Translations under genes and position numbers: made by a program
The notes under the pieces: model-generated
What the model was told of the DNA's origin: nothing
Databases searched by the model: none
The model's input: only the letters and a program-made list of their open reading frames with translations
Shown here: positions 1-64,000 of the stretch, one piece after another
Layout of the letters: the number at the start of each line of letters is the position of its first letter
Numbering within the stretch: the first letter of the stretch is position 1
Assembly: GCA_020248985.1 (NCBI GenBank)
Contig: JADCGL010000009.1
Coordinates: 22,552 to 86,551, forward strand
DNA: 64,000 nt
From: Telmatospirillum sp.
GTDB taxonomy: Bacteria; Pseudomonadota; Alphaproteobacteria; CACIAM-22H2
Direction of reading: 5' to 3'

Positions 1-749
1 GAACGGGTACGATCGGTAGCACCCAGGTCATCCAGTCCAGGCCAGACGGGTACACGATCGGCTTCGTCGCGAACGACGCGCTAGTCTTGCAGCCGTTGCT
101 GAACCCCGCCCTTGTTTTCAAGTCGCCCGACGATTACCAGCCGATCGTCAAGATGGGCTACCGCTCCGACGTCCTTTACGTGCGTGCAGACGCGCCGTGG
201 AAGACATACGACGACTTCGTCGCCGACGCGAAGCGGAATCCCGGCAAGATGCGCATAGCGATACCAGGCGTCGGCACGCTGGGCGAACTCACGGTCCAGA
301 AGCTGAACAAGGTGGCGGGCGTGCGCATGGTGACTGTGCCCTTCAGCGGCGGCGGAGCCGAAGCCACGCTGGCCGTGCTCGGCGGTCGCGTCGAAGCCAG
401 CGCTGGCTCGGTTTCAGTGGGCGCGGGCCATGTCGCAGCGGGCCGGCTGCGCGCGCTCGCCGTGTTCCAGCGCGGCAAGCACGCCGTGTTTCCTGAAGCC
501 GCATCGATCGACGATGCCCACGGCGACGTGTCCATCCTCGCCGAGTTCTACCTCTTCGGCCCGAAGGGATTGCCCAAAGATGTTATCGACAAGCTGGTCG
601 CCGCCGCGACGCAGGTCGGCCGCAGCGAGGAATGGGCGGCGTTCGCCCAGAAGCAGGATTTTACCCCCGACGTGAAGGGCCCAGACGCCACCAAGCAGGA
701 CCTACTGAAGCAAGGCAAAGACTTTGCCGAGCGGCTCGCCGACAAGTAG
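1..749 (+). CDS. tctC: Tripartite tricarboxylate transporter substrate-binding protein (TctC/Bug family), 5' end cut by the window edge
   Basis: The frame is open from the window start (frame of ORF 87..749). Bug/TctC-like sequence (VRADAPWKTYDDFVADAKRNPGKMRIAIPGVGT..VTVPFSGGGEA). It is followed directly by tctB and tctA. Confidence 0.85.
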   Translation, partial: TGTIGSTQVIQSRPDGYTIGFVANDALVLQPLLNPALVFKSPDDYQPIVKMGYRSDVLYVRADAPWKTYDDFVADAKRNPGKMRIAIPGVGTLGELTVQKLNKVAGVRMVTVPFSGGGAEATLAVLGGRVEASAGSVSVGAGHVAAGRLRALAVFQRGKHAVFPEAASIDDAHGDVSILAEFYLFGPKGLPKDVIDKLVAAATQVGRSEEWAAFAQKQDFTPDVKGPDATKQDLLKQGKDFAERLADK

Positions 750-767
750 GCCAAGCGACCACTCACG

Positions 768-1241
768 ATGAGCGTCACGCGCCTCCAGAAGCGGAAGGGT
801 TACCTCGCCCTCGGCGCTGGCGGGCTGGTTTTGTCCGCCGGATACCTCGGCATGTCGGTCCAGCTCCCGTTTGGGGATCTGGCCCGGCCAGGGGCCAGCC
901 TCTTTCCGATCGCTGTCGGTATCATCCTCGCGTTCGCCAGCCTGAGCACGCTATGGGAAGGTTGGCGGACGCCGGTCGCCGAGCAGGTGGAGTTCCCGGC
1001 CGGCGCGGACGCCCTGCGCCTGCTCGTGCTAGTCGGCGCGCTATTCGTGTATATCCTTGCGTTGCCGTGGTTGGGACAACTCGTCGCGAGTACGCTGTTC
1101 CTGACCATGCTCATGCGCGTGCTGTCCGACGCAGGCTGGCCACGCGTTATCGCCTATGCGCTGGCGGTTTCCTGCATTCTCTACGTCGTGTTCGTACGCT
1201 TGCTCAACGTCCCGATGCCGCGCGGCATCGTGGATTTTTAA
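768..1241 (+). CDS. tctB: Tripartite tricarboxylate transporter small membrane subunit TctB
   Basis: 157-aa hydrophobic 4-TM-like protein lying between TctC and TctA, the canonical tctCBA order. Confidence 0.8.
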   Translation: MSVTRLQKRKGYLALGAGGLVLSAGYLGMSVQLPFGDLARPGASLFPIAVGIILAFASLSTLWEGWRTPVAEQVEFPAGADALRLLVLVGALFVYILALPWLGQLVASTLFLTMLMRVLSDAGWPRVIAYALAVSCILYVVFVRLLNVPMPRGIVDF

Positions 1242-1256
1242 CGGGATCGGGCGGAC

Positions 1257-2765
1257 ATGGACCCCATCGAAGGACTTTTGTACGGGCTGAGTCTCGCTTT
1301 CACGTATCAGAATCTCCTCGCCGCGTTCGCGGGTGCGTTCGCCGGCACGGCGATCGGCGTTTTGCCGGGTTTCGGCCCGACTGCGGGCCTCGCGCTGCTG
1401 CTACCGTTCACCTTCGCGATGGGTCCGAGCACCGGGCTCATCATGATGGCGAGCATGCTCTACGGCGCGATGTATGGCGGCTCGACCACCGCCATCTTGA
1501 TGAATATGCCAGGCGAGGCCGCCTCAGTGATGACTTGTATCGACGGCTACAAGCTCACTAAGAAAGGACGCGCCGGTGCCGTGCTATTCATCGTTGCCGC
1601 GGGCTCGTTCATCGGCGGCACGATCTCCGTCGTCGGCGTCATGCTTTTTGTGCCGACACTCGCGGAGTTGGCCATCATCTTCGGTCCGGGCGAGTTTTTC
1701 GCGCTGACAGCGGGCGGCCTGCTGTTGCTTTCTCGTATTTCCGCTGGGACGTTAGCGGCTGGACTGCTACCGATGGCGATCGGCCTCCTGCTCAGCACCG
1801 TCGGCCAGGAAGCGGTGTCGGGACAGTACCGCTTCACTTTCGGCGTCAACGACCTCAGCCAAGGGCTGGAGCTGGCGGTCCTGGCAGTAGGTATCTACGG
1901 CATCGCAGAGGTCATGTTCGTCGTCGAATCGCTTGCCAGCCAGGGCAAGCCGATGCGCGTGCGGGTCCGCGAAATGCTGCCGACGCGCGAGGAGATACGG
2001 CGCTCCTGGGCGCCGATAGGCCGCGGCACTATCGTCGGCTTCCTGTTCGGACTTATTCCGGGGCCGGCTACGACGCTGTCCACCTTCACGGCGTACCGGC
2101 TCGAGAAAGCGGTCTCCAAGTACAAGGACGAGATTGGCGAAGGCGCAATCGAAGGGGTTGCCGCGCCCGAGACAGCCAACAACGCGGCGGCCACCTCGTT
2201 GATGGTGCCCTTATTGGGGCTCGGCATCCCGTTCAGCTCGGCGACAGCGCTGATGCTGGGCGCGATGATGGTGCATAACGTGCAACCCGGCCCGCTGCTG
2301 ATGACGATCCATCCGGAGATTTTCTGGGCCGTAATCGCCTCAATGTTCGTGGGCAACATCATGCTTGTGGTGATCAACGTCCCGATGATCGGGCTCTGGG
2401 TCAACATGCTGCGTATTCCAGCCTACATTTTGCTGCCGACCATTCTGATGATGGCCGTCATCGGCTCCTACAGTCTGCGCAACAGCATGTTCGACGTGTC
2501 GCTGCTGCTAGTGCTTGGTATCCTCGGCTATGTCCTGCGCAAGTTGGATTTCCAGCTCGCACCGCTCGTTGTCGGCGTGGTGCTCGGGCCGATGATCGAA
2601 AAGCACTTCCGCGAAGGGCTCTACATGAGCCAAGGCGACCTGTCGGTGTTCTGGGGCAGCCCGATCGCGGTCGGGATCTGGAGCGTCGTATTCATCGTCG
2701 TCGCCCTCGGCCTCATGTCGCGCCTGTGGAAACGCATATTTCCAGCCGGCGAGGGGGAAGGCTAG
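1257..2765 (+). CDS. tctA: Tripartite tricarboxylate transporter large permease TctA
   Basis: 502-aa polytopic membrane protein with typical TctA sequence (LPGFGPTAGLALLLP, GYKLTKKGRAG, GAIEGVAAPETANNAA). Confidence 0.9.
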   Translation: MDPIEGLLYGLSLAFTYQNLLAAFAGAFAGTAIGVLPGFGPTAGLALLLPFTFAMGPSTGLIMMASMLYGAMYGGSTTAILMNMPGEAASVMTCIDGYKLTKKGRAGAVLFIVAAGSFIGGTISVVGVMLFVPTLAELAIIFGPGEFFALTAGGLLLLSRISAGTLAAGLLPMAIGLLLSTVGQEAVSGQYRFTFGVNDLSQGLELAVLAVGIYGIAEVMFVVESLASQGKPMRVRVREMLPTREEIRRSWAPIGRGTIVGFLFGLIPGPATTLSTFTAYRLEKAVSKYKDEIGEGAIEGVAAPETANNAAATSLMVPLLGLGIPFSSATALMLGAMMVHNVQPGPLLMTIHPEIFWAVIASMFVGNIMLVVINVPMIGLWVNMLRIPAYILLPTILMMAVIGSYSLRNSMFDVSLLLVLGILGYVLRKLDFQLAPLVVGVVLGPMIEKHFREGLYMSQGDLSVFWGSPIAVGIWSVVFIVVALGLMSRLWKRIFPAGEGEG

Positions 2766-3110
2766 CCTTTGAACCGAGCGTGCGCGCAACCGCTTCGGCG
2801 CGCGGCTACTATTCGCCCGGATTTCCAGCCAGCGCGCCCTCCTTCACGAGCAACCGCTCCAAACTGAGGCGTTGGTTTCACTCGGACACTTCAATAGGAG
2901 AAAATAGTATGAATGTCTTTGCATGCCGCGCACCAATGCCTCGGTATTCCCTGTATCTTTCCCTGTTACTATTGGCTCGAGAGTCTCCGGCTCGTTGGAC
3001 TGCCTCCACCGCCAGCCGCCTTCTGTCGTTGCCGCCTCGCCCCGCTGAACGCGCTCGGCGCGGAAAGCCTCGCGAAAATTAACGATTTCGTATCGCCGAG
3101 GGCATAGTTT

Positions 3111-3911
3111 GTGGCTATGGGGAATTCAAAAGATCGTTTCTTTTGTCGAGCGACTTTGGCGATCGGCAAAAGCCAGGAGATACTCGCGACGCGAAATTTC
3201 CCTTCGGCAAACGAAGCGGCGGATTGGGCGCTTTTGACGGCGCAACACCTGAAGCTTTCTTTGGGGGCGGCGACCTACGACAAGATCGACGACGAACTCG
3301 CAATCGAAATTCGCGGGCATGTCGCAGTCGACCCGAATGCAGCGCAGCAGGTGGTGTTTGCAGGGTCGCTGAGCATCGCCAGCGCCAAACTTGCCGACTG
3401 CGTCGCGACGTTCGAGCGCGAAACGCTCCCGAAACTCCATGTCGAGGCCGCAAACCGCATCGCTTCGCGCGCCAGGCGCCGATACTGGATTGCGGCAGCC
3501 GGGGCAGGTACCTTGGCCGTTGCGGTGATCGGGGTCCTGCTGGTGCCGCCGATTTTGGATCCCGAACGCGTCGCCGAAGCGCTTCTATCCGGTCCGCCCG
3601 CCCAGATGAGCGGCCGCTGGGCAATCGGCGATCCGAAAACGAATTGCCAGACGAACTATATCGAGTTCGATCGTCGGCATTACGGAGCGATGGTCGGCAC
3701 CAATCGTCAGAGTTTTACCGCCGCTTACGCGCAGCCGACTCAGGATACGATGCGCGTTGAATATGCCCAAGGCGGCATTCGCCTCGTGCAGATTTTTCGG
3801 CTCTCCGCCCAAACCGGTCTGATGACGATCGTCAATGTGGAATCGAGCGAACCCGAAATACAGGCGGCAGCGCGCAACGCCATCGGCACGACGCTGGCGA
3901 AATGTCCGTGA
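3111..3911 (+). CDS. Hypothetical single-pass membrane protein with no family I recognise
   Basis: 266-aa ORF with a GTG at 3111 and an ATG at 3117. One central hydrophobic segment (YWIAAAGAGTLAVAVIGVLLVPPIL). G/C-rich third codon positions. Flanked by unassigned, lower-GC DNA. Confidence 0.5.
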   Translation: MAMGNSKDRFFCRATLAIGKSQEILATRNFPSANEAADWALLTAQHLKLSLGAATYDKIDDELAIEIRGHVAVDPNAAQQVVFAGSLSIASAKLADCVATFERETLPKLHVEAANRIASRARRRYWIAAAGAGTLAVAVIGVLLVPPILDPERVAEALLSGPPAQMSGRWAIGDPKTNCQTNYIEFDRRHYGAMVGTNRQSFTAAYAQPTQDTMRVEYAQGGIRLVQIFRLSAQTGLMTIVNVESSEPEIQAAARNAIGTTLAKCP

Positions 3912-4443
3912 CGAACGAACGGCCGGAGATCGATTTCGCAGGGTGCGATTTCTGCCAATCTATTCGCCATCGGCGCCACAAGGGCCAATCGGTTTAAGGC
4001 GCGCGGCTATTCTCCGCCTCCGACACAGTGCGTCCAGCGTTGGACCGGCAGCCGATCCGAGCGGATCCGCCTGATGGGGTCGCGCGCCAAAAGCGGCCGG
4101 CAGGGTTGTCGGGGCCTGCGGCACTCTGCTGGAACAGGCGAACTCCTTGCGCGGCAAAATCGAGGGCGCCGCGCGTTCGCTCCGAATCGTCGTTCTGTCG
4201 CGCGGTGGAGCACGCATTGCATCAGCGATGGACCTGGGGACGGTCTTCCTGCCGTCGCTCCGCGGCGCTCTCGGCCCGTCAAAAGTTCGCCTCGCCCGGC
4301 AAAGCCCGACCGAGTCGGGAGTCACGTTTGCGCAAGACGCCGAAACCGACCGGCTGCTCGCTCCTGTCTTCGCAAGGCTGCATATGGCCGACGCAGCCTA
4401 GCCGCACGTGCACGAGCAAGCGGGCGAATTCGGCAAACCAGCC

Positions 4444-5016
4444 TCACCTGAAAAAGCGCAGCCCCGCAATCGCAAGATCGGCCGAAAAAGCGCGCCCGAT
4501 GGCAGCCAATCCCACACGACGCAATCGACGCAAATCGAGCGGTATATCGGTCCGGTGCGGGCCGAACCCGTCAAAAGGCAGTCGCGCCGTCTGCCATCTC
4601 GGCTGGGCCCTGAAACTCTGTCGGTAGGACTGCCAGGGACGTGCGAGATCGGACGTCCGAAGATGCATCCCATACGCCGCATCGTTGCCGTAGAAATCCA
4701 GCTCGATCCCGCTCCAGCCGCTGGCATCGGCTGCCCCAGATCCAGGCGAAAGATCGAGCGCCAACTGAATAAAGCCGCCGTTGTTTTCGAGACGGACGTC
4801 GCCGCGCATGCGGACGGCAAGACGGCCGTCCACCACTTCGCGGGTCATGTTGCCACTGGAAATGCCGCCCATCACCTGGTCGGTGAGGAGCTGCCAGGAT
4901 GTCCCGATGCTGGCCGCAGGCGCGTCGCACGACAGATCATCGATGATCGAGGCGACTTTTTGCGCGGCATGGCTCACGGCAGGAGTGTCGGCCGGCACGC
5001 CGGATGCGGCAAGCAC
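4444..5016 (-). CDS. CIA30-domain protein (complex I intermediate-associated protein 30-like)
   Basis: 190 aa with a GTG start. Characteristic CIA30 stretch (W..LTDQVMGGISSG......DGRLAVRMRGDVRLENNGGFIQL....G.ELDFYGN...Y..HLRT). Confidence 0.7.
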   Translation of the reverse strand: MLAASGVPADTPAVSHAAQKVASIIDDLSCDAPAASIGTSWQLLTDQVMGGISSGNMTREVVDGRLAVRMRGDVRLENNGGFIQLALDLSPGSGAADASGWSGIELDFYGNDAAYGMHLRTSDLARPWQSYRQSFRAQPRWQTARLPFDGFGPHRTDIPLDLRRLRRVGLAAIGRAFSADLAIAGLRFFR

Positions 5017-5104
5017 AAAAAGACCCCCGGGCTCTTGCTTATCGATGTATGGAACGTGAAACTATCTTCTCCTGGTTTCGTCGGAACAATGGGGAAGGAC
5101 AGAC

Positions 5105-6172
5105 ATGCTGCCCGCCGATTTGGTGTCCAAAGCGTCGATCGATGTGCACACGCACATCTATCTTCCCACGTATGTCGAGATGCTGCGCAAACGAGACTCC
5201 GTTCCGCGCGTCGTCGATCGAAACGGCCAGTCGCGACTGCTGATTCTGCCGGGCAAGGACGAGGAAGACAGCCCCGACGCGGGTCGGCCCTTCGGCCGCG
5301 AGTATTTCGATATCGGCGGCAAGATCCGCTTCATGGACAATCACGGCATCGCCGTGTCGGTGCTGAGCCTTGCCAACCCGTGGGTCGATTTTCTGCCGCC
5401 GGCCGAGGCCGTGGCACTTTCGCGCGTCTTCAACGACGACATGGAAGCCGTATGCGCGGCATCCGGCGGGCGCCTGCGCGGCTTCGGCGTTCTGCCGCTG
5501 AAGGCGCCTGCCGCAGCCGCCGAAGAACTCGCGCGCATCTCGACGCTTCGCCATTTGCGCGGCGTGATCATCGGCACCAGCGGTGCGGGCAACGGCCTGC
5601 ACGATCCAGCACTCGATCCCGTTTGGGCCGAGGCGGCGCGCGGCGGCCATATGGTCTTCGTGCATCCGCATTACGGGCTGGGCAACGCCGCCTACGAGGG
5701 CACGGGCCACGCGCTGTTCCTGGCACTCGGCTTTCCCTTCGAGACTTCGGCCGCCATCGCCCGCTTGATTCTGGCAGGCGTGCTCGACCGCCATTCCAAG
5801 CTCAAACTGCTGGTGGCCCATGCCGGAGGCACGCTGCCCTATCTCGCGGGCCGCTTGGACAGTTGCGTCGGCACCGAGCGGCAGGTCGATTTCACGCTGA
5901 AAGCGGCACCCAGCGAATATCTCAAACGCATGTATTTCGACTCGATCGGCTATCACACGCCGGCACTGCTGGCGCTGATCGCCCTCGTCGGCCACGAGCG
6001 CATCATGTTCGGCACCGACCATCCGTTTTTTCCGCCGCGCGACGCAACGTTGGACCTCGCCACCTGCTTGTGGCCGTCGCCGCAGGAAAACTACGCGGCC
6101 ATCGAGGGCTTGCCGGCCGAACAGCAGCAAGCGATCCTGAACGCCAATGCGCGGCGGATCATGGTGCTTTAG
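5105..6172 (+). CDS. Amidohydrolase-2 family enzyme (ACMSD-like metal-dependent decarboxylase/hydrolase)
   Basis: N-terminal IDVHTH metal motif, central FVHPH and C-terminal FGTDHPFF. A GGAAGGA ribosome-binding site lies upstream of the ATG at 5105. Confidence 0.8.
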   Translation: MLPADLVSKASIDVHTHIYLPTYVEMLRKRDSVPRVVDRNGQSRLLILPGKDEEDSPDAGRPFGREYFDIGGKIRFMDNHGIAVSVLSLANPWVDFLPPAEAVALSRVFNDDMEAVCAASGGRLRGFGVLPLKAPAAAAEELARISTLRHLRGVIIGTSGAGNGLHDPALDPVWAEAARGGHMVFVHPHYGLGNAAYEGTGHALFLALGFPFETSAAIARLILAGVLDRHSKLKLLVAHAGGTLPYLAGRLDSCVGTERQVDFTLKAAPSEYLKRMYFDSIGYHTPALLALIALVGHERIMFGTDHPFFPPRDATLDLATCLWPSPQENYAAIEGLPAEQQQAILNANARRIMVL

Positions 6173-6191
6173 AATGGACCCGCGCGGTCGA

Positions 6192-6578
6192 TCATTCTGC
6201 CTCGTCGCGCCGACTGACATGCGCCAAGACGACACGCCAACCGTCCGGCGTGCGGACCCAGGTTTGGCTTTGCCGTCCTTGCCTTGTCTGGTCGGGACGC
6301 TGGTATTCGACGGTCGCAACCGCGAAATCCCGGCCGAACGTCGTTACGGTCTGGTTCCAGAGGCGCCGCTTGAAATTGCCGAGGATGCGCGAACGTCGAT
6401 AATCGGCCAAAGCGTCGGCGCCGTACTGCGCGCTCACATAGCCGAAACGCACGACAAGGGGCGACGACCAGAAGCTCTTGTCGAGAATGTCGAGATCGTT
6501 CGCGACGAGGGCGCGCTCGTATCGTTCGATCGCCCCCTGTACTTCGGCGACGATCTCGGGGATGTTGAGTTCGAGCAT
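6192..6578 (-). CDS. SnoaL/DUF4440-fold protein resembling HpxZ/AtzH-like oxalurate catabolism proteins
   Basis: 128 aa. The N-terminal pattern (I..V....ERYE.AL..ND.D.LD..FW.S....RFG) and C-terminal W.RT..GWRVV.AHVS are as I remember for this family. Confidence 0.55.
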   Translation of the reverse strand: MLELNIPEIVAEVQGAIERYERALVANDLDILDKSFWSSPLVVRFGYVSAQYGADALADYRRSRILGNFKRRLWNQTVTTFGRDFAVATVEYQRPDQTRQGRQSQTWVRTPDGWRVVLAHVSRRDEAE

Positions 6579-6622
6579 ATGCGCAATTCCGTTTCTGGGG
6601 TCTGCCGCGTGGCAACGACATT

Positions 6623-7570
6623 ATGCTGAAATTGATTGTCGGAAGAATAGCGGCCCTTATCCCGATTCTGTTGGGGATATCGCTCGTCGCTTTTTTTCTG
6701 GTCCGGCTCGTGCCCGGCGACCCGGTCATTGCGATCGCCGGCGTCGAGGCCGATGCCGCAACGATCGCGGCATTGCGCGCGAAATACGGCCTCGACCTGC
6801 CGCTGCCGGCCCAATTTGCGATCTGGTTCGGCCAAGTGATCCAGGGCGATTTGGGTCGCTCGATACAAACCGGCCGGCCGGTCGCGGCGATGCTGGGAAC
6901 GGCTTTCGGCCCCACTTTGCTTTTGGCCGGTGCTGCACTGATCGTTTCGTTGCTGATCGCCATCCCCGCCGGGATCGCATCGGCGACACGGCCCAACACG
7001 GGAATCGATTTCGGCGTGTCGTTGGGCGCGCTTGCCGGCCTGTCCCTGCCGAGTTTCTGGATCGGGATATTGCTGATCCTGACCTTCTCCATTCGCCTGC
7101 CGATCCTGCCGTCCTCGGGCTTCGTGGCACCGAGCGTTGATGTTGCCAAGGCACTCCTGCATCTCGTGCTGCCCGCGATCACGCTCGGCACGGCCTTGGC
7201 TGCGGCGACGATGCGCATGACGCGTGCCACCGTGATCGAGGTGCTGCGTCAGGACTATATCCGAACGGCGCGCGCCAAAGGTCTCTCGCGCGCGGTCGTC
7301 GTCTGGAAGCATGCGCTCGCCAACGCCTCGATGCCGATCGTGACGCTGATCGGAATCCAGATGGGACAAATGCTGAGTGGCGTTGTGGTAACCGAGACGA
7401 TTTTTTCCTGGCCCGGTATCGGAAAGCTTACCGTCGATGCGATCTTCGCGCGCGACTATCCGCTCGTCCAAGGTGCCGTGCTGTGCATGGCCGTGCTGTT
7501 CGTCACGATCAATCTGGTGACCGACCTCCTCTATTCCGTGCTCGATCCGCGCGTGAGGCTCGGCCAATGA
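6623..7570 (+). CDS. ABC transporter permease, peptide/opine/nickel (DppB/OppB) type
   Basis: 315 aa with the typical start MLKLIVGRI..LIPILLGISLVAFFLVRLVPGDP and an EAA loop (DYIRTARAKGLS). Confidence 0.92.
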   Translation: MLKLIVGRIAALIPILLGISLVAFFLVRLVPGDPVIAIAGVEADAATIAALRAKYGLDLPLPAQFAIWFGQVIQGDLGRSIQTGRPVAAMLGTAFGPTLLLAGAALIVSLLIAIPAGIASATRPNTGIDFGVSLGALAGLSLPSFWIGILLILTFSIRLPILPSSGFVAPSVDVAKALLHLVLPAITLGTALAAATMRMTRATVIEVLRQDYIRTARAKGLSRAVVVWKHALANASMPIVTLIGIQMGQMLSGVVVTETIFSWPGIGKLTVDAIFARDYPLVQGAVLCMAVLFVTINLVTDLLYSVLDPRVRLGQ

Positions 7571-8415
7571 CCGCAAGCATGCGCAAGCGCATCGGACGGC
7601 GCGGCTTGGTCGCGCGCAACTGGCGCACGCTTGCCGGTGCTGTTTTGGTCGGCGCCGTAGTGCTCGGTGCGCTGGTAGGCCCTGCGCTGCTGCCGCACGA
7701 TCCGCTGAAAACCGATTTCCTGGCGACGCTCGCGGCACCCGACGGTCGCTTTTGGCTTGGCACGGACGAACTTGGCCGCGATCTGCTGGCGCGGGTGGCG
7801 ACGGGGGCGCGCGTCTCGCTGCTTGTCGGCTCTCTCAGCGTCGGGCTTGCCCTTCTGCTCGGCACGACGATCGGCCTGTTGGCGGGTTATGGCGGGCCGA
7901 TCGGCGACACGCTGCTGATGCGCGCGATGGACGTGCTGTTCGCCTTTCCGAGTATCCTGCTCGCCCTCGCCATCACCGCCGTTCTGGGACCGTCGCTCGG
8001 CAACGTGATCGTGGCGATCGCAGTCGTCTACACGCCGGTCTTCGCGCGCCTAGCGCGCGCCCAGGTGCTGGTCGTGCGCGAGCTTGCCTATGTCGAGGCG
8101 GCACGCGCGATGGGATTCCGCCATGGCCAGATTCTGTTCGGCACGATCCTGCCCAACGTCGCGGGCCCTCTCATCGTGCAAGGCTCGCTGCTCTTCGCCT
8201 CGGCGATCATCACGGAGACCTATCTGTCGTTCCTCGGCCTGGGCGTGCAGCCGCCGCAGCCGAGTTGGGGCAGCATGCTGCGCGACGCGATCGGCTTCAT
8301 GGAAATTGCCCCTTGGATGGCCTGGTATCCAGGTATCGCGATTTTCGTGGCCGTCCTGGGCTTCAATCTGCTCGGCGACGGCCTGCTGGACAGGTTCGAT
8401 CCAAGACGGGCATAG
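7567..8415 (+). CDS. ABC transporter permease, DppC/OppC type
   Basis: I trimmed the track ORF 7483..8415 to the ATG at 7567, which overlaps the upstream stop as ATGA. Contains FWLGTDELGRDLL and YVEAARAMG motifs. Confidence 0.9.
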   Translation: MTASMRKRIGRRGLVARNWRTLAGAVLVGAVVLGALVGPALLPHDPLKTDFLATLAAPDGRFWLGTDELGRDLLARVATGARVSLLVGSLSVGLALLLGTTIGLLAGYGGPIGDTLLMRAMDVLFAFPSILLALAITAVLGPSLGNVIVAIAVVYTPVFARLARAQVLVVRELAYVEAARAMGFRHGQILFGTILPNVAGPLIVQGSLLFASAIITETYLSFLGLGVQPPQPSWGSMLRDAIGFMEIAPWMAWYPGIAIFVAVLGFNLLGDGLLDRFDPRRA

Positions 8416-8490
8416 TTGTTTCATTATTGCATCAAATTCATGCGCGCAGTTCGTCCGGACCCGCGCGCCGACAACGGAGGATCCGACGCC

Positions 8491-10026
8491 ATGATCACAC
8501 GCCGCACGCTCCTTTCGACGGCCGCAGCCGCACCCGCGGCAGGCCTCGTGCCGAACATGCTTTCGCGCGCACACGCGCAGGCCCAAACGCCGCGGCGCGG
8601 CGGCACGCTCAATGTCGGCGTGGTCTCGGATCCGGTCACGCTCGATCCTGCGTTCATGGCGTCGTTCTTCGAAGTCTACGTATTCGGCACGCTGCACGAC
8701 ACGCTCTTGCGCATCACGCCAGATCTGCAGATCGAGCCGGGCCTTGCCACGATGACCGCGGTCAGCCCCACCGTCATGCGCTTCGATCTGCGCCCCAATC
8801 TGAAGTTCCACGACGACACGCCGCTCGACGCGGCCGCCGTCAAATGGAACTTCGACCGCATCATGAATCCGGCAACCGCTTCGCTGCGCCGCGCCGATTT
8901 GGGCCCGCTGACCTCGGTCGAAGTGACGGGCCCGCTGCAGGTGACGATGACGCTCAGCACGCCGTTTGCGCCGTTTCCGCACGTCATGGGCGCGCGCGCC
9001 GGTGCGATGGTCTCGCCGACGGCCGCCCAGCGCCTGGGGGCGGATTTCGGAACGCAGACGGTCGGCTGCGGGCCCTTCCGGCTCGTCCGCTGGACCAAGA
9101 ATTCCGAACTCGTGCTCGAGCGGTTCCCGGGCTATTGGCGGCCGAACCAGCCGCTGCTCGATTCGATCGTCTACCGCCCCATCCCCGACGAGACGGTCCG
9201 CTTGACGAATCTGCGCAGCGGCGCGCTCCAGCTCATCGATCTCGTTCCGCCGCAGGCCGTCGCCGGCTTGCGCGGGGCGGCGAACATTTCGTTGCGCGAA
9301 CGGCCCAGCATCGGCTGGAATGCGATGTCGCTGAACGTGACGCGCGCGCCCTTTGCCGACGTCAAGGTCCGGCAAGCGCTGATGTACGCGGTCGATCGCG
9401 ACGCGATCAATCGCGTCGTCTATTTCCAGACAGGAACGCCGGCTTTCGGCCCCATCCCGCCCGCTTTCGGCTGGGCGCACGATGCCGCGTTCAAACCTTT
9501 CTCGTACGATCCGGCGCGCGCACAGGCACTGTTGCGCGAGGCTGGCGTTTCGACGCCGGTACCTTTCTCGATCACGGTCACCAACTCGCCGCTGCAGATC
9601 CGCCTTGCCCAGCTCATCCAGGCGCAGGCGAACCAAGCCGGATTCCGTGCCGAGATCCGGCAGATCGACGCCACGAGCCTCATCACCGTGCTGCGCGGCA
9701 AGGATTTCGACATTGCATGGTCGCCCTGGTCGGGCCGCTCGGACCCCGACGGCAACACCTTCAACATGTTCACGGCCGGCGGACCGACGAACTTCACCGG
9801 CTATGCCAGCGAAAAGACGACCGAGCTGCTGCGCGAGGCGCGCGTGTCCTCCGACCAAACGCGGCGCGCCCAGCTCTATCGTGAAGTGCAGCAGCAGCTC
9901 GCGGCGGATGCGCCGCTGCTGTTCTTCCAGTTCGACTCGATCATCCAAGCATCGTCGAGCCGCCTGCGCTGGACCCAGTATCCCGATGGCGGCTTCGCGC
10001 TCGGCGACGCTTGGCTGGAATCCTGA
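8491..10026 (+). CDS. ABC transporter substrate-binding protein, family 5 (peptide/opine/nickel type), Tat-like signal
   Basis: Trimmed to the ATG at 8491, preceded by ACGGAGGA. Twin-arginine leader MITRRTLLSTAAAAPAAG. Family-5 body (RRGGTLNVG.., LKFHDDTP, FPGYW). Confidence 0.9.
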   Translation: MITRRTLLSTAAAAPAAGLVPNMLSRAHAQAQTPRRGGTLNVGVVSDPVTLDPAFMASFFEVYVFGTLHDTLLRITPDLQIEPGLATMTAVSPTVMRFDLRPNLKFHDDTPLDAAAVKWNFDRIMNPATASLRRADLGPLTSVEVTGPLQVTMTLSTPFAPFPHVMGARAGAMVSPTAAQRLGADFGTQTVGCGPFRLVRWTKNSELVLERFPGYWRPNQPLLDSIVYRPIPDETVRLTNLRSGALQLIDLVPPQAVAGLRGAANISLRERPSIGWNAMSLNVTRAPFADVKVRQALMYAVDRDAINRVVYFQTGTPAFGPIPPAFGWAHDAAFKPFSYDPARAQALLREAGVSTPVPFSITVTNSPLQIRLAQLIQAQANQAGFRAEIRQIDATSLITVLRGKDFDIAWSPWSGRSDPDGNTFNMFTAGGPTNFTGYASEKTTELLREARVSSDQTRRAQLYREVQQQLAADAPLLFFQFDSIIQASSSRLRWTQYPDGGFALGDAWLES

Positions 10027-10033
10027 TCCAACC

Positions 10034-10822
10034 ATGGCGGCAAAACGCAAAGCTCGACCGAGAATCCTGCTGGCCGGCGAATCCTGGGCCACCAGCGCCT
10101 ATCACGTGAAAGGGTGGGATCAGTTCTCGAGTGCGACCTACCATCTCGGGGGCGAAGACTTCGTGCGCGCACTCGAGGCGCACGGCTTCGACGTCGACTA
10201 CCTGCCCAATCACCTTGCGGCAGCCGAGTTTCCGTCGACTGCCGCAGCGCTCGCTTCGTATCGCGCCGTCGTGCTGAGCGACATCGGATCGAACACGCTG
10301 CTGCTGCCGCCCGATGTGTGGCTGCACGGAAAGCCCTCGCCCAATCGCCTCAAGCTGCTGCGCGACTACGTCGCGGGCGGCGGCGGCTTCATGATGGTCG
10401 GCGGCTATTTAAGCTTCCAGGGCATCAACGGTTCGGCGCGTTATGCCCGCACGCCGATCGAAGAGGTTCTGCCCGTGACGATGCGCGAGACCGACGATCG
10501 GCTCGAGATACCCGAAGGCTATGTCGCCGACGTGACGGCAAACGGGCGGCGCCATCCGATTCTTTCCGGATTCAAGGGCAAGTGGCCGCTTCTGCTTGGC
10601 GCAAACGAAGTGACGGCCAAGGCGACCGGAACGGTCTTGGCGCGTCTGCCGGCCGATTGCGGCGGGCATCCGCTTCTGGTCGCCGGCACGTTCGGAAAGG
10701 GCCGCACACTCGCCTGGACCTCGGATATCGGCCCGCATTGGCTACCGCGCCGTTTTGTCGATTGGCCGGGCTATGCGCGACTCTTCGGCCAAGCCGCGAT
10801 TTGGCTTGCGCAGACAGATTGA
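10034..10822 (+). CDS. Putative glutamine-amidotransferase-like cytoplasmic protein (class-I GATase-like fold, DUF1355-type)
   Basis: The real part of track ORF 9482..10822 starts at the ATG at 10034. Pattern ILLAGESWAT...H.KGWDQF.......GG.....L...G..VDY.P.H.A...FP....L..Y..VVLSDIGSNTLLL matches that family from memory. Confidence 0.6.
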   Translation: MAAKRKARPRILLAGESWATSAYHVKGWDQFSSATYHLGGEDFVRALEAHGFDVDYLPNHLAAAEFPSTAAALASYRAVVLSDIGSNTLLLPPDVWLHGKPSPNRLKLLRDYVAGGGGFMMVGGYLSFQGINGSARYARTPIEEVLPVTMRETDDRLEIPEGYVADVTANGRRHPILSGFKGKWPLLLGANEVTAKATGTVLARLPADCGGHPLLVAGTFGKGRTLAWTSDIGPHWLPRRFVDWPGYARLFGQAAIWLAQTD

Positions 10823-10837
10823 GTCGTAGCGCCGACG

Positions 10838-11908
10838 CTAAGCGGTCGCGGCCGCGCGCCGGTCGCGCAAAATCGCAAGCCGGGCTCTGAAATTCGGCGA
10901 TCCAGTCTCGGGCTCGAAGCCCGGTGCCGCATCGAGTTCGCGCCAACGGTGGCACGCGACATTTGTGCCCTCGGGTGTTGTCTCGAGCGGTGGGACTTCG
11001 GCAGCACAAAGCGGCTTTGCGTGCGGGCAACGCGTGCGGAAGCGGCAGCCCGACGGCGGAGCGATAGCGCTGGCAATGTCGCCGGGCAGAACGGTGCGTG
11101 CGCTACTTTGGCCCACAGCGGGGCGCACGACCGCAGCCAGCAAAGCCTGCGTATAGGGATGGCGAGGCCGCGCGAAGATGCGCGCAACCGGCCCGACTTC
11201 GACGAACCGCCCGAGATACATGACGGCGACGCGATCCGAGATGTGCGCAACGACCGCGAGGTCGTGCGACACCACGATCAGGCTGAGGCCAAGGCGCGCT
11301 TTCAGATCGATCAGCAGATTGATGATCTGCGCCTGGATCGAGACGTCGAGGGCGGCGACCGGCTCGTCGCCGACGATCAGGTCGGGAGCGACGGAAAGCG
11401 CGCGCGCAATGCCGATACGCTGGCGCTGGCCGCCCGAAAACTCGTGCGGGTAGCGGTCGCGCTGATGGGGTGCGAGACCCACGAGATCGAGCAGTTCGTC
11501 GACGCGCCTCTCGCGCGCAGCACCCGACGCGATCCCGTGCAGTTCGAGCGGTGCTCCCAGTATCTCGCGCAGTCGGCGCCGCGGATCGAGCGACGCGAAC
11601 GGATCCTGGAAGATCATCTGCATGCGCCGCCGCAACGGCCGAATCGTTGCTTCGGGCAACGCCGTGATGTCTTGCCCGTCGAACAGGACTTGGCCGGACT
11701 GGAGTGCGATCAATCGCGTCACGAGCCGCGCCAGAGTGGATTTGCCGCAGCCGCTTTCGCCGACGATCGCGAAGGTTTCGCCGCGCGCGACCGCAAGATC
11801 GACGCCATCGACCGCATGGACGGTGCGCCCACCGCCCAGACCGAACAAGCCTTTGCGCCCCGCAAAATGCCGTACCGCGCCGCGCAGTTCGACGATCGGC
11901 GCCGTCAT
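10838..11908 (-). CDS. ABC transporter ATP-binding protein, DppF/OppF type
   Basis: Walker [10 protein letters not shown], signature FSGGQRQRIGIARAL, Walker B LIVGDEPVAALD, and a C-terminal oligopeptide-type extension with Cys. The ATG at 11908 overlaps the upstream stop as ATGA. Confidence 0.92.
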   Translation of the reverse strand: MTAPIVELRGAVRHFAGRKGLFGLGGGRTVHAVDGVDLAVARGETFAIVGESGCGKSTLARLVTRLIALQSGQVLFDGQDITALPEATIRPLRRRMQMIFQDPFASLDPRRRLREILGAPLELHGIASGAARERRVDELLDLVGLAPHQRDRYPHEFSGGQRQRIGIARALSVAPDLIVGDEPVAALDVSIQAQIINLLIDLKARLGLSLIVVSHDLAVVAHISDRVAVMYLGRFVEVGPVARIFARPRHPYTQALLAAVVRPAVGQSSARTVLPGDIASAIAPPSGCRFRTRCPHAKPLCAAEVPPLETTPEGTNVACHRWRELDAAPGFEPETGSPNFRARLAILRDRRAAATA

Positions 11909-12891
11909 GCCGCAAGCCGCTCCAGCGGCGCCTTCCAGCATGCGACGGCGTGGTCCTCCGCGATCGCGGCAAGCGGCGGACGCGTCTCGCGGCAGCGTCG
12001 GTCGGCGAGCGGGCAGCGCGCGGCAAATCGACAGCCGCTCAATTCAAGTCCCGGCGGCGGCACGCTGCCCTCGATCGCCGTCAGCGGCCCCTTGCCACTC
12101 GACATGACCGGCATCGATGCCAGCAGGCCGATCGTGTAAGGGTGCTGCGGATCTTCGAACAAGCGCGCGACGCGCGTGCGCTCGACGATCGATCCCATAT
12201 ACATGACCGCGACCTCGTCCGCCGTTTCGCCGATCACGCCGAGATCGTGCGTGATGATTATCAAAGCCATGCCGAGATCCCGGCGCAGTTCGTCGAGCAG
12301 ATCGATGATCTGAAGCTGAATCGTAACGTCCAAGGCCGTCGTCGGCTCGTCGGCGATCAGCAGCTTCGGCTGGCCCGCCAGCGCCATCGCGATCATCACC
12401 CGCTGCCGCATGCCGCCGGACATCTGGTGCGGATAGTCGCGCATGCGCTGTTCGGGTGCGGCGATACGCACGCGCGCGAGCAGCTCGATCGCTTCGGCGC
12501 GCGCGGCGGTGAGGCCCAATCTGCGATGCGCGCGTACCGCCTCGGCGACCTGATCGCCGATCGTGAAAACGGGATTGAGCGACGTCATCGGCTCCTGGAA
12601 CACGAAGCCGATCTGGCCGCCGCGGACCTTCTGCAGTTCGGCCTCGCCGAGTTCGAGCAGATCGCGGCCCATGAAAACGGCGCGACCGGAAACGATCTGC
12701 GCGCTTGATTGTGGCAGAAGCCCCACCAGCGACAAGGCCGTGACAGACTTGCCGCAGCCGCTTTCGCCAACGATGCCGAGGGATTTGCCGGGTTCGAGCA
12801 CGAAGCCGACGCCGTCGACGACTCGGACTGGCCGCCCGCGCGTCTCGAACTCGATCGCGAGATCTTCGACCTGCAGCAACGGCGAAACCAT
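11905..12891 (-). CDS. ABC transporter ATP-binding protein, DppD/OppD type
   Basis: Trimmed to the ATG at 12891 ([15 protein letters not shown]). Walker A GESGCGKS, signature [15 protein letters not shown], Walker [13 protein letters not shown]. Confidence 0.92.
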
Positions 12892-13703
12892 CACAGCCCC
12901 GGATGCCAGAAGCGTTTCCCGGCCAGTGCAGCCGTCGCGTCGCGCTTGGCCAGCAGCACCACGGCCTTCGACGCAACGGCCGCGCACATCTCCACCGACG
13001 CTTCGGACGGCCGGCGCTCGCGCGTCGCACGGTTCGACGCAACGGCGCACACGCAGCCCGCGCGGAAGCCCATCAGGCCCGCAAGCACAAACAGGGTAGC
13101 GGCTTCCATTTCAACATTTGCGACGCGCTGTTGCCGCAGATCGTCGATCAATGTTGAAAAATGCGACGGACGGTAGCCGGTCGGCGGCGGATTGTCCTGG
13201 CCTGCGAAAAACGAGTCCACACTCGCCGAAATGCCGACCGTGTAGGTCGCACCGAGCGATTCGGCCGCCTCGATCAGGGCCAGCGTGACCGCGTGGTCCG
13301 CGATCGCAGGATAGCCCGCATCGACATAGGCGTCTGCGGCGCCCGAGCGCCGCAAGGCGCCCGAACTGATGACAAGCGAACCGCAGGCAATATCGGGCTG
13401 GAGGGCTGCACAGGTTCCGACGCGGATGAACGTGTCGACGCCGACATCGTGCAATTCGACCGCAGCTATGTCGGTCGAGGGTCCGCCGATCCCGGTCGAA
13501 CACGCGCCGAGCGCCACGCCGTCGAGCATGCCGCGGCCGACGCGAAATTCACGGTTGTTGGAAACTTCCTCGTAGCTCGCCCAGCCGCGCCCGATCAAGG
13601 GCACGCGCGCCGGATCGCCGGGGAGCAACGCGTAGCGGGGCAGATCGCCTTTGGCGACAAGAACATGCGCTTTGCGCGGCGCGGGCGTGCCCGTACTGGT
13701 CAT
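12891..13703 (-). CDS. Nucleoside phosphorylase, PNP/UDP-1 family (uridine/purine nucleoside phosphorylase-like)
   Basis: Trimmed to the ATG at 13703. Sequence LLPGDPARV..I, GMLDGV.LGACSTGIGGPS..IA.VEL...GVDTFIRVGTCAALQ and ANVEMEAATLF. First gene of the minus-strand operon with the two ATPases. Confidence 0.8.
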   Translation of the reverse strand: MTSTGTPAPRKAHVLVAKGDLPRYALLPGDPARVPLIGRGWASYEEVSNNREFRVGRGMLDGVALGACSTGIGGPSTDIAAVELHDVGVDTFIRVGTCAALQPDIACGSLVISSGALRRSGAADAYVDAGYPAIADHAVTLALIEAAESLGATYTVGISASVDSFFAGQDNPPPTGYRPSHFSTLIDDLRQQRVANVEMEAATLFVLAGLMGFRAGCVCAVASNRATRERRPSEASVEMCAAVASKAVVLLAKRDATAALAGKRFWHPGL

Positions 13704-13876
13704 TTGCGCGCCAACCGGTCCCTCGCGTAGACGGTGCGATAGATGCAAATTTTTGCCAAAAGCATTCGCAAGCTTAGTAACTCGACTTCTGCCATGCAAG
13801 CATATCGGATGTGGCGTGCGCACAGACGCTGCACTAACATGTTGACATCGACGTACTGTGAAGAGGACTTCAGAAG

Positions 13877-14773
13877 ATGAACCGCGTTTTTGTCCTTGGA
13901 AACGCGACCATCGATGTGGTCTTGAATGCGGCACGCCTGCCGGGTCCCGGCGAAACTTGCCTCGCCGAGGGCATGGTGCGCTGTGCCGGCGGCAAAGGCC
14001 TCAATCAAGCGCTCGCCGCCGCTAATGCCGGGGCCAATTGCGTGTTCGCAGCACCGATCGGCAGCGACAGCGAAGCAGCGTATCTGCGGGAAACGGTCGC
14101 CGGATTCCACACGATTTCGGCGCGCTGGATCGCGATGCCGCATCCGACTGATCATTCGTCGATCTGGGTGGCAGGCTCCGGCGAAAACATGATCCTGTCG
14201 AGCGCGCATTGCGCGCGCGCACTCACATCTTCGCAAGCGCGCACGGCACTGGCCGATCTTGCGCAAGGCGACACGCTGTTGGTCCAGGGAAATCTAACGG
14301 CCGAATCCACGCGCGAAGTCCTTGGCCTTGCGCGTGCGCGCGGCGCGATCACGCTGCTGAACACCGCGCCGATCGCCTGGGACATGCGCGCTTGTCTCGC
14401 CCTGTGCGACGTTGTTCTGGCGAACGCGGTCGAATGTGCGCTGCTTGTCGGCAGCGCAGACGCATCGGCGCTTCGCGCTGCCGGAGCCGGAACGGCAATC
14501 GTAACGCTCGGCGCAAAGGGCGCGACCGTCGCAGGAGCGGGCGGTCTTGAGCAAGTGTCGGCACCACCGGTCGCAGCGATCGACACTGCCGGCGCCGGCG
14601 ACGTTTTTGCCGGCGTTGTTGCAGCTCTCCTGTGCGAAGGCCGAGATATCCGGTTCGCGGCACAGGCCGCTGTCCACGCGGCTTCGCTGTCAGTTACCCG
14701 TCGCGGTACCACCGCATCGTTTCCAACATGCGACGAAATGGCGGCGATACTGGCAAACCTCGATGCGACTTGA
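13877..14773 (+). CDS. PfkB-family carbohydrate kinase (ribokinase-like), copy 1
   Basis: N-terminal VLGNATIDVV....LPGPGET, GGKGLNQA, and the C-terminal DTAGAGDVFAG anion-hole motif. Confidence 0.85.
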   Translation: MNRVFVLGNATIDVVLNAARLPGPGETCLAEGMVRCAGGKGLNQALAAANAGANCVFAAPIGSDSEAAYLRETVAGFHTISARWIAMPHPTDHSSIWVAGSGENMILSSAHCARALTSSQARTALADLAQGDTLLVQGNLTAESTREVLGLARARGAITLLNTAPIAWDMRACLALCDVVLANAVECALLVGSADASALRAAGAGTAIVTLGAKGATVAGAGGLEQVSAPPVAAIDTAGAGDVFAGVVAALLCEGRDIRFAAQAAVHAASLSVTRRGTTASFPTCDEMAAILANLDAT

Positions 14774-14812
14774 CTCGAACCAGCACTCTTTTACAGGCGC
14801 CGGACCCGACAT

Positions 14813-15757
14813 ATGAAAGAGCATCCTGAATTCGACATCTGCGTGTTCGGAAGCGTCAACGCCGATGTGTGCGTCTATGCCGAGCGGGCAGCAGGGTTGG
14901 GCGAGACGCGCTTCGGCGATCGTTATGCGCTCAATCTCGGCGGCAAAGGCGCTAACCAGGCGATCGCGGCCCACCGCCTTGGCGCCCATGTCCGCCTCCT
15001 CGGCAACACCGGAGACGACATCTTCGGTGCGTTCGTCCGGCAAGAGCTTGCGCGTTTCGGGGTCGCAACGGACCTCATCGGCGTCGCCGGATCGTATCCG
15101 ACAGGCATGGCCTCGATCCTCGTCGATGCGGCAGGAAGAAATGCGATAACGGTTGTGGCCGGCGCCAATCTCACAGCGAGCGAGGCGGAGTTCAAAGCCT
15201 TAGAGGAGGTTCTGAAGCCAAAAAGCGCGCTGCTCCTGCAGTGCGAGAGATCGCCAGCCGCCAATTTGCGCGCAGCCAGAAAAGCACGGAATGTCGGCGC
15301 TTGCGTCGTGCTCGATCCAGCTCCTGTTCCAAGCGGCGAAACATTGAAGACCCTTGCAGGCCTAGTCGATATCGTCACGCCGAACGAAACCGAGACGGAA
15401 GCTCTGACGGGCATTGCACCGACAGACCGCGCTTCCACCGAGGCCGCAGCGGATGCATTGCATGGCATGGGATTCCGGATTGCCGTGCTCAAACTCGGCG
15501 CGCGCGGCGCCTTTGTGCGCGCGCCGGAACTTCGGCGACATGTTGCCGCACCCTCCGTCGCGTGTGTCGACAGCGTCGCTGCTGGCGACTGCTTCAACGC
15601 CGCCCTTGCCACGCGGCTCTGCGCCGGCTCAAGCATCGAAGCCGCTGTCAGATACGCCTGCGCAGCAGGCGCGCTCAGCGTGTCCCGGCCCGGAGCAGCC
15701 GCCTCCGCGCCAACTGCCGCAGAGATCGCCTCGTTTGCGCCCGACCTTTCGGCGTGA
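14813..15757 (+). CDS. PfkB-family carbohydrate kinase (ribokinase-like), copy 2
   Basis: VFGSVNADV, LGGKGANQAIAA, VTPNETE and VDSVAAGDCFNAALA motifs typical of ribokinases. Confidence 0.85.
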   Translation: MKEHPEFDICVFGSVNADVCVYAERAAGLGETRFGDRYALNLGGKGANQAIAAHRLGAHVRLLGNTGDDIFGAFVRQELARFGVATDLIGVAGSYPTGMASILVDAAGRNAITVVAGANLTASEAEFKALEEVLKPKSALLLQCERSPAANLRAARKARNVGACVVLDPAPVPSGETLKTLAGLVDIVTPNETETEALTGIAPTDRASTEAAADALHGMGFRIAVLKLGARGAFVRAPELRRHVAAPSVACVDSVAAGDCFNAALATRLCAGSSIEAAVRYACAAGALSVSRPGAAASAPTAAEIASFAPDLSA

Positions 15758-15873
15758 CGTCATGCATGAGGGTAATCTCATGCTGCAAAACCGGACGGCG
15801 ATACGGCGCGCTGGCGTTTGGAAGCACAAAATCTCCGCAACTCGATCGTGCCGGGCGTCAACTGAGGCGGCAC

Positions 15874-18800
15874 CTAGGCGTGGAAAACGAAGTCGGCGGC
15901 CATTCCTCCCGTGATTGTCGTCACACCCAGCAAGGTTACGGTCGTACCGGAGCCAAGAGTGATCGTCGCATTGCCGCCCGAGTAGGTCGTCGCGGCTTGA
16001 ACGTCCGCAATGCTGGCAAACGAGGCGAAGGCCGCAATATCGATCTGGTCGGTGCCCGAAGAAAAGCTCGCGATCGTGTCCGCACCGCTGCCCATGACGA
16101 ACGTATCGTTGCCGGCTCCGCCGGACAGCGAATCGTTGCCGCTGCCGCCGATCAGCGTGTCGTTGCCGTCGCCGCCGACAAGCGTATCGTTACCGGAGCC
16201 ACCATCGATCCGAGCCCCCGTGCTGCCGGCGACCGTGATGTTGTCGGCGGAATTGCCGCCGGTAATCGTCTCGACATCCGTTGCCGTGACTCTGTTTGCG
16301 AAATTGCCGAGGCGAAGCACGTCCGAACCCGCTCCCAAATCGACCTGGCCAGCCGTCGACGCGTTTCCAAGCGTAACCGTGTCCGCGTCGGTCCCACCGA
16401 CGATGGTCTCGACATTCGTCACCGTCAGCGTGTTGGCGCTGTCGGACAGGGTCAACCGATCGGTCCCGGCCCCGAGATCGATCAAGCCTGCGGTCATCTG
16501 CGCGCCAAGCGTTACCGTGTCGGCGGCACCGCTGCCAACAAGCGTTTCCACGTTCGAGACCGTGACGGTGTTGCCCGTACTGCCGCCCAACGCCAGACGA
16601 TCGTTGCCGGCCGCAAGATCGATCGACCCGCTCGTCGTCGCGGTGGCCAGCACGACCGTATCGGCAAGCGATCCGCCGGTGAGCGTTTCGACGTTCGAAA
16701 CCGTCAGCGTATTGGCGAAATTGCCGAGCACGAGTTCGTCGTTGCCGTCGCGCAGATCGACGGAACCTGTCGTCATCGCAGCACCAAGTGTCGCCGTATC
16801 GTCGCCGGTACCGCCGATCAGCGTTTCGACGTTTGCGACCGTCAGCGTATTCGCGAAATTGCCGAGCACCAGACGATCGTTGCCGGCTGCTAGATCGAAG
16901 CTGCCTGACACGACCGCCGTCGCCAGCGTGACGGTGTCCGCACGCGTGCCCGCGACAAGAGTTTCGACATTCAGCACCGTCAGCGTGTTGGCGAAGTTGC
17001 CGAGCACAAGCCGGTCGCTGCCCGCCAGCAGGTCGATCGTGCCGGCCGTCACTGCTGTGCCATACGTGATCGTGTCGTTGCCGGTATTGGCGACGATTGT
17101 TTCAACGTTCAAGACCGTCAGCGTATTGGCCGTGCTGTCGAGAATCAGACGGTCGGCACCGGCTCCCAGATCCACCGTGCTGCCCGCCTGGGCGCCGACC
17201 AATGTGACCGTATCTGCACCCGCACTGCCAACAAGCGTTTCGACATTGGCGACCGAGATCGTGTTGCCGGAAGTCCCGCCCAAAACCAAGCGGTCGTTGC
17301 CGTCCGACAGATCGACCGATCCACTCGCCAATGCTGCGCCGAAAGCGACCGTATCGGCGAGCGTTCCGCCGGTTACGCTCTCGACATTCGCGACCGTCAG
17401 CGTGTTCGCGAAGTTGCCGAGCACGAGCGCGTCGTTGCCGCCTCGCAGATCGACGGAGCCCGAAGTCAACGCCGTGCCGATCGTCACCGTGTCTGCGGCC
17501 GTGCCGCCGACCAAGGTTTCGACGTTGGCGACTGCGAGCGTGTTGACGAAGTTTCCGAGCGTCAATCGATCGATACCGGCCAGCAGATCGATCGTGCCGG
17601 CCGTCATGACCGTGCCGAGCGTAACCGTATCCGCGCGCGTACCCGCAACCAGCGTTTCGACGTTGAGAACCGTCAGCGTGTTGTTGAAATTGCCGAGCAC
17701 CAAACGGTCGCTGCCGTCCGCCAGATCGATGCTCCCCGAAACGACGGCGGTCCCGAAGGTGATCGTATCGTCGTCGGCATTGGCGACCAAGGTTTCGACG
17801 TTCAGAACCGTAAGCGTGTTCGCTACGGCGTCGAGGACCACGCGGTCGTTGCCGCCGCCCAGATCGATCGTGGTACCTGCCTGGCTGCCGATCAGCGAAA
17901 CCGTGTCGGCGCCCGAACTTCCGACGATCGTTTCGACATTCGCGATCGCGACCGTATTGCTACCGCCGCCCAAAATGAGCCTATCGTTGCCCGCCACGAG
18001 ATCGACGGATCCGCTGGTGATCGCCGCTGCGAGCGTGACCGTGTCCGCAAGCGACCCGCCGGTGACGGTTTCAACATTGGCGACCGTCAGCGTGTTTGCG
18101 AAGTCGCCGAGCACGAGCGCATCGCTGCCGCCGCGCAGATCGATCGAGCCCGAACCCATCGCCGTCGCGAGCGTCGCGGTGTCGTCCGCCGTTCCACCGA
18201 CAAGGGTCTCGACGTTCGCGACCGTGAGCGTGTTGGCGAAGTTGCCCAGCACGAGCCGGTCGCTGCCGGCCAGCAAATCGATCGTGCCAGACGTGATTTC
18301 AGTGCCGAGCGTGATCGTATCCGCCCGCGTGCCCGCTACCAGCGTTTCCACGTTGAAAATCGTCAGCGTATTGGCGAACTGACCCAGCACCAGGCGGTCG
18401 CTGCCATCGAGCAGATCGACGGTGCCGGACGTGACCGCAGTGCCAAAGGTGACCGTGTCGTTGTCGGTGTTCGCGACCAGCGTCTCGACATTCAGCAGCG
18501 TCACGGTGTTGGCCGTCGTATCGAGAATCAGGCGGTCGGAGCCCGTACCTAGATCGATCGTGGTTCCGGACTGGCCCCCGAGCAGCGTAATCGTGTCGGC
18601 GCCAGCACTGCCGATCAGCGTCTCGACATTCGCGACGGCGCCGGTATTGCCGGTGCTACCGCCCAGAACCAAGCGGTCGTTGCCGTCCATCAAGTCGACC
18701 GTGGCACCCGTTTGGATGCCGGCCCCCAGTGCGACGGTATCGGCAAGCGAACCGCCGGTAACGGTTTCGACGTTCGTGACCGTGGCCGTATTGGCGAAAT

Positions 18801-21800
18801 CACCAAGCACCAGCGCATCGGTGCCGGCGCCGAGATCGACCGATCCCGTCGTCATCGCCGCCCCGATCGTCACGGTGTCGGCGCCGGTACCGCCGACCAG
18901 CGTTTCGGCGTTGCTGACGGTCAGCGTGTTGCCGAGATTGCCGAGGACCAGCCGGTCCGACCCCGCCCCGAGATCGACATTTGTGCCCGACTGGCTGCCC
19001 GCCAGCGTGACCGTGTCAGCACCGCTGCCGCCGATCAGTGTTTCGACATTCGCGACCGTAAGCGTGTTCGCCGCACTCGATAGTACGAGGCGGTCGTTGC
19101 CCGCCAAGAGATCGATGTTGCCCGACGTGACGGCTGTGCCCAGCGTGATCGTATCGTCGTCGGTATTCGCGACCAACGTCTCGACATTCATCACGGTCAG
19201 CGTGTTGGCCACGGTGTCGAGGATCAGGCGATCGTTGCCCGCCCCCAGATCGACCGTACCGCCCGACGGCGCGCCGACCAGCGCAACCGTATCGGCACCC
19301 GTGCCGCCGACGATGGTTTCAACATTGACGACCGTCAGCGTGTTGGCGAAGTTGCCGAGCACAAGCCGGTCGTTGCCGTCGACCAGATCGACCGTGCCTG
19401 CCGTCGCCGCAGCCCCGAGCGTTACCGTGTCGTTCTCGGTATTGCCGACCAATGTTTCGACATTCAGCACCGTGATCGTGTTCGCCGCGGTGTCGAGGAT
19501 CAGCTGGTCGTTGCCCGCCCCCAGATCGATCAGGGCGCCCAATTGGCTGCCGTAGAGCGTAACCGTGTCGGCTCCGGTACCGCCGACCACCGTCTCGATG
19601 TTGGACACCGTGATCGTGTTGCCAGCCGTGCTGCTCGCCAGCACTAGCCGGTCGTTGCCTGCGGAGAGATCGATCGAGGCATTTGTTGTCGCGGCACCCA
19701 GCGTGACCGTATCCGCAAGCGAGGCGCCGACGATCGTTTCGACGTTGCTCGCCGTGAGCGTATTCGCGAAATTGCCGAGGGACAGCGAATCGTCGCCGTC
19801 GCCCAGATCGACCAAGCCGACCGTCATCGCCGTGCCGATCGTCACCGTGTCGGTTGTGGTGCCGCCGACGAAGGTTTCGACATTCGTCGCCGTAAGCGTA
19901 TTGGCAAAATTACTCAGCACCAGACGGTCGTTGCCGGCCCCAAGATCGACGTTGCCGTCGATCATCTGGCTCGCCAACGTGATCGTTGCGGCAAGCGATC
20001 CGCCGACGACCGTCTCGACATTGAGGACAGTCAGCGTATTGGCGAAGTTGCCCAGCACCAGACGGTCGTTGCCGTCCCCCAAATCGATAGTCCCCGCCGT
20101 GATGGCCGTTGCGACCGTAACTGTGTCGTCCTCGGTTCCGCCGACCAAAGTTTCGACATTGGCGACTGTCAGCGTATTGGCTTGGCTGCCGAGAGTCAGA
20201 CGGTCGTTGCCGCCCAGCAGATCGACAGTGCCCGACGCAGCCGCCGTTCCGAGCGTGACCGTATCCGCGCCCGCACTGCCGATCAGCGTTTCGACATTGA
20301 AGACGGAGATTGTGTTGCCCGACGTGCCGCCCAGAACCAGGCGATCGCTGCCGCTCGACAGGTCGATGGTTCCGCTAGTCGTTGCGGCTCCGAGCGCAAC
20401 CGTATCGGCGAGCGAGCCGCCGGTCAGCGTTTCGACGTTCGCGACCGTCAGCGTGTTCGCGAAATCGCCCAAGAACAGCTGGTCGTTGCCCGCGCCCAGA
20501 TCGATCGAGCCGGAACCCAGTGCGGAACCGATCGTCACCGTATCGTCGGTCGTCCCGCCGACCAAGGTTTCGACGTTCGACGCCGTAAGTTCGTTGGCGA
20601 AATTGCCGAGCGCAAGACGGTCGGAACCTGCCCCCAGATCGACCAAACCGTCAATCGCTTGGCTACCCAAGGCAACTGTATCGGCAAGCGAACCACCGAT
20701 CAGCGTTTCAACGTTCGTGGCCGTCAGCGTATTGGCAAAGCTGCCCAGTACGAGACGGTCGCTGCCGTCGAGCAGGTCGATGGCGCCGCCCGTCACGGCC
20801 GTGCCGAACGTGACCGTATCGTTGTCGGTATTGGCGACAAGCGTTTCGACGTTCAGCACCGTGAGCGTGTTGGCCACGGTGTCAAGGCTCAAGCGATCGT
20901 TGCCGGCCCCCAGATCGACCGTCATGCCCGCTTGGCTGCCGATCAGCGCAATCGTGTCGGCTGCCGCGCTGCCGATGAGCGTTTCGACATTCGTGACGGC
21001 CCCCGTATTGGCTGCACTGCTGCCCAGGATCAGGCGATCGTTGCCTGCTCCCAAATCGATCGTCGCACCCGATCCGATGGCCGAGCCGAGCGTGACCGTA
21101 TCGGCAAGCGAACCGGCCGTGACGGTTTCGACGTTTGTGAGCGTCAGCGTGTTGGCGAAGTCGCCAAGGACGAGCGCGTCGCTGCCGGCCCCGAGGTCGA
21201 CGGCACCCGCGCTCATCGCGGCCGCGAGCGTCACCGTGTCGGCGTCGGTTCCGCCGACCAGCGTTTCGACGTTGCTTGCCGTCACCTCGTTGGCAAAATT
21301 GCCGAGCACCAATCTGTCGGCACCCGCCCCAAGATCGACCGTGGTGCCCAACTGGGCGCCGACCAGCGTCACGGTATCGGCGCCGGAACCGCCAACCAGC
21401 GTTTCGACGTTCGCAACCGCAAGCGTATTGGCCGCCGTACCACTCGCCAACACGAGGCGGTCGTTGCCGTCGGAAAGATCGATGCTACCGGCGGCCATCG
21501 CCGTACCGAGCGTGATGCTGTCGTTGCCTACGTCGGCGACCAGGGTTTCGACGTTCAGAACGACAAGCGTATTGGCGGCACCAGCGCTGTTGAGAATCAG
21601 GCGATCGTTGCCGGAGGCCAGATCGACCGTCGTGTCGGACTGGCCGCCAACCAACGTGACCGTATCCGCACCCGAACTGCCGATCAGCGTTTCGACATTT
21701 GCGACGGCGATGGTATTGCCCGCCGTGCCGCCCAGAATCAAACGGTCGGCGCCGGCGGCAAGATCGATGGACCCGCTGGCAAGCGAGGCCCCGAGCGTGA

Positions 21801-24800
21801 CCGTATCGGCAAGCGATCCACCGGTCAGCGTTTCGACGTTTGCCAGCGTCAGGGTATTGGCAAAATCGCCCAAAGTCAGTCTGTCGCCGTCGCCGCCGAG
21901 ATCGATAGAACCGGACGTCATGGCCGCCGCGATCGTCACCGTGTCGTCTTCGGTACCGCCAACCAAAGTCTCGATATTGGCGACGGTCAGCGAATTGGGG
22001 AAGCTGCCCAATACCAAGCGGTCGTTGCCGGCACCCAGATCCACCGAACCGTCGAGCATCCGGCTGCCCAGAGTAATCGTATCCGCAAGCGAACCACCCA
22101 CCAGCGTTTCAACGTTCGTCGCCGTCAGCGTATTGGCAAAGCTGCCGAGCACCAGACGGTCGTTGCCGGCTTGCAGATCGACGGTGCCAGCCGTCACGGC
22201 CGTTCCGAACGTGATCGTGTCGTTGCCTGAATTGGCGACCACGTTTTCGACGTTTAGCACCGTCAGCGTGTTGGCAGTCGTATCGAGGATCAGGCGGTCG
22301 TCGCCCGCCCCCAGATCCACCGTCGTGCCCGACTGCATGCCAACCAGCGTGACGGTATCGGCACCCGTCGCACCGACGATCGTTTCGGCATTCGCGACCG
22401 TGACCGTGTTGGCGGCCGTCCCGCTCGACAGCACCAGGCGGTCGTTGCCCGCCAGCAAATCGACGGTGCCGGCAGTGATGGCTGTACCGAAGATAATCGT
22501 GTCGTTGTCGGTGTTGGCGACCAGCGTTTCGACGTTCAGCAAAGTCAGCGTATTGGCTGTGGTGTCGAGGAACAGGCGGTCGTTGCCGGCCCCCAAATCT
22601 ACCGTGGCGCCCGATTGGCCGCCGGCCAGCGTCACCGTATCGGCGCCGCCGCTGCCGACGATCGTTTCGACGTTCGCGACCGTCAACGTATTGCCCGTAG
22701 TACCGCCCAGAACCAAGCGATCATTGTCGGCCAATAGATCGATCGAGCCATTCGTCAGTGCGGCACCCAGCGTGACTGAGTCGCCAAGCGCTCCGCCGAC
22801 CAGCGTTTCGACATTTGTAGCGGTAACCGTATTGGCAAAACTGCCAAGTGCCAGCGTATCGTTGCCGGCCCCCAGATCGACCGAAGCCGACGCAGTTGCC
22901 GAACTGAACGTAACCGTGTCTGCGGCCGTGCCGCCGATCACAGTTTCGGCGTTGGCGACCGTCAGCGCGTTCGCGGAATTGCCGAGAACCAGACGGTCGG
23001 CGCCCGCACCCAATTCCACGGACGTGCCCGACTGGCTGCCGACCAACGTGACCGTATCCGCACCGGATCCACCGACGATCGTTTCGACATTCGCAACCGC
23101 AACCGTGTTGGCGCCAGTTCCGCTTGCGAGCACCAAGCGATCGTTGCCGGCCGCCAGATCGATGCTGCCGGATGTTGCAAAAGCGCCGAACGTGACTGTA
23201 TCGTTCCCGGTGTCGCCGACCACGGTTTCGACATTCAGTACCGCCAGCGTGTTGGCGGTTGCATCGAGGATCAGGCGGTCATTGCCCGCCCCGAGATCGA
23301 TTGTGGTGCCCGACTGGCTGCCAAGCAGTCTAATCGTGTCGGCGCCAGCGCTGCCGACCAAAGTTTCGACATTGAGAACCGTGATCGTGTTACTGGAAGT
23401 ACCACCAAGAACCAAGCGATCGTTGCCGGCCAACAGATCGATGGAGCCGGCGACCATCGCGGCGCCGAGCGTGACCGTATCGCCCAGGGCGCCGCCTGTG
23501 AGCGTTTCGACGTTCGAAACCGTCAGCGTATTGGCGAAACTGCCGAGGACAAGTGCATCGTTGCCGCCTGATAGATCGACCAAGCCCGCCGTCATGGCCG
23601 TCGCAATCGTGATTGTGTCTTCGTCGGTGCCGCCGACCAGCGTTTCGACGTTGGCCGCCGCAAGTTCGTTGTAGAAATTGCCGAGCGTCAAGCGATCGTT
23701 GCCCGCCCCCAGATCGACCGAAATGCCGAGCTGGCTGCCGACGAGCGCGACCGTATCGTTGCCGGAACCGCCGACCAGCGTTTCGACATTCGCAACGGTG
23801 AGCGTGTTGGCGCCAGTACCGCTCGCCAGAATAAGGCGATCGTTGCCCGCCGAAAGATCGACGCTGCCGGACGCGACGGCAGTACCGAATGTGACCGTGT
23901 CGTTGCCGATATCGCCGAGCACGGTTTCGACGTTCAGAACCGTAAGCGCATTCGCTGCGCCGGCGCTGTTCAAGACCAAGCGGTCGGCATCCGCCCCCAA
24001 GTCCGCAGTGGAGCCCGACTGGCTGCCGACCAGCGTGATCGTGTCCGCACCCGCACTGCCGATCAGCGTCTCGACATTCGCGACGGCAGCCGTGTTCCCC
24101 GACGTGCCGCCGAACGTCACGCGATCGCTGCCAGCCGCAAGATCGATCGACCCGCCGACCATTGCGGCGCCCAACGTGATCGTATCGCCAAGTGCGCCGC
24201 CCGTAAGGGTTTCGACGTTCGAAACTGTCATGGCATTGGCAAAACTACCCAGCACAAGCGCATCGTTGCCGCCGCCAAGATCGATCGCGCCCGACGTCAT
24301 TGCCGAGGCGAGCGTCACGCTGTCTTCGTCATTGCCGCCGACCACGGTTTCGACGTTGCTGGCCGTCACTTCGTTGAAGAGATTGCCGAACACGAGGCGG
24401 TCATTGCCTGCCCCAAGATCCACATTGGTGCCCAGCTGCGTGCCAGCGAGCGTGACGGTATCGGCAGCGGAACCGCCGACCAGCGTCTCCACGCCCGCGA
24501 CCGTCAGCGTGTTGCCGGCCGTACCGCTCGCCAATGTCAGACGGTCGTTGCCGGACTGGAGATCGACGCTGCCGTCCGTTACGGCCGTGCCGAACGCAAT
24601 CGTGTCGTTGTCGACATTGGCGACCAATGTTTCGACATTCAGTACCGTGAGCGTGTTGGCTGTCGTGTCGAGAACGAGACGGTCGTTGCCGGCCCCCAAA
24701 TCCACGGTGGCGCCGGTCTGGCTTCCGACCAAATTGACCGTATCGGCGCCCGAACTGCCGACGATCGTTTCGGCGTTTGCGACCGAGACCGAATTTCCCG

Positions 24801-27800
24801 CACTTCCGCCCAGCGTCAGACGATCGCTGCCGCCGAGCAGGTCAACGCTGCCCGCCGTCATGGAAGCGCCGAAAGTGACCGTGTCGTTGCCGGTATCGGC
24901 AACCAAGCTCTCGACGTTCAAGATCGTTAGGGTATTCGCAAGACCCGCACTTTGCAGAATCAGGCGATCGGCGCCGGCTCCCAGATCGACGGTGGAGTTC
25001 GACTGACTGCCGACCAGCGTGACCGTATCCGCACCGCCACTGCCGATGACTGTCTCGACGTTGGCCACGGCTACCGTGTTGCCGGAGGCGCCGCCGAGCA
25101 CCAGACGATCGTTGCCAGCCAGAAGATCGACCGAGCCGCTTGCCAGTGCGGCGCCGAGCGTGACCGTATCGGCAAGCGAAGCGCCGGTGATGGTTTCGAC
25201 GTTTGTGAGCGTCACCGTATTGGCGAAGCTGCCGAGGACGAGTGCGTCATTTCCAGCACCCAAATCCACGGCGCTGGAACCTGCCGCCGTCGAGACCGTC
25301 ACGCTGTCGTCGCCCGTGCCGCCGACCAGCGATTCGACATTGCCGACGGTCAGCGTGTTGGCAAGATTGTCGAGCGCCAAGCGGTCGGCACCCGCCCCGA
25401 GATCCACCGCCGTAACCACCTGGCTGCCCGCTAGCGTGACCGTGTCGGCACCCGTGCTGCCGACCAGCGTTTCGACATTCGCAACCGTGAGCGTGTTGGA
25501 GGCCGTGCCGTTCGCCAGAACCAGCCGATCGTTGCCGTCCAGCAGGTCGATGCTGCCCGACAGGACAGCCGAGCCGATCGTGACCGTATCGTTGTCGCTG
25601 TTGGCGACCAGGGTCTCGACGTTCAGCACGGTGAGCGTATTGGCCGTGGTGTCGAGGATCAGCCGGTCGGCGCCAGCGCCCAAATCTACCGTTGTGCCGG
25701 TCTGGCCGCCAATCAGCGCAACCGTGTCGGCGCCCGTACCGCCGAGAATGGTTTCAACGTTGCTCGCCGTCAGCGAATTGGCGAAGTTTCCGAGCACGAG
25801 ACGGTCGTTGCCAGAAGAAAGATCGATCGAACCGTTGGTTGCGGCCGAACCCAGTGTCACCGTGTCCGCGAGCGTTCCGCCGGTAGCCGTTTCGATATTC
25901 GTGGCCGTCAACGTGTTGGCGAAGTTGGCGAGCGCAAGCGCATCGCTGCCTGCCCCCAAATCGACCAGGCCCGAACTCATCGCGGCGCCAAGCGTCGCCG
26001 TGTCGTCGGCAGTGCCGCCAACCAAGGTTTCGACGTTGCTTGCCGTCAGCGTATTGGCGGAATTGCCGAGCGCGAGACGATCCGCACCCGCGCCCAGGTC
26101 GACGCTGCTGCCCGACTGGCTTCCGATCAGCGTGACCGTATCGGCGCCAGCGCTGCCGATCAGCGTTTCGACATTCGCGACCGCGACTGTATTGGCAAAA
26201 GTTCCGCTCGACAGCACCAAGCGGTCGTTGCCGGCCAGCAGGTCGATCGTGCCCGATGTGACAGCCGTGCCGAACGTAATCGTATCGTCGTCGCTGTTGG
26301 CGACCAAACTCTCGACATTCAGCACCGTGACAGTATTGGCGGCGGCGTCGAGAATCACGCGGTCGGTACCTGCCCCCAGATCCAACGTGATGCCCGCCTG
26401 GCTGCCGACAAGAGTGACCGTATCCGCAGCGGCGGTGCCAATCAGCGTTTCGACATTCGCGGCGGAAACCGTGTTGCCCGTCGTGCCGCCCAACACCAGG
26501 CGATCGTTGCCGGCCAAAAGATCGACGGAGCCGTCCGTCAGAGCAACGCTCAGCGTGACCGTATCGGCAAGCGATCCGCCCGTGAGCGTTTCGACATTTG
26601 CGAGCGTAAGCGTGTTGGCAAAACTGCCCAACTCCAACGAATCGCTGCCCGCACCGAGATCGATCGAAGCCGAATTCAGCCCAGCCGCGATCGTGACCGT
26701 GTCGTTGTCGGTGCCGCCCACGAGCGTCTCGACATTGGCCACCACCAGCGTGTTGGCAAAGTTGCCGAGCGCGAGACGGTCGTTGCCGGCGAGCAGATCG
26801 ATGGTGCCGGATATGATGGCCGTGCCAAGCGTGATCGTATCCGCGCGCGTGCCCGCAACCAGGGTTTCGACGTTGAATAACGTGGCCGTGTTGTTGAACT
26901 GGCCCAGCACCAGACGGTCGTTGCCGTCGAGCAGATCGACGGTGCCGGACGTGATGGCGGTGCCGAACGTGATCGTGTCGTCGCCAGCGTTGGCGACGAG
27001 GGTCTCGACGTTCAGAACCGTCAGCGTGTTGGGAGCCGCATCGAGGGAGAGGCGGTCATTGCCCGCGCCGAGATCGACCGTGCCGTCCGTCTGGCTGCCG
27101 ACAAACACAACCGTGTCGGCACCAGCGCTTCCAATCACCGTTTCGACGTTCGATACTGAGACCGTGTTGCCCGTGCTGCCGCCGAGGATCAATCGGTCGT
27201 TGCCGTCCGAAAGGTCGATCGACCCGCTTGCCGTTGCCGCACCGAGCGTCACCGTGTCGGCAAGCGCCCCGCCGGTCAGCGTTTCGACGTTCGTAACGGT
27301 CAGCGTATTGGCGAAGCTGCCCAGTGCGAGCGCATCGTTGCCCGCCCCAAGATCGACGACGCCCGAACTCATTGCCGTCGCGATCGTCACCGTATCCGCA
27401 CCGGTGCCGCCCACGATGGTTTCGGCGTTGGCCACCGTCAACTCGTTGGCGAAATTGCCCAAGACAAGGCGGTCGTTGCCCGCGAGCATGTCGATGGTAC
27501 CCGACGCGATCGCCGTCCCCAGCGAAATCGTATCCGCGCGGGTACCCCCAACCAGGGTCTCAACGTTGAGGACTGTCAGCGTATTGTTGAAATTGCCGAG
27601 AACCAGCTGGTCGTTGCCGTCGCGAAGATCGATTGAGCCGGCGGTCACGGCTGTGCCGACCGTGATCGTGTCGTTGTCGATATTGGCGACCAACGTTTCG
27701 ACGTTCAGCACCGCGATCGTATTCGCCGCCGCGTCGAGAATAAGCCTGTCGGCGCCGGCACCGAGATCGACGGTAACGCCCGACTGGCTGCCAACCAGCG

Positions 27801-27888
27801 TGACGGTATCGGCGCCAATGCCACCGGTTATGGTGTCGGCGACGGAGTAGGTGAAATTGCCCCCTGAATTTCCAAGCGAGACCGGCAT
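15874..27888 (-). CDS. Giant (4,004 aa) acidic repeat protein with a C-terminal RTX block; probable T1SS-secreted Ca2+-binding surface or adhesin-like fibre
   Basis: Single uninterrupted 12,015-nt ORF. The ATG at 27888 is preceded by GGGTGGA. No signal peptide. About 83 tandem 46-aa units (consensus NVETLVGGTGADTVTLGAAMTSGSVDLGAGNDRLVLGNFANTLTVA). Four GGxGxDxLx nonapeptides and a roughly 70-aa tail at the C-terminus. Confidence 0.9.
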   Translation of the reverse strand: MPVSLGNSGGNFTYSVADTITGGIGADTVTLVGSQSGVTVDLGAGADRLILDAAANTIAVLNVETLVANIDNDTITVGTAVTAGSIDLRDGNDQLVLGNFNNTLTVLNVETLVGGTRADTISLGTAIASGTIDMLAGNDRLVLGNFANELTVANAETIVGGTGADTVTIATAMSSGVVDLGAGNDALALGSFANTLTVTNVETLTGGALADTVTLGAATASGSIDLSDGNDRLILGGSTGNTVSVSNVETVIGSAGADTVVFVGSQTDGTVDLGAGNDRLSLDAAPNTLTVLNVETLVANAGDDTITFGTAITSGTVDLLDGNDRLVLGQFNNTATLFNVETLVAGTRADTITLGTAIISGTIDLLAGNDRLALGNFANTLVVANVETLVGGTDNDTVTIAAGLNSASIDLGAGSDSLELGSFANTLTLANVETLTGGSLADTVTLSVALTDGSVDLLAGNDRLVLGGTTGNTVSAANVETLIGTAAADTVTLVGSQAGITLDLGAGTDRVILDAAANTVTVLNVESLVANSDDDTITFGTAVTSGTIDLLAGNDRLVLSSGTFANTVAVANVETLIGSAGADTVTLIGSQSGSSVDLGAGADRLALGNSANTLTASNVETLVGGTADDTATLGAAMSSGLVDLGAGSDALALANFANTLTATNIETATGGTLADTVTLGSAATNGSIDLSSGNDRLVLGNFANSLTASNVETILGGTGADTVALIGGQTGTTVDLGAGADRLILDTTANTLTVLNVETLVANSDNDTVTIGSAVLSGSIDLLDGNDRLVLANGTASNTLTVANVETLVGSTGADTVTLAGSQVVTAVDLGAGADRLALDNLANTLTVGNVESLVGGTGDDSVTVSTAAGSSAVDLGAGNDALVLGSFANTVTLTNVETITGASLADTVTLGAALASGSVDLLAGNDRLVLGGASGNTVAVANVETVIGSGGADTVTLVGSQSNSTVDLGAGADRLILQSAGLANTLTILNVESLVADTGNDTVTFGASMTAGSVDLLGGSDRLTLGGSAGNSVSVANAETIVGSSGADTVNLVGSQTGATVDLGAGNDRLVLDTTANTLTVLNVETLVANVDNDTIAFGTAVTDGSVDLQSGNDRLTLASGTAGNTLTVAGVETLVGGSAADTVTLAGTQLGTNVDLGAGNDRLVFGNLFNEVTASNVETVVGGNDEDSVTLASAMTSGAIDLGGGNDALVLGSFANAMTVSNVETLTGGALGDTITLGAAMVGGSIDLAAGSDRVTFGGTSGNTAAVANVETLIGSAGADTITLVGSQSGSTADLGADADRLVLNSAGAANALTVLNVETVLGDIGNDTVTFGTAVASGSVDLSAGNDRLILASGTGANTLTVANVETLVGGSGNDTVALVGSQLGISVDLGAGNDRLTLGNFYNELAAANVETLVGGTDEDTITIATAMTAGLVDLSGGNDALVLGSFANTLTVSNVETLTGGALGDTVTLGAAMVAGSIDLLAGNDRLVLGGTSSNTITVLNVETLVGSAGADTIRLLGSQSGTTIDLGAGNDRLILDATANTLAVLNVETVVGDTGNDTVTFGAFATSGSIDLAAGNDRLVLASGTGANTVAVANVETIVGGSGADTVTLVGSQSGTSVELGAGADRLVLGNSANALTVANAETVIGGTAADTVTFSSATASASVDLGAGNDTLALGSFANTVTATNVETLVGGALGDSVTLGAALTNGSIDLLADNDRLVLGGTTGNTLTVANVETIVGSGGADTVTLAGGQSGATVDLGAGNDRLFLDTTANTLTLLNVETLVANTDNDTIIFGTAITAGTVDLLAGNDRLVLSSGTAANTVTVANAETIVGATGADTVTLVGMQSGTTVDLGAGDDRLILDTTANTLTVLNVENVVANSGNDTITFGTAVTAGTVDLQAGNDRLVLGSFANTLTATNVETLVGGSLADTITLGSRMLDGSVDLGAGNDRLVLGSFPNSLTVANIETLVGGTEDDTVTIAAAMTSGSIDLGGDGDRLTLGDFANTLTLANVETLTGGSLADTVTLGASLASGSIDLAAGADRLILGGTAGNTIAVANVETLIGSSGADTVTLVGGQSDTTVDLASGNDRLILNSAGAANTLVVLNVETLVADVGNDSITLGTAMAAGSIDLSDGNDRLVLASGTAANTLAVANVETLVGGSGADTVTLVGAQLGTTVDLGAGADRLVLGNFANEVTASNVETLVGGTDADTVTLAAAMSAGAVDLGAGSDALVLGDFANTLTLTNVETVTAGSLADTVTLGSAIGSGATIDLGAGNDRLILGSSAANTGAVTNVETLIGSAAADTIALIGSQAGMTVDLGAGNDRLSLDTVANTLTVLNVETLVANTDNDTVTFGTAVTGGAIDLLDGSDRLVLGSFANTLTATNVETLIGGSLADTVALGSQAIDGLVDLGAGSDRLALGNFANELTASNVETLVGGTTDDTVTIGSALGSGSIDLGAGNDQLFLGDFANTLTVANVETLTGGSLADTVALGAATTSGTIDLSSGSDRLVLGGTSGNTISVFNVETLIGSAGADTVTLGTAAASGTVDLLGGNDRLTLGSQANTLTVANVETLVGGTEDDTVTVATAITAGTIDLGDGNDRLVLGNFANTLTVLNVETVVGGSLAATITLASQMIDGNVDLGAGNDRLVLSNFANTLTATNVETFVGGTTTDTVTIGTAMTVGLVDLGDGDDSLSLGNFANTLTASNVETIVGASLADTVTLGAATTNASIDLSAGNDRLVLASSTAGNTITVSNIETVVGGTGADTVTLYGSQLGALIDLGAGNDQLILDTAANTITVLNVETLVGNTENDTVTLGAAATAGTVDLVDGNDRLVLGNFANTLTVVNVETIVGGTGADTVALVGAPSGGTVDLGAGNDRLILDTVANTLTVMNVETLVANTDDDTITLGTAVTSGNIDLLAGNDRLVLSSAANTLTVANVETLIGGSGADTVTLAGSQSGTNVDLGAGSDRLVLGNLGNTLTVSNAETLVGGTGADTVTIGAAMTTGSVDLGAGTDALVLGDFANTATVTNVETVTGGSLADTVALGAGIQTGATVDLMDGNDRLVLGGSTGNTGAVANVETLIGSAGADTITLLGGQSGTTIDLGTGSDRLILDTTANTVTLLNVETLVANTDNDTVTFGTAVTSGTVDLLDGSDRLVLGQFANTLTIFNVETLVAGTRADTITLGTEITSGTIDLLAGSDRLVLGNFANTLTVANVETLVGGTADDTATLATAMGSGSIDLRGGSDALVLGDFANTLTVANVETVTGGSLADTVTLAAAITSGSVDLVAGNDRLILGGGSNTVAIANVETIVGSSGADTVSLIGSQAGTTIDLGGGNDRVVLDAVANTLTVLNVETLVANADDDTITFGTAVVSGSIDLADGSDRLVLGNFNNTLTVLNVETLVAGTRADTVTLGTVMTAGTIDLLAGIDRLTLGNFVNTLAVANVETLVGGTAADTVTIGTALTSGSVDLRGGNDALVLGNFANTLTVANVESVTGGTLADTVAFGAALASGSVDLSDGNDRLVLGGTSGNTISVANVETLVGSAGADTVTLVGAQAGSTVDLGAGADRLILDSTANTLTVLNVETIVANTGNDTITYGTAVTAGTIDLLAGSDRLVLGNFANTLTVLNVETLVAGTRADTVTLATAVVSGSFDLAAGNDRLVLGNFANTLTVANVETLIGGTGDDTATLGAAMTTGSVDLRDGNDELVLGNFANTLTVSNVETLTGGSLADTVVLATATTSGSIDLAAGNDRLALGGSTGNTVTVSNVETLVGSGAADTVTLGAQMTAGLIDLGAGTDRLTLSDSANTLTVTNVETIVGGTDADTVTLGNASTAGQVDLGAGSDVLRLGNFANRVTATDVETITGGNSADNITVAGSTGARIDGGSGNDTLVGGDGNDTLIGGSGNDSLSGGAGNDTFVMGSGADTIASFSSGTDQIDIAAFASFASIADVQAATTYSGGNATITLGSGTTVTLLGVTTITGGMAADFVFHA
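16090..16203 (-). other. Canonical RTX nonapeptide block (4 copies) in the giant protein
   Basis: GGSGNDTLV GGDGNDTLI GGSGNDSLS GGAGNDTFV, read from the reverse complement of 16090..16203. Confidence 0.9.
16204..27800 (-). repeat. Tandem array of about 83 diverged 138-bp (46-codon) units inside the giant ORF, with a 5-unit (about 0.7 kb) super-period
   Basis: I hand-counted the N[VAI]E[TSN] unit boundaries in the translation. Units are 46-48 aa. The copies are diverged at DNA level, not identical. Confidence 0.85.
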
Positions 27889-28218
27889 TGTCCACCCAAT
27901 TGGCTAAGTCGTCTTCTGACAACAAGAAAAACTTATAGTATTGTTAAGGTCGTAAACCCAAAGATTTTTTTGCGACGTCACGCATTGCAGGGAGCCGCAC
28001 GAAAATGAAAACCTCGGTATTCTAGAACAAAGACTAAACATACGACGTCGCACGGACGATCGGTGCCTTCAGCTTAGGCTTTTCGGTTTGAACAACGGCG
28101 CGAATTCAACTCTCTGATGTAGATAAGAAAATACGCAGTCAATTCAAAAAGGCGCATCGGCCACAGCGCGCGTTCCGACGGCCCCATTTTCGAACTTTAT
28201 CCATCACAGAAACAGTTT

Positions 28219-28228
28219 ATGTATACAT
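28219..28228. promoter_or_regulatory. Perfect 10-bp palindrome ATGTATACAT, candidate GntR-family (VanR-like) operator
   Basis: Fits the GT-Nx-AC core of GntR-family operators. A second copy lies 84 bp downstream. Confidence 0.4.
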
Positions 28229-28302
28229 TACTCCGTGACTTGCCAGCGAGAACTCTATTTTATCTTGATTTATTGCGGATCGCGGTTAATATTTTTCTGG
28301 TG

Positions 28303-28311
28303 ATGTATACA
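28303..28311. promoter_or_regulatory. Second copy ATGTATACA (8-bp palindromic core TGTATACA), 11 bp upstream of the vanA start
   Basis: Same 9-mer as at 28219. The position overlaps the vanA translation-initiation region. Confidence 0.4.
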
Positions 28312-28321
28312 GCTGGATCAG

Positions 28322-29371
28322 ATGATGAGTATTTCATCCTTTCCCTTGAATGCTTGGTACGCAGCCGCTTGGGACGTTGAAGTCAAACGAGCGCTGCTGG
28401 CCCGAACGATCTGCGGCCAGCGCGTCGTTGTTTATCGACGCGAGGATGGCGTACCTGCCGCACTTGCCGATGCGTGCTGGCACCGTCTTGTGCCTCTTTC
28501 GCGCGGGCAACTCCGCGGCGACGAGATCGTTTGCGCCTATCACGGCCTCGCCTTCAATTCCGACGGTCGCTGCACGAAAATGCCTTCGCAGGAAACGATC
28601 AATCCGTCCGCGTGCGTGCGCAGCTACCCGATCGCCGAGAAACATCGATTCGTTTGGATTTGGCCGGGCGATCCGGCCCTTGCGGACCCGGCCAAAATCC
28701 CGGATCTCCATTGGAATCTCGATCCGGACTGGACCGGCGACGGCCGCCTGATCCACGCCAAGTGCGACTATCGCCTCGTCGTCGACAATCTGATGGATCT
28801 CACGCACGAAACCTTCGTGCACGGCTCGTCGATCGGCAACGAAGCGGTCGCCGAAGCGCCGTTCGTGGCCACACATGGCGAGCGCACCGCAACCGTGACG
28901 CGGTGGATGGTCGACATCGAACCGCCGCCCTTCTGGCGTGCACAGCTCGGCAAACCCGGCAATGTCGACCGCTGGCAGATCATCCGCTTCGAAGCGCCTG
29001 CGACCGTCGTGATCGACGTGGGCGTGGCGCCGACCGGCACCGGCGCGCCCGAGGGCGACCGGTCGCAGGGCGTGAACGGCATGGTGCTCAACACGCTCAC
29101 GCCCGAAACGGCCACGACGTGCCACTATTTCTGGGCGTTCGCGCGCAACTACAAGCGCAGCGACCAAGCGCTGACGACGCAGATCTGCGACGGCGTCGCA
29201 TCGATTTTCCGCGAAGACGAGGCGATCCTCGAAGCCCAGCAGCGCGCCATCGACGAAAGCCCGGGCCGCGTCTTCTACAACATCAATATCGATGCGGGCT
29301 CGATGTGGGCACGCCGTCTGGTGGATCGCATGCTGGCGGCGGAAACCGCCGCACCGCAGGCCGCCGAGTAG
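28322..29371 (+). CDS. vanA: Rieske [2Fe-2S] aromatic O-demethylase oxygenase subunit, VanA family
   Basis: Rieske motif CWHRLVPLS...CAYHGLAF. The block CDYRLVVDNLMDLTHETFVHGSSIG is nearly identical to Pseudomonas VanA as I remember it. DRWQIIRF and NIDAG are also present. Confidence 0.85.
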   Translation: MMSISSFPLNAWYAAAWDVEVKRALLARTICGQRVVVYRREDGVPAALADACWHRLVPLSRGQLRGDEIVCAYHGLAFNSDGRCTKMPSQETINPSACVRSYPIAEKHRFVWIWPGDPALADPAKIPDLHWNLDPDWTGDGRLIHAKCDYRLVVDNLMDLTHETFVHGSSIGNEAVAEAPFVATHGERTATVTRWMVDIEPPPFWRAQLGKPGNVDRWQIIRFEAPATVVIDVGVAPTGTGAPEGDRSQGVNGMVLNTLTPETATTCHYFWAFARNYKRSDQALTTQICDGVASIFREDEAILEAQQRAIDESPGRVFYNINIDAGSMWARRLVDRMLAAETAAPQAAE

Positions 29372-29376
29372 CGCCG

Positions 29377-30132
29377 ATGGCGGCTGCGGCAGGCACGGAA
29401 GAACGCGGCGGATCGCCGCAAACCATTCGCGCGCAGCTTGCCGTGCGCGAAATGCTGATGGCGGGCGAAATCCGCCCGGGCGAGCGCGTGTCGGAACTGG
29501 CGATCGTCGAACGGAGCGGCGCCTCGCGCACGCCCGTGCGCGCAGCACTGATGGCGCTGGCCGACGAAGGCCTGCTCGACCCGATCCCGACCGGCGGCTA
29601 TGCCGCGCGCAGCTTCTCGGTCCGCGAAGTTCTCGACGCGATCGAACTGCGCGGCACGCTTGAAGGGCTTGCCGCGCGCTTTGCAGCCGAGCGCGGCGCA
29701 AGTGCGGCACGGCTTGCGGACATGCGCGCCACGCTCACGCAACTCGATGCGGTCGTCGACGCCCTGCAGTGCAACGGCGACGCATTCGAAGACTATGTGG
29801 CGCTCAACGGCCGTTTCCACGCCCAGATCGCCGCCGCCGCCGACAGCGCCGTTCTCGAGCGCCAAATCGAGCGCGCCCAATCCCTGCCCTTCGCGTCGCC
29901 GAACGCCTTCGTCGCAGCGCAAAGTGCCCAGAAGCGCCAATCGCTGCTCTTCGCGCAGGAACACCATCGCTGCGTCTTCGACGCGATCTCGCAGCGCCAA
30001 GGGACCCGTGCGGAAAGCCTGATGCGCGAGCATTCGCGCCTGGCCGCACAGAGTTTCGCGCTGTCGGCGCGGTCCGGCGAGGCGCTCGCCCATGTTCCGG
30101 GGGCCGCCCTCATCCGGTTGACCGCCATCTAG
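29377..30132 (+). CDS. GntR-family transcriptional regulator (FadR-like C-terminal domain), candidate VanR
   Basis: The real part of track ORF 28474..30132 starts at the ATG at 29377. Winged-helix region (GERVSELAIVERSGASRTPVRAALMALADEGLL) plus a helical FCD-like C-terminus. It sits between vanA and vanB. Confidence 0.8.
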   Translation: MAAAAGTEERGGSPQTIRAQLAVREMLMAGEIRPGERVSELAIVERSGASRTPVRAALMALADEGLLDPIPTGGYAARSFSVREVLDAIELRGTLEGLAARFAAERGASAARLADMRATLTQLDAVVDALQCNGDAFEDYVALNGRFHAQIAAAADSAVLERQIERAQSLPFASPNAFVAAQSAQKRQSLLFAQEHHRCVFDAISQRQGTRAESLMREHSRLAAQSFALSARSGEALAHVPGAALIRLTAI

Positions 30133-30143
30133 AAGGCCAAGCG

Positions 30144-31124
30144 ATGCGCAACACCGCCCATTGGCAGGATGCCGAAATCCGCGCGATCCACGACGTCGCC
30201 CGAGATGTGCGCGCGTTCGAGATCGTCCCGCTCGACGGGCAGGTGCGCAGCTTCGCGCCGGGCGCGCATCTCGATGTCGGGGTCATGGTCGACGGCTTGG
30301 CGCAGACGCGGTCCTATTCGCTGGTCGGCGAACCCGTGCCGGGCCGCTACCGGATCGCGGTCAAGCGCGTGGCGCCGTCGCGCGGCGGATCGGCCTATAT
30401 GTGGCGCCTGGCGCCGACAAACCGGCTGCGGATCGCAGGGCCGAAATCGGCGTTTGAAATCGAATTGGGGCGCAGCGCCTATCTGCTCGTCGCGGGCGGG
30501 ATCGGCGTCACGCCCATCGTCGGCATGGCGCAAGCGCTCGCCCGCCGCGGCCATGCGGTGCGCATGCTCTACGCGGCGCGCTCGGCAGCCGACCTCGCGT
30601 TTGCCGACGAACTGCGCGCAGCGCTCGGCTCGGCGCTCGAAACTTTTCTCGACAGCGACGGGCGCAGGATCGATTTCGCCGCCGAGTTCGCCGCATTGGC
30701 GCCCGATGCGTTGTGCGCCGTGTGCGGTCCCTTGCCGATGCTCGAAGCCGCGCGGCGCGCATGGGCAGCCGCCGGACGTCCGCTTGCCAATCTGCGCTGG
30801 GAGACATTCGGCTCTTCCGGCGCACATCCGGCCGAGGCCTTCAAAATCCGGCTGCCGCGGCACGGCGTCGAATTGCTCGTGCCGAAGAACCGCACGATCC
30901 TCGAGACCCTCGATGCGGCGGGCATTGCGACAATCTCGGACTGCCGCAAAGGCGAATGCGGCCTGTGCGCGATGGACGTGCTCGCGTGCGACGGCGTCAT
31001 CGACCATCGCGACGTCTTTTTTTCCGAAGCGCAGAAGGCGCGCGGCGACCGCATCTGCGTGTGCGTCTCGCGCGCGCGCGGCACGCTCACGCTCGACACG
31101 GACGACCGCCCCGACGCGATCTAG
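30144..31124 (+). CDS. vanB: PDR-type oxidoreductase (FMN/NAD-binding plus C-terminal plant-type 2Fe-2S), VanB family
   Basis: The ATG at 30144 lies within track ORF 29769..31124. Contains RSYSL, GGSAYM, LLVAGGIGVTPI and a C-terminal CRKGECGLCAMDV...C cluster. Confidence 0.85.
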   Translation: MRNTAHWQDAEIRAIHDVARDVRAFEIVPLDGQVRSFAPGAHLDVGVMVDGLAQTRSYSLVGEPVPGRYRIAVKRVAPSRGGSAYMWRLAPTNRLRIAGPKSAFEIELGRSAYLLVAGGIGVTPIVGMAQALARRGHAVRMLYAARSAADLAFADELRAALGSALETFLDSDGRRIDFAAEFAALAPDALCAVCGPLPMLEAARRAWAAAGRPLANLRWETFGSSGAHPAEAFKIRLPRHGVELLVPKNRTILETLDAAGIATISDCRKGECGLCAMDVLACDGVIDHRDVFFSEAQKARGDRICVCVSRARGTLTLDTDDRPDAI

Positions 31125-31138
31125 CGCGCGGACCCGCG

Positions 31139-31882
31139 CTAGCGCAGCACGCGCGACAGGAACGTCTGGGTCCGCGCATTTTGCGGTGCCGTGAAAAACC
31201 GGTCGGGCGGTGCCGTCTCGACGATCTCGCCGCCGACCATGAACACGACGCGGTCGGCGACCTCGCGCGCAAAACCCATCTCGTGCGTGACCACCAACAT
31301 CGTCATGCGCTGGGCGGCGAGCTTGGCCATCACATCCAGCACCTCGCCCACCAGTTCGGGATCGAGGGCGGAGGTGGCTTCGTCGAACAGCATCACGCGC
31401 GGCTGCATCGCAAGGGCGCGCGCGATCGCGACACGCTGCTGCTGGCCGCCCGAAAGCTGGGCAGGATACTTCGCCTGAAAGTCGCCAAGCCCGACCTGGG
31501 CCAGGAGCTCGGCGCCGCGGCGCTCGGCCGTCGTACGGTCGAGCTTCAGCACCGTGCGCGGACCTTCCGTCACGTTTTCGAGCGCCGACAGATGCGGCCA
31601 CAGATTGAAATTCTGGAAGACCATGCCGACCTTGGTCCGCAGGCCCTGCAGTTGTGAGGCACTTGCGTTCGGATCGATGCGCACGCCGTCAACAGAAACG
31701 GTCCCTTCCTGGTGCCGCTCGAGCTGGTTCACGAGCCGTAACAGCGTGCTTTTGCCCGCGCCCGAGGGGCCCACGAAAGCGACGACCTCGCCCTCGGCCA
31801 CGCGCAGATCGACGTTCTTGAGAACGCTTGCGGCACCGAAGCGCTTGGTCACGCCAACGAACTCGACGATGGGCGCGCTCAT
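31139..31882 (-). CDS. Polar amino-acid ABC transporter ATP-binding protein
   Basis: Trimmed to the ATG at 31882, an ATGA overlap with the permease stop. Walker [44 protein letters not shown]. Confidence 0.92.
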
Positions 31883-32535
31883 TTGACCACGTAGTAGCCG
31901 AGGCGCTTTTCGAGCAGCGTCTGCATAGCCTGCAGGAAGGTGGTCAGCAGCAGATAGATGAGACCTGCCGTGCCGAGGATCTCGGCGACCTTGTAGGTCG
32001 AGCTGTAGAGCGATTCGGCCGTGAACATGAGTTCCTTGACCGAGATCACCGAGACCAGCGACGTGTTTTTGACGAGCGTGATCGACTGGCCCACATAAGG
32101 CGGCAAGGCGGGCCGGACGGCAAGCGGCAGCACGATGCGCCGCATCACCTGGAACGGCGCCATGCCGACGGCGTAGCCCGCCTCGGCCTGGCCCGTCGGC
32201 ACGCCGTTGATCGCGGCGCGGAAAATCTCGGCGTAGTAAGCCGAAATGCCGACCGACAAAGTGACCACGCCCGCGACGTAAGGGCTCAAGCGCAGACCGA
32301 CCGTGGGCAGCCAATAATAGACCGCGAGAATCTGCAGCAGCAGCGGCGTGCCGCGAATGATCCAGACATAGACGAACGCAAAACCCGAGAGTGCGCGGCT
32401 ATTGCCGATCCGCATGAGGCAGATTGCCAAGCCCAAAGCGCTGCCGAAGACCAGCGACAGCAGCGAAATCTCGATCGTGCCCAAAGCTGCTTGCAGCAGG
32501 AATGGCAGATAATGCAGGACGACCGCGAAGTCCAA
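31879..32535 (-). CDS. Polar amino-acid ABC transporter permease (His/Glu/Gln/Arg/opine family)
   Basis: 218 aa with a typical N-terminus ([22 protein letters not shown]), [10 protein letters not shown] and an EAA-like loop. Confidence 0.88.
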
Positions 32536-32698
32536 AGCGCCCCCAAAACGACGACGGAAACGGGTTGCGACAAAATCGGGCGAATGCGCAAAATTTCAGC
32601 ACCGAAGATGCGAGAGAGGCCGAATTTGCGGTGTTTGTTGACAACATCGCCGAGACAACCAATCGTATCCGCCGTGATGCTATTTGGGAGGGGGCACG

Positions 32699-33481
32699 AT
32701 GCGCAACCGAATTCTCGCGGCCTTTCTGGTGTTCGCCGCCGTCTTTGCAAACGCGCGCGCGGCCGACGCGCAGTCCTTGGCCGAGATCAAGTCGCGCGGC
32801 TATCTGCAGATCGGCACGTCCGGTACGGGCGCGCCCTTCACCTATCTCGACAGCAAAAACGAACTCGTCGGCTACGACATCGACTGGGCCGCCGTGATCG
32901 GCAAAAGCCTCGGCGTTGCGGTGCGCTTCCAGGCGATGCCGTTCAGCGGCTTGCTGCCGGCCCTGCAGGCGGGTCAGGTCGACATGGTCATGTCCGCCGT
33001 GCGCATCACCGACGAGCGGCGGCAGAGTTTCGACTTCTCGATCCCCTATTCCTACGAAGCGACCGTGGCGATCGTGAAGGCAAGCGACCGCACGTCGACT
33101 TCGTTCGACGCGATCAAAGGCAAAGTCGTGGCGGCGGTCGCCAACTCGTTCCAGGAAGAAGCCGTCAAAAAGGTCGGCGGCTACAAGACGCTGCTGTCGC
33201 TGCGCAACGGCTCGGACATCTATCTTGCTTTGCGCAGCGGCCAGGCCGACATCGGCGTTACGGGCATGAGTGCGGCGGGCCACTACATCAATTCCGGCAA
33301 CAGCGACATCCGCATCGCGGGCGAGGGTGTGGGCCTCAGCCCGCAAGGCATCGTGTTCCGCAAGGGCTCGACCGAGCTTCGCACTGCGGTCGATGCGATC
33401 ATTGCGGCGGGTAAAGCCGACGGCACCTACCAGACGCTGTTCCGCAAGAATATCGGGGTCGATGCGCCGAAGGATCCGTAG
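32699..33481 (+). CDS. Polar amino-acid ABC transporter substrate-binding protein (family 3)
   Basis: The ATG at 32699 follows GGGAGGGGG. Signal peptide MRNRILAAFLVFAAVFANARA. Sequence LQIGTSGTGAPFTY.D..NELVGYDIDWA...LG; MSAVRITDERR. Confidence 0.85.
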   Translation: MRNRILAAFLVFAAVFANARAADAQSLAEIKSRGYLQIGTSGTGAPFTYLDSKNELVGYDIDWAAVIGKSLGVAVRFQAMPFSGLLPALQAGQVDMVMSAVRITDERRQSFDFSIPYSYEATVAIVKASDRTSTSFDAIKGKVVAAVANSFQEEAVKKVGGYKTLLSLRNGSDIYLALRSGQADIGVTGMSAAGHYINSGNSDIRIAGEGVGLSPQGIVFRKGSTELRTAVDAIIAAGKADGTYQTLFRKNIGVDAPKDP

Positions 33482-33510
33482 GAGCCCGCGCGCAACGAAT
33501 CGCCCGAACG

Positions 33511-34539
33511 ATGAACCGAAAACCGCTGATCGTCGCGGTCGATCCGCAGCATGCGGACCGCGACATCGAAGAAAAGCTGTGCGGCAGCGAATTCGATTAT
33601 TCGTTCGTGCCGTTCGACCAGCCGCCGGGCACGCGGCTTGCCGACGCGGTCTATGCGCAGGCCGACGCGTGGCTCAACTACCGCAGCCGCCATCGTCTCG
33701 GCGCCGATATCATCGCGCGGCTCGCCAAATGCCGCATCATCGTCACGTCGGGCGTCGGCTTCGACCATATCGATCTCGCCGCCGCTTCGGCCGCCGGCAT
33801 CCCTGTGTGCAATGTGCCGGACTACGGCACGACCGACGTCGCCGATCACGCGCTCGCCTTGCTGCTCGCGTTGGCGCGCGGCGTTGTCGCCTACGACGCG
33901 CATCTGCGCGCGGACGGCAAATGGACAACGCGCGATCTGCCGTCGGTCTGCCGTTTGCGCGGCCGCACGCTCGGCATCGTCGGTCTTGGCCGCATCGGCC
34001 AAGCCTTCGCGCGCCGGGCGGCCGCGCTCGAAATGGATGTCGCGTTCTACGATCCCCATCTCGCACCGGGTGCGGAACTTGCCGTCGGCTATCGCCGGTA
34101 CGATTCGCTGAAGACATTGCTCGCCGCATCGCATATCGTGTCGCTGCACACACCGCTCGACGAGCAAACGCGCGGCATGATCGATGCGGCCGCCCTTGCG
34201 GCCATGCCGCAAGGTGCGGTGCTGATCAACACAAGCCGCGGCAAGGTGCTCGATCTCGACGCGGTCGAAGCCGCGTTACGCAGCGGCCATCTGCGCGCCG
34301 CCGGGCTCGATGTGTTGCCCGACGAACCGCCGGATTTTTCGCACCCGTTGCTCGCGGCGTGGCAACGGCGCGACGCCTGGCTCGACGATCGCCTCATCGT
34401 GACACCGCACGCGGCCTTCCATTCGCCCGAATCGATCGCCGACAAACGGCGTCTGACGACATCGACCGCGATCGACTATCTGCGCGCGGGTCGCTTGCGC
34501 GCCTGTCTCAACGAAAAAGCGATCGCACGCTTCAGGTAG
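33511..34539 (+). CDS. D-isomer-specific 2-hydroxyacid dehydrogenase family (CtBP-like) NAD-binding oxidoreductase
   Basis: NAD fold GIVGLGRIGQAFARRA. Catalytic-region motifs (LINTSRG, TPHAAF). Confidence 0.85.
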   Translation: MNRKPLIVAVDPQHADRDIEEKLCGSEFDYSFVPFDQPPGTRLADAVYAQADAWLNYRSRHRLGADIIARLAKCRIIVTSGVGFDHIDLAAASAAGIPVCNVPDYGTTDVADHALALLLALARGVVAYDAHLRADGKWTTRDLPSVCRLRGRTLGIVGLGRIGQAFARRAAALEMDVAFYDPHLAPGAELAVGYRRYDSLKTLLAASHIVSLHTPLDEQTRGMIDAAALAAMPQGAVLINTSRGKVLDLDAVEAALRSGHLRAAGLDVLPDEPPDFSHPLLAAWQRRDAWLDDRLIVTPHAAFHSPESIADKRRLTTSTAIDYLRAGRLRACLNEKAIARFR

Positions 34540-35971
34540 GATCGAACTCGGGCGTCGAGTAATCGAGCAGCGCTTGCGCGTGATGCGCGATGTCCGCGCA
34601 GAACAGGTCGCGCACGATGGCGCGTGCGAGATGCGGGGCGGCGAATTTCATGGCGCTGATCGACGAGCCCGACGGGCCGAAACTCGCGGTCGCACCGAAA
34701 TTGAAGCAATGGATGCGGTCGAGCCACGGGGCCGCCCCCGGAACTTTCTGCGTGAACGCCATGCTCGCATCGAGATACGGGTAGCGCGCCAATCGCGGAT
34801 TGGCGAATTCGGCGGGCGGCACGTAGCGATCGCCCCAGGTCGCCACATGCTCGGCAATACCGGCAAGCTCGCGGCGCAAAGAGAGATCGACATCGAACCC
34901 CGTTCCGGCGATCGCAAAATCCGCGACGATGTCGCCGACCGGCGTGGTCAGCACGGCACGGCCTTCCTGGGCGCGTGCGGCAAGCACGCCGGCATTCGTC
35001 GCCAGACGGAAATTCGGATGGCTGCGCGCGCGTTCCCAGGTTTCTTTGGGAAACGCTTCGCGTACGGTCAGCAGATGATGGGCCAAGCGCCAGCGCATCG
35101 CGTCGGGCAGGCTTGCGAAATTGCCGAGGAAGCCCGGATTGGCGATGATCTTGTAGGGCTGCACGCGCTGCAAATCGGGCCGGCGGCACAGCACGACGAC
35201 TTCGGCAGCCCCCTGCTCGAGGGCTGTTGCCGCATTGTCGAAGGCCGATGCCCCTGCCCCGATCACCGCCACGCGTTTGCCCGCAAGAAGCGAAAAATCG
35301 ATCGGGTCGGCCGCATGCGCGCGCAAAGACGGCGGCAAGGCTTCGATTTCGGGAGGCATCCACCAGCGGCCGCTCGATTCGATGCCCATCGCCAGCACGA
35401 GCTTGCGCGCATAGACGGTCTCGGCGCGCCCGTCGCATTTCAGCGCAATGCGCAAAAAAGCGTCATCGGGCACGGCCCCCTCGAAGCGCGTGCGATTGCG
35501 CACCGGCAAAGCCAGCACGCGCGCGAACCAGGCGAGATAGGCCTGCCAGTCGCCCTTGTCGATCTTGCCGAGGGCCGCGAAGGCGGCAGCCCCGTGCTGG
35601 GCTTCGTACCAGGCCTGGAAGGTCAGGTTCGGCACGCCCATGTCGGGGCCGGTGACTTTTTTGTGCGTGCGCAGCGTCTTCATGCGCGCAAAACGCCGCC
35701 AAATGCCCTCCCCGCCCGGTGCGGCTTCGTCCACCACCAGAATATTCGCCACGCGCGCGCGCTTGAGCTCGGCTGCGACCGCAAGGCCGCTTTGCCCGCC
35801 GCCCGCGATCAGCACGTCCAGCACCGGCGCATCGCCGCGCTGCCGCGCCGGGACCCATGCACCCTCGGGATAACCCACCAGATCGAGATCGCGCGCGACG
35901 GCCGCTTCGAGCATTTCAAGCGAGGCAAGCTGCAACTTTTTTTCTCCATCCGCGCGATTGGACTTATGCAC
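34532..35971 (-). CDS. FAD/NAD(P)-binding oxidoreductase (class-B flavoprotein monooxygenase-like)
   Basis: Two dinucleotide-binding motifs (VLIAGGGQSGLA and VAVIGAGASAFD). GTG start at 35971, with an alternative ATG at 35914. Confidence 0.7.
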   Translation of the reverse strand: MHKSNRADGEKKLQLASLEMLEAAVARDLDLVGYPEGAWVPARQRGDAPVLDVLIAGGGQSGLAVAAELKRARVANILVVDEAAPGGEGIWRRFARMKTLRTHKKVTGPDMGVPNLTFQAWYEAQHGAAAFAALGKIDKGDWQAYLAWFARVLALPVRNRTRFEGAVPDDAFLRIALKCDGRAETVYARKLVLAMGIESSGRWWMPPEIEALPPSLRAHAADPIDFSLLAGKRVAVIGAGASAFDNAATALEQGAAEVVVLCRRPDLQRVQPYKIIANPGFLGNFASLPDAMRWRLAHHLLTVREAFPKETWERARSHPNFRLATNAGVLAARAQEGRAVLTTPVGDIVADFAIAGTGFDVDLSLRRELAGIAEHVATWGDRYVPPAEFANPRLARYPYLDASMAFTQKVPGAAPWLDRIHCFNFGATASFGPSGSSISAMKFAAPHLARAIVRDLFCADIAHHAQALLDYSTPEFDPT

Positions 35972-36050
35972 CGAACAGGACCAAGGCTATTGTTTTCGAA
36001 GACGATGCGAAACCGAAATCAGGCTGCTGGGCAGCGATTGCGAGGGTCCC

Positions 36051-36782
36051 ATGGAAAAAGCGTTTGTTGCCATCCCGGCCGATCTCAAAGCCAAGCTCCT
36101 GTCGGTCGCCGTGCCGACGATTTCGGCCGTGCTGTTCAAGAAGGGCTTCAACAGCCGCTTCTTTGCAGGGCTCCAGCCGCTTTCCGAAAAGGCGAGCCGG
36201 TTCTGCGGTCCCGCCTGGACCGTGCGCGCCATTCCGGTGCGCGAGGACCTGCGCGCCAAAATCGCATCGGGCGAATTGCCGAGCCCCAACCGCCAGGCCT
36301 TCGACTCGACGCCCGCGGGTGCCGTTCTCGTCTGCGGCAGCGGCCTCAATCCCGACGTCGCAGTGATGGGCGACATTATCACCACCTCGCTGATGGTGCG
36401 CGGCGTGGCCGGTGCGGTCATCGACACCGGCGTTTCGGACGCGAACCTCATCGCGACGATGGCCTTCCCCATGGTCTGCACGGGCTCGGCACCGGTTTCG
36501 TCCTTCGCCAAGGTCATGGTGATCGACCACGGGCTGCCGATCGGTGTTGGCAATGTCGCCGTGTTCCCGGGCGACATCATTGTGGGTGATCCCAACGGGG
36601 CCGTCTGCATCCCGCGCGACATCGCCGAAGCGGTCGCCGACGCGGCCGTCGAGCAGGAGGCGTTGGAGGCCTTCATCCTCGCGCGCGTGCACGCAGGGGC
36701 CGCCCTCGAAGGGACCTACCCGCCGAACGCCGACACGATGGCAGCCTATCGCAGCGCGCGCGCAGCGCAGAAACCGCACTAG
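36051..36782 (+). CDS. RraA-family protein (HMG/CHA aldolase / RNase E regulator-like fold)
   Basis: Trimmed to the ATG at 36051. Family-typical core (GAVLV..G...DVAVMGDIITTSL..RGVAGAVIDTGVSD; GDIIVGDPNGAVCIP). Confidence 0.75.
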   Translation: MEKAFVAIPADLKAKLLSVAVPTISAVLFKKGFNSRFFAGLQPLSEKASRFCGPAWTVRAIPVREDLRAKIASGELPSPNRQAFDSTPAGAVLVCGSGLNPDVAVMGDIITTSLMVRGVAGAVIDTGVSDANLIATMAFPMVCTGSAPVSSFAKVMVIDHGLPIGVGNVAVFPGDIIVGDPNGAVCIPRDIAEAVADAAVEQEALEAFILARVHAGAALEGTYPPNADTMAAYRSARAAQKPH

Positions 36783-36863
36783 AGGCCGCCCTTCCCTTCG
36801 TACCTGCGGCGCGTTAGCCTTGCATTCAAAGACGACAAGAAACGAATGCAGGGAGAAGTCGAA

Positions 36864-38453
36864 ATGCCCATCCGTCGGATCCTTCTGGCCGTCTGCAGCC
36901 TTGTCGGCGCCGTCGCGACACTCGCGAGCGCGCCTGCCGAAGCGCAAACGCCGCAGCGCGGCGGCACGCTCGTGTTCGCGGTCAATTCGGAGCCGCCGAG
37001 CTACGACTGCATCAACACCACGACCTTCGTGGCGATGCAGACGCTGAGCCCGTTCTATTCCACGCTGCTCAAATACGATCCCGACAAGTTCCCGGAGATG
37101 CGCGGCGATCTCGCGGAAAGCTGGAGCGTATCGGCCGACGGGCTCGCCTATACGTTCCGCTTGCGCAGCGGCGTCAAATTCCACGACGGGGCGGAGCTAA
37201 CCGCCGAAGACGTGCGCGCGACCTTCGAGCGCATCCGCCGCCCGACGCAAGGCATCGTCTCGGTGCGCCAATCCGACTACGAAGACATCGCGTCGATCGA
37301 AACGCCGGATGCGCGCACGGTCGTCTTCCGGCTGACCGCTCCCAACGCGTCGATGCTGCTCAATTTCGCAAGCCCCTGGAACTGCGTGATGCGCGCGGCC
37401 GACCTCTCGCGCGATCCGCGGGCACCCGAGCGTACGATCAACGGCACCGGTCCCTATCGGCTGGGCGAACATTCGCGCGGCTCGCATCTGACGGGCCAGC
37501 GCAACCCGACCTATTTCGAGCCCGGCAAACCCTATCTCGACGGCTTCCGCATCGTCTTCATGTCGGGTGCCGCGATGGTCAATGCGCTGCAGGGCGGCCA
37601 GATCATGGCCGAGTTCCGCGGCCTCACGCCCGCCGAGCGCGACCGCCTCGTGGCCGCCGCCCCCGACCGCTTCAAGGTCGAAGAGTCGCCGTGGGTGTGC
37701 AAGATGGACGTCTATTTCAACCATCGCAAACCGCCGTTCGACGACGAGCGCGTGCGCCGCGCTCTCACGCTTGCGATCGACCGCTGGACAGGTTCGGCCG
37801 CCTTGTCGCGCACCGTATTCGTGAAGGCGGTGGGGGCGTCGCTGCGCCCGGGCGATCCACTGGCGATGAGCGATGCCGAAATCGAGAAATACCCGGGCTT
37901 CGGCCGCAACGGTGCGGCCGCCAAAGCCGAAGCGCGTCGCCTGCTGCAGGAGGCGGGACAAGGCAATCTGCGTTTCAAGCTCGTCACGCGCAACGTGCCG
38001 ATGCCGTTCCAGCCGATGGCCGTGTGGCTCATCGACCAATGGCGCCAGGTCGGCGTGACGGTCGAGAACACGCCGATGGAAGTGGCCCAGCAGAAGGCGA
38101 CCTACATCGCCGGCAACCACGAGGTCGGCCTCGATTCCAACTGCGTGGACGTGGACGATCCCAACCAGATGCTGCGCCTCTACGTGTCGAGCACGCGCTC
38201 GCCCACGAACTTCTCGCTCTACGAGGACGCGACACTCGACGATCTGTTCGAACGCCAACGCCGCACCGGCGACGCGGCCGAGCGCAAGCGTCTCATCCGC
38301 GAATTCGAAGACCGCTATCTGTCGCGCAGCATGACGGCACCGCTGCTGTGGTGGCACCGCATCGTGGTCTACGACAAGCGCATCCAGGGTTGGAAAGCGC
38401 TGCCCTCGCACTATCTCAACCAGGATCTCGCCGGTGTGTGGCTGGCGAACTGA
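36864..38453 (+). CDS. ABC transporter substrate-binding protein, family 5 (orphan: no adjacent permease or ATPase)
   Basis: The ATG at 36864 follows AGGGAGAAG. Signal peptide MPIRRILLAVCSLVGAVATLASAPAEA. Sequence RGGTLVFAV, VKFHDG, NPTYFEPGKPYLDG. Confidence 0.85.
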   Translation: MPIRRILLAVCSLVGAVATLASAPAEAQTPQRGGTLVFAVNSEPPSYDCINTTTFVAMQTLSPFYSTLLKYDPDKFPEMRGDLAESWSVSADGLAYTFRLRSGVKFHDGAELTAEDVRATFERIRRPTQGIVSVRQSDYEDIASIETPDARTVVFRLTAPNASMLLNFASPWNCVMRAADLSRDPRAPERTINGTGPYRLGEHSRGSHLTGQRNPTYFEPGKPYLDGFRIVFMSGAAMVNALQGGQIMAEFRGLTPAERDRLVAAAPDRFKVEESPWVCKMDVYFNHRKPPFDDERVRRALTLAIDRWTGSAALSRTVFVKAVGASLRPGDPLAMSDAEIEKYPGFGRNGAAAKAEARRLLQEAGQGNLRFKLVTRNVPMPFQPMAVWLIDQWRQVGVTVENTPMEVAQQKATYIAGNHEVGLDSNCVDVDDPNQMLRLYVSSTRSPTNFSLYEDATLDDLFERQRRTGDAAERKRLIREFEDRYLSRSMTAPLLWWHRIVVYDKRIQGWKALPSHYLNQDLAGVWLAN

Positions 38454-38476
38454 AGCCCCCCTTAAGGAAAATACCC

Positions 38477-38866
38477 ATGGAGCGGTCGGACGAAGAGTGG
38501 CGGCGCATCCTCACGCCGCAGCAATACGCCGTGCTGCGCGGGCACGGAACCGAGCGCGCAGGCTCGAGCCCGCTCGACCGCGAGAAGCGTGCGGGCATTT
38601 TCCATTGTGCGGGCTGCGATGCGCCTTTGTTCGACTCCATGAAGAAGTTCGACAGCCGCACCGGCTGGCCGAGCTTCACCGACACGCTGCCCGACGCGTG
38701 CGGCCGCAGCGAGGACCGCAAATTCTTCATGACGCGCATCGAGGTGCATTGCGCCAAGTGCAAAGGCCATTTGGGACACGTGTTCGAAGACGGGCCGCGG
38801 CCCACGGGCCTACGCTACTGCATGAACGGTGTGGCGCTCAAATTCGTGCCGGCGGAGGGCGCTTAA
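38477..38866 (+). CDS. msrB: Peptide-methionine (R)-S-oxide reductase MsrB
   Basis: The ATG at 38477 lies within track ORF 37691..38866. LTPQQY.VLR..GTE, zinc CxxC pairs (CAGCDAPLF, CAKCKGHLGHVF) and GLRYC.N. Confidence 0.95.
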   Translation: MERSDEEWRRILTPQQYAVLRGHGTERAGSSPLDREKRAGIFHCAGCDAPLFDSMKKFDSRTGWPSFTDTLPDACGRSEDRKFFMTRIEVHCAKCKGHLGHVFEDGPRPTGLRYCMNGVALKFVPAEGA

Positions 38867-39606
38867 GGGGCCGGGCTTGCGAGTTGCGGCAGCGTGCCCG
38901 CGATCTCGCGCACCAGCTTCGAGAGAATGGCGCTTGTGAAATTGGCGAAGGATTCGGCCGGGATTACAAAAGCGCCAGGGCCGCCGATAACCTCTTCGCG
39001 GTAATGCTCTTCGAGCCCTTCTTCGGCAGGGCGGCCAAAATTCTCGTTTCCGCTCAGGATCGGAAGACCGTTGATCGTAATGCCTTTGGCCACGGCCGCG
39101 TCACGCGCGTCGCGCGCCGGGCGGCCGTGGTTGTTGCGGCCGTCGCCCGACACGTCGATCACCAATCGCGTGCCTTCGTAGCCGTTGTCGTCGAACAGGC
39201 GTGCCGAAAAGTCGATCGCCCCGCTGATCGAGGTGCGGCTCGCTGCCTGCTGCGGAACGGCCGCAATGCGCGCGATGAAACTCTCAATGCTGGCGGCGTC
39301 GCGCAGCACGGTCCAATCGGCGACCACGCGCTGGTAGAAGCTACCGGCCCATTCGATGTAGGTCACCGCAATGGCGCGATGCGGGCCCGATGAGACGGCC
39401 TGCAGCACGCGCGGATGGCGCAGGGCCGTGAAATAGCCCTCGCGCTGCAGCCGCGCTTCGTCGGCGTCCACGCTGTAGGACACGTCGACCGCCAGCACGA
39501 GTTCGAGATCGACAGGTACGGCAAAAGCGGGATGCCGCGGCCCCGCAAAGACCACCAACAGAACCGTCAAACCAAGCAGCGCGCGTCGCATCGAACTTCT
39601 CCGCAT
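38863..39606 (-). CDS. DUF1194 (vWA-like) protein with an N-terminal signal peptide
   Basis: Signal MRRSSMRRALLGLTVLLVVFAG..AFA. VDLELVLAVDVSYSVD (MIDAS-like DxSxS), LQREGY, IAVTYIEWAG, VIDVSGDG.NN and GITINGLPI, as remembered for DUF1194. Confidence 0.65.
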   Translation of the reverse strand: MRRSSMRRALLGLTVLLVVFAGPRHPAFAVPVDLELVLAVDVSYSVDADEARLQREGYFTALRHPRVLQAVSSGPHRAIAVTYIEWAGSFYQRVVADWTVLRDAASIESFIARIAAVPQQAASRTSISGAIDFSARLFDDNGYEGTRLVIDVSGDGRNNHGRPARDARDAAVAKGITINGLPILSGNENFGRPAEEGLEEHYREEVIGGPGAFVIPAESFANFTSAILSKLVREIAGTLPQLASPAP

Positions 39607-39627
39607 GCGGCGCCCGCAAGATGGCCA

Positions 39628-40605
39628 TCAGGCCGGGCGCCAGGGCTCCACAAAATCGCCGGGCCCGAGCACGCGGTGCGGCGGCTCGTCGGGCATTGGC
39701 GGGTAGGCGTCGAACGCATCGCTGCCCGATTGATAGCCGTGCCCCTGCATGCCGTGGTTCGGCTGCGGGGCGGCTTGCGCCAATGCGCGCAACGCCATCG
39801 CTTCGAAGCCGCGCTCGGTCTTCACATAGTCGATCTCGACAGACATGCCGGCACTCTGCGGACCGGCAAGACCGGCAGCTTCGAGCACGCGTGCAGGAAG
39901 ATAGATGTCGCGCCCGAGATCGGCGTCGGGGGCGGCAAAGCCGAAACCCTTTTGCGCGTTGAAGAACTTCACGACCGCCGTCACGGTTTGATGGCCGCTC
40001 GGCGGTGCGCGCTTGATCTCGGTCTGCGGTTTCCAGCCGACGCGTTCGAGATTGGCCTGCGTCGCCTCGGTGCCCAGACGGCGCAGTTCCTGACAGGCGA
40101 AGCCTTTGGCGACGGGCACGATCATCAGATCGGCGTCGAGACCGGGCTTCAGATCGCGCGACAGGCTGGGATCGAGCCGGTTGCTGTGCACGAACACTTC
40201 GCGCCCATCGTCGAGCAGGATGAAGCCGAATCCCTTGGCGTGGTTGAACCATTTGACGATGCCGTGCACCGGCCCTTCGGCCGACGGGCGCGGCGGCGGC
40301 GCACTTGGGACGGCAGCTTGCGGCGAATCGTAGAGCGGCACGGCCGGCGAATACATGCTCGGCTGCGGCGCGGCCCAGGCGGCGGAGGCTGTAGACGGCG
40401 CGGCCGGCTGCGGCACTAGCGTGTGTGGGGTGGCAGGCTGCGGGGCCGGCGCTTGCGGCGCTGCGGCACGCGGTGCCCTTGCGGCCGGCGTCGGAGCTGC
40501 CGCTGGCGCAGTGCCGCTCGTTGTGCGCGGCGGGCGCATCAGGAAGGCCGGTTGGAAATCGCTGTCGGACGGGGCGGACTCGTTACGCGTCGTTCTTTTG
40601 GTCAT
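39628..40605 (-). CDS. Cold-shock-domain protein with two CSDs and a long Pro/Ala-rich N-terminal extension
   Basis: CSD1 is GIVKWFNHAKGFGFILLDDGREVFVH. CSD2 is AVVKFFNAQKGFGFAAPDADLGRDIYL. The frame stays open with G/C-rich third positions back to the ATG at 40605. Alternative ATGs lie at codons 23 and 84. Confidence 0.8.
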   Translation of the reverse strand: MTKRTTRNESAPSDSDFQPAFLMRPPRTTSGTAPAAAPTPAARAPRAAAPQAPAPQPATPHTLVPQPAAPSTASAAWAAPQPSMYSPAVPLYDSPQAAVPSAPPPRPSAEGPVHGIVKWFNHAKGFGFILLDDGREVFVHSNRLDPSLSRDLKPGLDADLMIVPVAKGFACQELRRLGTEATQANLERVGWKPQTEIKRAPPSGHQTVTAVVKFFNAQKGFGFAAPDADLGRDIYLPARVLEAAGLAGPQSAGMSVEIDYVKTERGFEAMALRALAQAAPQPNHGMQGHGYQSGSDAFDAYPPMPDEPPHRVLGPGDFVEPWRPA

Positions 40606-40759
40606 TTAAGCCGTCGAAATTTTCTGAGGAACACGGGAAATGGGAAAGATCAACTTCAACTTCTTTCAAAATGCCATCAACGCGGCCGGAATTCAATTGA
40701 TTTGACCTGTTTGGCTCGCTTGGGCATTTTGCCTGCCTCCAAGCCCTTTTGCCGATGCA

Positions 40760-41935
40760 GTGCCGCCCTTGAACCCGATTTTCGCCAATCTATCGACGTC
40801 GATTTTCGAAGAGATGTCGCTGCTCGCGCGTCAGCACGCTGCGATCAATCTGGGCCAGGGTTTCCCCGACGATCCGGGCCCGGCCGACGTGCGCCAGAAA
40901 GCGGCCCAGGCCGTGGTCGAAGGGTGGAACCAATATCCGCCCATGATGGGCCTGCCAGAGCTGCGCAGCGCCATCGCTGCCCACTACGCCGCCCACCAGA
41001 ATCTCGAGCTCGATCCCGAGCGCGAGACGATGGTGACCTCAGGGGCGACCGAAGCCATCGCGGGCGCCTTGCTCGCGTGCATTGCGCCCGGCGACGAGGT
41101 GGTGCTCTTCGAGCCCGCCTACGACGCCTATCTGCCGCTCGTGAAGCGTGCGGGCGGCGTGCCGAAGTTCGTGAAGCTGCGCCCGCCCGACTGGCGCTTC
41201 GATTTGGCGCAGCTCAAGGCCGCGATCGGCCCGCGCACGCGCGCCGTGCTTTTCAACAATCCGCTGAACCCGGCGGGCTGCGTTTACGACGCGGCCGATC
41301 TTGCCGTCCTTGCCAAAGCACTCGAGGGCACGGACGCGATCGTGATCGCCGACGAAGTATGGGAGCATGTGCTGTTCGACGGGCGCAAGCACGTGTCCGT
41401 GCTGGCCGTGCCCGAATTGCGGACGCGCAGCATCAAGATCGGTTCGGCTGGCAAGATCTTCAATCTGACCGGCTGGAAGGTGGGCTTTGTCGTCGCGGAA
41501 CCTTCGTTGCTGAAGGTACTCGCCAAAGCGCACCAATACATCACCTTCACCACGCCGCCCAATCTGCAGAGTGCGGTCGCCTACGGGCTTGCCAAACCGG
41601 CCGCGCATTTCGACGCGATGCGTGACGACCTGCAGGCACGGCGCGACCATCTTGCGAATGGCCTGACCCAGGCCGGGTTCGCCGTGCTGCCGAGTGCGGC
41701 GACCTATTTCCTCAATGTCGATCTGGGGCCGATGGGGCTCGACGACGATGCCGCCTTCTGCCGCCGCATGGTGGCTGAGGCAGGCGTGGCGGCCATCCCG
41801 GTTTCGGCCTTCTATGCCGATGCCGGCATGCGCAGCACGATCCGCTTCTGCTTCGCCAAAAAATACGAAACGCTCGACGCGGCTGTGTCGCGGCTTGTCG
41901 ACAATGCGAGCCGGCTGCTGGCGGCACGCGCGTGA
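40760..41935 (+). CDS. Class I/II pyridoxal-phosphate aminotransferase (YbdL/methionine aminotransferase-like)
   Basis: GTG start. INLGQGFPD, Y....G...LR, NPLNP.G and the PLP-lysine region SAGKIFNLTGWKVGF. Confidence 0.85.
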   Translation: MPPLNPIFANLSTSIFEEMSLLARQHAAINLGQGFPDDPGPADVRQKAAQAVVEGWNQYPPMMGLPELRSAIAAHYAAHQNLELDPERETMVTSGATEAIAGALLACIAPGDEVVLFEPAYDAYLPLVKRAGGVPKFVKLRPPDWRFDLAQLKAAIGPRTRAVLFNNPLNPAGCVYDAADLAVLAKALEGTDAIVIADEVWEHVLFDGRKHVSVLAVPELRTRSIKIGSAGKIFNLTGWKVGFVVAEPSLLKVLAKAHQYITFTTPPNLQSAVAYGLAKPAAHFDAMRDDLQARRDHLANGLTQAGFAVLPSAATYFLNVDLGPMGLDDDAAFCRRMVAEAGVAAIPVSAFYADAGMRSTIRFCFAKKYETLDAAVSRLVDNASRLLAARA

Positions 41936-43143
41936 CCGCGCAGAAGCTCGACGGAGCGCAAAGCTGGCGACGACTTGCTCTTGCGATCGCGCTCTCGACG
42001 CTCGGCTGCATCGGCATGTGGTCGGTCATTGTTGTGCTTCCCCAAGTGCAGGCCGAGTTCGACGCCAGCCGTGCCGACGTGTCGCTCGCCTACACGGCGA
42101 CGATGATGGGGTTTGCCGGCGGCGGCATCGTCATGGGGCGGCTGTGCGACCGCTACGGTACGATGCTGCCGGTGCTTGGCGGCACGGTCGTGATGGCGGC
42201 GGGCTATTTTCTGGCGGGTTTTGCCGACAACCTCGTCGTCTTTGCGCTGCTGCACGGAATCGCGATCGCTGGCCTCGGCAGTTCGGCCATGTTCGGGCCG
42301 CTGATGGCCGACATCTCGCGCTGGTTCGACCGGCGGCGCGGCATTGCCGTGTCGCTGTGCGCGAGCGGCAACTATCTGGCGGGTGCGATCTGGCCGCCCG
42401 CGATGCAGCCCTTTCTCGATACACTCGGCTGGCGGCAAACCTATATCGGCATCGGCGTGCTCGTACTGGCGACGATGCTGCCGCTCGCCCTGATGCTGCG
42501 CGCCAAACCGCCTGTTGCCGCAGGCGAGACCGCCGGCGCAAACGTGGCGCAGCCGCAGCTCCGCCTGGGCCTGTCCAGCGGCACGATCCAGACCTTGCTC
42601 GTGGCCGCGGGTGTTTCGTGCTGCGTAGCCATGGCGATGCCGCAGGTCCATATCGTCGCCTATTGCGCCGATCTCGGCTACGGGGCGGCGCGCGGGGCCG
42701 AGATGCTTTCGCTGATGCTGGCTTGCGGCATTGCGAGCCGCATTGGCTCGGGCCTGCTCGCCGACCGCATCGGCGGCTTTGCCACGTTGCTGCTCGGCTC
42801 GTTTCTGCAGATGGCGGCCCTTGCCCTATATCTGTTTTTCGACGGGCTCGCCTCGCTCTTCGCGATCTCGGCGCTGTTTGGCCTGTTCCAGGGCGGCATC
42901 GTGCCGAGCTATGCGCTTGTGGTGCGCGCGATCTACCCGGCCTCGGAAGCGGGCATGCGGGTCGGCATCGTTTTGATGGCGACCCTCGTGGGCATGGCCT
43001 TGGGCGGCTGGCTCTCGGGCGCCATCTTCGACTGGACCGGCAGCTACGCGATGGCGTTCGTCAATGGTGTGGCGTGGAACTTCCTCAATGTCGCGATCAT
43101 CGCGGGCCTGATGTGGCGCGCGCGCCGTCTCAGCCGCCTCTAG
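41932..43143 (+). CDS. MFS transporter
   Basis: 403 aa, about 12 hydrophobic segments, and the MFS loop motif GRLCDRYG. The GTG at 41932 overlaps the upstream stop as GTGA. Confidence 0.8.
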   Translation: MTAQKLDGAQSWRRLALAIALSTLGCIGMWSVIVVLPQVQAEFDASRADVSLAYTATMMGFAGGGIVMGRLCDRYGTMLPVLGGTVVMAAGYFLAGFADNLVVFALLHGIAIAGLGSSAMFGPLMADISRWFDRRRGIAVSLCASGNYLAGAIWPPAMQPFLDTLGWRQTYIGIGVLVLATMLPLALMLRAKPPVAAGETAGANVAQPQLRLGLSSGTIQTLLVAAGVSCCVAMAMPQVHIVAYCADLGYGAARGAEMLSLMLACGIASRIGSGLLADRIGGFATLLLGSFLQMAALALYLFFDGLASLFAISALFGLFQGGIVPSYALVVRAIYPASEAGMRVGIVLMATLVGMALGGWLSGAIFDWTGSYAMAFVNGVAWNFLNVAIIAGLMWRARRLSRL

Positions 43144-43570
43144 GGCGCGGCTGCGGGCGCCAATCGGGCGGGGCAAGTTCGAAGCCGTCGAACGCAAAGG
43201 CCGGGCCCACGGTGCAGCCCACGAGCGTCCAAGCGCCCAAGCTCGTCGCAGTCTGCCACACACCCGCATCGACGGTTATTTGCGGGCGCTGGCCGCCGAG
43301 AATTTCGGGACCGAGGATCTTGGCCTCCGCATCGTGGCCGTTGGCCGAAAGCGTGAGCACCAAAGGTGCGCCCGCATACCAATGCCAGATCTCCGCCGCA
43401 TCGACGCGATGCCAGTGCGAGAACTCGCCCGCGGCCAGCAGATAATAGATCGCCGTCATGGCACCGCGCCCGCCCGCCGGATCGACATGGCGGAAGGTCT
43501 CGCGATAATGGCCGCCCTCGGGATGCGGGCGCAAATCGAGGGCGGCGATGATCGAAGCAGCGCTGTCCAA
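43130..43570 (-). CDS. Cupin-fold protein (DUF985)
   Basis: L.L.PHPEGG.YRETF, IYYLL...FS.WHRV...EIWHWY.G and G.WQ....G.WTLVGCTV.P.F.F..FE. Confidence 0.75.
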   Translation of the reverse strand: MDSAASIIAALDLRPHPEGGHYRETFRHVDPAGGRGAMTAIYYLLAAGEFSHWHRVDAAEIWHWYAGAPLVLTLSANGHDAEAKILGPEILGGQRPQITVDAGVWQTATSLGAWTLVGCTVGPAFAFDGFELAPPDWRPQPRPRGG

Positions 43571-43573
43571 GCT

Positions 43574-44185
43574 TCACGCCACCGGCATCGTGGCGGCGAC
43601 CGACGGACGGCTTGCGATCTTCTGCATCCAAGCGGCAAGCTTCGGGCGCCCGGCAAACGCGTCGCCCACGACCGCGCGCAATTGCAGCCAGCCCAACGCC
43701 GAAATGACGGCGATCTGGCCGATGCCGAATTCGCCGTCGAGCAGGGCCGCATCGCGCTCGAGCTGGTCGAGCCCTTGCTGCACCTTGGCGGTCTGGCCGT
43801 CGATCCATTCTTTCCAGCGCAGCGCTTCCGGGCGCAGGAAGCTTTCGTAGCGCACGAGGATGCCCGCATCGGCAACGCCGTCGGCCAAGGCTTCGATGCG
43901 CAACGCCTGCCAGCGCGCCCCGCCCGCCTCGGGGATGATCTTGCGCCCGCCATGCAGCGAGTCGAGATAGGCGCAGATCACGCGGCTGTCGTAGAGCGCT
44001 TCGCCGCCGTCGGTCCACAGGGTCGGCACCTTCATCAGCGGATTGTCGCGGCCCAGATCGCGGTTGGGCTGGTCGGGCCGCACGCTGGTGGCGACTTTTT
44101 CGATACGGTCGGCCAGTCCGCATTCGTGTGCTGTGAGCATGACTTTGCGGGCGTAGGGGCTGGCACCGCTGAAGGCGAGTTTCAT
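43574..44185 (-). CDS. Glutathione S-transferase family protein
   Basis: Trimmed to the ATG at 44185, with GGAG 8 nt upstream. N-terminal thioredoxin-like part (SPYARKV......NPL.KVPTL) and a helical C-terminal domain. Confidence 0.75.
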   Translation of the reverse strand: MKLAFSGASPYARKVMLTAHECGLADRIEKVATSVRPDQPNRDLGRDNPLMKVPTLWTDGGEALYDSRVICAYLDSLHGGRKIIPEAGGARWQALRIEALADGVADAGILVRYESFLRPEALRWKEWIDGQTAKVQQGLDQLERDAALLDGEFGIGQIAVISALGWLQLRAVVGDAFAGRPKLAAWMQKIASRPSVAATMPVA

Positions 44186-44260
44186 GGGAACTCCGTTTTC
44201 TTGGATCGGCGAAAAGCACCCGAGCTTAGGCGTTTGCGTCTGCGGCTTCAACGATGGGCC

Positions 44261-46084
44261 TTAAGGCGTGCGCGGCCGTCCGCGCAGGCTGCGCCACGCA
44301 TTGCCCAAGCGCTGCAGGGCGCGCAACACCGGCAGGCGCTCGTCGGGTGCTTCAAGCTCAAGCCCGACCTTGGTCGCCCGGCCGCGCGCGATCGCACCCA
44401 CGACGAGTTCGACCGGTCCCAGTGCAACGCGGTCGCCCGGGATGGCGTCGGGCCCCAGCCGCTCGGCCAGGAAATCGGCGAGCGTCTGCTCGGCATTGGG
44501 CGCTTCGAACGGCACGCCGTATTGCGCGCACAGCACGCCGAGCTTCACATCGCCCGAAAACACGAACTCGCCCATGTCGTCGATATTCTTGCGCCGCACG
44601 GGGCGCGGGGCGAACAGCCGGTCGAGATCGATCGACTGCTCGGGCGGCACGAGGGCGATGATCTGGTCGCCGACGCTGAGCCGCTTGAGCTCCTGGCGAT
44701 TGAGCAGCGTGCCCGCGCGGATCACCGCGATGATGCGCGCGCGCCGCGGCAGCGGCAATTCGGCGAAGGGCCGGTCGAGAGCCGGGCTATGCTCGGCCAC
44801 GCGCCAGCTTGCCGCGTCGCGATCCGCCACCAGCGGCAGGTCGATGTCGGTGCGCTCGGTCTTGTCGATTTGCGGCGGCAAAGCGAGCCCCAGAAAGCGT
44901 GCGGCAATGCCTACGGTCCAACCTTGCACGACGAGCGATACGAGCACCACGACGAAGGCGACGTTGAAAAACACCTCGGCGTCGCGCACGCCCGCAATGA
45001 CTGGGATCGAGGCGAGGAAAATCGGAACGGCCCCGCGCAAGCCCACCCACGAGATGAAGGCTTTTTCGCGCCAGTCGAATTTGGCGGGCAGCAGGCACAA
45101 AAACACCGCCGCCGGGCGTGCGACCAGCACCAGCACCACGGCGATCGCGATCTCCGCCCCGACATGCTGCAGCAGCTTCGACGGTGTCACGAGCAGCCCC
45201 AGCATCAGGAACATCACAATCTGCGCAATCCAGGCGAGCCCGTCGTGGAAGCGCAGGATCGTCGCCTGCGCACGATGGCGTCGATTGCCGAGCACCAGGC
45301 CGGCGAGATAGACCGCCAGAAAGCCCGACGCGTCGAGCGACTGCGCGGCCGCAAAGATCGACACGGCGAAGGCCGCGCACAAAACCGGATAAAGCCCGCC
45401 GGCAAGCTCGGCGCGATTGACGAGCCAGACCAGCACGAACCCGCCAGCGATGCCGATGGCCGCGCCGCCCAGCATTTGCTTGGCGAAGAACAGGCCAAGC
45501 GTCCAGTCGAGCGGGGCGGGATGAAGCAGATATTCGACGCAAGCGATCGTGAGGAACACCGCCATCGGATCGTTGAGGCCGCTTTCGACCTCGAGCGTGG
45601 CCGACACGCGCTTGTTGATTTCGGTGCCGCGCATGTTCAGCAGCAGGAAGACCGCCGCCGCATCGGTCGAAGCGACGACCGCCCCCACCAGAAACGCTTC
45701 AACGGGCGACATCGACAGCGTGAAAAACGCCACCCCGCCGACGATCGTCGCGGTTATCGCCACACCGGCCGTCGCCAAGACGAAGGCCGGCTTTGCCGCC
45801 AGCCTTATCGTCTGGCGCGATGTGCGCAAGGCGCCGTCGAACAGAATGACCGCAAGGGCGACCGAGCCGACGAGGTAGGTGAGCTTGAAATCGCCGAACT
45901 GGATGCCGCCCGGCCCGTCTTCGCCCGCGAGCATGCCGAGACCGAGAAAAACGAGCAGCAAGGGTGCGCCCAGACGCGACGAGAACATGCCGGCCAGGAT
46001 GCTGAGCACGACCAGGAATCCGCCCAACAAGATCGCTTGGTTGATCTGCTCCACGCCTTCGTCCCCTCTTGCCTCCCCCCACAT
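44261..46084 (-). CDS. K+/H+ (cation:proton) antiporter, CPA1 NhaP2/CvrA type, with a C-terminal TrkA-C/RCK_C domain
   Basis: I trimmed the track ORF 44261..46621. Start is either the ATG at 46084 or the GTG at 46054 (VEQINQAILLGGFLVVLSILAGMFSSRLGAPLLLVFLGLGMLAGEDG). About 12 TM segments, then the RARIIAVIRAG......L..GD.IIALV region. Confidence 0.85.
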   Translation of the reverse strand: MWGEARGDEGVEQINQAILLGGFLVVLSILAGMFSSRLGAPLLLVFLGLGMLAGEDGPGGIQFGDFKLTYLVGSVALAVILFDGALRTSRQTIRLAAKPAFVLATAGVAITATIVGGVAFFTLSMSPVEAFLVGAVVASTDAAAVFLLLNMRGTEINKRVSATLEVESGLNDPMAVFLTIACVEYLLHPAPLDWTLGLFFAKQMLGGAAIGIAGGFVLVWLVNRAELAGGLYPVLCAAFAVSIFAAAQSLDASGFLAVYLAGLVLGNRRHRAQATILRFHDGLAWIAQIVMFLMLGLLVTPSKLLQHVGAEIAIAVVLVLVARPAAVFLCLLPAKFDWREKAFISWVGLRGAVPIFLASIPVIAGVRDAEVFFNVAFVVVLVSLVVQGWTVGIAARFLGLALPPQIDKTERTDIDLPLVADRDAASWRVAEHSPALDRPFAELPLPRRARIIAVIRAGTLLNRQELKRLSVGDQIIALVPPEQSIDLDRLFAPRPVRRKNIDDMGEFVFSGDVKLGVLCAQYGVPFEAPNAEQTLADFLAERLGPDAIPGDRVALGPVELVVGAIARGRATKVGLELEAPDERLPVLRALQRLGNAWRSLRGRPRTP

Positions 46085-46168
46085 CCTAGACGCGATTGCG
46101 GCAGAATTGGGAGCCGTCTTGATCCGGCACTTGCCCTTGCGAGGCTGGCGGCGGAAACTGCCGCCGTC

Positions 46169-46894
46169 ATGTGGTCCGACGTCGTCGATTTGCGCGATTT
46201 TTACGCAAGCCCCCTCGGCCGCACCGCGCGCCGACTCATCGACGCGCGCCTGCAGGAGATTTGGCCCGACGCGGCCGGCCAAGCCGTGCTCGGGCTCGGT
46301 TATGCCGTGCCCTATCTGCGCAATTGGCGCGGCAATGCCGCACGCTGCTTGGCCATGATGCCGGCCCCGCAGGGCGTGCTGCATTGGCCGCCCGAAGGGC
46401 CCAACGCCACAAGCCTCGTCGAGGAAGAAGCCTTGCCGCTGCCCGACATGTCGGTCGACCGCGTTCTGCTCGTGCATGCGGTCGAGCATGCGGAATCGCT
46501 GCGGCCGTTTTTGCGCGAGGTGTGGCGCGTGCTGTCGGGAAGCGGGCGCGTGCTGATCGTGGTGCCCAATCGGCGCGGCATCTGGGCACGGCTCGACCAC
46601 ACGCCGTTCGGGCACGGGCACCCTTACACGTCGGGCCAGCTGCAGCGCCTGCTGCGCGACAATCTGTTCGTGCCGCAGCAGACGCGCAATTGCCTGTTCG
46701 TGCCGCCGCTGTCGGGAAGCCTGTGGCTGTCCTCGGCGCGCGCGTGGGAACGCGTGGGTACAAAGCTGTTTCCGGCCCTTGCCGGCGTGACGATCGTCGA
46801 AGCCAGCAAAACGCTCTATGCGCCGGCGCCTACGCGCGTGCGCGCCCGTGCGCGCGCCGTACCCGCCGCCGCCGAGCTTGCGCGCATGCGATGA
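46169..46894 (+). CDS. Class I SAM-dependent methyltransferase (Methyltransf_11-like)
   Basis: Only the last 726 nt of track ORF 43280..46894 is credible. The ATG is at 46169. Contains VDRVLLVHAVEHAE....LREVWRVL...GRVLIVVPN. Confidence 0.65.
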   Translation: MWSDVVDLRDFYASPLGRTARRLIDARLQEIWPDAAGQAVLGLGYAVPYLRNWRGNAARCLAMMPAPQGVLHWPPEGPNATSLVEEEALPLPDMSVDRVLLVHAVEHAESLRPFLREVWRVLSGSGRVLIVVPNRRGIWARLDHTPFGHGHPYTSGQLQRLLRDNLFVPQQTRNCLFVPPLSGSLWLSSARAWERVGTKLFPALAGVTIVEASKTLYAPAPTRVRARARAVPAAAELARMR

Positions 46895-47778
46895 TCGTTG
46901 AACCGGCCCCGGCCAAGCTCAATCTCAGCCTGCAGATCGTCGGCCGACGTACCGACGGCTACCATCTGCTCGACGGGCTCGTCGCCTTCGCCGATATCGG
47001 CGACGTCCTAATGGCCGAAGCGGCCGAGACAACCCACCTTGCGATCGAAGGCCCGTTTGCGACCGGTCTTTCGGCAGGGCCCGACAATCTCGTGCAGCGC
47101 GCCGCCGCGACTTTGACAGCAGCGGCAGCAGCCGCGCCTGGGGCCGCCTTGCGACTCGTCAAGAACTTGCCGGTCGCAAGCGGCATTGGCGGCGGCTCGG
47201 CCGATGCCGCCGCCGCGTTGCGCGCCCTGCAAAGGCTTTGGGGCATCGACCTGCCGGCGAACCACCTGCATGCGATCGCCGCAAGCTTGGGTGCGGACGT
47301 GCCGATGTGCCTTTCGAGCGAGCCGTGCTGGATCGCCGGCATTGGCGACATCCTCGCGCCGCTGCCCGATTTGCCCGAAGCCGGGCTGATCCTCGCCAAT
47401 CCAGGCGTTCCGCTCGCCACACCTGCGGTCTTCAAACTCCGCAGCGGCAGCTTTTCCGTGCCCAAACGCTTCGATATTCCGGCAACGGCTGCAGCCTTGG
47501 CGCACAGCCTCGCCGCGACCGACAACGACCTCACCGAGGCCGCCGAAGCCTGTGTGCCCGAGATTGCGGCGTTGCGCCGCCATCTTGCAGGCCTGCCGGG
47601 CGCGTTACTGGCGCGCATGTCCGGCAGCGGGGCCACGTGCTTTGCGCTGTTCGCCAGCCGGGCGGCGGCCGAGGCGGCGCTATCCCCCCTCAAGGCCGCG
47701 ATTCCGGCCGGCTGGTGGGCCGCCGCCGGGGGGTGGCATAAGGGGTCTGCAAGCGCCGTTGTCGCCCGCCATCCTTGA
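46891..47778 (+). CDS. ispE: 4-(cytidine 5'-diphospho)-2-C-methyl-D-erythritol kinase
   Basis: The ATG at 46891 overlaps the upstream stop as [26 protein letters not shown] and the GHMP motif [15 protein letters not shown]. Confidence 0.92.
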
Positions 47779-47821
47779 TGCTAAACCCCTCCCCTCACAC
47801 GTATCTTTGCTGGAAAAAATC

Positions 47822-48892
47822 ATGTCGAAACCCGTGGCACTCATTACCGGGATCACCGGCCAAGACGGCGCCTATCTGGCCGAATTGCTGCTGCAGAAGG
47901 GCTATGTCGTCCATGGCGTGAAGCGCCGTTCGTCGTCGTTCAACACCGCGCGCGTCGACCATCTCTATGCCGACCGCCATGAGCACGGCGTTCGGTTTTT
48001 TATGCATTACGGCGACCTCACGGACGCCACGAACCTGATCCGCCTGGTCCAGCAAACCCAGCCGACCGAGATCTACAATCTCGCGGCCCAGAGCCACGTG
48101 GCGGTGAGCTTCGAAACGCCCGAATACACCGCCAATTCCGACGGCATCGGCACGCTGCGCCTGCTCGAGGCGATCCGCATCCTCGGCATGGAAAAGACCG
48201 CGCGCTTCTACCAAGCGAGCACGTCCGAGCTTTACGGCCTCGTGCAGGAGCGCCCGCAGAAGGAGACGACCCCCTTCCGCCCGCGCAGCCCCTACGCCGC
48301 CGCCAAGCTCTATGCCTACTGGATCACGGTCAATTACCGCGAAGCCTACGGCATGCACGCCTCGAACGGCATTCTGTTCAACCACGAAGGCCCGACGCGC
48401 GGCGAAACCTTCGTCACGCGCAAGATCTCGCGCGCGGTCGCCGCCATCAAGCTCGGCTTCCAGAAGAAGCTCTATCTCGGCAATATCGACAGCTACCGCG
48501 ACTGGGGCCATGCGCGCGACTACGTCGAAGGCATGTGGCTGATGCTGCAGCAACCCGAGCCCGACGACTACGTGCTCGCGACCGGCGAAACCCAGACCGT
48601 GCGCGAGTTCGTGAATATCGCGTTCGCCCAGGTCGGCCGCCCCATCGAATGGCGCGGCAAGGGTGTCGACGAACAGGGCGTGGATGCCAAGACCGGCGAG
48701 GTCCTCGTCGAAATCGATCCGCGCTATTTCCGGCCGACGGAAGTCGATTTCCTGCTCGGCGACCCGACCAAGGCACGCACGAAGCTTGGCTGGAAGCACA
48801 AAATCGGCTTCAAGCAGCTGGTCGAAGAAATGGTCGCCTCGGACCTCAAACTTGTCGAGCGCGAGAGCCACCGCAATGACCGCAACGCCTGA
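47822..48892 (+). CDS. gmd: GDP-mannose 4,6-dehydratase
   Basis: [55 protein letters not shown] and [12 protein letters not shown]. Confidence 0.95.
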
Positions 48893-49835
48893 ATTCGACC
48901 TCAAGGGAAAACGCGTTTTTGTCGCCGGCCATCGCGGCATGGTGGGCTCGGCCATCGTGCGCCGACTCGCACGCGAAGACTGCACGGTGCTGACCGTGGC
49001 CAAAAGCGAGCTCGACCTCACGCGCCAGGACGCGGTCGAACGCTGGCTTGCCGCCCAGAAACCCGATGCGGTGTTTCTGGCGGCCGCACGCGTGGGCGGT
49101 ATCCACGCCAACAACACGCGCCCGGCCGATTTCTTGTTCCAGAACCTTGCGATCCAGAACGCCGTCATCGACGGTGCTTACAAGGCGGGCGTGCGCAAGC
49201 TCCTGTTCCTGGGCTCGACGTGCATCTATCCGCGCATGGCGCCGCAGCCGATCCACGAGGATTCGCTGCTGACCGGCCCGCTCGAGCCCACCAACGAATG
49301 GTACGCGGTCGCCAAGATCGCCGGCCTCAAAATGTGCCAGGCCTACAAGAAGCAGTACGGCGTGGATTTCATCGCCTGCATGCCGACCAATCTCTACGGC
49401 CCGCACGACAATTACGATCTCGAAATGAGCCACGTGCCCGCCGCCACGATCGTCAAGGTGCATCGCGCCAAACGCGACGGGCACCTAAGCATCCCCGTGT
49501 GGGGCGACGGCACGCCCTTGCGCGAATTCATGCATGTCGACGATCTGGCCGATGCATGCGTGTTCTTGATGCGCAACTATTCGGGGCTCGACGCGTTCAA
49601 TGTCGGCGTGGGCACCGACGTTTCGATCAAGACTTTCGTCGAAACCGTGTGCAAGGTGGCGGGCTATACGGGCACGCTTGCCTTCGACACGTCGCGCCCG
49701 AACGGCCCGCCGCGCAAACTGACCGACCCCTCGCGCCTGATGGCGCTCGGCTGGCGGCCCAAGATCGACCTCGAAACGGGCTTGGCCGACGCCTATCGCT
49801 GGTACGTCGAAAACGTCGCCGCGAAGGCTGCCTGA
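48876..49835 (+). CDS. fcl: GDP-L-fucose synthase (GDP-4-keto-6-deoxy-D-mannose 3,5-epimerase-4-reductase)
   Basis: The ATG at 48876 gives a 17-nt overlap with the gmd end. [34 protein letters not shown] and [11 protein letters not shown]. Confidence 0.93.
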
Positions 49836-49891
49836 CCCTCTCGACAAGGGCGCGCGGGCAGTCTAAAAACGCGGGCCTTTGATGTCCTTGC

Positions 49892-49966
49892 TGGGGCGTC
49901 GCCAAGCGGTAAGGCATCGGTTTTTGGTACCGACATACCTAGGTTCGAATCCTAGCGCCCCAGCCA
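49892..49966 (+). tRNA. tRNA-Gln: tRNA-Gln (anticodon UUG), CCA encoded
   Basis: 75 nt: TGGGGCGTCGCCAAGCGGTAAGGCATCGGTTTTTGGTACCGACATACCTAGGTTCGAATCCTAGCGCCCCAGCCA. The cloverleaf folds by hand: 7-bp acceptor stem, anticodon stem TCGGT/ACCGA with loop TTTTGGT, and T arm CTAGG-TTCGAAT-CCTAG. Closely resembles E. coli tRNA-Gln(UUG). Confidence 0.95.
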
Positions 49967-50042
49967 AACTCCTCCCCGAGCCGCCTCTGGATTCGGCGCG
50001 CGGTGCGGCGCAAGATTGCGCGAAGCAAGGGGGGCGACAAAC

Positions 50043-51629
50043 ATGACACTGCGCTTTCGAGCGGCGGCGATTCTCGCCGCATGCCTGTACACAAGTGGGG
50101 CGGATGCCGCGTTCGATCCGGCCAATGCCTATCGCGAGGCGCCCGCGGTGGCGGCACGCTTTCCGGCCATCGAAGTGCCGGAGGCGATCCCGAGCCTCGC
50201 ACCTGGCAAAACGGATTTCACGTCCCATGCCGAGCTGATGGCGTATGTGCGTGCACTTGCCGCACAAGCGCCCGCACTGCGCGTCGATGCAAGTGCGCGC
50301 TCGCAGCAGGGCCGCGAAATTCCCGTACTGCTGCTGTCGCGCGACCATGCTGCCATCGGTTCGGGCGCCAAGCCCGTGGCGTTTGCGATCGGCCAGCAGC
50401 ACGGCAACGAGCCTGCCGGGGCCGAAGCGCTGCTCGTCCTCGCCCGCCGCCTGGCGACGGGCAATCTCGCGCCGCTGCTCGACCGCATCGACGTGGTGCT
50501 GGTCCCGCGCGCCAACCCGGACGGCGGCGAAGCTTTCCTGCGCGGCCTTCGGAACGACATCGACGTCAACCGCGACCACACCTTGCTGCGCACGCCGGAG
50601 GGCCAAGCGCTCGGCGCCTTGTTCGTGCGCTATCGCCCGCAGCTGGTACTCGACTGCCACGAATTCACGGTCGCCGGACGCTGGGTCGAAAAGGTCGGCG
50701 GGCTCGTGCGCATCGACGCGATGATCCAGTACGCGACCGTCCCCAATCTTGCACCGAGCCTGATCGCCGCGCAGTCCGAGCGCTTCTTGCCCGTGTTGCG
50801 CGCCGCGTTCGACGCCAAGGGCCTGCTGCACGACTGGTACTACACGACCGACGGCAGTCGCCGCGACTCGCCCGTGGCGATGGGCGGGATCGGGCCCGAC
50901 ACCGGGCGCAACGTCGCGGGCCTGCGCAATGCGGTGAGCTTCCTGCTGGAGACGCGCGGCGTCGGGCTCGGGCGGGCGCATCTGGAACGGCGCATCGCAA
51001 CGCACCTCGCCGCAGCCGAAGCGCTGCTGCAGGAAGCCGCCCGCGATCCGGGTGCGTTGCTGGCCGTCTCCGCGCGCGCGGGCGAGGAGATGCGCCGTTC
51101 GACCGCACCGATCGTCGTCGCAGCCCGGCCTGCCGCCCAGGCGCGCGACATGCTGTTTGTCGATCCGACGACGGGGGCTGACCGACCGGTCACTGTTTCG
51201 TGGCTGTCCGCACTCGATATCGAGCCGCTGCTGGCACGCCCGCGCGCCGCAGGCTACGCGATCCCGGCGGCACAGACGGCGGCGATCGCGACATTGCAGC
51301 GCGCGGGCATCGAATTGCGCACGGTCGAGACGCCGACATCGCGCGCAGGCGCTCTGTATCGCGTGCAGGCGATCGCCGAGGGCGCCAAAGAGGACGGGCG
51401 CGGCAGCGACACCGGTGCGGGCGCCATCGTCAAAGGTACCTACGGGCTCGAGAGGACCACGGTGGCGCTGGCCCCAGGCGATGTATTTGCGCCGAGCGAT
51501 CAGCCGCTTGCCGGCCTGCTGTTCGCGCTGCTCGAACCCGAAAACGACGCGGGCCTCGTCGCCAACCGGCTACTGCCGGCCGTCATCGGCCAAACGCTGC
51601 CGCTGTTCCGCCTCGACGCGGCGCCCTAA
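50043..51629 (+). CDS. M14-family zinc carboxypeptidase, secreted
   Basis: The ATG is at 50043. Signal MTLRFRAAAILAACLYTSGADA. Zinc motif QQHGNEPAG (HxxE), then NPDG, DVNRDH and LDCHEF. Confidence 0.8.
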   Translation: MTLRFRAAAILAACLYTSGADAAFDPANAYREAPAVAARFPAIEVPEAIPSLAPGKTDFTSHAELMAYVRALAAQAPALRVDASARSQQGREIPVLLLSRDHAAIGSGAKPVAFAIGQQHGNEPAGAEALLVLARRLATGNLAPLLDRIDVVLVPRANPDGGEAFLRGLRNDIDVNRDHTLLRTPEGQALGALFVRYRPQLVLDCHEFTVAGRWVEKVGGLVRIDAMIQYATVPNLAPSLIAAQSERFLPVLRAAFDAKGLLHDWYYTTDGSRRDSPVAMGGIGPDTGRNVAGLRNAVSFLLETRGVGLGRAHLERRIATHLAAAEALLQEAARDPGALLAVSARAGEEMRRSTAPIVVAARPAAQARDMLFVDPTTGADRPVTVSWLSALDIEPLLARPRAAGYAIPAAQTAAIATLQRAGIELRTVETPTSRAGALYRVQAIAEGAKEDGRGSDTGAGAIVKGTYGLERTTVALAPGDVFAPSDQPLAGLLFALLEPENDAGLVANRLLPAVIGQTLPLFRLDAAP

Positions 51630-52249
51630 AGCGTTCGCACGACGCCACCGGCTGCGGCGGCGTCTTGACTGTCGTGCGTCACCATCAAGCAGGGCAGCTT
51701 GCGCTCGCGCACATGTGCGAACACGAAATCGCGCATCTGCGCGCGCAAATCCGCGTCGAGCTTGCCGAACGGCTCGTCGAGCAGGATCGCCGCAGGCTCG
51801 GCCAGCAAGGCGCGCATGAGGGCCACGCGCTGGCGCTGACCGCCCGACAAGGTTGCCGGATCGCGCGCGGCAAAACCCGCCAAGCCGGCCGCTTCGAGCG
51901 CTTGGTCGATGCGCGCGCGGCGGTCTTTAACGTCGGCGCGCAGGCCGAAGCCGAGATTGGCGCCGACCGACAGATGCGGAAACAAGAGATCGTCTTGGAA
52001 CAGAATGCCGATGCGGCGACGTTCGGGCGGCAAGCCGGATATCTCAATGCCGTCGAGCCGCACCGATCCGCTTGCCGCAAGGCCCGGTGCCAAGGTGCCG
52101 CAGGCATAGGCGAGCAGGCTCGATTTGCCCGAACCCGAAGCGCCCATCACGGTCGCGATTTCGCCGGGGGCGAGCGCAAGCGAAAAATCCGCGACCAGCA
52201 CGCGCGCACCCGCCGCGAGGCGTACATGCTCGAACACAAGGCCGCTCAT
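51626..52249 (-). CDS. ABC transporter ATP-binding protein (YnjD-like)
   Basis: Trimmed to the ATG at 52249, an ATGA overlap with the permease stop. Walker A GASGSGKSS, LSGGQRQRVALMRAL, ILLDEPFGKLD. Confidence 0.9.
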   Translation of the reverse strand: MSGLVFEHVRLAAGARVLVADFSLALAPGEIATVMGASGSGKSSLLAYACGTLAPGLAASGSVRLDGIEISGLPPERRRIGILFQDDLLFPHLSVGANLGFGLRADVKDRRARIDQALEAAGLAGFAARDPATLSGGQRQRVALMRALLAEPAAILLDEPFGKLDADLRAQMRDFVFAHVRERKLPCLMVTHDSQDAAAAGGVVRTL

Positions 52250-53922
52250 CGCAGCCCCCGGCGGTTGCGAAACGCAAATGCAGGGATGGCCAGAGCCAAG
52301 CCGAAAGCCAGCAGCGGCAGCAGTGCTTGTAAAAACGCGTAGACGCCGACGATGCGCCGGTCGCCGCCCGAGGCGAGCGACACGGCCTCGGTCGCAAGGC
52401 TCGTGAGCCGGCCTCCGCCGCCGAGTACGGTCGGCAAATAGAGCCCGATGCTGACGGCAAAGCCGACGGCCGCCGCGACCAGCAGGGGGCGCAGCAGCAG
52501 CGGCAGGCGCACGGCGAAGAAAACGCGCCACGGGGCAGCGCCCAAACACGCGGCAAGCTTGGCATAGCGCGGGTCGAGAGCGCGCCACGGATCGGCCAGC
52601 ACCAGGAACACATAGGGCAGCACGAACAGCAGATGGAACCACACGAGGGCACCCCATGTGCCGTCCCAGCCCAGCCGCACCAGCAGGCTTTGCGCGCCGA
52701 GAAGGAACGATATCTGCGGCACCAAGAGCGGCAGATAGAGCGCCCACAAGGCCGAGGGCCCTGCCGCACGCTGGCGACGCGACTCGTTTTCGAGACACAG
52801 ACACACGAGCACGAGGGCCGCCAGCGTCACGGCGGCCGCGACCGACAGGGTTGTGAGCGCAGGTTCGGCAAGGCGGCTGGCCGCACGCATCCAATTGTCG
52901 AAGCTCCAGCGCTCGGGCAATGCGTGCGGAAAGCGCCACGCCGCCGCGACCGACCACAGCGCCATCGCCGCGATGCAGACGGCATTGATCGCGGCGACGG
53001 CGAGCAATGCCGCGCGCGCAACGGGCGCAACTCGTTCAAGTGCGCGCCCGCGCGTGCCGTCGGCGAGCCACGGGCGTGCCACGCGCGCAACCGACGCTTC
53101 GCCCAGCCGCCAAATTCCGATCGCAACCGCGACCAGCAGCAGCTGAAGGCTCGCCGCCGCCATCGCCGGCAAAAACAGATCGAGCAGCGGATCGTTGGCC
53201 CAGCGCACCGCCAGGACCGCCAAGGGCGGCGGGTTCGAGGGCCCGAGGATCAAGGCCACATCCACCGCAGACAGCGAAAACGCCAGCACCGCATAGATCG
53301 GCAAGCGGATCTGCGGATAGAGCTGCGGCAGGATTGCTTTGAGCCACGCGGCAAACGGCGAATAGCCGAGCGTGCGCGCCGTCGCCATCGTGGCAGTCGC
53401 GGCGATCTGGCCGTGGGCGGCAACGGCCATCAGCAGTAGATAGGGCGCTTCCTTGAGGACCAGGCCCAGCACGAGCGCAACGCCCGCCGCATCGCCCACG
53501 CTCGCGAAATCGGGCGGGCGCGTCCAGCCGGTGAACTCCGGCGACACGAGCCGCACGAGCCAGCCTGAGGGGGCAATCAGAAACGCAAAACCGAGGGCTA
53601 TGGCCGCGTGCGGTGTCGCGAGCAATGGGGCCAACAGCCGCTCCGCACTGCGGAAGATCGGTCGCCCATGCGCGGCCGCACAAAAGCCCAAGGCAAGCCC
53701 AAGTGAAACCAGGCTCGCGGCAAACCCGGTGCCGAGAGTCAAGGCGACGCTGCTTGCCAAGCCCGGCTGGTCGAACAGCCGCGCGAAAATCCGCAACCCG
53801 ATTTGCGTTTCGCCCAAGGCCGGCAGATAGCCGAAGGACGGCAGCAGCGTGAAAACCAGGCCCGCCGCAACCGGCCCCAAGAACAGCGCAAGCGTCAGAT
53901 AGGGGACAAAACCAAGCGCCAT
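52246..53922 (-). CDS. ABC transporter permease with duplicated (two-domain) architecture (YnjC/ThiP-like)
   Basis: 558 aa, about 12 TM segments in two similar halves. It sits between the binding-protein and ATPase genes. Confidence 0.8.
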   Translation of the reverse strand: MALGFVPYLTLALFLGPVAAGLVFTLLPSFGYLPALGETQIGLRIFARLFDQPGLASSVALTLGTGFAASLVSLGLALGFCAAAHGRPIFRSAERLLAPLLATPHAAIALGFAFLIAPSGWLVRLVSPEFTGWTRPPDFASVGDAAGVALVLGLVLKEAPYLLLMAVAAHGQIAATATMATARTLGYSPFAAWLKAILPQLYPQIRLPIYAVLAFSLSAVDVALILGPSNPPPLAVLAVRWANDPLLDLFLPAMAAASLQLLLVAVAIGIWRLGEASVARVARPWLADGTRGRALERVAPVARAALLAVAAINAVCIAAMALWSVAAAWRFPHALPERWSFDNWMRAASRLAEPALTTLSVAAAVTLAALVLVCLCLENESRRQRAAGPSALWALYLPLLVPQISFLLGAQSLLVRLGWDGTWGALVWFHLLFVLPYVFLVLADPWRALDPRYAKLAACLGAAPWRVFFAVRLPLLLRPLLVAAAVGFAVSIGLYLPTVLGGGGRLTSLATEAVSLASGGDRRIVGVYAFLQALLPLLAFGLALAIPAFAFRNRRGLR

Positions 53923-53923
53923 A

Positions 53924-55126
53924 TCAGCCGGTATAGCGCCGTTCCCAATCGGCGGCGATTCGCGTCATCCAGCTTGGATGCGGCTCGGGCAGCACGCGCC
54001 CGAGCTCGGCGGGTGCGGGCATGCCCGCGATCGGCGGGATGGCGGCGAAAAAGCGGCGTCCGTCTTCCGGCAGCCTTGCGATGTCGAGCACGCTCGGATT
54101 GCCGAGCTGGCGCGGATCGCTCATGCGGGCTTGCGCTTCCGGTCCCATCAGAAAGTCGGACACGACCATCGCGGCGGCCCGGTTGGCGGCGTTGTAGGGG
54201 ATCGCCACGAAGCTCGTATTGCCGATGGTGCCGGCCGCCATCGTGTAGACGCGCGCGGTCTTGGGCAGCAATTCGTTGGCGATCGACACGGCCGCTTCGG
54301 CCGGGTTGAACGATACCATCAGATCAATCTCGCCGTCGTTCAAGAGCTGGCGCTGGGCGGGCCCGCTATCCGGGAATTGGCGGCCCTGGCGCCACAAAGC
54401 CGGGCGCAGCGCATCGTACCAGCGCCACAAGGGTGCGACCGTCGCTTCGTAGTCGCCGCCTGCCGCGCGCTGCAGCACCGACGGATCGGGTACCAATTCA
54501 AACAAGGCCTGTTTCAGGAATGTTGCGCCGAGGAAATTGCGCACGGCCGGATGCGTGGTGCGCCCCGGATTGGCAAGCGCCCAATCGCGCAAGGCCGGGA
54601 TCGAGCGCGGCGGATTTGCCAGCCGCGCGGAATCGTAGACATAGACGATCTGCGCCATGCGCCAAGGGGCCGCGTAGCCTTCGACGGGTACCGTGAAATC
54701 GACGATCGTCGACGGCTTGGCGGCCGTATCGACATAGCGAAAATTCGGCAGCGTCTGCGCAAACGGCCCGAACAACAAGCCGCGTTCTTTCATGGCGAGA
54801 AAATTCGGGCCGTTGATCCAGATGAGATCGACCGCCCCGCCCGCATCGCGACCCGCCGCCTTTTCGGCGATCACGCGCTGCACGGCCTCGGCCGTGTCGC
54901 GCAGCTTCACATGACGCAGATCGATGCCGAACTCGGCGCGCACGCGCGCGGCCGTCCATTCGACAAACGCGTTCGTGCGCTCGTCCCCGCCCCATGCGTT
55001 GAAGAACACCGGTTTGCCGCGCGCTTGGGCCAATGTGTCGGACCACGACGCGAGGCCTTGCGCGCGAACGGGCGAAGCTGCGGCGGCGGCAGCAAGTGCC
55101 AGAAACGTTCGACGGTCGAGAATCAT
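53924..55126 (-). CDS. ABC transporter substrate-binding protein (YnjB-like), Tat-type signal
   Basis: I trimmed the track ORF 53924..56212 to the ATG at 55126. Leader MILDRRTFLALAAAAAASPVRAQG. Sequence FFNAWGGDERTN.F..W and IWINGPNF, as remembered for YnjB-type proteins. Confidence 0.7.
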   Translation of the reverse strand: MILDRRTFLALAAAAAASPVRAQGLASWSDTLAQARGKPVFFNAWGGDERTNAFVEWTAARVRAEFGIDLRHVKLRDTAEAVQRVIAEKAAGRDAGGAVDLIWINGPNFLAMKERGLLFGPFAQTLPNFRYVDTAAKPSTIVDFTVPVEGYAAPWRMAQIVYVYDSARLANPPRSIPALRDWALANPGRTTHPAVRNFLGATFLKQALFELVPDPSVLQRAAGGDYEATVAPLWRWYDALRPALWRQGRQFPDSGPAQRQLLNDGEIDLMVSFNPAEAAVSIANELLPKTARVYTMAAGTIGNTSFVAIPYNAANRAAAMVVSDFLMGPEAQARMSDPRQLGNPSVLDIARLPEDGRRFFAAIPPIAGMPAPAELGRVLPEPHPSWMTRIAADWERRYTG

Positions 55127-56178
55127 TTCGCGATCTCCAGCTTTGCCGCACGACGGCGTTCGGCGGCGGCGGCAAGGCGCGGGGCCAGCACTTCTTCGTG
55201 GAAACGATCGCAGCCGATGCAGAGATTGGCGTAAGGCTTGCCGGTCGGTGTGGTGGTCGCGGATTTGGCACGGAATTTTTCGACCGACCAGCCATCGGCC
55301 AGCCCCATGCGATCGGGCGTACCGGCTGAGATTGCCTGGAAAGCCGGATCGTTTGCCAGCGAGTCCAGAATCTCGATGAGCGTGTCTTGCTGCAGATTGC
55401 CGATCGGCATTTTGGTTTTCATGCAGCACGGATAGACGTCGCCATTGGGCTCGATCGACACTTCCGAGCCCGAATAGCCGTAGCGCAGAAAATCGATGCC
55501 GCCCGACCAGCGGCCGCAGAAATTGTCGTCGAGCGTTGCGGTCGAAAGTCCGTTGCTCCAAGCCCGGCCGCGCGGCCAGATTTTGCCGATCCAGGCATCG
55601 GGGGTCGCACCGAAAAAGCTGAAGAGCGGCCCCGCCTCGTCGAGCCAATTGCGGTTCTGCGCCGCGAGGCCCGACGCGGCCATGCCGCGCGATTCGAACA
55701 GGCGCGTGAGCTCGTCTTTGAGGCGTTCGGGATCGATATTGACGTGGAAATCGTCGAGCCCGGCGCAGGACAGCATCCAGATTCCGCGCTCGAGGAGATC
55801 GTCGAGAATGCGCGGCGTCACAAGATCGCCCGTCGTCTGGACGACGATCTTGACGCCGCCCTTGTCGCGATAGCGCGCCTGCAGCCGCTCGATGACCTTG
55901 TAAGTGACGTTCTCGCGAATCGGATCGAGCAGCGATTCGCCGCCCGACAGAATGATGCGTCCGGTTTTTTCGGGCAGCGTGCCGTCGGCGCGCGGTGCCG
56001 TACGGTCGCGATAGACCATGCGTTCGGGCAAGGCATCGACGATACGCGGGAAGGCCGCGACCGCTTCGGCCAGCACGCCCTTCATCTCTTCGGCGTTGTA
56101 GGGCCGGAAGCGCTCTTCGTAGCAATGTTTGCAGCGCCGGTGGCAGGCCCAGCTGACGACGTAGTAGATCGATTCCAT
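55123..56178 (-). CDS. Radical SAM enzyme with a Cys-rich SPASM/twitch-like C-terminal region
   Basis: I trimmed the track ORF 55123..56547 to the ATG at 56178. CX3CX2C (ACHRRCKHCY), GGE motif (ILSGGESLLDP), and C-terminal NGDVYPCCMKTKMPIGNL plus LCIGCDRFH. Its stop overlaps the binding-protein start as ATGA. Confidence 0.8.
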   Translation of the reverse strand: MESIYYVVSWACHRRCKHCYEERFRPYNAEEMKGVLAEAVAAFPRIVDALPERMVYRDRTAPRADGTLPEKTGRIILSGGESLLDPIRENVTYKVIERLQARYRDKGGVKIVVQTTGDLVTPRILDDLLERGIWMLSCAGLDDFHVNIDPERLKDELTRLFESRGMAASGLAAQNRNWLDEAGPLFSFFGATPDAWIGKIWPRGRAWSNGLSTATLDDNFCGRWSGGIDFLRYGYSGSEVSIEPNGDVYPCCMKTKMPIGNLQQDTLIEILDSLANDPAFQAISAGTPDRMGLADGWSVEKFRAKSATTTPTGKPYANLCIGCDRFHEEVLAPRLAAAAERRRAAKLEIAK

Positions 56179-56285
56179 CGGTTCCCCGCGATATCTCCTC
56201 GCCGTTTCGCAAACGCGAAGCGACAAGTTACACGCGATTATGGCGGCCCCATGGCGCGGCCGCCAGGGGGCTTCGCGGCAACGCC

Positions 56286-59200
56286 TTATTCGGCGGCCAC
56301 AGCCGCCATTTTCGGCGCGGACGCCGCAACTTGCTGAGGCCGCTTCACGCGGAACCACGCCGCATAGAGGGCCGGCAGGAAGCTCACCGTCAGCAGGGTT
56401 GCGACAACGAGCCCGCCCATCATGGCGGCCGACATCGGCCCCCAGAACACGTTGCGGGTGAGCGGAATCAGCGCCAGGATCGCAGCCGCCGCGGTCAGCA
56501 TGATCGGCCGGAATCGTGCCACGGTCGATTCGACGATCGCCGTCCACGCATCGTGCCCGGCCGCAATCTCGCGCTCGATCTGGTCCACCAGAATGACCGA
56601 ATTGCGCATGATCATGCCCGACAGCGCAATCACACCGAGGATCGCCGTGAAGCCGAACGGCAGCTGGAAAACCAGCAAGGCTCCTGCGGCCCCGATGATG
56701 CCCAAGGGTGCGGTCAGGAAGACCAGCATCGCGCGGCCGAAATGGTGGAGCTGCAGCATCAGCAGCACCAGGGTTGCGACCGCGACGAGCGGCAGATTGA
56801 CGAAGATCGAGGCTTGCGACTTCGCACTCTCCTCGACCGCCCCGCCCGCCTCAATCGTGTAGCCGGCCGGCAATTGGCGGCGCAGCGGTGCGAGTGCCGT
56901 ATCGATCGCCTTGGACACGTCCGGCGGCTGCACGCTGTCCGGCAGATTGGCCAGCACCGTGATCGTCGGCATGCGGTTGCGCCGCCACACGATACCGGCC
57001 TCGCTGTCGGGCACCAGGCGCGCGATCTGCGAGAGCGGGACCGAAACCCCGCTCGCCGCACGCACATAGATCTGCTCGAGGGCGGCCAAGGCCGTGCGCT
57101 CGTCGGCGGGTGCGCGCAGCAGAATCGGGATCACCGCATCGTCTTCCCGGTAGCCGCCGATTGCGACACCGGCGGTCACGCCGGCCAGCGTGCGTCGCAC
57201 GGTTTGCGAAGTGATGCCCAGTGCGCGCGCGCGGTCCTGGTCGATTGCGATGCGCAAGCTCGACACAGCCTCGCGCCAATCGTCGTGCACGTCGAACGTT
57301 GCGGGGTGTGCACGTACCTGATCTTTGACCGCGTCGGCGAATTTGCGCAAAACAGCCGGATCGTCGCCGCGCACGCGGAACTGCACGGGCCAGCCGACCG
57401 GCGGGCCGCTATTGAGACGATCCACGCGCCCGCGCACGCCCGCCGCATTGGCGCCAAGCTCAGCGCGGATGCGCGCGATCACCCGCTCGCGCGCCTCAAG
57501 ATCGGTTGTCAGCACGACTAGCTGGGCGAAGTTCGCGGTCTGCAGCTGCTGGTCGAGCGGCAGATAGAAGCGCGGGCTGCCGCCGCCCACATAGGTGGTC
57601 ACATTCACGATGTCGGGGTCGCCCGCCAGAGCGCGCTCGAGCTGCTTGGCCGCCGCTTCGCTTGCGGCAAAGCCACTGCCTTCGGGCAGCCATAGTTCGA
57701 CCATCGCTTCGGCGCGGTTCGAGGCCGGGAAAAACTGCTTGGGCACGATGCCGAGCCCGGCGATCCCGGCCGCGAATAACAAACCTGTCACGACGATCAC
57801 AGACCAGCGATAGCGCAGGCACGCATCGACGAAGGCGCGCACAGCGCGATAGAAGCGTGTGTCGAAAACGTCATGTGCGCTGTGCGCCTTGCGCTCGACC
57901 AGCAGCACGTAGCCCAAATACGGCGTGAAGAACACCGCCGCAAACCACGACACGACAAGGGCGATGCCGACCACAGCGAAGATCGAAAACGTGTATTCGC
58001 CGGCCGTCGATTTGGCGAGGCCGACCGGCAGAAAGCCCGCGACCGTGATCAGCGTGCCGGTCAGCATCGGCATCGCGGTCGAGGTGAAGGCGTAGGTCGC
58101 GGCCGCCGCCTTGTCCATCCCCTCTTCGAGTTTGCGGGCCATCATCTCAACCGCGATCATCGCGTCGTCGACGAGCAGGCCAAGGGCGATGATCAAAGCG
58201 CCCAGCGAGATTTTCTGCAGGGCGATGCCGAAATAGTCCATCGCCAGAAACGTGATCGCGAGCACGAGCGGGATCGTGAGCGCCACGACCACGCCGGTGC
58301 GCAGGCCCAGGCTCACGAAACTCACGACCAGCACGATCGCGATCGCCTCGAGAAGCGTGGTCAGAAACTCGCCGATATAGCGACCGACAATCTGCGGCTG
58401 GTCGGCAACCTTGCCGATCTCGAGCCCTAGCGGCATTTCGTCGCCGATGGCGGCAATGACGGCGTCGAGACGCGGGCCCAGCTCGACGACGTTGCCATCG
58501 CGCGCCATGACCACGCCGAGCCCGATCGCGTCGCGATTCTGGAAGCGCATGCGGAAGACCGGCGGGTCGACGTAGCCGCGCGTGACCTCGGCAATGTCGC
58601 CGAGCCTTATCGTCGCATCGCCTGCACGCAAGCGCAGCTCGGCGATTTCGGCCATGCGGTCCACGCCGCCTTCGACGCGCAAACGCACGTCGCGCGCCGC
58701 CGTGTTGACCGTACCCGCGGGCTCGACGTCGTTCTGGCCGCCGACCGCGCGCGCGATCGCGTCCACGTCGATGCCGAGCTGCGCCAGACGCCGGTTGGAG
58801 ACGGTCACGAAGATGCGCTCGGCCTGCTCGCCGATCACGTCGATCTTTTCCACGCCGCGCACGCGCAGCAACGCGTCGCGCAGCAGATCGGCTTGGTCTT
58901 TGAGCTGGCGATAGCCGTAGCCCTCGCCCGTCAGCGCGTAGATGGCGCTGTAGGTGTCGCCGAATTCGTCGTTGAAGAACGGGCCTTGCACGCCGGCGGG
59001 CAGCGTCGCGCCGATGTCGCCGATTTTCTTGCGCACCTGGTACCAGATGTCGGCGACCTGCTTGGGCGGCACATCCTGGCGCAGATTGACGAAGATCAGC
59101 GATTCGCCGGGCCGCGACGACGAACGCGTGAAATCGAGATAGGGCACTTCCTGGAGTTTGCGCTCAAGGCGCGCCGTGACTTGGTTCTGCACCTCGTCGG

Positions 59201-59381
59201 CGGTCGCCCCCGGCCACGATGTTTGCAGTACCATCACGCGGAATGTGAAATCGGGATCTTCCTTCTGGCCGAGCTTGAAGAAGGCGAGGATGCCCGCCGC
59301 CATCAGCAGCACGACGACAAAGCGCGTGAACGACGCGTGTTGAATTGCCCAGGCCGACAGGTTGAAGCGTTGCGCGCTCAT
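56286..59381 (-). CDS. RND efflux transporter permease (AcrB/HAE1-like)
   Basis: I trimmed the track ORF 56286..59777 to the ATG at 59381, an ATGA overlap with the MFP stop. 1,031 aa with the typical N-terminus MSAQRFNLSAWAIQHASFTRFVVVLLMAAG and 12-TM organisation. Confidence 0.93.
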   Translation of the reverse strand: MSAQRFNLSAWAIQHASFTRFVVVLLMAAGILAFFKLGQKEDPDFTFRVMVLQTSWPGATADEVQNQVTARLERKLQEVPYLDFTRSSSRPGESLIFVNLRQDVPPKQVADIWYQVRKKIGDIGATLPAGVQGPFFNDEFGDTYSAIYALTGEGYGYRQLKDQADLLRDALLRVRGVEKIDVIGEQAERIFVTVSNRRLAQLGIDVDAIARAVGGQNDVEPAGTVNTAARDVRLRVEGGVDRMAEIAELRLRAGDATIRLGDIAEVTRGYVDPPVFRMRFQNRDAIGLGVVMARDGNVVELGPRLDAVIAAIGDEMPLGLEIGKVADQPQIVGRYIGEFLTTLLEAIAIVLVVSFVSLGLRTGVVVALTIPLVLAITFLAMDYFGIALQKISLGALIIALGLLVDDAMIAVEMMARKLEEGMDKAAAATYAFTSTAMPMLTGTLITVAGFLPVGLAKSTAGEYTFSIFAVVGIALVVSWFAAVFFTPYLGYVLLVERKAHSAHDVFDTRFYRAVRAFVDACLRYRWSVIVVTGLLFAAGIAGLGIVPKQFFPASNRAEAMVELWLPEGSGFAASEAAAKQLERALAGDPDIVNVTTYVGGGSPRFYLPLDQQLQTANFAQLVVLTTDLEARERVIARIRAELGANAAGVRGRVDRLNSGPPVGWPVQFRVRGDDPAVLRKFADAVKDQVRAHPATFDVHDDWREAVSSLRIAIDQDRARALGITSQTVRRTLAGVTAGVAIGGYREDDAVIPILLRAPADERTALAALEQIYVRAASGVSVPLSQIARLVPDSEAGIVWRRNRMPTITVLANLPDSVQPPDVSKAIDTALAPLRRQLPAGYTIEAGGAVEESAKSQASIFVNLPLVAVATLVLLMLQLHHFGRAMLVFLTAPLGIIGAAGALLVFQLPFGFTAILGVIALSGMIMRNSVILVDQIEREIAAGHDAWTAIVESTVARFRPIMLTAAAAILALIPLTRNVFWGPMSAAMMGGLVVATLLTVSFLPALYAAWFRVKRPQQVAASAPKMAAVAAE

Positions 59382-60457
59382 GGCTGCACCGTGGCTACGC
59401 GCACGCGCTGGCCGTCGCGCAGCAGATGGGCACCCGCTGCGACAATGCGGTCGCCGGGCGCAAGTTCGCCGGCAACGACGAGATTGGCACCGCTTGTACC
59501 CACGATTTCGACGTCGCGCGGCGTTGCGAAGTCGCGGCCGGCCTGCACGATCCACACTTGCTTCTCGGCGCCCTTGGCGATCACGGCCGATAGCGGCACT
59601 TCGAAGCCGCCGATCGACGCCGGAACCGCAAACGACACGTTCGCACTCATGCCGAGCCGATAGGCGGGCGGGGCGTCGGGGATCGAGATGCGCACGCGGT
59701 AGGTGCGCGTGGCGCGGTCCGCCATGGCGGAGATTTCGCGCACCTGCCCGTCGATTGCAGCCCCGGCCGCCGCCCACAGATCGACCTTCACGCTTGCACC
59801 GGGGGCAAACAGATCGACTTGCGTTTCGGGCACTGCAATCGCGACTTCGCGCGCATCGAGCCGTGCGAGGCGAAACACGGTCTGGCCGACCCCCAGCACC
59901 TGGCCGGGTTCGGCTTCGACGGACGTGACGATGGCGGCAGCGTCGGCCGCCAAGTTCGTGTAGCCGGTCTGGTTGGCGCGTTCGCGCGCCTGCGATTCGA
60001 CCTGGTCGAGCGCGGCTTTGGCCGCGCGATACTGCGTTTCGAAGCGGTCGAACTGGGATTGCGCGATATGGCCGCGCTCGAGCAGCGCGCGCTGGCGGGC
60101 AAGATCGGCGGTCGCGAGTTCAAGCTGCGACTGGGCCGCTGCGACGCTTGCGCGCGCACTGCGCTCGGACAGCGCAAGATCGCGCGCATCGAGCCGCGCC
60201 AGGATCTGGCCCGCTTCGACGCGAGCACCCAGATCGACGCGCCGCTCGACCATTTTGCCCGCGACCCGGAAACCCAGGGCAGTCTCGATGCGCGGCACGA
60301 TCTCGCCCGAGAACTGCAGCGTCGTTTCGCTTGGGCTTTGCTGCAGATCGATCAGGCGCACGGGCCGTATCTCCTCCGGCCGGGCCGGTGCTTCGCCGCA
60401 CGCGGCCAAAGCCCCAAGGGCGGCAAGGCCCATCAGCGCAAACGCAATCCGTGGCAT
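59378..60457 (-). CDS. RND efflux periplasmic adaptor (membrane fusion protein), lipoprotein
   Basis: Lipobox LGALAAC. Coiled-coil hairpin region (RASVAAAQSQLELATADLARQRAL). C-terminal beta-barrel domains. Confidence 0.9.
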   Translation of the reverse strand: MPRIAFALMGLAALGALAACGEAPARPEEIRPVRLIDLQQSPSETTLQFSGEIVPRIETALGFRVAGKMVERRVDLGARVEAGQILARLDARDLALSERSARASVAAAQSQLELATADLARQRALLERGHIAQSQFDRFETQYRAAKAALDQVESQARERANQTGYTNLAADAAAIVTSVEAEPGQVLGVGQTVFRLARLDAREVAIAVPETQVDLFAPGASVKVDLWAAAGAAIDGQVREISAMADRATRTYRVRISIPDAPPAYRLGMSANVSFAVPASIGGFEVPLSAVIAKGAEKQVWIVQAGRDFATPRDVEIVGTSGANLVVAGELAPGDRIVAAGAHLLRDGQRVRVATVQP

Positions 60458-60513
60458 ATTCGACCTCGTGGAAGGCTGGAGTCGGAACGAGTGATCGTTG
60501 TTAACTTAGTGAT

Positions 60514-60538
60514 GATAAGTTATCATTGATAACTTATC
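60514..60538. promoter_or_regulatory. Perfect 11-3-11 inverted repeat GATAAGTTATC-ATT-GATAACTTATC, candidate TetR operator
   Basis: Located in the 115-bp divergent intergenic region between the MFP gene (start 60457) and the TetR gene (start 60573). AT-rich in a GC-rich genome. Confidence 0.55.
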
Positions 60539-60572
60539 TGTCAAGCTGCGGATTGCGTACGAGGCCCATAAA

Positions 60573-61217
60573 TTGTCCAAGTCTCTGAATTTGCAAAGAA
60601 AGCCAAAAGGCTCGGGGCATGAGCGGCGGGCCGAGATTCTCGACGCCGCCCAGCGGATCTTGCTGCGCGACGGCATCGAGCGCGCCACGGTCCGCGCAAT
60701 CGCGGCCGAAATCGGCACGTCGTCGACCGCCCTCTACGTCTATTTCCCGACGCGCGACGCGATCCTGCTCGCTTTGTGCGATCGCACGATGGGCGAGTTG
60801 CTGCTGCAGTTCGATGCGCTCGAGGCCACGCACGCAAACGACCTCGACAAGCTCAAAGGCTTCATGGCCGCCTATGTGCGGTTCGGCCAAACCCACCCGG
60901 ACGCGTATCGCACCGTGTTCTCGATAAAGAGCCAGGGGATCGGCGCTGCCACGCATCTGGCGGCGAACCCGAACGAGACGGTCGGCAATGCCGGCCCGCA
61001 GCTGTTCGGTCGGCTTCTTGCCCTGGTCGAGCGCTTGGTCGCCGCCGGCACGTTTGCCGCACGCGATCCGGTGGCGATCGCGGAGACGATCTGGATGCTC
61101 GGGCACGGCATGATCATGCTGACAATATCGATGCCGCAATTTCCGTGGAAAGAGCCCGCCCGCGCGATCGAAGCGGCAACCGAGAATCTGCTGGCGGGCC
61201 TGCTCAAGCGCGACTGA
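60573..61217 (+). CDS. TetR/AcrR-family transcriptional regulator
   Basis: TTG start in the track. N-terminal HTH (RRAEILDAAQRILLRDGIERATVRAIAAEIGTSSTALYVYFPTRDAIL). Divergent from the efflux operon. Confidence 0.85.
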   Translation: MSKSLNLQRKPKGSGHERRAEILDAAQRILLRDGIERATVRAIAAEIGTSSTALYVYFPTRDAILLALCDRTMGELLLQFDALEATHANDLDKLKGFMAAYVRFGQTHPDAYRTVFSIKSQGIGAATHLAANPNETVGNAGPQLFGRLLALVERLVAAGTFAARDPVAIAETIWMLGHGMIMLTISMPQFPWKEPARAIEAATENLLAGLLKRD

Positions 61218-63774
61218 CCGGCGCCATCGCCCGGCGCAGCAGCGGCTTGGCAATCTCGAGCACGACCAAAACCACCAGACCTGCGCCGACGGTCAGCAGC
61301 AGATCGTCCATGTGCAAGGGTCCAAAGCGGAACAGGTCGCGCAAGGCCGGGATGGCCAGCGTGGCGCCGAGCATCAGCACGACGAACGGCAGCACGATCG
61401 CAAGGGCACGGTTGGGCCGCCGGACCGCCTGCAACAGCGACGCACTCGCCGACCTGTTCACGAGAATGAGCGCCACGATCGCGGTCACCAGCGAGAAGAA
61501 GGCAAGCGCGCGCACCTCGTCGGCCGGCATGCCGCGTTCGATTGCGACGACGAAGATCGCCGCGACAAGCCCGAAAGCAAAGATGCCCTGCAGCAAGCTC
61601 CAGACGACCATCGCGCGCGAGAACAAAGGCTCGGCCGGATCGCGCGGCGGGCGGCGCATCAGATCGTCCTCGGCCGTCTCGGCCTCGAACACGAGCGAGC
61701 ACACCGGATCGATCACCATCTCAAGAAACGCGATATGCACCGGCCCCAAGAGGATCGGCAACCCGAACAGCAGCGGCAGCAAGGCAAGGCCCGCGATCGG
61801 CACATGCACCGCCAGAATGAAACTCATCGCTTTGCGCAGATTGTCGTAGATGCGCCGACCGAGTTTGACGGTCGCGACGATCGAGCCGAAATCGTCGTCG
61901 AGCAATACGATCGACGACGCCTCGCGCGCCACATCCGTGCCGCGCTGCCCCATCGCCACGCCGATATTGGCGGCTTTGAGCGAGGGCGCATCGTTCACGC
62001 CGTCGCCGGTCATCGCCACGACCGCGCCGTTGGTCTGCAAAGCGCGCACGATGCGCAGCTTCTGCTCCGGCATCACGCGCGCAAAAACCGTGGCCGTCGC
62101 AACACGCTTGGCGAGGTCGGCATCCGAAAGGTCGGCAAGCGTGTCGCCGACAAGCATGTCGGCGCCGTCGAGCCCCGCGGACTTCGCGATCGCAAGCGCT
62201 GTCGCCGGATAGTCGCCGGTGATCATCACCACGCGAATGCCGGCGGCCCGGCACTCTTTGACGGCGGCCGGCACGCTCGCACGCAACGGATCCGACAGCC
62301 CGAGAAGCCCCAGAAAGGCGAAGGCGAAACCCTCTTGCGCCTCGGGAAAATCGCCGTCGGCAAATTCCGCCTGGGCGACACCCAGAACGCGCAAGCCCGC
62401 CGCCGCCATTTCCTCGACGGATTTTTCGAGCTGTGCGCGCGCCACCGCATCGAGCCGGCAGAGAGTCGCGATCGCCTCCGGCGCCCCCTTTGCCGCCGCG
62501 ATGTAAGGGGCTGCAGAACCGGCGGCACCGGGCCACACATTCGTCATGGCGAGGCATTCCGGCCTTAGCGCGTAACTTTTCAGCGGCGCCGCTGGGGCCG
62601 CTTCGGCGAGCGGTGCAACCAAGGCGGCCTTGTCGGCAACCGCGAAGATCGCCTTTTCCATCGGGTCGAAGGGCTTGGGCGTACTGGCGCGGGCGCCGAC
62701 TTGCACCAGATTTTGGAACGCTTCGCCAAGCGCCGCGGACGGTTCCGCGAGTGCTGCCGCCGTTCCGTCGGCAAGCCGCAGCGCGGCGAGCGTCATGCGG
62801 TTTTCGGTCAGCGTCCCGGTTTTGTCGGTGCACAAGACCGTGGCCGATCCCAGCGCCTCGATGGCGCTCGCGCGCCTTGTAAGCACGCGGACCTGCGAAA
62901 TGCGCCACGCCCCCATCGCCATGAAAACGGCGAGGACCACGGGGAATTCCTCGGGCAGCATCGACATGCCGACGGCAATGCCGGCCAAAACCGCATCGAG
63001 CCAGCCGCCGCGCAGCGTGCCGTACAGCACGACCACGAGCAGGCTTACGGCCGCACCAACCGTCGCAAAGACGCGCACGAGCTGGCGCGTCTGGGTCTGG
63101 AGATGCGGTGCGGCGGTTTCAATGGCACCCAGCGAGCGGCCGATGCGGCCGATCTCGCTGCGCGGCCCGGTCGCCACGACCTCGGCAAGGCCCACGCCGC
63201 GCACGACGAGCGTGCCGGAATAGACGAAGGGCAGATCGTCGCCGCCGGGTCGCTTGGGCGCATCGCGCATTTGCGAGTCCGGCACTTTGCGCACGGGCGC
63301 CGATTCGCCGGTCAGCAGCGATTCGTCCGTCTGCAGATCCTGGGCGTCGACGAGCCGCGCATCGGCCGGCACGCGGTCGCCCTCGGCCAGCACGAGCAGG
63401 TCGCCGCGCACGACGTCGCTGCCCGCGATGCGCACCCGTGCGCCGTCGCGCACGACAAGGGCGCGCGGGCTCGTGAGGTCCCGCAACGCCTCGAGCACGC
63501 GCTCGGTACGCGCTTCCTGCACGACCGTGATGATCACGGACATGCAGGCAAAGACGAGCAGCAGGATCGCTTCCGCGACGTCGCCCAGCACCAGATAGAC
63601 CGCACCGCCGCCGATCAGCAGGGCCAGCATCGGCTCGCGCAGAACATCGGACACGATGCGCAATGCCGTGCGGCGCGCCGTCTGCGGCAGCGCATTGGGT
63701 CCATCGGCGGCGAGGCGCTGCTTGGCTTCCGAGCCACTGAGACCGTTACGTTCGACAGCAGATACTATGGCCAT
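61204..63774 (-). CDS. Cation-translocating P-type ATPase (P2-like, Ca2+/Mg2+-type)
   Basis: 856 aa with GLSGSEAKQRL..GPN, TGES, phosphorylation motif CTDKTGTLTEN, MITGDYP and MTGDGVNDAPSLKAANIGVAMG. Confidence 0.92.
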   Translation of the reverse strand: MAIVSAVERNGLSGSEAKQRLAADGPNALPQTARRTALRIVSDVLREPMLALLIGGGAVYLVLGDVAEAILLLVFACMSVIITVVQEARTERVLEALRDLTSPRALVVRDGARVRIAGSDVVRGDLLVLAEGDRVPADARLVDAQDLQTDESLLTGESAPVRKVPDSQMRDAPKRPGGDDLPFVYSGTLVVRGVGLAEVVATGPRSEIGRIGRSLGAIETAAPHLQTQTRQLVRVFATVGAAVSLLVVVLYGTLRGGWLDAVLAGIAVGMSMLPEEFPVVLAVFMAMGAWRISQVRVLTRRASAIEALGSATVLCTDKTGTLTENRMTLAALRLADGTAAALAEPSAALGEAFQNLVQVGARASTPKPFDPMEKAIFAVADKAALVAPLAEAAPAAPLKSYALRPECLAMTNVWPGAAGSAAPYIAAAKGAPEAIATLCRLDAVARAQLEKSVEEMAAAGLRVLGVAQAEFADGDFPEAQEGFAFAFLGLLGLSDPLRASVPAAVKECRAAGIRVVMITGDYPATALAIAKSAGLDGADMLVGDTLADLSDADLAKRVATATVFARVMPEQKLRIVRALQTNGAVVAMTGDGVNDAPSLKAANIGVAMGQRGTDVAREASSIVLLDDDFGSIVATVKLGRRIYDNLRKAMSFILAVHVPIAGLALLPLLFGLPILLGPVHIAFLEMVIDPVCSLVFEAETAEDDLMRRPPRDPAEPLFSRAMVVWSLLQGIFAFGLVAAIFVVAIERGMPADEVRALAFFSLVTAIVALILVNRSASASLLQAVRRPNRALAIVLPFVVLMLGATLAIPALRDLFRFGPLHMDDLLLTVGAGLVVLVVLEIAKPLLRRAMAPVSRA

Positions 63775-64000
63775 GGGGGGATGTCCCTTCGGAATATCGG
63801 CGCGACGCAGCGAAGCTTGCCGAATTCGCGAAGGCGGCGCTTTGCTCTAGCGCAACGCCGGCGCAAGACGCAATGCGGAACGGGCGAACTTGGTAGATTC
63901 CGATGCCGTACGCCAAACGGGGTGCGGCCGCCTTTAAACGGCAATATCTTTGCCGCAAGCTTTGGGCTTATCTGCAGAAATCGGAGGTTCGGCGATGAAA

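Follow-up and report, generated by a model that had tools for sequence, protein, structure and literature searches.

We describe here a minus-strand gene for a giant protein that is probably a type I secretion (T1SS) substrate of the RTX superfamily, and nearly the whole of which would be one continuous, non-canonical beta-roll of the Ca2+ type. The gene lies in a stretch of 64,000 nucleotides from Telmatospirillum sp., the whole of which is called the window below; its features are collected in Table 1. Membership in this class follows from the four RTX nonapeptides and the T1SS-type tail of the protein; tandem C-terminal GGxGxDxUx repeats, a feature of the RTX family, are indeed present. The 46-residue repeat from which the roll is built is undescribed, while the protein class itself is already familiar.

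Table 1 Features of the giant gene and its product
Feature	Nucleotides	Strand	Residues	Remarks
Intergenic region between the giant gene and a divergent Rieske/VanA oxygenase gene	27889..28321	(-)		433 bp
Complete CDS	15874..27888	(-)	4,004 aa + stop	389 kDa, net charge about -354, Lys/Cys/Trp = 0
N terminus	27706..27888	(-)		about 15-19 residues, MPVSLGNSGGNFTYSVAD..., straight into a first unit without NVET start
Tandem units	16279..27705	(-)	62-3870	82 complete units of 46-48 aa (motif count, TRF)
Modified last half-unit	16207..16278	(-)	3871-3894	DVETITGGNSADNITVAGSTGARI, bridges array and RTX block
Canonical RTX block	16096..16206	(-)	3895-3931	37 aa, four GGxGxDxUx repeats
C-terminal tail	15877..16095	(-)		73 aa (…DQIDIAAFASF…TLLGVTTITGGMAADFVFHA), presumed C-cap and uncleaved T1SS signal

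The giant gene is real and under selection

The reading frame has 4,004 codons and no internal stop. In a MAG that was assembled independently, an orthologue keeps the start codon and the N terminus (MPISLGNTGG...) and is colinear with the giant gene over 3,039 codons at 82.6% amino acid identity; the only indel between the two is exactly one 46-aa unit, and dN/dS is 0.18. Assembly artefact and pseudogene are ruled out by this independent, colinear orthologue with its single 46-aa indel and low dN/dS. The gene is thus real and under selection, and the uninterrupted minus-strand frame of 4,004 residues, made almost entirely of tandem units, that had been read from the letters stands: stops are missing, the units have diverged and the orthologue is colinear. 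Indeed, units share on average only 64% of their DNA and 57% of their amino acids, the longest exact DNA repeat inside the array is shorter than 50 bp, and identity between units at codon positions 1, 2 and 3 is 0.68, 0.73 and 0.50, the third being far less conserved. The closest relative is a pond Rhodospirillaceae MAG with 83% nucleotide identity; an identical copy of the protein was not present in public assemblies.

That the gene is not functional, but a product of misassembly, a pseudogene in decay or a frame that arose by chance in GC-rich repetitive DNA, might be suspected from the long antisense frames and from the split of the related MAG's orthologue over two contigs. However, with exact repeats all shorter than 50 bp, least conservation at third codon positions, the dN/dS value together with unit-for-unit colinearity, and strong Pfam and family homology in the same frame, we give this explanation practically no credence.

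Antisense ORFs as long as 1,369 aa overlap the gene; they exist because only 17 of its 4,004 codons are TTA, CTA or TCA. The lack of Lys (0 of 4,004 residues, as compared to 2.2% in neighbouring genes) was considered as a striking feature and rejected, since the sole basic position per unit (GxD-R/K-L) is Arg here and Lys in Hyphomicrobium, which accounts for it. Thr makes up 15% of the protein. An upstream extension of the frame is impossible, and GGTGGA, 3 nt upstream of the ATG, is likely the ribosome-binding site. The intergenic region in front of the gene is AT-rich (44% GC versus 63% in the giant gene) and presumably contains the promoter, whereas a terminator/promoter scan at the 3′ end gave no result.

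An array of 46-residue units

The boundary motif [NGD][VAI]E[TSN] ("NVET") occurs 83 times, the number of boundaries counted before by hand, at distances of 46 (58 times), 47 (11 times) or 48 residues (13 times). To the complete units of Table 1 an N-terminal one without the NVET start (aa about 16-61) and the modified last one have to be added, giving about 84 in total. The unit consensus is NVETLVGGTGADTVTLGTAQTSGSVDLGAGNDRLVLGNFANTLTVA, a near-exact match to the earlier one. TRF finds a period of 138 nt with 66-74% matches, and a higher-order periodicity of five units is superimposed on the array.

The unit was believed to belong to no described repeat family, and this holds: the only Pfam match of the whole protein is the C-terminal RTX block, a unit profile found no match among PDB sequences, and literature searches yielded no account of it. 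Among curated models, NCBIfam NF046115 (SMc04171 family) alone reaches into the repeats, where it matches eight stretches (aa 3529-4002 versus model positions 131-573). Its score of 99.8 bits is far below the equivalog cutoff of 625 bits, and the giant protein is therefore outside the SMc04171 family.

Five segments and 2.5 coils per unit

Each unit consists of five strand-turn segments of nonapeptide length (9, 11, 9, 9 and 8 residues), and not of two halves of about 23 residues as originally predicted; the two GxGxD-type turns are in fact 20 and 26 residues apart. In the autocorrelation of the unit profile the segment of motif 1 matches the unit at offsets of +11, +20 and +29, and an RTX position matrix has local maxima at unit positions 7, about 18, 27, 36 and 44. 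The five segments of about nine residues mean that the classical nonapeptide rhythm persists, in a degenerate form. The residues at "position 6" of the five turns are E3, D12, G23, D32 and N41, and at four of these positions the residue is the same in 81-82 of the 82 units. Of the turns, two (GGTGAD and LGAGND) still show the canonical Ca2+-binding signature of the GGxGxD type. The other three score negatively in the matrix; their sequence is not RTX-like and they probably bind no Ca2+. Two strands of each unit contain T-x-T (DTVTL, NTLTV).

Covariation over 2,170 unit pairs placed 42 of the 60 top couplings at offsets of 16-23 and none at 24-41, the strongest being D32-E3′ with an offset of 17. 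According to these couplings and the DSSP strings, on which both the Ca2+ sites and the coil geometry rest, two segments form one coil of about 18.4 residues and the five segments of a unit therefore correspond to 2.5 coils; the acidic turns (D12, D32, E3′) of successive units would come to lie on alternate edges of the roll. Two other arrangements were rejected: two coils of 20 and 26 residues, given five even strands in DSSP and no covariation contacts at offset 26, and a three-sided helix of 23 residues, given five evenly spaced strands and the covariation.

AlphaFold predicted units 72-76 with a pLDDT of 95.5 and a pTM of 0.89 as an all-beta solenoid with five strands per unit. In the model of the C terminus, strands run unbroken from the units through the modified half-unit into the RTX block, where they occur every 9 residues; only the last ~50 residues have a pLDDT below 50. 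The best Foldseek match of the unit model is the Ca2+-bound MpIBP RIV domain (3P4G; E 3.7e-4, probability 1.0, TM-score 0.31), and others are RTX blocks of CyaA, RsaA (6P5T; E 0.02, probability 0.47 with the C-terminal model) and serralysins. All of these belong to T1SS substrates and are Ca2+ beta-rolls. Against solved beta-rolls the TM-scores stay low, at 0.2-0.3, and the geometry is therefore unlike that of every solved example. The suggestion that the repeat resembles RTX turns and may form a Ca2+-stabilised beta-roll or beta-helix is in line with the confident model and with the matches to 3P4G and CyaA.

Termini, class and secretion

The canonical block is matched by Pfam PF00353 (HemolysinCabind) at aa 3895-3929 with an E value of 4.6e-20 and 71.7 bits (cutoff 23). 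Nonapeptide matches start at residues 3896, 3905, 3914 and 3923, with a spacing of 9 residues, and TRF finds a 27-nt tandem period at 16102-16195. The tail aligns with the C termini of many RTX proteins that end in D-F-x-F/W-x; it ends in D-F-V-F-H-A, with hydrophobic residues after an acidic one, and an NCBIfam model of the serralysin C terminus matches aa 3836-4001. From its sequence, the tail may serve in secretion. Thus, the original statement that the protein has no recognisable domain was too broad. It is correct for enzymatic and lectin domains (Big, cadherin, VCBS and lectin Pfam domains had no match at E<=1) and for the signal peptide, but not for other domains, since PF00353 repeats and a T1SS-type tail are found. 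On inspection, the N terminus has neither a signal peptide-like segment nor a separate domain, and that of the homologue at locus L015 is similarly short.

We infer Ca2+ binding from the motifs, the net charge and the fold matches, and secretion is expected as well. The highly acidic, Cys-free chain would stay unfolded in the cytosol, where Ca2+ is low, and would be exported with the C terminus leading by a T1SS encoded elsewhere in the genome. It would then fold coil by coil on extracellular Ca2+, beginning with the C-terminal cap. With about 84 units, the roll would have roughly 210 coils and form a rod of about 100 nm that would end in the four canonical nonapeptides and a C-terminal cap and signal of roughly 70 aa. 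This mechanism is drawn from established RTX biology (PMC3034196, PMC6891781). A precedent for secretion is SMc04171 of S. meliloti, which leaves the cell in a TolC-dependent manner (PMC2912261).

Genomic neighbourhood and the repeat family

Neither a cognate ABC exporter nor a membrane-fusion protein nor a TolC-like outer membrane channel is encoded in the 64-kb window; the one HlyD-type gene there (59378-60457) is the partner of an AcrB RND pump. The T1SS genes of RTX proteins are often unlinked, and a missing exporter does therefore not exclude RTX membership. The genes of the window also include a GDP-mannose dehydratase and an epimerase (47.5-49.8 kb), but no homologues of rtxC, rtxH, rtxB, rtxD or rtxE. 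A megablast search of the flank against plasmids returned only short matches to ABC transporters. The high AT skew at 52-54 kb belongs to an ordinary polytopic, permease-like membrane ORF.

The unit is not unique to this gene. When the unit profile was searched against representatives of protein clusters, the 46-aa unit was found in at least 1,235 clusters, mostly alphaproteobacterial and many of 3,000-6,000 aa. Homologues of 2,700-5,900 aa occur in Hyphomicrobium, Azospirillum, Micavibrio, Acetobacteraceae and others. They carry only generic names from automatic annotation ("calcium-binding protein", "Ca2+-binding RTX toxin-like protein"), and experimental work on giant homologues was not found. 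One of them, WP_244442703.1 on plasmid AZO_p6 of A. lipoferum 4B, sits among glycosyltransferases and a GDP-mannose 4,6-dehydratase.

Related loci were found with the C-terminal 330 aa. A T1SS ABC exporter and HlyD adjoin the giant gene at only 5 of about 40 loci of the repeat family (L006, L007, L015, L020 and L027). At L015 the order is giant gene, TPR, ABC, HlyD; at L006 the T1SS genes are followed by an NTP-transferase and a dehydratase. Many loci have an adjacent TPR/glycosyltransferase-like gene, T1SS genes or both; in the 64-kb window both are absent.

Possible roles

Most likely, the product is an extracellular fibre, released or non-covalently attached, with a role in structure, adhesion or the matrix; an N-terminal retention module, a ligand-binding domain and an enzymatic domain are all missing. 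On the cell surface, the location first proposed, the fibre would have to do without the retention module by which known RTX adhesins are tethered. The sugar genes at homologous loci (L006, A. lipoferum p6) and in the window, together with the match of the C-terminal model to RsaA, would also agree with a coat like an S-layer, an analogue of Caulobacter RsaA that is secreted by a T1SS and anchored to lipopolysaccharide, held by a specific surface polysaccharide. We regard such a coat as unlikely, however: the RsaA match is weak, a distinct N-terminal anchoring domain is absent, a uniform 100-nm rod is unlike the known lattice-forming S-layer proteins, and the sugar genes of the window are 20 kb off and unlinked. 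Giant size, the C-terminal RTX block, the T1SS-type tail and an adhesin domain as top structural match would fit a cell-tethered RTX adhesin of the LapA/MpIBP/SiiE type, stalled in the outer-membrane channel of its T1SS, whose long extender binds surfaces or cells. But with about 15-19 residues before the first repeat there is no retention module, Ig-like (BIg) extender repeats and ligand-binding domains are absent according to Pfam, and LapG/LapD-type genes were not found among the window genes scanned, so that tethering of this kind is distinctly improbable.

The same top match is an ice-binding domain, and with 15% Thr and T-x-T in two of the five strands, flat Thr-rich beta-sheet faces could be imagined to bind ice, minerals or polysaccharide, as in MpIBP RIV or insect antifreeze proteins. 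The chances of this are slim: similarity to RIV in sequence is absent, the T-x-T rows alternate with R-x-V and others so that a uniform Thr array is not evident, Thr-rich faces are a general feature of beta-solenoids, and members of the repeat family are common in Azospirillum and Hyphomicrobium, which are associated with soil and plants. Large size and RTX class would fit a pore-forming or MARTX-like toxin with repeats for membrane insertion or translocation; a hydrophobic pore-forming region, effector and cysteine-protease domains and an acyltransferase gene nearby are all absent, and there is no Lys for RtxC-type acylation. We consider a toxin very improbable.

For the extracellular fibre it is tempting to speculate further, albeit at long odds, that the pentad unit represents a distinct Ca2+ beta-roll, with 2.5 coils and acidic trios on alternating edges, that forms passenger-less rods of ~100 nm, and that in many lineages the adjacent TPR/GT9-like protein, a candidate O-glycosyltransferase, modifies the Thr-rich faces prior to type I secretion or in the course of it. 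This would make the family a new class of glycosylated fibres in Alphaproteobacteria. The recurrent adjacent TPR/glycosyltransferase-like gene offers a concrete and testable hypothesis.

Taken together, the RTX nonapeptide principle appears here stretched to a passenger-less roll of 3,900 residues made from a higher-order unit of 46 residues. More than 1,000 clusters are labelled only "calcium-binding protein" or "hypothetical" because no domain library models this unit; with a profile of the unit, giant genes of Rhodospirillales, Hyphomicrobium, Azospirillum and related bacteria associated with plants and water would be better annotated. Being uniform and switchable by Ca2+, a rod of ~100 nm would also be suited for studies of vectorial folding in type I secretion and is a possible scaffold for protein engineering.

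Comparison with known systems

The C-terminal block is a true member of the canonical RTX beta-rolls (PF00353) known from serralysin/alkaline protease, lipases, CyaA and HlyA. The 46-aa unit shares with them the rhythm of ~9 residues per strand and turn, the coil of ~18 residues made from two segments, and two turns of the GGxGxD type; four of its five turns end in an acidic or amide residue that does not vary. The protein also has their acidic, Cys-free composition and the same type of C-terminal tail. The unit differs in that three of five turns are not RTX-like, segments are 9/11/9/9/8 residues long, and strands have two inward hydrophobics (xUxU) instead of one. Known RTX blocks have 5-40 nonapeptides joined to an enzyme or toxin, whereas the roll described here spans about 3,900 residues with no passenger domain.

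Giant, rod-like exoproteins built as beta-solenoids from repeats are also known from the TpsA/FHA fibres, but the Sec signal, the TPS domain, a Fil_haemagg Pfam match and an adjacent TpsB are all absent here, and both secretion route and coil geometry differ. MARTX proteins are toxins with A/B/C glycine-rich repeats, effector and CPD domains and an rtxHCA/BDE locus; the domains and the rtx genes are missing in our case. SMc04171 of Sinorhizobium meliloti is alphaproteobacterial, too, but has 574 aa as compared to 4,004. Known RTX adhesins of the LapA, MpIBP, SiiE and BapA type are tethered by an N-terminal retention module plugging the outer-membrane channel. The giant protein has no such module, and its repeat is modelled as a beta-roll and not as an Ig fold.

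In fold, the RIV domain of MpIBP from Marinomonas primoryensis (PDB 3P4G) is similar, a non-canonical Ca2+-bound beta-roll of twelve 19-residue repeats (PMC6891781). Both are continuous rolls with a D-x-U-x-U strand after the Ca2+ turn and, as in RIV, only some turns of the giant protein would bind Ca2+. The RIV repeat (xGTGNDxUxUGGxUxGxUx) has one Ca2+ turn per 19-residue coil, on a single edge, whereas here the period is 46 residues with five segments and, judging from covariation, acidic turns in threes alternate between the edges; a sequence match is absent, and within this similar fold class the TM-score is only 0.31. Moreover, RIV is a single domain (300 aa) within an adhesin that also has Ig repeats and a retention module, whereas here the roll is the whole protein. 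True members of the same family are the uncharacterised giant homologues, which share the 46-aa unit, the short N terminus and the layout of RTX block or C-terminal tail.

Results

The repeat array and the reality of the gene

The originally predicted 12-kb minus-strand ORF is indeed uninterrupted, and a motif count recovered the proposed 83 unit boundaries, spaced by 46 aa (58 times), 47 aa (11 times) or 48 aa (13 times); 82 of the units are complete, while the first is truncated and the last modified. The consensus of the unit was essentially reproduced (NVETLVGGTGADTVTLGTAQTSGSVDLGAGNDRLVLGNFANTLTVA). On average, two units are 57% identical in protein (maximum 89%) and 64% in DNA, and no exact DNA repeat of at least 50 bp is found within the array. 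This is an ancient array whose units have diverged, rather than a run of almost identical copies. Identity between units by codon position is 0.68/0.73/0.50, a signature of selection on the protein. Similarity between units rises with every fifth unit (identity 0.66 at lag 5 against a background of ~0.54), which marks a higher-order repeat. The full set of peak lags implies that five units (about 231 aa, 12.5 coils) make up a super-repeat, occasionally replaced by a seven-unit variant.

An orthologue is present in the pond MAG Rhodospirillaceae bacterium D4_MAG_00038, split over two contigs with the N-terminal 9 kb on one (L002) and the C terminus on the other (L001). The two proteins share 82.6% identity over an alignment of 3,039 codons, the sole indel is exactly one 46-aa unit, the start codon and N terminus are kept, and dN/dS is 0.18 at a dS of 0.53. 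DNA identity is 83% across the gene, and the unit count is almost the same (differing by one) despite this dS. Long antisense ORFs overlap the giant gene because its sense frame is almost devoid of TTA, CTA and TCA (17 of 4,004 sense codons in total); they are a by-product and there is no evidence that they are genes. Given this explanation and the orthologue comparison, two alternatives can be rejected: an assembly artefact, which is contradicted by the diverged units, the missing exact repeats and a colinear orthologue under constraint, and a pseudogene, which is at odds with the low dN/dS, the single one-unit indel and the kept start codon. No similarity to the window was detectable in the flanks of the orthologue on either side, so the genomic location of the gene is not conserved; that its surroundings differ between such fairly close relatives may be due to transfer or rearrangement.

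Features of the giant gene, its unit and its surroundings
Feature	Coordinates	Strand	Remarks
Giant ORF	15874..27888	minus	4,004 codons, internal stops 0
Repeat array	16279-27705	minus	unit-identity peaks at lags 5, 10, 12, 17, 22 units
Antisense ORFs	16010-27850	plus	790, 377, 1,369, 442, 943 aa
Two PfkB kinase genes			downstream of giant gene, convergent
Rieske/VanA oxygenase gene			upstream of giant gene, divergent, across 433-bp AT-rich spacer
GDP-mannose 4,6-dehydratase and NAD-dependent epimerase/dehydratase genes	47552-49835	plus	~20 kb from giant gene
AcrB-family pump gene	56286-59777	minus	
HlyD-type periplasmic adaptor gene	59378-60457	minus	belongs with AcrB pump and TetR regulator
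TetR regulator gene	60573-61217	plus	divergent from AcrB/HlyD-type genes
First GxGxD-type turn	unit positions G7-D12		
Second GxGxD-type turn	unit positions L27-D32		
TPR gene, related locus L015 (not in the window)	16353-18230		
TPR gene, related locus L074 (not in the window)	11892-14063		

Protein ends and composition

The claim that the protein has no recognisable domain did not hold. A 37-residue C-terminal stretch matches Pfam HemolysinCabind (E 4.6e-20), the C-terminal block has a 27-nt tandem period, and aa 3836-4001 align to the C-terminal part of serralysins in NCBIfam; the C terminus is canonical RTX. The block is followed by a 73-aa tail (ending ...MAADFVFHA); many RTX proteins that end D-F-x-F/W-x have tails to which it can be aligned. 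The first repeat comes after only about 15-19 residues, and there is therefore no signal peptide, as had been predicted, and no N-terminal domain. The protein of 389 kDa has a net charge of about -354 and contains, in 4,004 aa, no Lys, Cys or Trp, one His, four Pro and five Tyr; Lys makes up 2.2% in neighbouring genes. Each unit has one basic position (GxD-R/K-L), which is Arg in this lineage and Lys in Hyphomicrobium homologues.

Distribution of the unit

Curated models (Pfam, NCBIfam) do not cover the unit, in line with the original prediction. Pfam gave no match in the repeat region at E<=1, the SMc04171 family of NCBIfam was matched only below threshold (99.8 bits vs a 625-bit cutoff), a profile of five-unit blocks matched no PDB sequence, and no description of the unit was found in the literature searched. 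Despite this the unit is common: among 1.84 billion proteins the profile retrieved 1,235 cluster representatives at E<=1e-3 (603 at E<=1e-10, 172 at E<=1e-30), the longest being 5,953 aa. In species-representative genomes 73 loci were found, about 40 of them with giant ORFs with 40-110 unit copies, in hosts that include Hyphomicrobium, Micavibrio, Acetobacteraceae, Magnetospirillaceae, Azospirillum and Rhizobium as well as the Betaproteobacteria Chitinilyticum and Rhodoferax. H. zavarzinii ATCC 27496 has two adjacent giant repeat genes, and 15 of the 17 plasmid or chromid records with the unit are from Azospirillum. The source records label these proteins in general terms ('Ca2+-binding RTX toxin-like protein', 'calcium-binding protein', 'large repetitive protein'). 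In shorter members (P0001, P0003, P0004, P0008 and P0006, P0014, P0077, P0106, P0115) the repeats are fused to N-terminal enzyme-type domains, either a calpain-like peptidase (precomputed PF00648) or a pectate-lyase-type right-handed beta-helix (PF13229); the repeat would serve there as a spacer or secretion module for enzymes.

Unit architecture and predicted fold

The unit does not consist of two ~23-residue halves, since its GxGxD-type turns lie 20 and 26 residues apart and there are five segments per unit. In the profile autocorrelation the first-turn segment finds matches within the unit at offsets +11, +20 and +29, and a position matrix from 450 canonical RTX nonapeptides scores positively only at unit positions 7 and 27, with further local maxima at about 18, 36 and 44. 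Covariation was analysed by mean-field DCA on pairs of adjacent units from 206 family proteins (2,170 unique pairs, effective number 1,826). Of the top 60 couplings, 42 fall at sequence offsets 16-23 and none at 24-41; by far the strongest links D32 to E3 of the next unit (offset 17). Turn 37-41 is coupled to the next unit's 7-12 turn, strand 42-45 to its strand 13-16 and strand 33-36 to its strand 4-6, a pattern in which each segment contacts the segment two places on. Together, these analyses point to a hidden nonapeptide rhythm. The unit comprises five strand-turn segments of 9, 11, 9, 9 and 8 residues; with two segments to a coil (about 18.4 residues), it spans 2.5 coils. The RTX 'position 6' residues of the five turns are E3, D12, G23, D32 and N41; all are invariant in 81-82 of 82 units except G23 (57 of 82). 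Along each roll edge the predicted order is D12, D32, E3', G23', N41', so that trios of acidic turns would alternate between the two edges. Taking 4.8 Å for each coil, the protein should comprise about 210 coils and may form a rod of about 100 nm.

An AlphaFold2 model of units 72-76 (alignment of 78 in-register blocks; pLDDT 95.5, pTM 0.89) is all-beta with five strands per unit, 8-11 residues apart. In a model of the last 365 aa the units lead into the RTX block, where strands follow one another at intervals of exactly 9 residues; confidence is low for the final ~50 residues. The best Foldseek matches among solved structures were the beta-helix of region IV of the Marinomonas primoryensis ice-binding adhesin (MpIBP RIV; 3P4G, E 3.7e-4) and CyaA RTX blocks, and the C-terminal model also matched RsaA, lipases and serralysins, all of them Ca2+ beta-rolls of type I secretion system (T1SS) substrates (PMC6891781, PMC3034196).

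Genomic context

The neighbours of the giant gene are ordinary metabolic genes, and T1SS genes are absent from the 64-kb window. The AcrB/HlyD-type/TetR genes form an RND efflux set, not a T1SS, and are unrelated to the giant gene. Across the family as a whole, a link to T1SS is evident. Three Hyphomicrobium loci (L006, L007, L020) have genes for a T1SS-type ABC exporter (ABC_membrane + ABC_tran) and an HlyD protein upstream of the giant gene, in divergent orientation. Locus L015 encodes a complete homologue of 3,337 aa, and the genes after it specify, in this order, a TPR protein, a T1SS ABC exporter and an HlyD protein; in L027 an ABC exporter adjoins the giant repeat gene.

A conserved TPR protein of 600-720 aa adjoins the giant repeat gene in 10 loci (L003, L012, L015, L023, L025, L031, L033, L034, L038, L074); in most of them its gene comes directly downstream and runs in the same direction. 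Weak matches to GT9 heptosyltransferase lie in the C-terminal half of both proteins scanned, and to DUF6165 in that of the L074 protein. Such a combination of TPR and glycosyltransferase-like parts would make it a candidate enzyme for glycosylating the Thr-rich giant protein. L074 (NC_016588.1 269838-295744, Azospirillum lipoferum 4B plasmid AZO_p6) holds a 2,736-aa homologue, WP_244442703.1, annotated 'calcium-binding protein', in a cluster with glycosyltransferases, methyltransferases, a DegT aminotransferase, an epimerase and a GDP-mannose 4,6-dehydratase; in L006 sugar-nucleotide genes come after the T1SS genes. The class of GDP-mannose 4,6-dehydratases and epimerases also occurs in the window, where any link to the giant gene would be putative.

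Discussion

The best-supported reading is that the giant protein is a T1SS-exported member of the RTX superfamily. It would leave the cell through a T1SS and fold vectorially outside, starting at the C-terminal cap, and its whole body would be a non-canonical, probably Ca2+-dependent beta-roll. Of the originally proposed Ca2+-stabilised beta-roll or beta-helix fibre, the fold class is backed by the all-beta model and its Ca2+ beta-roll matches; TM-scores of only 0.2-0.3 mean that the geometry is unlike any solved structure. This also applies to MpIBP RIV, a Ca2+-dependent beta-helix that is alike in fold class but differs in geometry. In contrast to RTX adhesins, the protein lacks a retention module, Ig-like extender and ligand-binding domains, and in contrast to RTX toxins it lacks hydrophobic or effector regions. 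This favours an extracellular fibre, released or non-covalently attached, that may have a structural, adhesive or matrix role. Proteins of this kind are already known; what is undescribed is the variant, with its 46-residue pentad repeat and a roll of 3,900 residues that carries no passenger.
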